Below, in pieces: positions 1-37,515 of a DNA stretch of 37,515 nucleotides. Each line of letters begins with the position of its first letter. The stretch's first letter is position 1. The notes under the pieces were generated by a model. That model saw only the letters and a program-made list of their open reading frames with translations. It did not search any database and was not told where the DNA came from. Where the stretch lies: assembly GCA_003990765.1 (NCBI GenBank), contig RBNJ01000189.1, positions 1 through 37,515 on the forward strand, in the 5' to 3' direction. The stretch is from Jimgerdemannia flammicorona (Eukaryota). Made by a program: the position numbers and the translations under genes.

Positions 1-437
1 AAAAAAAAAAAAAACCCACACCCACGCATCCAACAATCGATACCTTGCGTGAAGGCTTGGCGCAGTTTGTTTGCTGACACAACTGAGGACCGTGGGTCCA
101 ACAATGAGCTTACGGACGAGCGTGGGACAAGCCATCCGCCGAGGCGTAGCCGAGCCTCGGGATTGGAATGTGATTATTAAATGAATGAAATGGATAAATT
201 CGAGTGTTGGATGTTTCAGATTTCAAATTGCCTTTTGTTTCTTTCGTTTTCGAGGTAAAGTCATTACATGTTTATTTTGAACTTGAGTATATCTGGACGA
301 GGCGCTGCGCGCATATTACGTGACGATCGACAACACACAAACAAAACGGCAGCATCACGCAGCCAACTAACTCCGCATACAAGTTTCCGTGACAAGATGT
401 ATACAAAAAATATAAGCAGCCACCTGACCCACTCGCC

Positions 438-1598
438 TCACTTGAACTCGGCCTGGACCTCCTCGACGGTATAACCAAACCGCTCGTCCATGGCGCTTTC
501 AGTCGTCCACCACACAACCAACATCACTACGATATCTCTAACCGAGCACGCGATGAAGCCCATTTCCCTTTTCGCCTGGCCTCTTCTCCTCCCTTCCTCC
601 ACAACCCTCGTGACCCTCGTCCTCCTCGCATTCTCGTATTCCACAAATGCCGCCCGCACGTCGGTCCCGGCCTCCTGCAAACACTTGCCGAGAACCGCCG
701 CATCCTCGAGCGCAAGCGACACACCCTGCGCCGCGTCGCCCATCAGCACCGCACGTCCGGAATACCACACAGGCAGCGGGTCGACGTCGTAGATGGGCAG
801 TCTGACCGTGGGCCCTGGCTCGGCTTGGAGGGGCTCCGGGATGGGTGAAGGCCAGGTACCGTGTTTGTCAAATAATTTGCATGCTACGGAAATCACCGCA
901 AGCCTGCTCCTCCGTCGCCTCAAACGTAGACCACCACACCTACTCATTCTTCTCGTGGATGTATCCGTACCCGAACGCGCCGCTTGGGCCATTCGTCATG
1001 ACGATGGGCGGTTCGTTCTTGGAATCGCTGTTCGGCATGAGAGAAGAGGGGATGAACCCGCCGACGCCAACGAGGCCCGAGTAGTGTTTTCGTGTCCCGA
1101 GAAAGCGAGGACGTGATTACGGATGGTGGAGCGGATACCGTCGCACCCAACAAGAATATCACCCTGCGCGGCGGTTCCATCGGACAACCTTCTCGCCCGT
1201 CTCCTCAACCCTCAGCACTTTCTTCCCATACTCGATCGCGATCCCCGCATCTTTCGTCGCTTGCACCAACGTCTCGTGCACGGTCGCCCGGCGGACCATA
1301 ATTGATGGGAACCCGTAGCGGCTCCGCTTGCCCATGGGGAAGACGCCGAGGGTAATGCCGCGATCGTCATTTCCTCCGCCACCGAAGCCTGCTCAATAAT
1401 TTTGTCGGCCAGCCCTAGGAAGCTCAGAACGCGAAGACCGTTGGGTGCTAGACCCATCATACCGCCGATGTTGGTGAGACTCGTTTGATGGGTGAGTGTA
1501 TGCCGCGCTCTGCAGAAAGAGGGCGCAAGCGGGGCCCGCAATGCCACCGCCGGTAATAGGGCCATGAGCGGGGCGGGGTGAGTAGTGTTAGTAGGCAT
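438..1598 (-). pseudogene. FAD-dependent monooxygenase (salicylate hydroxylase/UbiH-like, FAD_binding_3) pseudogene
   Basis: Class A flavoprotein motifs are spread across frames: ITGGGIAGPACALFL (GxGxxG, ~1505-1557), GLAPNGLRVLSFLG, GDILVGCDGIRS (DG motif, ~1125-1165) and WYSGRAVLMGDAAQGVSLALEDAA (GD motif lacking HxxxPxxG). ATG at 1598, TGA at 438-440, several frameshifts between. Confidence 0.85.
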
Positions 1599-2712
1599 TA
1601 TTGAAAAAAGATTTATTGCTGCTGTTGTTCTTGTTGTGATTATGGATTGCTGCGACGTGCGAGTTTTGATATTCGCCCCCAAATTAACATTCGCCACAAG
1701 AAAGGCCGATCCGGCCCGTGACGTCGTTCCCAGGAAACGTGTGTATCACATCCCCATTATTGCCCCTGTGCACAGTGAAACTGGATTCACATAGCTCCAC
1801 ACACACAACTTTCCTCACCCATCGAGAAAAAAGTGCCCTTCAACTAACCCCACAATTCGGGTCACTATATCACACCTGGCGTACCACGGTACGATCGAGC
1901 ACAAGACGGACGGAGAATTATTATGTAACGCCATCACGATCGGTCAAAGCCCCTTCGACCCCTTAACCAACAGGCTCACGTGGCACCTCCTTTGGTAGAT
2001 CGCCGTTCCTCCGTCAACGATCTTTCTGGGTAACTTTATCTGATTGTGTCGCTTTTTTCCCAAAAACAATTACCGACCCGGATTGGGTGCGAATTAAACC
2101 CTTGTCTCGTAGACCCTCTTCAAAGCTTTATTTAGGTGTTCTCGACACATTATTTGTTTTATATTACGGCGGACAGCCTAGAACCATTTTTTATTCCCAG
2201 TCTGATTATATTATATATTTGCCTCGCTAGTCGTCAACAGATTTCCAACGGGAACAGATTTAAATCAACAAATTATAATATAGCCTCAACAGCATAACTT
2301 GGATAAATACATGGTATTTTGTTTAAATAAACAGCGGATCAAATTTCGTTTAAAATAATATATAATATATAATAATAGTAAGTAAATAACATACTACTTC
2401 ATTATTTAAATTTATTAATTATAAAATTTAAAATAATTTATCTTTATATTATTTAGTCTATTATTTCTAAATTTGATTATAATAAAAATTACAATTAAAA
2501 ATCTTTTTTATAATTTTTTTTTACTTACAGATAAAATTTTAGATTCTCTTTTAACTAATAGTCTGTAATCTGATATAGATAATAAAAATATATCTCTTAG
2601 ATTATAGTGTAGACAAATTTGAATAATATATAAAGTTAATTATAAAAATTTTAAATTTATAAAAATAAATAAATAAATAATATCATATAAATTTTTATAA
2701 TTTAAGGGATAT

Positions 2713-3168
2713 TGTGACATTTGATCATAGTATCTGAATCTGATTTTCAATATAGTATAGCATTATAGTTTAGCAGTTACTTGATCTCTCAGTTGTACAA
2801 TTTGTACAATTATATAATTTGTATAATTATACAAAAAGTACAGATACATATATAGATCTCTCAACTATATAGATTTTACAGATATAGATCTTTCAACTAT
2901 ATAAAATAACTCACAGAAAAAGAAGTCTTAACTTAGTTATTATATAGCTAGTAAACTTGTATAAATATTTTTAGTATCTAGAGTAAATAAACTTCGAATC
3001 AAAATAGTTTAAACAAAGAGATAAGAAACTAATAAGTCTGCAAGTAAATATACTTTGAACTCTCCCACCCCTATATTTGAGAACTCTAAGAAGTCAAAAA
3101 AGATTAAGTATTTAAAATAAAGAAATCTGTCACACTTCTGCTAGTATATATATATCTACTATATTATA
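2713..3168 (+). repeat. 5' LTR of Gypsy family A
   Basis: Starts TGTGACA and ends TATTATA (mutated TGTTACA). Aligns to 25234-25703. TATAAATA at ~2960 and AATAAA at ~2986. Confidence 0.85.
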
Positions 3169-3702
3169 ACTTAGTATCTATTGACTAGTAATTCAAAATA
3201 AATCTCTCACTTTCAAGTTAAACAATAAACAACTACTACTACTTAAATACATACTCAAATCAAACTAAGACATAGATAAGATTGATATAAAACTACTAGT
3301 ATTTCATAGATATTAGTGCTCTCAATAAATCAAATTGAATTGAATTAGATCTAAATTCAATTTGATTCGAAAAACTTTGAATCAAATTGAGGTCCAATTT
3401 GATTTGAATTAATTCAAATTGAGGTCCAATTTGATTTGATTTAATTTGAATTAAGATCCAATTCGATTTGAATTTCAATTTGAATCTAAATTTTTAAAAT
3501 TCAATTATTTGACAAAAATATGTCCAAATTTAATGATCTTTATCAAATCAAATAAAATCAAATCACAATTTGAATTGAAGTTTGAATTTCAAATTCAATT
3601 CAAAATTCAATTCAAAATTCAAAACTAAATATGGTAATTCAAAACTCACATATAATATAACTTATAATAACATATACATAATCAAGCATATCACAATCAA
3701 AC

Positions 3703-6352
3703 ATGTCAGATATGTCTTCTACAGTACCACTTATGGTGGATACTATGATAACAATAGCTTCAGTATCAGATATAGCTTCAATAAGCATAGCTATGACAAG
3801 TATAGTCTCAATACAACAGTCCAAGAAAGGAAAAGGAAAAGTAAAAGAATACTCTAGTATTTGGAAAGAGTTTACAAAAGAGTATACAGAGAATAGAGAC
3901 ATCACCAGAGTTAAATGTAATTACTGTAAAATGATATATAAGTTTATTGGTGGCTCTACAACAAATCTACAAGTACATTTCGACAAATTTCACAAAAGTC
4001 ATCAAGCAGGAGTAATAGAATCATTTTTCTCAAAAGTATGGTTTTTTTTTTTTTTTTTTTTTTTTTTTATTTTTTTTTTTTTTTTTTTTCTTATTAATTT
4101 ATTACTATTTTTCTTTTATATTAAATAGCTAAGATTTTTTACAAAATTATTTCAAGATATGTTTGTTTGCTGGATTATCTATGATAGTTAGCCTTTCACA
4201 GTTATTGAGAATTTGGAGCTGAGAGATATTTTTTGTCTTCTGAAACTGGATATTACTATTTCTTCTACTGGAACTATATGAAGTGAAATTAAACCGGCCT
4301 TTTAATGAAATCATGATACTGTCAAAATTATACTACAGATAAGATTTAATATTTAACTTTGAATACCAATTCTAATATTTTGAATTAATCTCATTTTGAT
4401 TTAATTTATTTCAAAATAGAATATACCAGATCAAATATCCTTCACTGTTGACACATGGATATTACCAAATATGTACACATTTCTTGTAATTAATGTATAT
4501 TGAATTTATCAAAATTGGCAACTCAATTATATGTTGATTGATTTTATTAAGCTATTGGAATCTCATTCTGGCAAAAATCTTGCTGGTGCCTTTGGGAGCT
4601 ATATTTGAGATTTTGGTATATAGACAAAGATATGTAAAGAGTGAGTGAGCCTTTTAAAAGAGGTTTTCAAAAAGGTCAGGTTTTTGAAAAAGGTCAGGTT
4701 TTCAAAAAAGGTTGGGTTTTCAAAAAAGGTCAAAAGGTCAGGTTTTTGAAAAACATTGTTTTTTTTTTAATTTTGAAAAAGATTGAGTTTTTGAAAAGAT
4801 CAGGTTTTTAAAAAAGGTTGTGTTTTCTATAAAGGTCAGGTTTTCAAAAAACAGTTATCTTATATTTTGAATTATCAATTTTTCACTCTAAATATTGGCT
4901 ATAATAACAGACAATACATCCAATAACAATATATTTTTTCAAACAATTGGAATAGAGTTTGATCATAGCTTCAACTATCAGCCAATATAACATATATACT
5001 GTATGGCTCATACATATTATTAATCTGACTGTTCAAGCCTTTTTAATATGTCTGAAGGTTGATGATGATGGAGAAATAATTTCAAGTCTTTGAATGAACA
5101 TCATCAAGATTCAGTCATTACTACAGCATCATAAGAAATTTATTGTACAATATAAAGTCTATGGAATCAACAATCTAAAGGAACTTATTTTGGATATTAA
5201 GACTTAGTGGAACTTGATATATTTAATGATTGAATAAGCCATCAAATTATCAGAGGTAATTATATTTAATTATATTTAATTTGTTGGGTGACATGGGTCC
5301 ATTGTATCTAAGTCTAATCTAATGAATTAATTTTTATTAATAGCTCTTAAATTCAACAGTTATAGCTGATAAAGATTTGTGACAATATGCTATTAGAGAT
5401 TGTACTTGGCAGTTGCTAAAAGATATTATTTTGGTGTTAAAGAGTTTTCAATGTACAATGGATCTTACAACTTAGCAAAAATATCCAATAATTTATTCTA
5501 CTATTCCAATTTACAACTTTCTACTGGATATATTGGAGGATAATAACTAAGTAATTCGAAATTATCCAGCAGAACCAGAAGAAACTGAAGAGCCAAATAC
5601 TCTCATTCAATAGACACTAATAGTAGCTATTGATAAGTTGAAGAAATACTATTCAATGACAGATCATTCAATTTATTATATTGGTACTGGTAAGTAAATA
5701 TTTTGAAATTCGCTTGTTGCTGAAGACTATTTTGAAATTTATTTTATTCTTTGAATGAGAACCAGTTCTTGATCCCAGACTTAAACTACAATATTATTCA
5801 AACCACAATTAAGAAACCATTTGGATTGATGTGGTCAAAAAAACTATTCATATAGTCTATAATAATAACTATACCCCTCTATCAGTTTATCATTTAAGTT
5901 CTGAAGATTATACTGAAATAGGAGATGACATCAATATTGATGACATTGCTGAGCTATCTGAACATACATATATACAACAAAAGACAAAAACCGACAACAA
6001 ATCCTGAAGAGGAGTTAGATAATTATTTAAAAAGTGAAACTGTTAAATTTCAACTGAGAGTCAATATATTATCTTGGTGGTAAGTGAGTTGGTCTAATTC
6101 AAAATATTATAGATCTAATTTGAAATATTATTTGAGTTTCTCTAATTTAATTTAATTCATTGGGAACATTAGAGCCATAGTGGAGATTACCCAAATCTAG
6201 CAAAAATGGCATATGACTATTTAACTATCCCAGCAACAAGTACACCCATAGAGAGAGTTTTTTCAAGAGGTAAAGATCTTGTGGTGCCTAAAAGAGATGC
6301 TTTAGACTCTAAAACCATTCATGAATATATGTATTTAAAGGTGTAGCAATAA
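3703..6352 (+). pseudogene. hAT transposase with BED zinc finger, multi-intron, containing stops
   Basis: BED finger (IWKEF..KCNYC..GSTTNLQVH), SFTVDTW, ITDNTSNN, CMAH, DIKT*WN (DVxTRWN), LDPRLK, and the dimerisation motif YPNLAKMAYDYLTIPATSTPIERVFS. GT-AG introns include 4036-4128 and one starting ~6080 (GTAAGT). Confidence 0.92.
4655..4851. repeat. ~20-bp tandem repeat (AAAGGTCAGGTTTTYAAA) in a transposase intron
   Basis: Roughly 9-10 degenerate copies visible directly. Confidence 0.8.
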
Positions 6353-7239
6353 GCTGGCCAATTTTGAAATCTAGAAATATAGTTGAAATATAATTTAATC
6401 TTGACTAACTAAATATATCCATATATTATAATATTTCTAATATACATATTACCATATTTGAAGCTCTCAGTTTACTTATTACCAGTAGACATTAATTGCT
6501 TTACAGTACCATATTTAAAGCTCAGTACTCACTTATTGGTTGGTATTAATTACACTATTTGAAGCTCTCAGAGCTCACTTCTGACCAAACCATATGTGGT
6601 TACCCTGTCTTGGCCTGCCAAACCCACCACCAAATCCACTATAGCCAGTATACCCACCACTACCACAGATCAGTATATCCACCACCACATGGGCTTACTG
6701 AGAGTGGTGGTGATGTAATTAATGAGCAAGCCCCAAGAGTTTCAAATATGGTGCTAAGAGCATAAGCCAGAAGATAGTACTAAGAGCTATGGTGATGCAA
6801 TTAATGAGTGAGCCCCAAGAGCTTTGAATATAGTACCAAGAGTATAAGCAAGTTAGAAGATAGTGCTAAGAGCTTTATAAGTCATAGTAATGCAATTAAT
6901 GTCAGCCAATAAGCAAGCCCCAAGAGCTTCAAATATCATAAGCCATATTCGAAGCTTGGGGCTTGCTTATAAAGCTCTTGGGGGTCACTTGTTGGCCTAG
7001 CATTAAAAATGAATAAATAAGCTATCTAAGCTACCATCTTTAATAAAAATAAAAACAAAATGCATATTCAAACTTATCTCAACTACCTCTCAAATTATTT
7101 TGAAGACATGAACTAAGATATATACTTGGGCAGCAACTGATAGAATTGATACTACTCAAGAAGAATATAGAAAGAAGAAGAAAATACTCACTAAAGTGAT
7201 TGAGCAATTTATTTTAGCTATTGTCTGACACTCTCTGCT

Positions 7240-7428
7240 GCCCCAGCCCCCCTAGCCCTGGTCATTGCCCTGGCCCCTCCAGCCCCAGTCATCACCCCAG
7301 CTCTGATCATTGCTCTAGCCCTAGTCATCACTCCAGCCTCAGTTGTCACTCCAGCCCCAGTCATCACCCTGGCCCCCCCAGCCCCAGTCATTATCACCTT
7401 AGCCTCAGTTGTCACCCCAGCCCCCCCA
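7240..7428. repeat. ~18-bp GC-rich minisatellite (CCCCAGCCCCAGTCATCA) inside the hAT
   Basis: Directly visible degenerate tandem copies. Confidence 0.8.
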
Positions 7429-8439
7429 AAGCCAAGAGACCATCCTCGGACCAGTTGTTATAATTGTAGAAGATATGGAAAGACTTGTGGTATCCTCTCT
7501 AAAGTTTGCCAGAAGTTGAACCCATTGACTCCTGACTTACTTTTGAGAAAAAAGCCTTATGACAATTCCCATCAGTTGGCTGTTGCTGTGGTCAGATGTG
7601 CTGCTAGGTGCTGAGTGTTGTGAGTGCTGAATGTGTTGAACAAGTAGAATGTATCATAAGTACTGTGTATATATATCTGTGAATAATAAATAAATTATAT
7701 AAGCCACCAACAATTATGAACCTAATTTTTTTTTTTTTAATCAAATTGGATCTCAATTTGATTTGAACATTTCAAATCAGATCTCAATTTAATTTGAACT
7801 CAATTTAAATTGAAAAATCCTCAATTTAATTCAATTTGAATCACCCTCAATTTAATTCAATTCAAATTAATTCGATTCATTTGGGAGCACTAATAGATAT
7901 ATCTCTAATAAATTAATTATTATCTTCTTTGATAATTTTGAGTAATATACTACTACATATAAGAACTCTATCAGTATATCAATAAGTAGCTCTAATACTA
8001 TTTAGTCTCTAAGAACCAGTAAAATTCACAACTATTAATTATACTGAAAATAATAATATAATAATACTAATAGTATAGAAGATCTGATTGTAAGATATCT
8101 ACTATATAGATGAAATCAAACAGACTCTAAAAGACTAACTCAATACCATCTATTAAGAAATGAATGAAGATCTAAATATTATAACAGTGACCTCAGAATA
8201 GTAATATTATTACATGAGACAGTCTTTTCTTACAAATCACCAGATCAGAGTATAAGAAGATCATATAGCATAACTTATCCAGGCTACAAGACAAGCAATA
8301 ATAACCAATCATAAGTCATGATAACTATAAGATAGATATCTCAAGAAATATAAAAGAAGAACCAGAAAACCATAGTAATAGCAACTCAAACAAGACTTAT
8401 AAAATCTTGAAATGGTTTAAAAGACTCACTATAAATAAA

Positions 8440-9514
8440 ATGTCTGCTGTTTACTAAACTATAGGTTCAGGAATCACTGAGGTTTCTCAGTCTAAAAAAG
8501 GATATTCCAAGACATCAGGAGAACTATAAGAACCCATACCAGAAGGATTCCTAGCCTCAACTTGAGTACTAGTGACTCTTATCACTTTACCCTCTACTAT
8601 TATAAAATGGAGACAAGGACTACTACTGCTATTGAAAATCTCTAGATATGGCAGAAATACAAAATAAGAACTTTCTCTACCAGGAATTCCCTCAGACCAG
8701 TTCCCAAGAGATACAAGATATTACCTCTATGAATGTATATAAATTGAGGGTAGCCAAAAAGATCCATCAGATCTTCAGACATATATCTTGGTCAATCTCC
8801 AACTTAGAGTATAACAGAGTCTCAGACTTTAAGGAATTGTCAGCTCTTTTTTTTAAATAAAAGACTGTCAGACTGTGCCATCCTCCGTGCCGTATGCTTG
8901 AAAAATGCAGGCAAGATCATCAACTGCTGCAACACACGAGCTCCGAAGAACAGATGCTATGACACACTTCCCTCAAAGAAAGAGACACTACTAGTCATCT
9001 ACTAGCCTAAACTGTGTGTCTATGTTGGAAAACAAAGACAGGTGACGTACTGTATACAGATCCTGTAAAGTATAGTCGATGAGGAATTGTCAGCTCACTA
9101 TATAGATGTATTAGAGGTCATAGTGTCTACAGAAGCCCAATTCACTATTACTCTCAAAAGTAATAAGATAGAAGAGTTCTGAAATCTCATCCTTCAGGAC
9201 AATCTAGATCAATTCCTATAAGAATTAATCTCAGTATTCCAAGGCCCTGATATCCCCCTCAAGATTCCACCTTTGTTCTCTACTTTATAAAGGAAAATAT
9301 TATAGATTAGAGAGCCCCTGATCTCCTTCTTACTACTATCAAACATAATGATGTCACTAGCAATGATATCATCTCACTAATTGACATATATGAAATGAAT
9401 AAAACAGAAACATTCACTGACCTTATTTCCTTTGAAGACATCTTGTCTCCAACCTCTAGTCTTGATAATAGTGATGAAGATAAAGCCCTCAGAATTTTGA
9501 ATATTCTACTCTAA
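8440..9514 (+). pseudogene. LTR-encoded ORF of unknown function, copy 1 (interrupted by the U3 retrocopy)
   Basis: ATG at 8440, TAA at 9512-9514. Length is 825 nt after removing the 250-nt insert plus TSD. Peptide QEFPQTSSQEIQDITSMNVYKLRVAKKIHQIFRHISWSISNLEY matches copies 2 and 3. Confidence 0.7.
8847..9081 (-). ncRNA. U3: U3 snoRNA processed retrocopy (probably non-functional)
   Basis: Minus strand reads ATCGACTATACTTTACAGGATC (GAC box, box A' TACTT, box A), then TAGATGA (box C'), TTGATGATC (box C), GGATGGCACAGTCTGAC (box D), then TTTTATTT and A8. Flanked by 15-bp TSD AGGAATTGTCAGCTC (8832-8846, 9082-9096). Confidence 0.85.
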
Positions 9515-11089
9515 TTTGTTTATATAACTATTTATTTGAACACTTGAATGTTCTGATATTCTAACTTTATATAACTATTAGAAATTATTCCAGCATTCTG
9601 ATCTTATACAACTAATTATATAGATACTCAAATTTGTACTTACATACAACTTGAAGTTTTCTATATTCAAATATCTTATTTAGTTATCAAATTTTATATT
9701 TAGCTTTATATATAAATACCCCTCTCATTTCTTCAAAATAAAGTCAGTATTAAAACACTCAAGTATTCAAGTACCCAACTACTTAAGAAGTATAAAAGTT
9801 CCAGTCCTCTACTCAATTCTATATAAGTAAATCTAAGAGATAACAGAATAGTTTAAAGATAAGAAGTTTGAAGACTATAAGATCTTAGAAAGGTACTCTA
9901 ATAGAACTTACTTATAAGAAACTTATAATTGGTCTAAGAGATACATCTTGAAGAGAATCTGACATACTTAGAGAACTTAGCACTTACTATATGATAATAT
10001 CTTCTATATCTAAATCTGCTATTAGATATTCTTGATCAATTATAATGATGCTATATACATATTAGAGATCAAGTAATTGAAACAATCTTTATGAAAGGAA
10101 TTTATCCAGAGATAGTTATAGTAATTCAATTAATACTAATAGTTCTATACTTAGTATGGAAGGTGATATATATATGCTCAGCAATATTGAATAGCTAGAT
10201 ACCCTTAAGACCATATAATAGAGAGAGCCATAGAAGTCAGAATTGAAGTATTCAAGGTAATTAGTATAATTTTTACAACCATATTTAATTAAAACATATT
10301 TCAATCAAAGACTATAGAATAATAAAGAAACAGTGATCTTATGGAGAAACTTATAAAGAAGTTTGCTAAAATAACTATTTATCTGAGAGATATAGTAAAG
10401 GAAATTAGATAAAGAGATTATTACTTAGTTCAGAAGTTTGCTATCATTATAGATAAGAAGAGAGAAACCTATTATACTTATAGAGAAGAAGGCCACTACT
10501 TCTATAAATATATAAGTGAGACTAAGTATAAGGTCTAGCTAAGTAATACTATTAAAAACTACAAACAGATCAATATTATCATCTTTAAAGAGATTGGAAA
10601 TTCAGAGAAAGAAGAAGAATGAAAATCTTATCTAGTTCTTATCTCTAAAAAAGATATCTATTAGAAACTCTACAAGAGATCACTAGGAAGACCTAAGAAG
10701 AAAGCAGTGAAATAGTCTATAGAAAGATAAGTAGAAGTACTCACAGAAATCAAAACTATAGCCAAAAAAATGAATCAAAATATAGAGTTTAAACAAAAAG
10801 TTAAAGATATGTATCATCTGAGGTAATACTTCTACTAGTGAAGAAGAAAAGAAGAAGAAGCTATAAAAGAATAAGATCTTTAAATATAATATCTTCAAGA
10901 ATCTTAGCTAGCAAAAAGTCAATATAACCTTTGGAAAGTTAGCAGAAATCCTCATATTCAGATAACAAATAAGACTGGAACTTGTAAAAATAGTTAAAGA
11001 TCAAGAATGAAAGATAGTTAAGACCAACAATATATAAGAGAATTCAGGTAAAGAAGTGAAAAAGATAGCTATAAGATCTCTATTTATGC

Positions 11090-11430
11090 TATCTGCTAGA
11101 TTGAGAACAGAATCTTTGAAATCATCATTGATATAGAAGCAAGAGGATATCTTTTTAGCAAAAAAGCTATGGATAATCTAGGCTGGAAAATTAAAGCTAT
11201 AAAACTGATATTTATCACAGCAGATTATATAAAAGCCACCCCTCTGGGGAAGATTCAAGATATCTCTATCAAGTTTAAAGTAGCAATTATTCCAGTTAAC
11301 ATAATCATTACAAATGCTATCAACTATAATATTCTCATCAGCAATCAGTAGCTTTATAAGACTAAGACTATAATTAATATGAACTTCCAGAAGATATATA
11401 TTATTTACTAAGAACAAAAGATATAAATTT
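11090..11430 (+). pseudogene. Gypsy A aspartic protease relic
   Basis: IIIDIEAR at ~11121-11144 is a mutated IxxDTGA, followed by retropepsin-like ...TPLGKIQDISIKF...YNILISNQ. Confidence 0.7.
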
Positions 11431-11808
11431 TAATTAATATTAATAAAAGAGTACTCTCTGAGATAGAGAAAAAAAGCAATAAGCAAAAGAAAGTCTATAT
11501 GGTAACTACTCAAAAGAAAAAGAAGAAGGTTAGATAATAGATTAATAAAGAAGATTAGTGCAAGAAGATTACTAAAGAATATGCTCTGCAAGAAGTATAT
11601 TCTTATAGTATATATAGATAAGTACTATCAATATATTGTCAAGATCTATAAGATTTATTATAAGAAGAAGAAAAGAAGACAGAAGTAGTAAGAAAAGAAA
11701 GACCAGAAGAATAAATCACTAGTCCTCCTAGAGAATAGTAATAACAAAGAAGAAATCAAGGTTAAGATTTAGAGGATTTATTTTAATATAGTCCTGTTAG
11801 AATATAAG

Positions 11809-12172
11809 TCAGAAAATATAGTTAGAATAGATATTGCTATAGTTGAGGAGATAATTCTTGAACCTCAGATAACTGTCCTACTCAAAATTAGTCTAGAGAT
11901 AACTATTCTTGAGAATCATATTAGAATACTCAAGATAAGAAGTAGTCAAGCCAAGAGTGAAATTTCAATTAAAGGAGAAGTTATTAATTTTGATTATATT
12001 GGAGAAATCTTACTTATTGCTAGAAATAACAATTCTATAATTCTATTTATAGTTAAGAAGAACTACCAACTAGTATAAATACTAATCTTTCTAGTACTGT
12101 AACCCAAGATTTTAGAAATTAAGAAGCTGAAAGAAATGGAAAGATAAAAGAGTAGATTCAGATTTATAGAAA
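11809..12172 (+). pseudogene. dut: dUTPase domain relic in Gypsy A pol
   Basis: Reads IVRIDI (motif 1 AGxDL), RSSQAKS (motif 2), GEVINFDYIGEI (motif 3 GVIDxDYxGEI), QLV*ILI (motif 4) and R*KSRFRFIE (motif 5 RGxxGFGSTG). Most deviations are explained by G>A/C>T. Confidence 0.85.
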
Positions 12173-12793
12173 GAAGAGTTTTCATTAATACCAAAATTAC
12201 TAAATTAGACTACAAGAAGGAGAAAATTGCAGACAAGCATAGCTATACTATTGAAAATGAATTTTTATTCAAAAAGGAACTCAAAAAGCTACTGCATGAA
12301 TTCAAAGATATTCTCATTACTAATTTCAAGAATATTAAAGAAAAGACATCTTACTACTATTATGATATAAATATAGGAAATACTGAGCTAATCTATTAAA
12401 TAGTAAGACTAATTCTACTAGTATATTGTAAATAGCTTAGAGAGAAAATTAAGTAAATAGAAGAAGTTGATATTATTAAGGAGGCTATTAGCTCCTAGTT
12501 TTCATCAATTATACTAGTTCTGAAAAAAGAAAGCAAGTTAGGAAAATTTACTATAAGACTCTATATAGATTATAGAAATTCCAATAAAGTCACTAAGAAG
12601 AATTACTAACTACTGTCTCTCATAAGTAATATTCTGATGATATTAGGAGATAAAGTATAATACTATATCATCTTGGATTTATACTCAGAATTCTATCAAA
12701 TTGGTCTCACTAAGGAAGTCAGTAAAAATTTAGACTTTATTATCCCAGATAGAACTTATATCTATTACAAATTTTATTCAGAATATGTAATAT

Positions 12794-12836
<43 letters not shown>

Positions 12837-12899
12837 TAGTTACTTGGACTCCTTCCTTTATTAATACACCTGTCTATCCTCTATATACTACACAGTGCT

Positions 12900-15800
12900 C
12901 ACTCCTTATCTGATCCCCCTAGAGGCCCCTCCTCCCACCTCCTTGCAATGAAAGACCATTTTGTCTAATACCATCTCCACCCTCCCACCACTCTGTTCAT
13001 AGATCCCTTCTACTAGATGGTGATGTTGCCCACCCTGTAGACCCCAGCCAACTCACCACCCCATCAACAGATCCCCCAACAACCTCTCTCACCTTAATAA
13101 CTTCTCTTATATATCCATCTATTACCCCTCTTTGAAGACAAAGAGCCAATGTCCAGTCAACCCTATCCACACTGCTAAAATCCACCCTACAGTGAGCCAA
13201 TCATTGCTAACACCTCTCACTAGTCGAGATTTCAAATCCTCCCAGTGACCTCTCTCTCTATCTGACCTCCTCACTATCTCCAACTAGGCCCCTACTGCTA
13301 TCCAAAAGTCCCCCAGAATCTCACACTCTCCTAGCCAATGTTCTGGCATTTGCATAAATCCCCCAACCTGCCCTACATTATAGTACTCCTCACAATCTAA
13401 TCAGCCACCATCCACTAGATGCCTAGCTCAGAAATTCAACATGACATTCCTCTGCAGTATCTACCACCATATCACCCAGAACTTGAGAGAAAGCCACCTC
13501 TATACTTCAGCACTCTAAGACCAGACTCCTGCCCAGTCCCACTCCTCACCTATCCTCACTGCCTGCCAACTATTTGGCCAAAGATCCTGGCCAAGTCCTT
13601 GCTGACACTCCACTCTCTCACCAATATCAAACACAGTAAGTGGAACACCCCCCAGAAGTAGTTGGTCCCATTACCACATAGCTGGTCCCCACAGCTTCTC
13701 TCCCTCATTGCCTTGCCAGCACAGACCTATCCAGTGCACTCCCTCCATCACTCTCTACCAGAAGTCCTTATACTATAGCTAGTGACTTCCATTCAGATCC
13801 ACCAGAGAGAGCAAATCTCTCAAGGACCCTCGAGAGGAGAATCTCATCTCCCACACCTTCTGTATTAGTGGTACTCAACCTCCTCCTTGCAATTCAACAG
13901 CCCTTTTCAACCACCAAGCTTGTAGGCTGTACAGCTACTTAGGGAAATCCACAAGGCCTAGTCCTCCTCTAACCACTAGTGATGCAAGAGTATCCCAACC
14001 AATCTGGGACCTCCTCTCTGTCCAAATCCAATCTCTAGTCAGTTTTGTCAGCCTCTTCACCACCCAAGCTGAGAAGTCTAGATGATAGACCACATACCAT
14101 AGCTTGGGGAACCAGTAGATATTCAGAATTGACACCCACCCTGCCAGAGAGATGTGGTGACCCCTCCAGCCCCTAAGAGCCTCCCTCCAAATAGCCACCC
14201 TCCTCTCCCACCACACTCATGGCAAGACAGATCCATATATAGAAAGGAAGATGCCCAGATACCACACTATCTCTCTGGTAGGGACAATTGTTCCAATGAT
14301 GTCCCCACCCACTAGCTCATTCCCCAGCACCATTGTCTCATACTTATGCCAGTTGAGTTTTGTCCCAGAGTGTGCCTTATACCAATTAACTATCTCCTTA
14401 AGTGCTGCAACATCTGCCACTGATTCAAGTCCAACTATTATATCATCTGCAAAGGCCCCCACCTTCTACACCACACCATACATAGAGAGCCCTGCTACCT
14501 TCCTTTATATCCTATCCATCAGAGATTCCAAAGAAAGGGCATAAAGGATAGGAGACAGTGGGTCTCTCTGAGAGATGCCTCTTCCCAAGGGGAATGCCAA
14601 CTCCCTATGATTATTACACATCAGTACTACCCTACTTCCCTCCAATAGATTCAATATAGAAGTCTGAAAACTTGGGAGAACACCAATTCTATCCAGTACC
14701 TTGCCCAGCCATACCCACTGAACATAGTCATAGATCTTCTCCTAGTCCAAAAAAACCAGTCTTCCATCTAGTCCACAAGTCTGGACCCCTTCAATAATAC
14801 CATACATCCAGGCAGTCCCATATCTGATAAGCCTGCCTCCTACAAAGCCCCACTGCTCCTCACCCAGCACCTGTTGGGCAATCTTCTGAAGTCTTACAAT
14901 AATCATCTTAGTCACTATCTTCCTGTCCATATCTAGAAGCATAATTGGCCTCCAGTTCTTCCAGTGCTCCCTCCTCTCCTTGTTCTTATACAATAAGGTC
15001 ACCAGCCCCAAGTCCTGCTCCCCAACCCATCTGCCATTCATAAGAACATAGTCACAGAGGGCAGCCATCTCTCCTAACACTCTAAGGACCCTCACCATCT
15101 TCTTCCAGAAGTCCCAAGGTAACCCATCCTCTCCTGGCACTGTCCCAAGCTTAGTTGCTATGAGGACTCTCAGGATCTCCTCCTCTTGGACTGGTATGAT
15201 CAAGTCTCCAAGACCCTCTACTTGTGGTGGTTCCCACTCCTCTAATGTGTCTCCAATCATCTCTTCATTTGCACTCTCTTCCTCCTCACTCCACAGTCCT
15301 TGCTACTGCTCCTTCAGTACCCCCAAGATCTGTTGTATGTCATGCATTATATCTCCTTCAGCATCAAAGACCCCATCCCATCACTGTCACACCCTTCTAG
15401 CTTGGAGGATCCTAGACAAGTACCTAGTAGGCTGCTCTCTCTCCTCAAGTCCCTGCCACTGTAATCTGGTAGCTATTTCTTTTATATGAATCTCCTCCTC
15501 CTCTCTCAATACCTGCTCCAGCTCCACTACCTCCAATTTTACCCACTCTAACCTCCAATCCTCTACCTCATCAGAAGCAAGCAAATTAGTCCATTCTATC
15601 TACAATCTAATCAGCCTATTAGAAGCACATCTTACTTACTTCCTTCTCTGCCTCCCAGCCTCTCTACCAGCTCCTAGTGCTCCCAACAAATCAAATCGAA
15701 TTGAATTTGGCCCAAACTTGATTCGATTCAATCAAATCAAGGGTCCAATTCAATTCAATTTGAATCGAATCAAAGGTCCAATTCGATTTGAAGTTTGATT

Positions 15801-16994
15801 TAAACATTAATTTTCAAAATGTAATAACTCAACGAAAACTCATCTAAATTTAACATATTTTAGCTTGTCAGATTCACCATATTAATGTGATTCTAACAAG
15901 CTATAGTATGTTAGATTTGGATGAGTTTACGCTGAGTTATTGCATTTTGAAAATTAGGGTTTAAATCAGACTCTCAATTTGATTTAACTTTTGATTTGAT
16001 TCAAATTGATTCAAATTAAAAAATCCCCAATTTGATTTGACTCATTTAACCCTCAATTCAATTCGATTCAAATTGATTTAACTCATTTGGGAGCACCACC
16101 AGCTCCTCTCCAATAAACCTTTGCAGCCTTCTTCAGCCTCATCCAATAGATACCCACAGAAGAACTCTCACATATCTAGTCAGTGATCTTCACTTAGATG
16201 TCTTCCACCCATAGATCCCACAACCCCTTCTCAGCCAGCAGGGAGGAGTTAAGGTGCCAATGTCTGGGTTCATCTCCACTCTCTCCAAACTGCCCCTGAT
16301 CTAATAGCCTCCAGTGATCAGACCATAGGCACCACTCCCCCTCCAAAGTCCTCCAAACATCAGTATTCCAACATTCAGTTGTCAGAATCCAGTCAATCCT
16401 CATACCCAGTCTATTCACCTAGTGTATATAGACCCTCCTGTCACCCCACTCCATTCTACCCATATCCTGTAAGGAGTAAAGGTTCTCCACCTCCTCTCAC
16501 TTATCCAGACCACCACTCCTCCCACCCACACTTCTCCCTCTATCAGTTCTATCCATCTATAGATCCTGTACCATATTAAAGTCACCTCCCAGAACATCAA
16601 TACCTTCCTCCAAGAGAATACCTTCCTTCAACAGATCTCTAATCCACTCAATCTGCTCACTCCTAACTACAGGGCAGTAATAGGAGCTAACTCTCACTAA
16701 TTCTCACCCAGGTTGATGCCAATCTCCCCAGACCAAATGGTCACCCCAGCTCTTGATTCTGTCCAAATCTCCTCTACCCTTCCTTACTAGAATCATCACT
16801 TTGCCAGTCCAAGCCACAGCTCCTCCCCATTCTCTAGTCCACTCTATCTGATCTTTCTCATCCTCACACCATACATCCTGCAGTAAAAAGAGATCAGCCT
16901 CCAATCCCCTAAGCTAGGTAAAAATGTTCTTATGCTGTCCAGAACCCCTTAACCCATTCACATTTAGAGAGAAAATATTAGTTGTACTGTTCAT
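12900..16994 (-). pseudogene. LINE-a ORF2 (APE endonuclease plus reverse transcriptase), with stops
   Basis: MNSTTNIFSLNVNGL, FLLQDV, RIDWIL, WSDH, PGEDGLP, NWRPIMLLDMDRK, EQWGFVGGR, FADD, GGLGLVDF. 3' end approximate. Confidence 0.9.
15675..16098. mobile_element. 424-bp hAT MITE inserted in LINE-a ORF2
   Basis: TIRs TAGTGCTCCCAA / TTGGGAGCACCA match the 3314-7892 element. Perfect 8-bp TSD CCAGCTCC (15667-15674, 16099-16106). Confidence 0.95.
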
Positions 16995-17025
16995 AAGAAA
17001 TAATGTTGATTAATAGTCTCATTCT

Positions 17026-19044
17026 CTACAAATCTACATTCAACTCCTCCTGTACTAAATCCAAGTTACATTCTGCTGCTAGTTCCTTCTCTTTCACTGC
17101 CTGTGCCTCCAACCCAACCAGAAGTTCAGCCATTGCTCCATCCTCTTTTTCCTCAAAGTTCTCATGATACTTCAGGCAGACCTCCTGCCAGAGTTGCAAA
17201 CCATGACACTCTGCCTAACAGTAAGTCACATATTCACCAGCAATGACTGCCAGCTCAGCCTCTCTCTCTGCATAAACCTCATAACCCTCCTCCTCTAGGA
17301 GAATTGCAAGTATCTCTGCCTTCAGTGCCCCCACTATCCCATCTCTACACATAATCTGTGTCCAATACTCCTCAGGTATCACACACAAGTCCACTTCCCC
17401 CAACTCCTCAGCTACAAAGTTATCCATCATCTTGCTCATCTACAGCAAGTTCCCCACCTCCTTCCCTTCTGATATCTCTGGTCTTCCTGCATCAAGCATT
17501 GTGGTGTCTGCTCCCACACTGGCTGTCTCATCCCATCTCTCCTCTGGGACATCCACCAGCTCATCCTCACCAACTGCCACCACCTGTCTACCTTTTGCCA
17601 TGTCAGGAACCCCAAAGTATATCCACTGAGCACCTCTCATCAGCACATCCTCTACCACCTGACTCCTTACAGCTGAATCCCTCCGGACTAGAGGGGGAGT
17701 ATCATCTATGACCTGTTCCCAGACCTCAAACATACCATCTACATATGGGTCTATGTGTGGCATCTTCTTCTTCCCCTCTAGGCCCTCCTCTACATCTCCT
17801 CCACCCTTACTAGCCCAGATACTCACCTCTATCCCCTCAGCCTTCTTAGTGCCCCCAGTCTTCAACTTCATCCCTTCTTTCATTCTTACCAGCAGCTCTC
17901 TCTGTCTCTTCCACCCTTGAGCCCTCTCTCACTGCCTCTTGTCAGTGCAAATATATTTCCCATCAACAATCTCCAGATGTATTGACTTCTTATACAGCTT
18001 TCATGCCTTTGCCTGCTACTCTATAGCTCCACTCATCTCCTCTAGAGCCTCCAACAAATCCTCCTCCTCCTCTTCACTCCCTTTCACCCTTAATACTTGA
18101 CAGCTGAAAGCCCCCCAAAGTATCACTACTGGCCAGTCACTCATCTTCCCCATGGCCTCCTTTTCTGTCAGTTGAATCCTGATATCAACATCTCCTATCC
18201 TGATGGAGTTTCCTCCCAAATCTGGAAATCAATATTCACTACATCACCATACTCAGCCATCACCTCCTCAACTCTTCTCCTCGTCTCAACTACTGTCACT
18301 ATAGGCACCCCCTTTACCAGCAACTGAATCACCCTGGGATCCTATCTCAGACAATATACCATAGAGACCACTACTTCCCCAACTATCACTCTAGTCTTTA
18401 GAGTCTCATTTAGTATATATATCTATCTCCTCAAAGGCCACCTCAACCCCCTCCAGCCCCTTCAGAAACTTCACTCTAGCCACCTGCTTTGAGATAAGCC
18501 CCAGGACCATCCTAGCTATCACTGCCAAGCTCCAGAAGTACAAGATAGCCACAAACTCCAAAATTGACTTCTTGAGTAATGGTGCTACTGCCAGCCCCAT
18601 CACACCATCTGCCAGGTCCCCCTTCCATATTGGGAACCCCTGCCCCACCTTGCTATCAGCCATCATATCTCTTTTTTTTTCCTGATTCCCTATCACACTT
18701 CCATCAGCAGTCTCACCCCCAGCCACAGTATCTCTAGCCCCTATACTTCCACCCCCAGCCTGAGTATCTCCCCCTCTCCCAAGACTCATCTTGTCCTTCC
18801 CCTCTGCAGCACCAGCCCTAGATCTAGTCAGCCACCCACTCTCCTTCACTTTGTCTGCAAAGCTTAAGAGGTCAGGCCCCCCCCCATTGCCACTGGATAC
18901 TTGTTCACCTCCGGAGCCCTCTCTGCCCTTCAACCCTCCAAAGGCCCCCATCTCTAGGCCATAACTTCTCCCCACATTCAGCCAGCTGAAAGCCCCAGGT
19001 CCACCCAACCTGATATGCCCATCAGAACTCTTACTCGATGACAT
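17026..19044 (-). pseudogene. LINE-a ORF1
   Basis: Lies upstream of ORF2. Fragments 18406-19044 and 17440-17883 are homologous to LINE-b ORF1 (VARVKFLKGLEGVEVAF vs VAGVESLKFISSAEAVEIGF; EDELVDV shared). Confidence 0.75.
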
Positions 19045-20254
19045 TTTTATAGTACCTTTTCTCTAAGTTGTGTCGAAAACCATTGCTTGAAGTTGGTGTA
19101 ACATAAATTATACAGGAGAAAGGTGCAGCTTGGAATATGTAATATCTCAGTAAGTTTTTAGAAAATAATAAACAAGATCTTCTGGAAAAATATAAGAAAA
19201 TAGATGATAGTTTATATAGATAATATAGTTATCTATAGTAAGATATTTAAGAAATATCTAAACTATATTTATCAAATTCTACAGAAACTGAGAGATCATA
19301 GCCTATTTATTAAGTCAAGGAAATATAAGTTTAGAGAAATTGAGATTTTCTATCTTAGATATATCATCAATTAGAATAAAACCTATATAGATCCTATTAA
19401 GATTTAAGCAGTTGAAGCCTATTCAAGACTTACTATAGTTATTAAAACTCAAGTCTTTATAGAACTTACTATCTATTATAAGAGATTTATCAAAGTATTC
19501 TTCAATATTGTAGATCCTATCTACAATTTTTTTAAAAAAGATACCAAGTTTTAATAAACTGATAAATAATAATAAACATTTAAATATCTCAAGGTCTGTT
19601 TGACCCAGGCACCCATCTTAAAGAGATCTGACTGGTCTCAAGAGTTTATCTTATAGACAGATGTAAGCTCAATTGAACTAGAAGCTATTCTTGTATAAAA
19701 GTAGATTAAGATCAAATATATAATTATATATTTTAGCTAAAAAAAACTCACAGAAGAGAAAGAGAATATGAATCCTATAAGCTAAAGTATGTATCTCATA
19801 GTTATCTGAGCTATAGAAAGTTCCACTACTACCTTACTAGAAGATACTTCATCATCCTGACTGACTATTCAGCTCTTACCTGGTTGTTAACTATAAGCTA
19901 ATCTAAAGAAATATTTATCAGATAGATTATAAAACTGCAAGCTTATAATATATACAACTATGATATACTGTCCAGAAAGAACCAATATCAATATTAGTGC
20001 TCTGAATGAGCTGATCCAGATCAGATTTATTTGAATGGTAACTTGATATTGTCACATAGTGGTCGCTGAGTCCTTCAAATACACCAGATTCTCTTCAAGA
20101 TGTATCTCTTAGACTAACTCAAGTTTGTTATAAGCAAGTTCTTATTGGAGTGCCTTCCCAAGGTCTTATAGTCCTCAAACTTCTTATGTTTAACTGTCTT
20201 GTTATCTCTTAGATTGCTTGCAAGGAAGTATGTGTAAGTGAAACTGGAACTGAC

Positions 20255-20287
20255 TTTATTTCAGAGAAAATAAGAGGGGTATTTATA
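20255..20287 (-). promoter_or_regulatory. LTR-B TATA box (20280-20287) and poly(A) signal (20255-20260)
   Basis: Minus strand TATAAATA followed ~20 nt later by AATAAA. Conserved in all three LTR-B copies. Confidence 0.65.
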
Positions 20288-20526
20288 CAAAATACAATTC
20301 AATGGTTGCTAAGATATAAAGCTAAATATAAATTCCAATAACTAAAACTACTAAGTTCCAGAGTTGATACTGATGGTTGTACAGGTTCAGGATGCTGGCA
20401 TTATTTAGTGTTATATCAAAATGCCAGTACTGGAACAATTTTGCATCACCTCAGAATACCGGTACTGGCATTATCCAGTGTTACATGAGAATACCAGTAC
20501 TGGTATTATCCAGTATAACAAAGAAC

Positions 20527-21354
20527 TTAGAGCAGAAAGTTCAGGATCATGGGGGCTTCATCATCATCATCACTGAAGGAGATGAGATCCACAAATTTGT
20601 CATGTAGATCATGTGTTTCATGTACTTTGCATGCTTTGAGTATGTTACATGGGATGACATCATCAATGATATCATCACGTTCGGCTGTGGCGGGAAAATC
20701 GGGGACAAGGTCTAGAGCTCTCCAGTCTATGAGGTTCTCTTCCACAAAATAAGGAACAAATGTAGGGTCTTGGGGAGATCTAACCTGGATGCTTGGGCCT
20801 TGGAATACTAAGATCAATCCTTACAGGAATCGATCTGAGTTGTCCTGAAGGATAGGGTGCCAGAAGTCTTCTACTTCTTCACTGTTGAGAGTGATAGTGG
20901 ACCAGGCTTCTGTAGCCACCCTGGCTTCTAGTGCATTGATACAGTGGGATGATAGGTCTCTGAAGTCTGAGACTCTAACATACTCCAAGTTGGAGATCAA
21001 CTATGGTGCATGCCTGAAGATCTGATGGATCTTCTTAGCTGTCCTTGTTTCGCATATATCCATGGGAGTGGCATCTTGTAGCTCTTGGGTGCTGGCTTGT
21101 GGGAACTCCCAGCAGAGGAGGTTTCCTATTTCATACTCCTGCCACATTTGGAGGCATTCAATAGCAATAGTGATCCTTGTTTCCATTTCATGGTAGTAGA
21201 GAATGAAGTGATAAGGGTCTGTAGTACCCAGGTTGACACTAGGAGTCCTTCTTGAGCGGGTCCTCATGGCTCTTCTGATGTCTTGGAATATTCTTTCCTT
21301 GACTGAGATACCTTGGTGATTCCTTAACCTTGAGGTTTGGTGGGCAGCAGACAT
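20527..21354 (-). pseudogene. LTR-encoded ~275-aa ORF of unknown function, copy 2
   Basis: Track ORFs 21001-21354 and 20527-20817 share one frame (828 nt total). The two internal stops (TAG, TAA) are TGG and CAA in copy 3. Confidence 0.75.
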
Positions 21355-23234
21355 TTCGTTTGTAGTAAGTCTTTGAGCTATTTTGGGATTAGTGGTTCTT
21401 GTTAATTGCTACTACTGTGGTTCCTTGATCCTTCTTTTATATTCTTCAGGATACTTGTACTGTGGTCACAATGACTCACAGTTGGTTATCATTGCTCATC
21501 TCATATGCTATATAATCTTCTTGTGCTCTGATCTGGTGGCTTGCAAGGAAAGACTGCCTCTAGTGCTGATGTCATCATTCTGGGATCACCATTACAATAT
21601 ATAGGTATGTGACTTTATACTATATACTATTTTATCAGTTTTATATCATTTATTAGTAATATATAAAATATGCAACATATATATTTTGAATAAATTATTT
21701 CTTCTGTTCATTACAATCAATTATAAGCTCTGATTAGTAGCTAGAACTTCTCTAGTTTATATACTATACTGATGAATACAGGTATGAGCCAGAGTATTAA
21801 GATAGATATCTCTACAATAGTTCCCCAGTAATGGAAAATACAGTCTTATTATAAGAGAAGCCTACTAATAGTGATAATAAAGTCCTCTCTAGTGATAGAG
21901 ATAATTATCAAGATATCTACTTAGATGTTTATAGTAATTATGAAGTTCTCTCTAGTGGTAGAAGGCAATTATTAAGATGCCTGCCCAGGTGTTCAAGATA
22001 ATTATAAGTTCTTCCAGATAGCAGATGAAATTCTCTCTAGTATCAAGATAATTATAAAGCCCTTCCAAGTAGTTGTAACAATTATAATAGCAAAAATACA
22101 GCAAACAATATCAGTGATATAGTCAGCAATAAGACATAGCTAACAAGGTCAAGAAAGAGACCAATGAGACTGACAAGATCAGTAATATGGCTAGTAATAA
22201 GATATAGCCAATAAGGCCATAGAAAAGGCCAACAAGACCAATGAGGTCAGAAAGAGACCAATAAGCCCAGATGAGGTAAATAGTAAATAAGACCAATGTA
22301 AATGAACCCAAGCCCAATATGAAATATATAATCAACTATATGAGCAATGGCTCTACTATCAATAGTAACAAGTACAGATACTGCTAACAATATTTAGCAA
22401 AAATACCACATACTTTTACACTGATGAAAAGTAATAACATCGATAGTACAGATAGTTCTACCATTCAGCAAAAGCATAAATATAGTCAATAATAATGAAG
22501 ATAATATCTGGCTAATAGATTTCAGTATAATATAGTATATGATGCCACACTATATACATATACTAGGAACAATAACAGCCAGTGCTAACAATAACATATA
22601 TTTCAAAGGTATGATAATAACAACTGGCAATTATACTAACAATATAGCCAATATCAATTAAATAAAGCAATAACTATTAATAGCTCTAATGGTAATATCT
22701 TCAAAAAGCAACTTCAAAATAATAACCATTAACTACAGTACTACAAATAGTATCACATGAAGCCATAAATCCCTCCAACAGTAAGAAGTAAAAAAGACTA
22801 TAAATAAATACAGCTCTCTTATCAGAAATAACATTCATATCTTACATATAATAATATCTGTCAATAACATTAACAGTATTAAATTAAGCAGGAGTATATA
22901 GTTATCTAGCAAAGTCTAGTAGTTAATAATCAGATATTTTTTAGGCTCTTAAAAGCCTCATACTGTATATATATTTAACATTCACATTACTTCTTTATTT
23001 GTATTATCTATATGTATTTTACATTTTTTGTAAGTATTTTAGATATTTTGAAATACTTTTTGACTCACAAAAATTCCTTAGTTATAGGATTTTATAATTA
23101 TAATTCTTGGTTTACATGTAGTTCTAATTTTAATATATATTATTGCATTGCTTTTTTATTCTAGTTTATATTCTTTTGATATAGTTGATATTATTTTTTT
23201 TATTTTAGTATATATATCTCCTTGAGTGAGAGTA

Positions 23235-23360
23235 TTGAGATAGCAACTCAATATGTAGGCATATGACTTTATACTATATATTATTTCATCAGTTTTATAT
23301 CATTTATCAGTAATATATAAAATATATAACATATGTATTTTGAATAAATCACTTCTTCTG
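23235..23360. repeat. ~125-bp direct repeat inside the non-autonomous hAT (other copy is 20031-20049 plus 21601-21706, split by the solo LTR)
   Basis: GACTTTATACTATATA...TTTGAATAAAT..TTCTTCTG occurs twice. Confidence 0.8.
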
Positions 23361-25233
23361 TAAGATTCAAATTCTATCTAAATCAATTCAAATCAACCAT
23401 TATTTTGATTTCTAAATTAGACAATGATTGATTCAAATTGATCTAGATAGGATTCAAATTCCATCTGAGTTGATTTAGATAGAATTCAATCTGAATCCAA
23501 TCCAAATCCATCCAGATTAAATTGACTCATTTGGAGTACTAGTCAATATAAATATACTCTCATAGATACTTTAAAGGATTTACAATCAGTAAAACCAAAA
23601 TGAATAAGGAACTCTACTTTAGAAACATTACCTATCTGAGATAGCAAAAGATATTCCAATATCTAGAAGAATAAATATAAATAATTATCAATAAAACTTA
23701 GAAATAATTCAAAACCAATAGAGAAATATTAAAGAAAGGAAAACTACTAGTTATACTAGAGTATAAGAAGAAATAAGCAATGAAATTAATATATAAACTT
23801 AGCTACAAATACTTATAATAAAGTAAGAAGAACAATATAGTAGTCTAGAATAGAGGAAGATATTAGATAATTTGTCAAGGCTTATAACAAATATCTGAAA
23901 TAGAAGTAAGATTAGTAAAACTAGATATTGGAATTAGTAGATATAGAACTAGTACTATTTGCTCACATTATAATAGAAATAATTAGCCTACTATTGATAT
24001 TGATTAATAACTAATACATATATCATTATCATTGTAGACCTTTTTATAATAGATAAAAGTAGAATCTCTCAAAATAGTCAATATATAGTTAATTGCCAAT
24101 TTCTTCTACAGAGAAATTATTTGCTAATTTAAGATACTAAAGTAAGTAATAATAGATAGAGGAATAGAATTTATAAACTAGCTCTTTGAGGTTCTATATA
24201 AGAAGTATAAGATTCAATATATTTGAACCATAGCTTATTATTTATAAAAAAAAATAGATAGACTAAAAGGACCAATAATATTCTTAAGAATATTATTACT
24301 AAGATCTATAATAACTACAAAAATTGGAACTACTATCTGTTAATAACATTATCTGCTCTTTAAGATATATTGTTATTCAGAGAAAAAAGTTCTAAAAGAA
24401 CTCTATTATCTAATAGAGATATAGTATAAAAATATATAAAACTGAGATATAGAGATTGTATCAAATAAGAAAGAAGACTAAAAATTATATAATCAAGATA
24501 CAGATATTGTAATGAAATAATATAGAGAAGATCTACAAGCTCTTGGAGATTATCAAGATAGAAGATAAAGTTCTGATATATTAGAATATAGTAGAAGCTT
24601 TATGGTTATAAAAACTAGAGTCTAAGTAGAAAGGATCTTATATTGTGTAAAATATAAAAGAACTATCTTTTAGTTATAAAAACTATTAGCTATAATCATC
24701 CTTACTACTATATATCAAAACTAACTTAAGAAGTACTATAACTAACTAATGAAGTACTACTCTGGCCCTTAAGATCACAAGTGTTATCTAGCAAGCTATA
24801 GAAAGACAATAGTATTTTATTGAGTCATCAGTTATAGAGGAATTCTTTGATAATATTTAATATATTATATAGACTCACTTATTATAAATTTTATACTTTG
24901 GATCCTATCAACATTATACTGAGTTTCAAGAGTACTTTAAGTTAAAGAAATTATTAAATAAAAAAACATGACTAAAGCAGAATAGATCACAGAGTATCAG
25001 ATATTCTACACTCAGATCACTATAGCCAAGTAAGTCTATAAACTATTCAAAGATAATGAGTAAGCCTCAGTCTATTTCTGAGAAGTAATTTCAGAAGATT
25101 TAGAGTAGATAAAGAGATATTATTAAGAGAATATAATTAAGTAGATTATACAGTATAAGAATATACAATTAGTTAAAGCTTGAGAGTTTGAATAAGATAA
25201 TTCAGAGGTAAAATTACTTATTCAGAAGGAAGT

Positions 25234-25703
25234 TATAATAATTGATCAAAATTAGAAACAATAATTAGAGGATAGATATTTAATTATAGTATCTGAATCT
25301 GATTTTTAAGATATATAGTATAGTATTATAGTTTAGCAGTTACTTAATCTCTCAGTTATATAATTTGTATAATTATATGAAAAGTACAGATATACAGATC
25401 TCTCAACTATACAGATTTACAGATATAGATCTCTTAACTATATAAAATAACTTATAAAAAAAGAAGTCTTAACTTAGTCACTATATAGCTAGCAAACATA
25501 TATAAATATTTCTAATATCTAGAGTAAATAAACCTCAGATCACAATAGTTCAAATAAAGAGACAAGAAACTAATAACCTACAGGCAGATATATTTCAAAC
25601 TCACTCACTCCTATACTTAAAGACTCTGAGGAGTCAAGAAGATTAATTATTTAAGATAAAAAAATATATCACATTTCTGCTAATATATATCTACTATGTT
25701 ACA
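25234..25703 (+). repeat. 3' LTR of Gypsy family A
   Basis: Preceded by the PPT-like CAGAAGGAAG, ends TGTTACA followed by ATAT, aligns to 2713-3168. Confidence 0.85.
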
Positions 25704-26479
25704 ATATATAAGCTATATATTTTACTTTACTTTTTTTTAATAATTTTACTCTTATAATAATTTTACTTCTTTACTAATTCTATATTTTTAAAATAAAAAA
25801 TATTTTAAAATATATTAACTAATATTATTAGTAGTTATTATAATTTAATAATAAATATTATCATGTAGTGATCACTGAGTCCTTCAAATACACCAGATTC
25901 TCTTCAAGGTGTATCTCTTAGACTAACTCAAGTTGTTATAAGCAAGTTCTTATTGGAGTACCTTCCCAAGGTCTTATAGTCCTCAAACTTCTTATCTTTA
26001 ACTGTCTTTTTATCTCTTAGATTGCTTGCAAGGAAGTATGTGTATTATACTGAGAGGAACTGACTTTATTTCAGAGGAAATAAGAGAGGTATTTATACAA
26101 AATATAATTCAATAGTTGCTAAGATATAAAGCTAAATATAAATTCCAATAACTAAAACTACTAAGTTCCAGGGCTGGTATTATTTAGTATCACATCAAAA
26201 TACCAGTGCTAGAACAATTTCACGTCACCTCAAGATGCTGGTGCTGGCATTATCCAGTGTTACATGAGAATACCAGTACTGGCATTATCTAGTATAACAA
26301 AGAACTTAGAGCAGTCGAGAGACTTCTTTTGCTTGAACCATTCAGAGAGAGCTAAGCCATACAGACATCTTTCAGTGAAAGACAACACATTTTCAAGTTT
26401 TTATTTCGAACATACTGGTGTACATCATGTGGCGGGAGTCTACCTACAAGACACAACAAGTTTTAAGGAAAACTGTAAC

Positions 26480-28348
26480 ATGGCTAGTCAAGAGTCCTCT
26501 AGCTCTGAGCATCTGGAGAGGAGAAGGCCTGGTCTGGGGATCCCCAAGAGCTTTGCGGCTGCTACAGAGGCTGGGGAGGCTGCTGGAGGGATTGGGGGAC
26601 AAGGGAGGACTGGTGGGATTGAAGCCTGGTGTATGGTGATAGGGAATAGGAAGGTTGCCACTAGGCCCATGGGGGTGGAACAGGGGGGGCATAGTGTTGA
26701 CAGAGGGAGGGGTCAGGTGATAAGTCAGGTGACATGTCAGGTGGCTGGCAGGGGACAGAGATCTGGTGGTGTGACACGGGGGACTGGTTCTTCAGTAGCT
26801 GGGCAGGTGGCTGGGGAGAGGACTGCTGGTGGTGCAGCTGTGCCTGGAGGGACGACTACAAGTGTATCAGGGGCTAAGAGAAAGGTGACTCTGGTAGCTG
26901 GAACTAGCGAGTTAGTGGTGAGGCCCTTCTTCCACAAATCAGTATCAATGTGGGCAATCTTGGTGAACTTCCTGGGATTGGCAATATCAGCAAGGGAGGT
27001 TCTGAGGATGGTGGGGGAGGAAGTGGCTGGGGTGGAGTCTCTGAAGTTCATTTCTTCAGCAGAGGCTGTGGAGATTGGGTTTGTGGAGGAGGATGCAATG
27101 GTGAAGGCGCTGGAGAAAGAGATGACAGTCAAAGGTGTTAAGATTGGGATGGCGAGGTGTCTGAGGTGGAATCCATGTGCTGTTTGGCTGATGGTGGAAG
27201 GATTGCTGACCCTGGGCAGACAGGAGACCAAGAAGATGGTGGTAGAGGCACTGGGTGGATATGGTGAGATGGTGGACTTCGGGTTCATGTTCTGGGAAGG
27301 TACTAAGTTGAGGAATAGCAACTGCAAGGTGATGCTGTGACTGGAAGGCAAGGAGGCAACTGGGCTGGGCCGCGATTGGCCTGAAGGGATCCAGATTGGA
27401 GGGTGAGAGTGTAAGGTGTAGAGGAGGAAGGGGGCGGAACAGGAGGAGGAAGAGTTGGCAATTGCTCTGGAGGAGAGAGAGGCTGCCAAGGAGCTGTGGA
27501 AGAGGAAGTGGGAGGAGTACACCAAGGATTGAGTCTGGATCCAGGCAGATGGCAAGTGGAAGAGGTGGAGGAAAGAGAACTGGGAGCGTCTGCAGGCAGC
27601 CCTCCAAGGGGCAGTAGTGGAAGAGGAGGTAAGAGTAGAGGCCGCCAAGAATCAGATGGAAGGAGTAGAGGTGGCAGAGGTTTCCCTCTCCCAGCTGAGT
27701 GGTGTGGAGGACTCAGCACATGTGCCAGTGAGAGGAAAGTGGGCAGATAAGGAGGAGATTGGTGAGGGAGGCTTTGAGGTAGATAATGAAGTGGTGCCGG
27801 AGACTCAGGTGGAGGACACCTGTATGGCTGGGGTGGCAAATGTCCATTGGAAGTACCCAGAGGCTGGTGAGGTAATTCATTTGGAGAAGGTTGTGGAGGA
27901 GGATGAGTTGGTGGATGTGGCTTCTGATGTGTCGGCAGATAGGGAGCAACTGCAAGAGCTGAGCCGGACCCCCAGGCCTTTGACCTCTGGGCCCCTGGTG
28001 ATGACAGTGGAGAGCTGGTATCAGGCAGAGCTTAAGGAGCTGGCAGAGGAGGACATCAAGGAAGTGGACATGTTTCATAGGTCTCAGGAGGCATGGGAAG
28101 AGTTTCTCAATGTAGCGATACAAGGGCCTAAGCTGGTGACAGCCATGGTGGCTGCCCTTCTGGATGATGAAGGATATGATGTTGATGAGGGCAGGATGGC
28201 CGACATCTAAAAGGTAGTGACCGAGAGAGTGGATCTTTTCTGCAGCAGTGCAAATAGTGGTCGAATCTGGAGGGCAATTTGTGAAGACCAGTATGAGATC
28301 ATCAGAGGAAGAGTTGAGAAGGTGGTGGCAGTCCTAGCTGAGCTTTAA
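26480..28348 (+). pseudogene. LINE-b ORF1
   Basis: Starts MASQESSS at 26480, long G/E-rich frame with a few stops, homologous to LINE-a ORF1. Confidence 0.75.
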
Positions 28349-28360
28349 ACAATTTCCTTA

Positions 28361-31300
28361 ATGATGAAGAACAATCTATGTATTTTGTCGATCAATGTTA
28401 ATGGACTGCGGGATAGTGTTAAAAGATGGCAGCTGTTCCAATAGCTTAAAGTCAGGAGATATGATGTTGTGTTTCTTCAGGATGTTCGGGCTTATGGCAA
28501 GTCAGACTATGAGATGTAGAGTAAATAATGGTATGGTGGAGCAGGTTGGAATAAGCAGGTGGGTATCTTGGTTAGTGTGGGCAAAGGCAAGCTAGTGGAG
28601 GTAGAGATCTATGGTGATAGACTGATTTGGGGAAGGATAAAAGGAGGGACAGGTGACAGGTTGACAGTTGGCTCAGTTTACCTCCCTGTAGTTGGCAGAG
28701 AGCAAAAGCAATGGGTTGAGAGATGGCAGGCATGAGATGGGTGGGAGGAGGTTGTTTTGGACATTCTGGGGGGGGACTTCAATATGGTACATGATCGAAC
28801 ACTGGATAGGTCTGATGGTGGAGCAGGAGTTGCAGTATTCTCTGGACTTTCACAATGGCTTCAGGTGGAGTGTGATATGGGTTTGGTGGATGGCATTCAT
28901 CAATGACAGGGGGATAAGTTGGGACCCTTCACTCGGTGGCACCCAGTTGGAACAGTATTGGTTGGGACATGAATAGATTAGGTGCTAGTGGCAGAGTGCT
29001 GGGGCAATGTACTGGATACTGCCGAGGTGTGCTGGTGCCTATAGTCTGATCATTGGGGTGTGGAGGTTTGCGGTAGGTTCTAGGCGGCTGGCAGTAGTGG
29101 AGGGTACTGGCACCTCAATATAGCCCTACTCAAGAGGAAGCCGGAGAGGGATAACTTTGTGGAAGTTGTACAATGGAAAGTTATGTAGTGGTGCAATGAA
29201 GGGCAGTTGATAGCAGAATGGTGGGGTAAATTCAAACATTTGGCTGGGGCTTACTAGTGTGATGTTGGAGAAGTGGCTGGGAAGGAACAGAAGGACAAGG
29301 AAAGGAGAGTAGAGAAGGGGCTGCAATGGCAATTGAAGCTTTTGGAAAAGGGGAACCTGTCTGGAGAGGTGTGCTACAGATTGGCATTAGAGGTGACAGA
29401 GCTGCAGGCAGATTTGAGGGTGGCTGAGACCAGGGTGGTAGACAGCCTGCTGGCCAGGCTGTGAGTCAGATGGCTAGAAGAAGGAGAGAGGCTGACAAGA
29501 TATCTGTCCAGAGTTCTGAAGGCTAGGAGGGTATGGCATAGTTGGGCCTCAGTATTGCATGAAGATAGAGTGGAGGTCTCTGGGATTGCGGATATGTTAG
29601 GGGAGGTATCTGGTCAATGGCAAGCTCTTTGGCAGGATGGTAGGGAGTATGCTGAGGATTCTAGGTTTGGGGAGGATGATGACAATATGGTGACCAATTG
29701 GCCAGTGATAGCAATACCTGAGATTGGAGAGGCCGTCATGGGAGAGGTATCTCTAGATGAAGTATTGGAAGTACTGAAGAAGATATAGACTGGTTCATCT
29801 CTGGGGGAGGATGGGTTGCCCTGGAAATTCTGGAAGGAGTTTAAGACTGAGTTTGGTGGCTGGTTGGTGGAAATGACCAATGCTGTTCTGAAGGAGAGCA
29901 GCTGGATTGAGAATGGTTCCTTGGGGCTGGTCTCTCTTCTATATAAGGAAAAGGGAGATCGACGAGTGTGGCATAATTGGTGACCTATCATGCTGCTGAA
30001 TGTGGATAGAAAGCTGGTGTCAAAGATTCTAGCAGGGAGGATGTAGCAGTACATTGGCATGCTAGTTGGGGAAGAGCAGCAGGGCTTTGTCAAGGGGAGG
30101 CAGATTAGAGATAGTACTGCTTGAGTGTAGAATGTCTTAGAGGGCTGTAGGAGCAGGCAGGTAGATGGCCAGATGGTCTTTCTGGATCAAGAAAAGGCCT
30201 ATAAGAGAGTGCAGTGGAGTTATTTGGAGGCTGTTCTGCAGAGAGTGGGGTTTGGTATAGTAGAGGCAAGGTGACTGATGGGCCTGGTATGGGGATACTA
30301 AGCAGTGGTGATGATGAATGGATGGTGTGGACCAGAGTTTGCCTTGGGGCGAGGGGTACCACAAGGGGATCCTTTCTCTCCCCTTCTTTATGTACTTTCT
30401 CTAGAGCCCTTGCTAGTGTGGCTGAAGGGGTGGCTCTCTGGACTGCAGATGGGAGATGTGGTCTGGTGGTTGGGTGTCTTTGCAGATGACATGGTGGTAG
30501 GATTGGGTAGCTGAGAGGATGTGGAAGTCCTACAAGAAGGGGTTGGACAGTATGAGAGGCTGGCAGGGGCAAAGTTGAACTGGGGCAAGTGCGAGACAAT
30601 GAAACTAGGTGCTGGCCTGGGTGGATATGGACAATTTGGACAATTGGTAGCTACAGGGAGTACTGTCCGTTATTTGGGTATTTGGTTTTCAGTGTATGGG
30701 ACAGTTCTACCTAAGGAGTGGTGGTGTGGATTAGTTCAGAAGCTGGAAGGTATGCTGACAGGTTGGTCAGAAAGGAGCTTCTCATTGGTTAGCAGGATAG
30801 TGGTCTTGAATGTATATTGGCTGCCCAAGCTGTAGTATCTGGGTTATTATCTGGATTTTCTGGAGTGGGTGGTGCAGTAGCTGAAGAAGATTGTGGAAGA
30901 GTGGTTATAGTAAGGGAGGTGGCCACAGATTGGGTGGGAGACTTTGGTGATGAGGGCTTCTGATGGAGGCCTGGGACTGGTGGATTTCAGATGATGGCTG
31001 AAGGTACTTCAGGGTTGGTGGGGGTGCCGTATGATGGAACTAGGTGAGGAAGGTTGGAGCAGGCTGGCTATGGACAATTGGAAGGTCTGGTTCTGCCCTT
31101 GTGGTGAGGTTTGGAAGGATATGCGGGGTTTGCTGCAGGTTGGAAATGTAGGTAAACTGCAGTTTAAAGGGTTCTGGTGGGGTATTGTAGAGACCTGGCT
31201 GGCCATGGGGTTGACAGGCCCAGAGATAGAGGTGGACGAGAACCCTGAGCAGCGATGGTGGTGACTGGGAGACCTTTGCATTGGTGGCCACAGTCTGAAG

Positions 31301-33189
31301 GAGTACTATTTGATTAAGGCAATGGAATGGATCAGGTCTGGCCCACTGGAGAGATGGCCACCTGGTTGGCAGAGGGCTAGTATTGGTGAAGACTGGGAGT
31401 GGGGTCGAATTTGGAATTGGAGAGCCTCAGTATGCAAGATGGTACCGCTCAAGTACTGGGTGGTCTGGTGGCGATTTCTGAGATGTAATGTGATGCTGAG
31501 CTATTGGACAGACTGGATGGAGATCGATGGCTATCAGGACTGTGAGTGGTGTAATGAGGTGGATGGAGGGGCAAGTCTCTCCGCTACCTTACCAGTCACA
31601 AGGTTTGGTAGGTGACCTTCCAAGTCTCCTTTCCTCTAATATTACCCCCTCTACCTCAGGTTGGTTTGCTGTGCCTGTAGGGGCATGATGGGAGGAGGGC
31701 AATAGTGTTGAGTTGCTCCTTTATTGGTGTCGGATTGGTGCTTCCTCTACTTTTTTGCAAATTCTAGTGCCTTCAGCTATGTCTGGGGTATATCCGTTTT
31801 GGTGCAGCATCTTCTTCCTTTTGCCATTGCCAACTAGGAGTTGTCTCAGTATATCTCGGACTATGTAGGGAGTTGGCTGACCTTGGGCATCAAGTGCTCA
31901 GTATAGGTTACCTGCAGGTCCTTGGTACCTGTAGTGGGGCCCTCTGGCTTTGGCAAGTTTCCTGGTGAGTGTGGTTCTAGCATAGGTGACTGCTTTTCAG
32001 GTATTGTCAGGATGGGAGGGGAGATGGCCATCACAGATAGGAGGAAGGGTGATAATGGTAAACCAGTAGGGTGCCAGGCTGGGGGCGATCATTGGGGCTG
32101 GGGCAGGTGCTACTTCAGTGGGGCCTTTTGATTGGTGTGGTGCAGTTAGGTGGTAGGTGTCACTATTGGCTTCTTTTGGCAGTCAGTGGGATTGGGCCCC
32201 AGTCATCAGGGGGGGTCAGGAGGCCTGAGGCTACCCATTTCAGGCATCTTGGCTGCACTCAACTGGAACTAGGAGCTGACATGGCAACGTGATCGAGGCC
32301 CGCAGGCTTGAGTAGTGGGGTATTGGGGGTTTCCTCCCACCTCATGTATAAGTCCTTTACTTACCTTGACTGGGAGAACCAGGCCCTACCCACCATGTTG
32401 TGCTTTGATGAGGGTTTTTTCTTTGTCTGTCATTCTCTTTGGGGTGGCAGAGGCTATTCTATTCAGCTCAGGCATGACCTTGTACATACGTTGGGTTCTC
32501 AGGCATGCGCTTTCAGTCATTAGTATATGATTGGGTTTCCCCTGGTGGTAGGGAGAGCATGGTGCACAAAATGAGGTGTGGGCCTATTTGGCCCTGCTGT
32601 GCCTAGTATGATCAAGCTGCTGGACAATAGCTAGCCTAGGTTAATGAGGGAGCAGTGCTTGGTGGGTGGTGGGAGAGGGTTTTGGCCTATATAGTCTAGG
32701 TTCCCTTCCAATAAAAATCCGTGGAACATGAGTCCATTAAAAAAAAAAAAAGAGGTGGATAGAGGGGTTGTCCAGATGCCGGAGCATATCCTGGAGGCTT
32801 GCCCAGGTATGGAAGGGTTTTGGCAGAGTTTGGAAGATTACTGGGGCCCTGAGAGGCATAGAGCAGAGAATCCAACCAGTCTGGTGGTCAAGCACAGGCT
32901 GGTAGGGGAGATTGGTGATATTTGGGGTGGCCTAGGTCGAGTTTTGGGGGTCTGGGTCTTGATGGCAGCATATTGGCAGTGGATTTTCAAACAGGACCTG
33001 TGGATGGGGATTGGGGAGATAGTGGAGTAGTGGAGGTGGCTTCTCTAGGAGGTGGTTCAGGGGTAGTGGTATCAGGGGAAGCAACTTCAGCCAGGGGCCC
33101 TAAAGAAGGTATAGGACATTGTCCAGCAGAGTCAAGGATACCTAGTGGTTGATGATTGTAGAGTACAATGGAAGAAAGGAGTTGGCTGA
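28361..33189 (+). pseudogene. LINE-b ORF2 (APE, RT, C-terminal CCHC), with stops and a 1.2-kb insertion
   Basis: SINVNGLR, FLQDV, GGDFN, SDH, NW*PIMLLNVDRK, FLDQEKAY, GVPQGDPFSPLLY, FADD, and CEWC...EHILEAC split by the insert. Confidence 0.92.
31572..32751 (+). mobile_element. Unidentified 1180-bp poly(A)-tailed retroposed insertion
   Basis: AATAAA at 32710-32715, A13 at 32739-32751, 16-bp TSD GAGGTGGAT(G/A)GAGGGG (31556-31571, 32752-32767). Confidence 0.85.
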
Positions 33190-33282
33190 TGAATACTACT
33201 TATGTATATTATGTGATATTAGTAGTGAATTATGGTTCATTGTTATTGTATTAGATAGCTCGTAATAAAGGAGTCCATGTGA

Positions 33283-33319
<37 letters not shown>

Positions 33320-33320
<1 letters not shown>

Positions 33321-34123
33321 TAGAGCAGAAAGTTCAGGATCACAGGGGCTTCATCATCATCATCACTGAAGGAGATGAGATCTGCGAATTTGTCATTTTT
33401 GCGTGCTTTGATATTATGCAGGATGATGTCATCGATGACATCATCACATTCGGCTGTGGCGGGGAAATCGGGGACAAGGTCTGGAGCTCTCTAGTCTATG
33501 AGGTTCTCTTCCACAAAATAAGGAACAAATGTGGGGTCTTGGGGAGATCTAACCCAGATGCTTGGACCTTGGAATACTGAGATCAATCCTTGCAGGAATT
33601 GATCTGGGTTGTCCTGAAAGATAGGGTGCCAGAAGTTTTCTACTTCTTTGCTATTGAGAGTGATAGTGGACTGGACTTCTGTAGCCACCCTGGCTTCTAG
33701 TGCACTGATATGATGAGATGATAGGTCTCTGAAATCTGAGACTCTAACATACTCCAAGTTGGGGATTGACCATAGTGCATACCTGAAGATCTGATGGATC
33801 TTCCTAGCTATCCTTGTTTTGTGTATATCTATGGGAGTGGTATCTTATAGCTCTTGGGTGCTGGCCTGTAGGAACTCCTGGCAGAGGAGGTTTTCTATTT
33901 CATACTCCTGCCACATTTGGAGGCATTCATTAATAATAGTGATCCTTGTTTTCATTTTGTGGTAGTAGAGGATAAAGTGATAAGGGTCTGCAGTATCTAG
34001 GTTGACACTAGGAGTCCTTCTTGAGTGGGTCCTCATTGCTCTTCTGATGTCTTAGAATATCCTTTCCTCGACTGAGATATCTTGGTGATTCCTTGACCTT
34101 GAGGTTTGGTGGATAGCAGGCAT
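33320..34123 (-). pseudogene. LTR-encoded ORF, copy 3
   Basis: ATG at 34123 to TAA at 33320-33322, 804 nt, a net 24 nt shorter than copy 2. Its stops fall at different codons from copy 2. Confidence 0.72.
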
Positions 34124-34365
34124 TTTGTTTGTGGTAAGTCTTTGAGCTATTTTGGGATTGGTGGTTCTTGTTGGTTGCTGCTACTGTGGTTCCTTGATCC
34201 TTCTTTTATATTCTTCAGGATGCTCATACTGTGGTCACAATGACTCACAGTTGGTCATCATTGCTCATCTCATATGCCATATGATCTTCTTGTGCTCCAA
34301 TCTGGTGGCTTATAAGGAAAGGCTGTCTCCTGTGCTGATGTCATTATTTTGGGGTCACCATTACA

Positions 34366-34375
34366 TCTTCCTCCT
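34366..34375 (-). other. Polypurine tract of Gypsy B
   Basis: Minus-strand AGGAGGAAGA immediately precedes the TGTAATG LTR start. Confidence 0.8.
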
Positions 34376-34713
34376 GAATAAGGATCTTCCTGAGCATTCT
34401 TATTCATTGGTCCAGTCCTAAAAAATTTGCTGATCCCATAACCTCTGGCAAGGGGTCGAAAACTGATATTTATGGGCTGGCGTCTTCTCTTTGTATTTTG
34501 GTATGATGGTGAAAGGTCGCTCTCTTCATATAGAGCAAGGGCCTGATTCTGATCTTGACCAATCAGTTGACAGTTCGAACTCCTCTAACTGCAAAAGTCT
34601 CATGGATGAGTAGTTGCCAGTGCTGTATCCCTTAGAGAATGGTCCAGACAGATAGCCTGCTGGTCATGGGACATGCTGTTACGATTTGCAAACTAGAACC
34701 TCATGGGCGGTCA

Positions 34714-37515
34714 TCATGTTTTGCTTCTCTTGTTAGGTTCATGGTACTTCTTGAGTCTGTTCCTATGTACTGTGGTAGACAGTATGGTCTCTGAGATTTT
34801 TCTAAGCCAGAAGGTAGTTCCCTTGATATCTTGCACATAGAAGAGTCCTTTCCATTTGGGCTTCAGTTTTCGTGACCATGAGGCTTCTACCATATTTCAA
34901 TACAGTAGAATCTTTTCTCCAATTTGAATGGGTTCTAGGGCCTTGTGATTCTTTTCTGCATTCTTCCTTGTCAGTGCTTGTGACTTGGTGATGTAATCTT
35001 CAGCCTTCTTCCTGATTTGGTGTAGTCTCCGGATTTCTGCATCAACCTATCTCCAAGTTAGGTCTAGATTTGTGGCTGAGGTTCCATTAGAATCTTCTTC
35101 TCTGAAGAGCAGCTCTCTTGGGGTAAAATGTGTGCTCTGTGACCATATGTCTTGTAGAATAGAGAGAGCAGTTGGGAGATAGTTATCCCAATTCTCATAT
35201 GTCTCTGAGATCTTTGCTAGGATGTTCTTGAGGTTCTTGTTGGTTCTCTCTGTCTGTCCATTTCCTTGAGAGTGGTATGCAGTGGTCTTGATGTGCTGGA
35301 TCTTGTATTTCTGGTACATTATCTCATGGAATCTATTGACAAATTCTGTGCCACAGTCTGTTGTGATTTGCTTTGATGTCTTGTAGTGGCAGATGATTTC
35401 TTGGTATAGGAAATCGGCTATAGAGAGGGCATTGGCTTCTTGTAATACTTCTGCCTCTATCCATTTGGTGAAGAGGTCTACAATAACTATAATATAGCAG
35501 TTTCCTGATAGTGTTACTGGTAGTGGTCCAATGATATCCATTGCGATGTGGTGGAAGGAGATAGGCTCAATTCTTGATGATCTGGGTACCTGGTCTTGCT
35601 AATCTTGTTTCTGTTTTTGGTACTTGTCACACCCTTTGACAAATTGGCACAGGTCTTCTTCCATCTTGGGCCACCACATAGTTCTTCTTGCCTTGTCATA
35701 TGTGTTGGTTCCTCCTAAGTATCCTTGCTCGTATACCTCCTTCATTACTTGATACTTCTTGTGTTCGGGTATTACTAGCTTTCCTCCTTTTCTGAGTGTA
35801 GTGCTGTCTAATTCAAACTGTTTCCAAGTCTAGTTGATGATGGTGATTGTCCAGGGTTCAAGGTAGTTGGGCATCTTCCACTGCCCAAGATAGCTGATTA
35901 ATCCATAGTATAGCTCCTTATTCATGTTGAATAGTCTTGATGGGGATGTTTCGGGGTGTCCTTGGGAGTACATTGGTATTGGTATTGGTCTTTTCTGAGT
36001 GGTGCTTGACAGTACAGTCATATTCTTGCAGCCTGTAGATCTACCTGACATATATTCCTTTGGGGTTCAGAGTGTGGAATAGCCAGGCAAGAGCGGAATG
36101 GTCTATTTGAATAGTGAAGTGTTTTCCAGCTAGATAGTAGTGGAACTTGTCTACTGCCCAAACTACCACTAAGCATTCAAGCTTGCATGACTCGTAGTTC
36201 TGTTCCGCTCTGCGGGTACCTCAGTTTGCATAGGAGATGACATATTCATGTCCATCTTTCTTCTGAGCTAAGACCGCTCCAAGTTCTATAGCACTTGCAT
36301 CTGTCTACAGGATGAATTCTAGGCTCCAGTCTGGTCTTCTGAGGATGGGTGCTTGGGTCAACCTGGTCTTGAGTTCATTGAAGGTTTCTTAGTACTCCTT
36401 GGTCTATTCGAATTTGGTCTCCTTCTTCAGTAGCTCATAGATAGGTGCTGCAATGTTGGAGTATCCTTTGATGAATCTTCTGTAGTAGCTGGCCAGTCCA
36501 AGGAAGGCATAGACTTCTGTGGTCTTAGGTAGGCTGCAACAGCCTCGATCTTCATGGAGTCTGTGTAGATTCTGGTCTGGTTGATGAGGTGTCCTAGGAG
36601 GTGATTTCTTGAGCTGCAAACTTACATTTCTTGGGCTTGATATAGAGGCCATGCTCCTTGAGCCTCTTGAGGACTAGCTGTATGTAATTGACATGTTCCC
36701 ATGTAGTGTTGCTGAAGATGATCACATTATCAACATAGACAAAGAGCCATTTTCCAATCTCATTGCTGAAGACTCTATTCATCATTTGCTGGAAACTTGC
36801 TGGGGCATTGCACATTCCAAATGGCATTCGCAGATAGATATAGGTGGCATCAGGTATGATGAAGGCTGATTTCTTACTAGCATCTTAAGTGAGACCGATC
36901 TGATGGAAGCCTGAGAACAGATCCAAGGTGGTATAGTATTTGGCTTCACTTCCAAGGGTGGTAAGGATTTCTTGAATATTCGGCAAGAGCTGCCTATCCT
37001 TCTTGGTGATGGCATTGAGTTTCCTGTAGTCAATGCAGAGTCTTGGTGCAAACTCTCCAGGCTTGCTTCCTTTCTTTGGGGCAAGGACAATGGGTGAGGT
37101 CCAGGGGCTGATAGCTTGCTTGATGATTCCAGCTTCCTCCATTTCCTTGAGTTTGGCTCGCAGCCACTCTCTGTAGACAGGTGGTATGGGTCTGGCTTTC
37201 TGGTAGATAGGCTTGGTATCACCAGTGTCAACTTTGTAGTGGTACTTGGGTTCTTGATTGTAGATATCCCTAAAGTCTGTAGCAAGTACTCCTTTGTTCT
37301 GGTACAGGATCTTAAGAAGTTGTTCCTCCAGGAGAAAGTTTTCTCCAATGGTATATGTGTGCTTGTTCTGGTCCTTGTCTTTCTTGTACTCAAGTTCAGT
37401 AATCTTGGTGGTGGCATAGGCTCCTCTTCCAGTAGATCCAAAGCCTTGTTCTCCTCTCTTGGTCTTGATAAGTTCAGTGGCCTCTATGATCTTGGGCTTC
37501 TTGATTTCATGGATC
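34714..37515 (-). pseudogene. pol: Gypsy B pol (dUTPase C-terminus, RT, RNase H, integrase), with stops
   Basis: RGEQGFGSTG (~37428-37467), SPWTSPIVL, RLCIDYRKLN, LDLFSGFHQI, MPFGMCNAPASFQ, YVDN, FLGLASYYRRFI, MDIIGPLP, TDCGTEF, NGQTERTN, VHRNRLKKY. Stop at 34714-34716. Confidence 0.95.

Follow-up and report, generated by a model that had tools for sequence, protein, structure and literature searches.

The sag gene of MMTV is a complete sense ORF located in the U3 region of a betaretroviral LTR, upstream of the LTR promoter, and its product, Sag, carries a type II membrane anchor. The nef gene of HIV and SIV and the tas and bet genes of foamy viruses encode small trans-acting proteins, and are placed at the 3′ end, partly in U3. 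Foamy virus Tas (approximately 300 aa) is a nuclear protein with a C-terminal acidic activation domain, whose gene has its own internal promoter. Among transposable elements (TEs), VANC of the Arabidopsis VANDAL elements (Mutator-like) is a family-specific, trans-acting protein that counters host epigenetic silencing of its own family.

Additional ORFs are also found in Ty3/Gypsy retrotransposons, where they evolve faster than pol. Retrosat2, RIRE3 and RIRE8 contain ORF0 upstream of gag-pol (PMC3485330), while CERV of the Cer1 element of C. elegans is a nuclear regulator required for the export of genomic RNA (PMC10309623), which is produced from a spliced internal mRNA (PMC10309623). A review of the additional ORFs of plant elements (PMC7264820) contains no occurrence of the expressions "in the LTR", "within the LTR" or "inside the LTR", and text searches of the main text of freely accessible papers yielded no LTR retrotransposon whose LTR contains a gene. 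LTRs are treated as non-coding control regions and are masked by annotation pipelines, and additional ORFs are surveyed in the interval between them.

In this study we analysed a 37,515-nt stretch of DNA (referred to below as the window) containing three LTR copies, each with an ORF or its remnant. The ORF resembles MMTV sag in being a complete sense frame of approximately 0.8-1 kb within an LTR of more than 1.3 kb, 5′ of the presumed LTR promoter, and as a matter of architecture the parallel with sag, drawn in a first-pass annotation of this DNA, is apt: the frame is repeated in every LTR copy of the window (3/3). Because of this placement wholly inside the LTR, the ORF is duplicated at both ends of every element; as in MMTV, each of the two LTRs contains it, and the genomic RNA carries it near its 3′ terminus. 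The carrier, however, is a Ty3/Gypsy retrotransposon with no env in view, and not a vertebrate retrovirus. Moreover, the encoded protein, which is acidic with a basic N-terminus, shows no sequence relation to Sag (Pfam-A noise only at E <= 1).

The ORF differs from nef and the foamy virus bel genes in its location wholly inside the LTR, since those genes only overlap U3; no sequence or fold similarity to the products of nef, tas or bet was found in searches of Pfam-A and PDB or by Foldseek with poor models. With ORF0 of Retrosat2/RIRE3/RIRE8 and CERV of Cer1 it shares the character of a lineage-restricted orphan ORF present besides gag-pol, but Retrosat2 ORF0 and CERV are described as located between the LTRs and not within the LTR itself. 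The likeness to VANC would be a functional analogy only: all transposon copies of the window are depleted of CpG, as is typical of repeats subject to methylation, but VANC belongs to a DNA transposon and is located outside the terminal repeat.

The LTR copies and the carrier element

Comparison of the window with itself (self-blastn and a three-way alignment) revealed three copies of one repeat of approximately 1.55 kb, designated A, B and C. The copies, and the remains of the element associated with them, are as follows:

36597-37514, minus strand: parental reverse transcriptase, continuing past the end of the window (Pfam RVT_1, E 1.3e-18 and 6.3e-5)
35050-35829, minus strand: integrase of the parent element, with Integrase_H2C2 at 35829-35602 (E 1.9e-14) and the rve core at 35598-35050 (E 1.7e-11)
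34366-34375, minus strand: polypurine tract AGGAGGAAGA, immediately preceding copy B and abutting its TGTAATGG
33316-34365, minus strand: LTR copy B, 5′ part with the ORF (34365-33310 by self-blastn and alignment)
26315-33315, plus strand: LINE-like insertion splitting LTR copy B, with weak RVT_1 matches, flanked by a 15-nt target duplication and ending in a run of 31 A
26314-25855, minus strand: LTR copy B, 3′ part with TATAAATA, AATAAA and U5 (self-blastn)
20044-21596, minus strand: LTR copy A, 1,553 nt, from TGTAATGG to AATATCA (self-blastn, alignment)
8172-10001, plus strand: LTR copy C, heavily decayed, approximately 70% identical to copy A (self-blastn, alignment)

On the minus strand, the reverse transcriptase precedes the integrase, in which both the H2C2 and the rve domains were recognized by Pfam, i.e. 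the order of a Ty3/Gypsy element. Since this series of domains is encoded on the strand of copy B, and since the polypurine tract abuts that copy, copy B is identified as the 3′ LTR of a Ty3/Gypsy element, whose pol is located at higher coordinates and runs past the right end of the window. The integrase has a relative of 86% identity in an ENA metagenome; the named relatives are plant elements, with no more than 33-38% identity, and are uninformative as to the host. The 31-A run and the 15-nt target duplication indicate that the 7-kb insertion in copy B is a LINE-type retroposon.

The repeat begins with TG in copies A and B and with TA in the decayed copy C, and ends with ATCA in copy A, the 3′ boundary of which is fixed to about 6 nt (20044-20050). 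Contigs of the public runs X1 and X3 aligned to copy A diverge from it at 21596 and at about 20049. At the first boundary they continue into the polypurine sequence AGGAGGAAGA (three contigs of X1 and three of X3; loose-end consensus at 21596), which is the same junction as that of copy B. At the second boundary they lead into a PBS-like sequence of the TGGTGCCC type, starting with TGG (eight contigs of X1 and one of X3). Downstream of copy A there is a weak PBS-like sequence, agreeing with the contig-derived one at about 9 of 15 positions, and a pol-3′/PPT-like sequence was found upstream of copies B and C.

No target duplication was found around copy A, and sensitive blastn of its AT-rich flanks returned low-complexity noise only; the window contains no tRNA gene. 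No element carrying both LTRs is present in the window, and solo status is demonstrable for none of the three copies; the spread by solo LTRs suggested in the first-pass annotation gained no support here. One soil-metagenome run is rich in relatives of the LTR (X1, with 2,003 pieces), and others occur in runs of two organisms.

The ORF within the LTR and the decay of its copies

The location of the gene within the LTR is solid. Its ATG is placed at nt 243 and its TAA at nt 1070 of the 1,553-nt LTR, and alignments confirmed the observation of the first-pass annotation that both are common to all three copies. The individual copies of the ORF are:

20527-21354, minus strand: ORF of copy A, 828 nt (275 codons and the terminal TAA), interrupted at codons 118 (TAG) and 178 (TAA); pseudogene
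33320-34123, minus strand: ORF of copy B, 804 nt (267 codons and the terminal TAA), interrupted at codons 24, 93 (TAA) and 211 (TAG); pseudogene
8440-9515, plus strand: ORF remnant of copy C, 1,076 nt, with a total of seven stops over 265 codons in the register of copy A and frameshifting indels of 1, 1 and 10 nt
8847-9081, plus strand: retroposon in the ORF of copy C, 235 nt, beginning with a T run, with 15-nt direct repeats at 8832 and 9082

The frame opens just 18 codons 5′ of the ATG. It comprises approximately 275 codons, is sense to pol, ends in an acidic C-terminal tail and is located 5′ of TATAAATA (20287-20280), in accordance with the orientation, the position upstream of the LTR TATA box and the acidic tail described for it initially. 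A tblastn search of the window with nine proteins of the family presented below identified the three LTR copies only (E < 0.01).

The ORF of copy B differs in length from that of copy A by deletions of 3 and 21 nt, and its stop codon lies within the target duplication of the LINE insertion. The ORF of copy C is interrupted by 250 additional nt, made up of the 235-nt retroposon and its 15-nt target duplication; when these are subtracted, 826 nt remain, a length not divisible by three. The lengths of 825, 828 and 804 nt claimed previously, all multiples of three, are therefore correct for copies A (828 nt) and B (804 nt), but not for copy C (1,076 nt, or 826 nt without the insertion).

With the terminal codon included, three stops are present in the frame of copy A and four in that of copy B, as compared with 9-27 in the five other frames and 16.5 per 275 codons predicted by composition; on the same basis, the probability of 275 open codons is 4e-8. 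None of the five internal stops of copies A and B is common to both, and each (5/5) corresponds to TGG or CAA in the other copy, as had been noted before.

Alignment of the ORFs of copies A and B over 804 positions showed 82 differences, of which 80 are transitions and 2 are transversions. The divergence of the two ORFs (0.102) is close to that of the flanking parts of the LTR (0.095 and 0.089), and the differences are distributed over the codon positions as 29/28/24. The Nei-Gojobori (NG86) dN/dS ratio of this pair is 0.60, a value rendered uninformative by the strong transition bias (40:1), and a calculation omitting the C>T/G>A sites would be powerless, because just 2 of the 82 differences are transversions. 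The observed/expected ratio of CpG is 0.0-0.23 in all repeats of the window, and 1.15 in a flanking gene-like stretch (1-2000). The neutral, transition-driven divergence and the loss of CpG identify the copies of the window as silenced, mutated relics. All three are pseudogenes that have been without constraint since insertion and decay by C-to-T/G-to-A transitions. Neutrality between copies A and B is what is expected of dead copies, and the window alone cannot show present function.

The window as a whole is a nest of dead repeats beside one GC-rich gene-like stretch. The latter contains (441-1745, minus strand) a FAD-monooxygenase-like frame with two in-frame stops, whose best named relative originates from Jimgerdemannia flammicorona (Endogonales; 46% identity over 47% of the query). 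For this frame the ESM Atlas named the FAD-monooxygenase family only. A fungal origin of the window is plausible on these grounds, but as a lead only.

Transcription signals of the LTR

Inspection of the LTR for transcription signals revealed three motifs, all of them present in copies A, B and C (the coordinates are those of copy A):

21434-21441, minus strand: upstream TATA-like box TATAAAAG, LTR nt 156, 87 nt 5′ of the ATG
20280-20287, minus strand: downstream TATA box TATAAATA, LTR nt 1310, 240 nt past the ORF stop
20255-20260, minus strand: AATAAA poly(A) signal, 27 nt after the start of TATAAATA and 267 nt past the stop

By analogy with retroviral LTRs, transcription is expected to begin at the poly(A) signal or shortly after it. 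The close spacing of TATAAATA and AATAAA fits such a start of the genomic RNA, with the consequence that the signal would act in the 3′ LTR only, and TATAAATA is presumed, from its position, to be the promoter of this RNA. With the genomic RNA starting downstream of the ORF, the ORF would be part of U3. The earlier assignment of the frame to U3 thus agrees with the layout of TATAAATA and AATAAA downstream of the ORF; it is qualified by the second TATA box 87 nt 5′ of the ATG, the evidence on both sides consisting of motif positions.

The alternative is that TATAAAAG drives the genomic RNA, in which case the frame would be contained in a long R/U5 region, either as the first cistron of the full-length RNA or on a short RNA ending at the poly(A) signal of the 5′ LTR. 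The presence of TATAAAAG at 87 nt 5′ of the ATG in all three copies and of AATAAA at 267 nt past the stop is consistent with this arrangement. We nevertheless consider it quite improbable, since a second TATA box, TATAAATA, precedes AATAAA by 27 nt, as expected for a start at or past the poly(A) signal, and since an R region of >1.1 kb would be unusual. Furthermore, TATA hexamers arise by chance about once per strand (by composition, about one TATAAA is expected per strand of the LTR), and the retention of TATAAAAG in three copies is weak evidence, because a motif consisting of A and T only is immune to C-to-T decay. The upstream box may therefore be without significance.

If the ORF is part of U3, its protein could be expressed by one of two routes: (i) an LTR-internal transcript starting from TATAAAAG and ending at the AATAAA of the LTR itself, or (ii) a subgenomic or spliced RNA reading the 3′ LTR, as for MMTV sag. 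Contig pieces extending over parts of the ORF occur in runs X12 and X15, which are guessed to be RNA, although the contigs are of uncertain kind and are no evidence of transcripts or of their starts and ends.

A family of homologous proteins and the nature of the gene

A word-indexed search of 5.8 billion proteins identified four relatives of the ORF product among 303 candidates (E 1.6e-133 to 4.9e-31). One of them, P0004, is an uninterrupted protein of 271 aa, which covers the full query with 69% identity (tblastn against copy A, E 4e-115). A profile search of 1.84 billion cluster representatives of all lengths identified five family members, including P0010 (342 aa, 41% identity to P0004), which has the same N-terminal MP..QT start and the same DLI.F/acidic/LNF end, P0009 (47% to P0004) and P0011 (29%). 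These three homologues are known here from their protein sequences, while the LTR setting was read in the copies of the window. The all-lengths profile search of the 1.84 billion representatives yielded neither a cellular homologue nor a fused form, and searches of viral contigs and prokaryote genomes yielded no relatives. One metagenome contig (30% identity over 78 residues), the only one of 250 pattern matches passing tblastn, was rejected as spurious, its surroundings being unrelated, AT-rich and phage-like.

The blocks common to the family are WQEYEI, KKIHQ.FRH.P, LE..VA.E..S.I, W.P.LQDN.DQ.LQ and PQDP...PYF, together with a shared N-terminal start and the C-terminal DLISF-acidic-LNF end. 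Full-length open homologues are found at 41-74% identity, with their amino acid conservation arranged in blocks. Differences in length are confined to the C-terminal linker preceding the tail, and the frame is preserved. Among the 12 contig indels listed (of 29), the sole one inside the ORF is of 3 nt, whereas 10 of the 11 located elsewhere are of lengths not divisible by three. The homologues were obtained from gene callers that report open frames only (JGI and ENA metagenome contigs, 778-2,375 nt in length), which introduces an ascertainment bias among the intact members.

A second line of evidence was provided by the comparison of LTR lineages in the window, at sites where A and B are identical and C differs, a comparison that includes divergence from the active period. 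The transitions at these sites are distributed over the codon positions as 48/32/74 (p = 1.6e-4), and the changes against the direction of decay (A>G, T>C) as 8/8/24. The transversions are weak in this respect, with 16/10/14 in the whole ORF (p = 0.50) and 12/3/12 in codons 1-215 (p = 0.05). The post-insertion differences between A and B, which share the composition and the mutational process of this comparison, are flat across the codon positions. The third-codon-position excess between the lineages is a hint of coding, independent of the homologues. In addition, copies A and B have gained two to three stops at about 5% divergence each, and lineages 30-60% apart at the protein level are still open, which indicates that the frame must have been kept open.

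Taken together, these results make it probable that the frame has been under selection as an accessory gene of a Ty3/Gypsy retrotransposon family, embedded in the LTR. The description of the locus in the first-pass annotation as a conserved protein-coding gene of approximately 275 aa holds at the level of the family, where open homologues extend down to 41% identity, but not for the copies of the window, which are dead.

It could also be argued that host or foreign coding DNA was captured in the LTR and does not serve the element, its conserved look being due to young active masters. An orphan protein with no TE-typical domain, the tolerance of LTRs for inserts and the lack of constraint in the window copies would all suit such a passenger. 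We attach little probability to this explanation: no cellular relative was found among the 1.84 billion representatives or the 5.8 billion word-indexed proteins, and the open frame, its start, the blocks and the tail are conserved down to 41% and 29% identity. The third-position excess in lineage divergence also argues against it, and neutral cargo would gain stops at the rate observed in A and B. That there is no gene at all, but a chance or relic frame in a non-coding U3 whose nucleotide sequence is conserved for cis-regulatory reasons, would agree with the lack of a domain, the poor structure prediction, the tiny family and the neutral A-B divergence, but is most improbable, because constraint at the nucleotide level predicts neither full-length open homologues with block-wise amino acid conservation, nor frame-preserving indels, nor a third-position excess between lineages, and because 275 open codons are not expected from composition.

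By sequence, the product of this accessory gene is outside every known family, and the initial impression that it contains no recognisable domain was borne out by searches of Pfam-A and PDB. Pfam-A (24,736 models), which should cover Sag, Nef, foamy virus Bel/Tas and other retroviral accessory families, gave no family for P0001 and P0004. The matches were sub-threshold noise only (MetW, E 0.04, in P0002; ATG5_HBR, E 0.028, in two of nine members), and a profile search of PDB gave no hits at E <= 10. The ESM Atlas contained nothing notable for the protein (best feature score 0.83; Atlas model with a pLDDT of 0.35).

AlphaFold prediction from a nine-sequence alignment resulted in a model of low confidence (pLDDT of 48 overall; 55 when the conserved core was modelled alone), in which helices extend over residues 18-185, accompanied by two small hairpins, and the tail is unstructured. 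Foldseek found no match among 241 PDB rows at E <= 0.001, and none among at least 500 rows of BFVD. In the VIA wide fold search no Z exceeded 4.5 for the whole model (a single long helix), and the core reached 4.2 at best. Approximately 14 of the 50 fold rows of the core are helix-turn-helix regulators of the XRE/Cro type (C-protein type), with Z <= 4.2, which is below noise, at a pLDDT of 55; the likeness of the core to these regulators is a lead only. As the models are of low confidence, the fold searches say nothing about the true fold.

The composition of the protein is uneven. A strongly basic stretch of 45 residues (10 K+R, pI 12, including RRAMRTR.RR) forms the N-terminus, and the remainder is acidic (pI of about 4-5). 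The tail consists of DLISF followed by an acidic run, and P0010 repeats this motif three times (DLINFS, DLITFS and DLDIWSD). Such hydrophobic-Ser-acidic motifs may resemble acidic activation domains and phospho-regulated SUMO-interaction motifs. From these data we infer an orphan protein of approximately 270 aa, whose N-terminus is very basic, whose core is predominantly helical and whose acidic tail is disordered.

The favoured functional picture for an LTR-embedded protein of this kind would be that of foamy virus Tas. The protein may act in trans as a nuclear regulator of its own element; the basic N-terminal end would then serve in nuclear or nucleic-acid targeting, and the acidic tail in the recruitment of host factors. 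It is possible, but tentative, that the product is such a trans-acting nuclear regulator, either a transactivator of the LTR or an anti-silencing adaptor, a suggestion drawn from amino acid composition and short motifs. A further extension, which we regard as rather unlikely, is that the LTR constitutes a self-contained cassette, with its own TATA box, ORF and poly(A) signal, so that every LTR would express a trans-acting activator or de-silencer of the family. If this reading were true, the 5′ LTRs of dead elements and solo LTRs would also be able to express the factor, which would represent a "public good" regulator dispersed by repeats, as well as the first gene described within the LTR of a non-retroviral Ty3/Gypsy element.

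A protein with no family and no predicted fold is a target for structural and interaction studies. If the frame inside the LTR is indeed a conserved gene, as we consider probable, it would constitute a second, independent occurrence of the MMTV sag layout, in this case in a Ty3/Gypsy element of what is probably a soil fungus. The dose of the gene would be doubled in each element, and a copy would be left behind in each solo LTR. This raises the question of whether LTR retrotransposons encode their own trans-acting regulators or counter-silencing factors, in the manner of complex retroviruses.

LINE-like insertions and their strand composition

Two large LINE-like insertions were recognized in the window, the first of which splits LTR copy B, one of the three copies of the Ty3/Gypsy LTR.

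Large LINE-like insertions
26315-33315, + strand: insertion with weak RVT_1 matches; its tail consists of 31 A, and its target duplication is 15 nt long
about 12797-19060, - strand: insertion with weak RVT_1 matches and an adjoining 37-T run (12797-12833)

The sense strand of the 26315-33315 element displays an extreme asymmetry of G over C (35.6% versus 15.0%), and the composition of the element on the opposite strand is its mirror image (C 33.7%, G 12.8%), so that G again exceeds C in the sense strand. No A/T skew matching the G/C skew is present in either insertion, and no nucleotide similarity was found between the two. The C-rich element also contains a palindrome of 271 nt (15747-16017), whose identity to its reverse complement is 81%.

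A small retroposon and possible remnants of other mobile elements

Three smaller features were also identified, one of which, a retroposon, is located in LTR copy C, within what remains there of the LTR-embedded sense frame (ORF).

Smaller features
8847-9081, + strand: retroposon of 235 nt with a T run at its start and a 15-nt direct repeat on both sides
11773-12075, + strand: dUTPase fragment (Pfam E value 3.2e-7)
3682-4125, + strand: frame encoding a BED zinc finger (E value 1.1e-4, just above the Pfam cut-off)

The retroposon, which is less decayed than the sequence surrounding it, resembles either a SINE or a 5′-truncated LINE in reverse orientation. The dUTPase fragment, placed in a CpG-free block of 27% GC, probably represents the remains of a dUTPase-bearing retroelement, whose orientation is unrelated to LTR copy A. 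The BED zinc finger frame lies in an AT-rich block, with adjoining T runs at 4042-4089, and is possibly a remnant of a hAT-type transposase.

The AT-rich blocks adjoining the LTR copies contain two further pairs of direct repeats, 2716-3169 and 25275-25704 (81% identity), and 21595-21707 and 23249-23361 (90% identity). They point to additional families of decayed repeats, or else to internal portions of the same elements.

A FAD-monooxygenase-like frame

441-1745, - strand: GC-rich (54%) FAD-monooxygenase-like frame with two in-frame stops

CpG is undepleted at this frame (O/E 1.15), whereas it is depleted in all repeats of the window. The region of the GDAA motif is apparently shortened. The frame may constitute a pseudogene or an intron-bearing gene.
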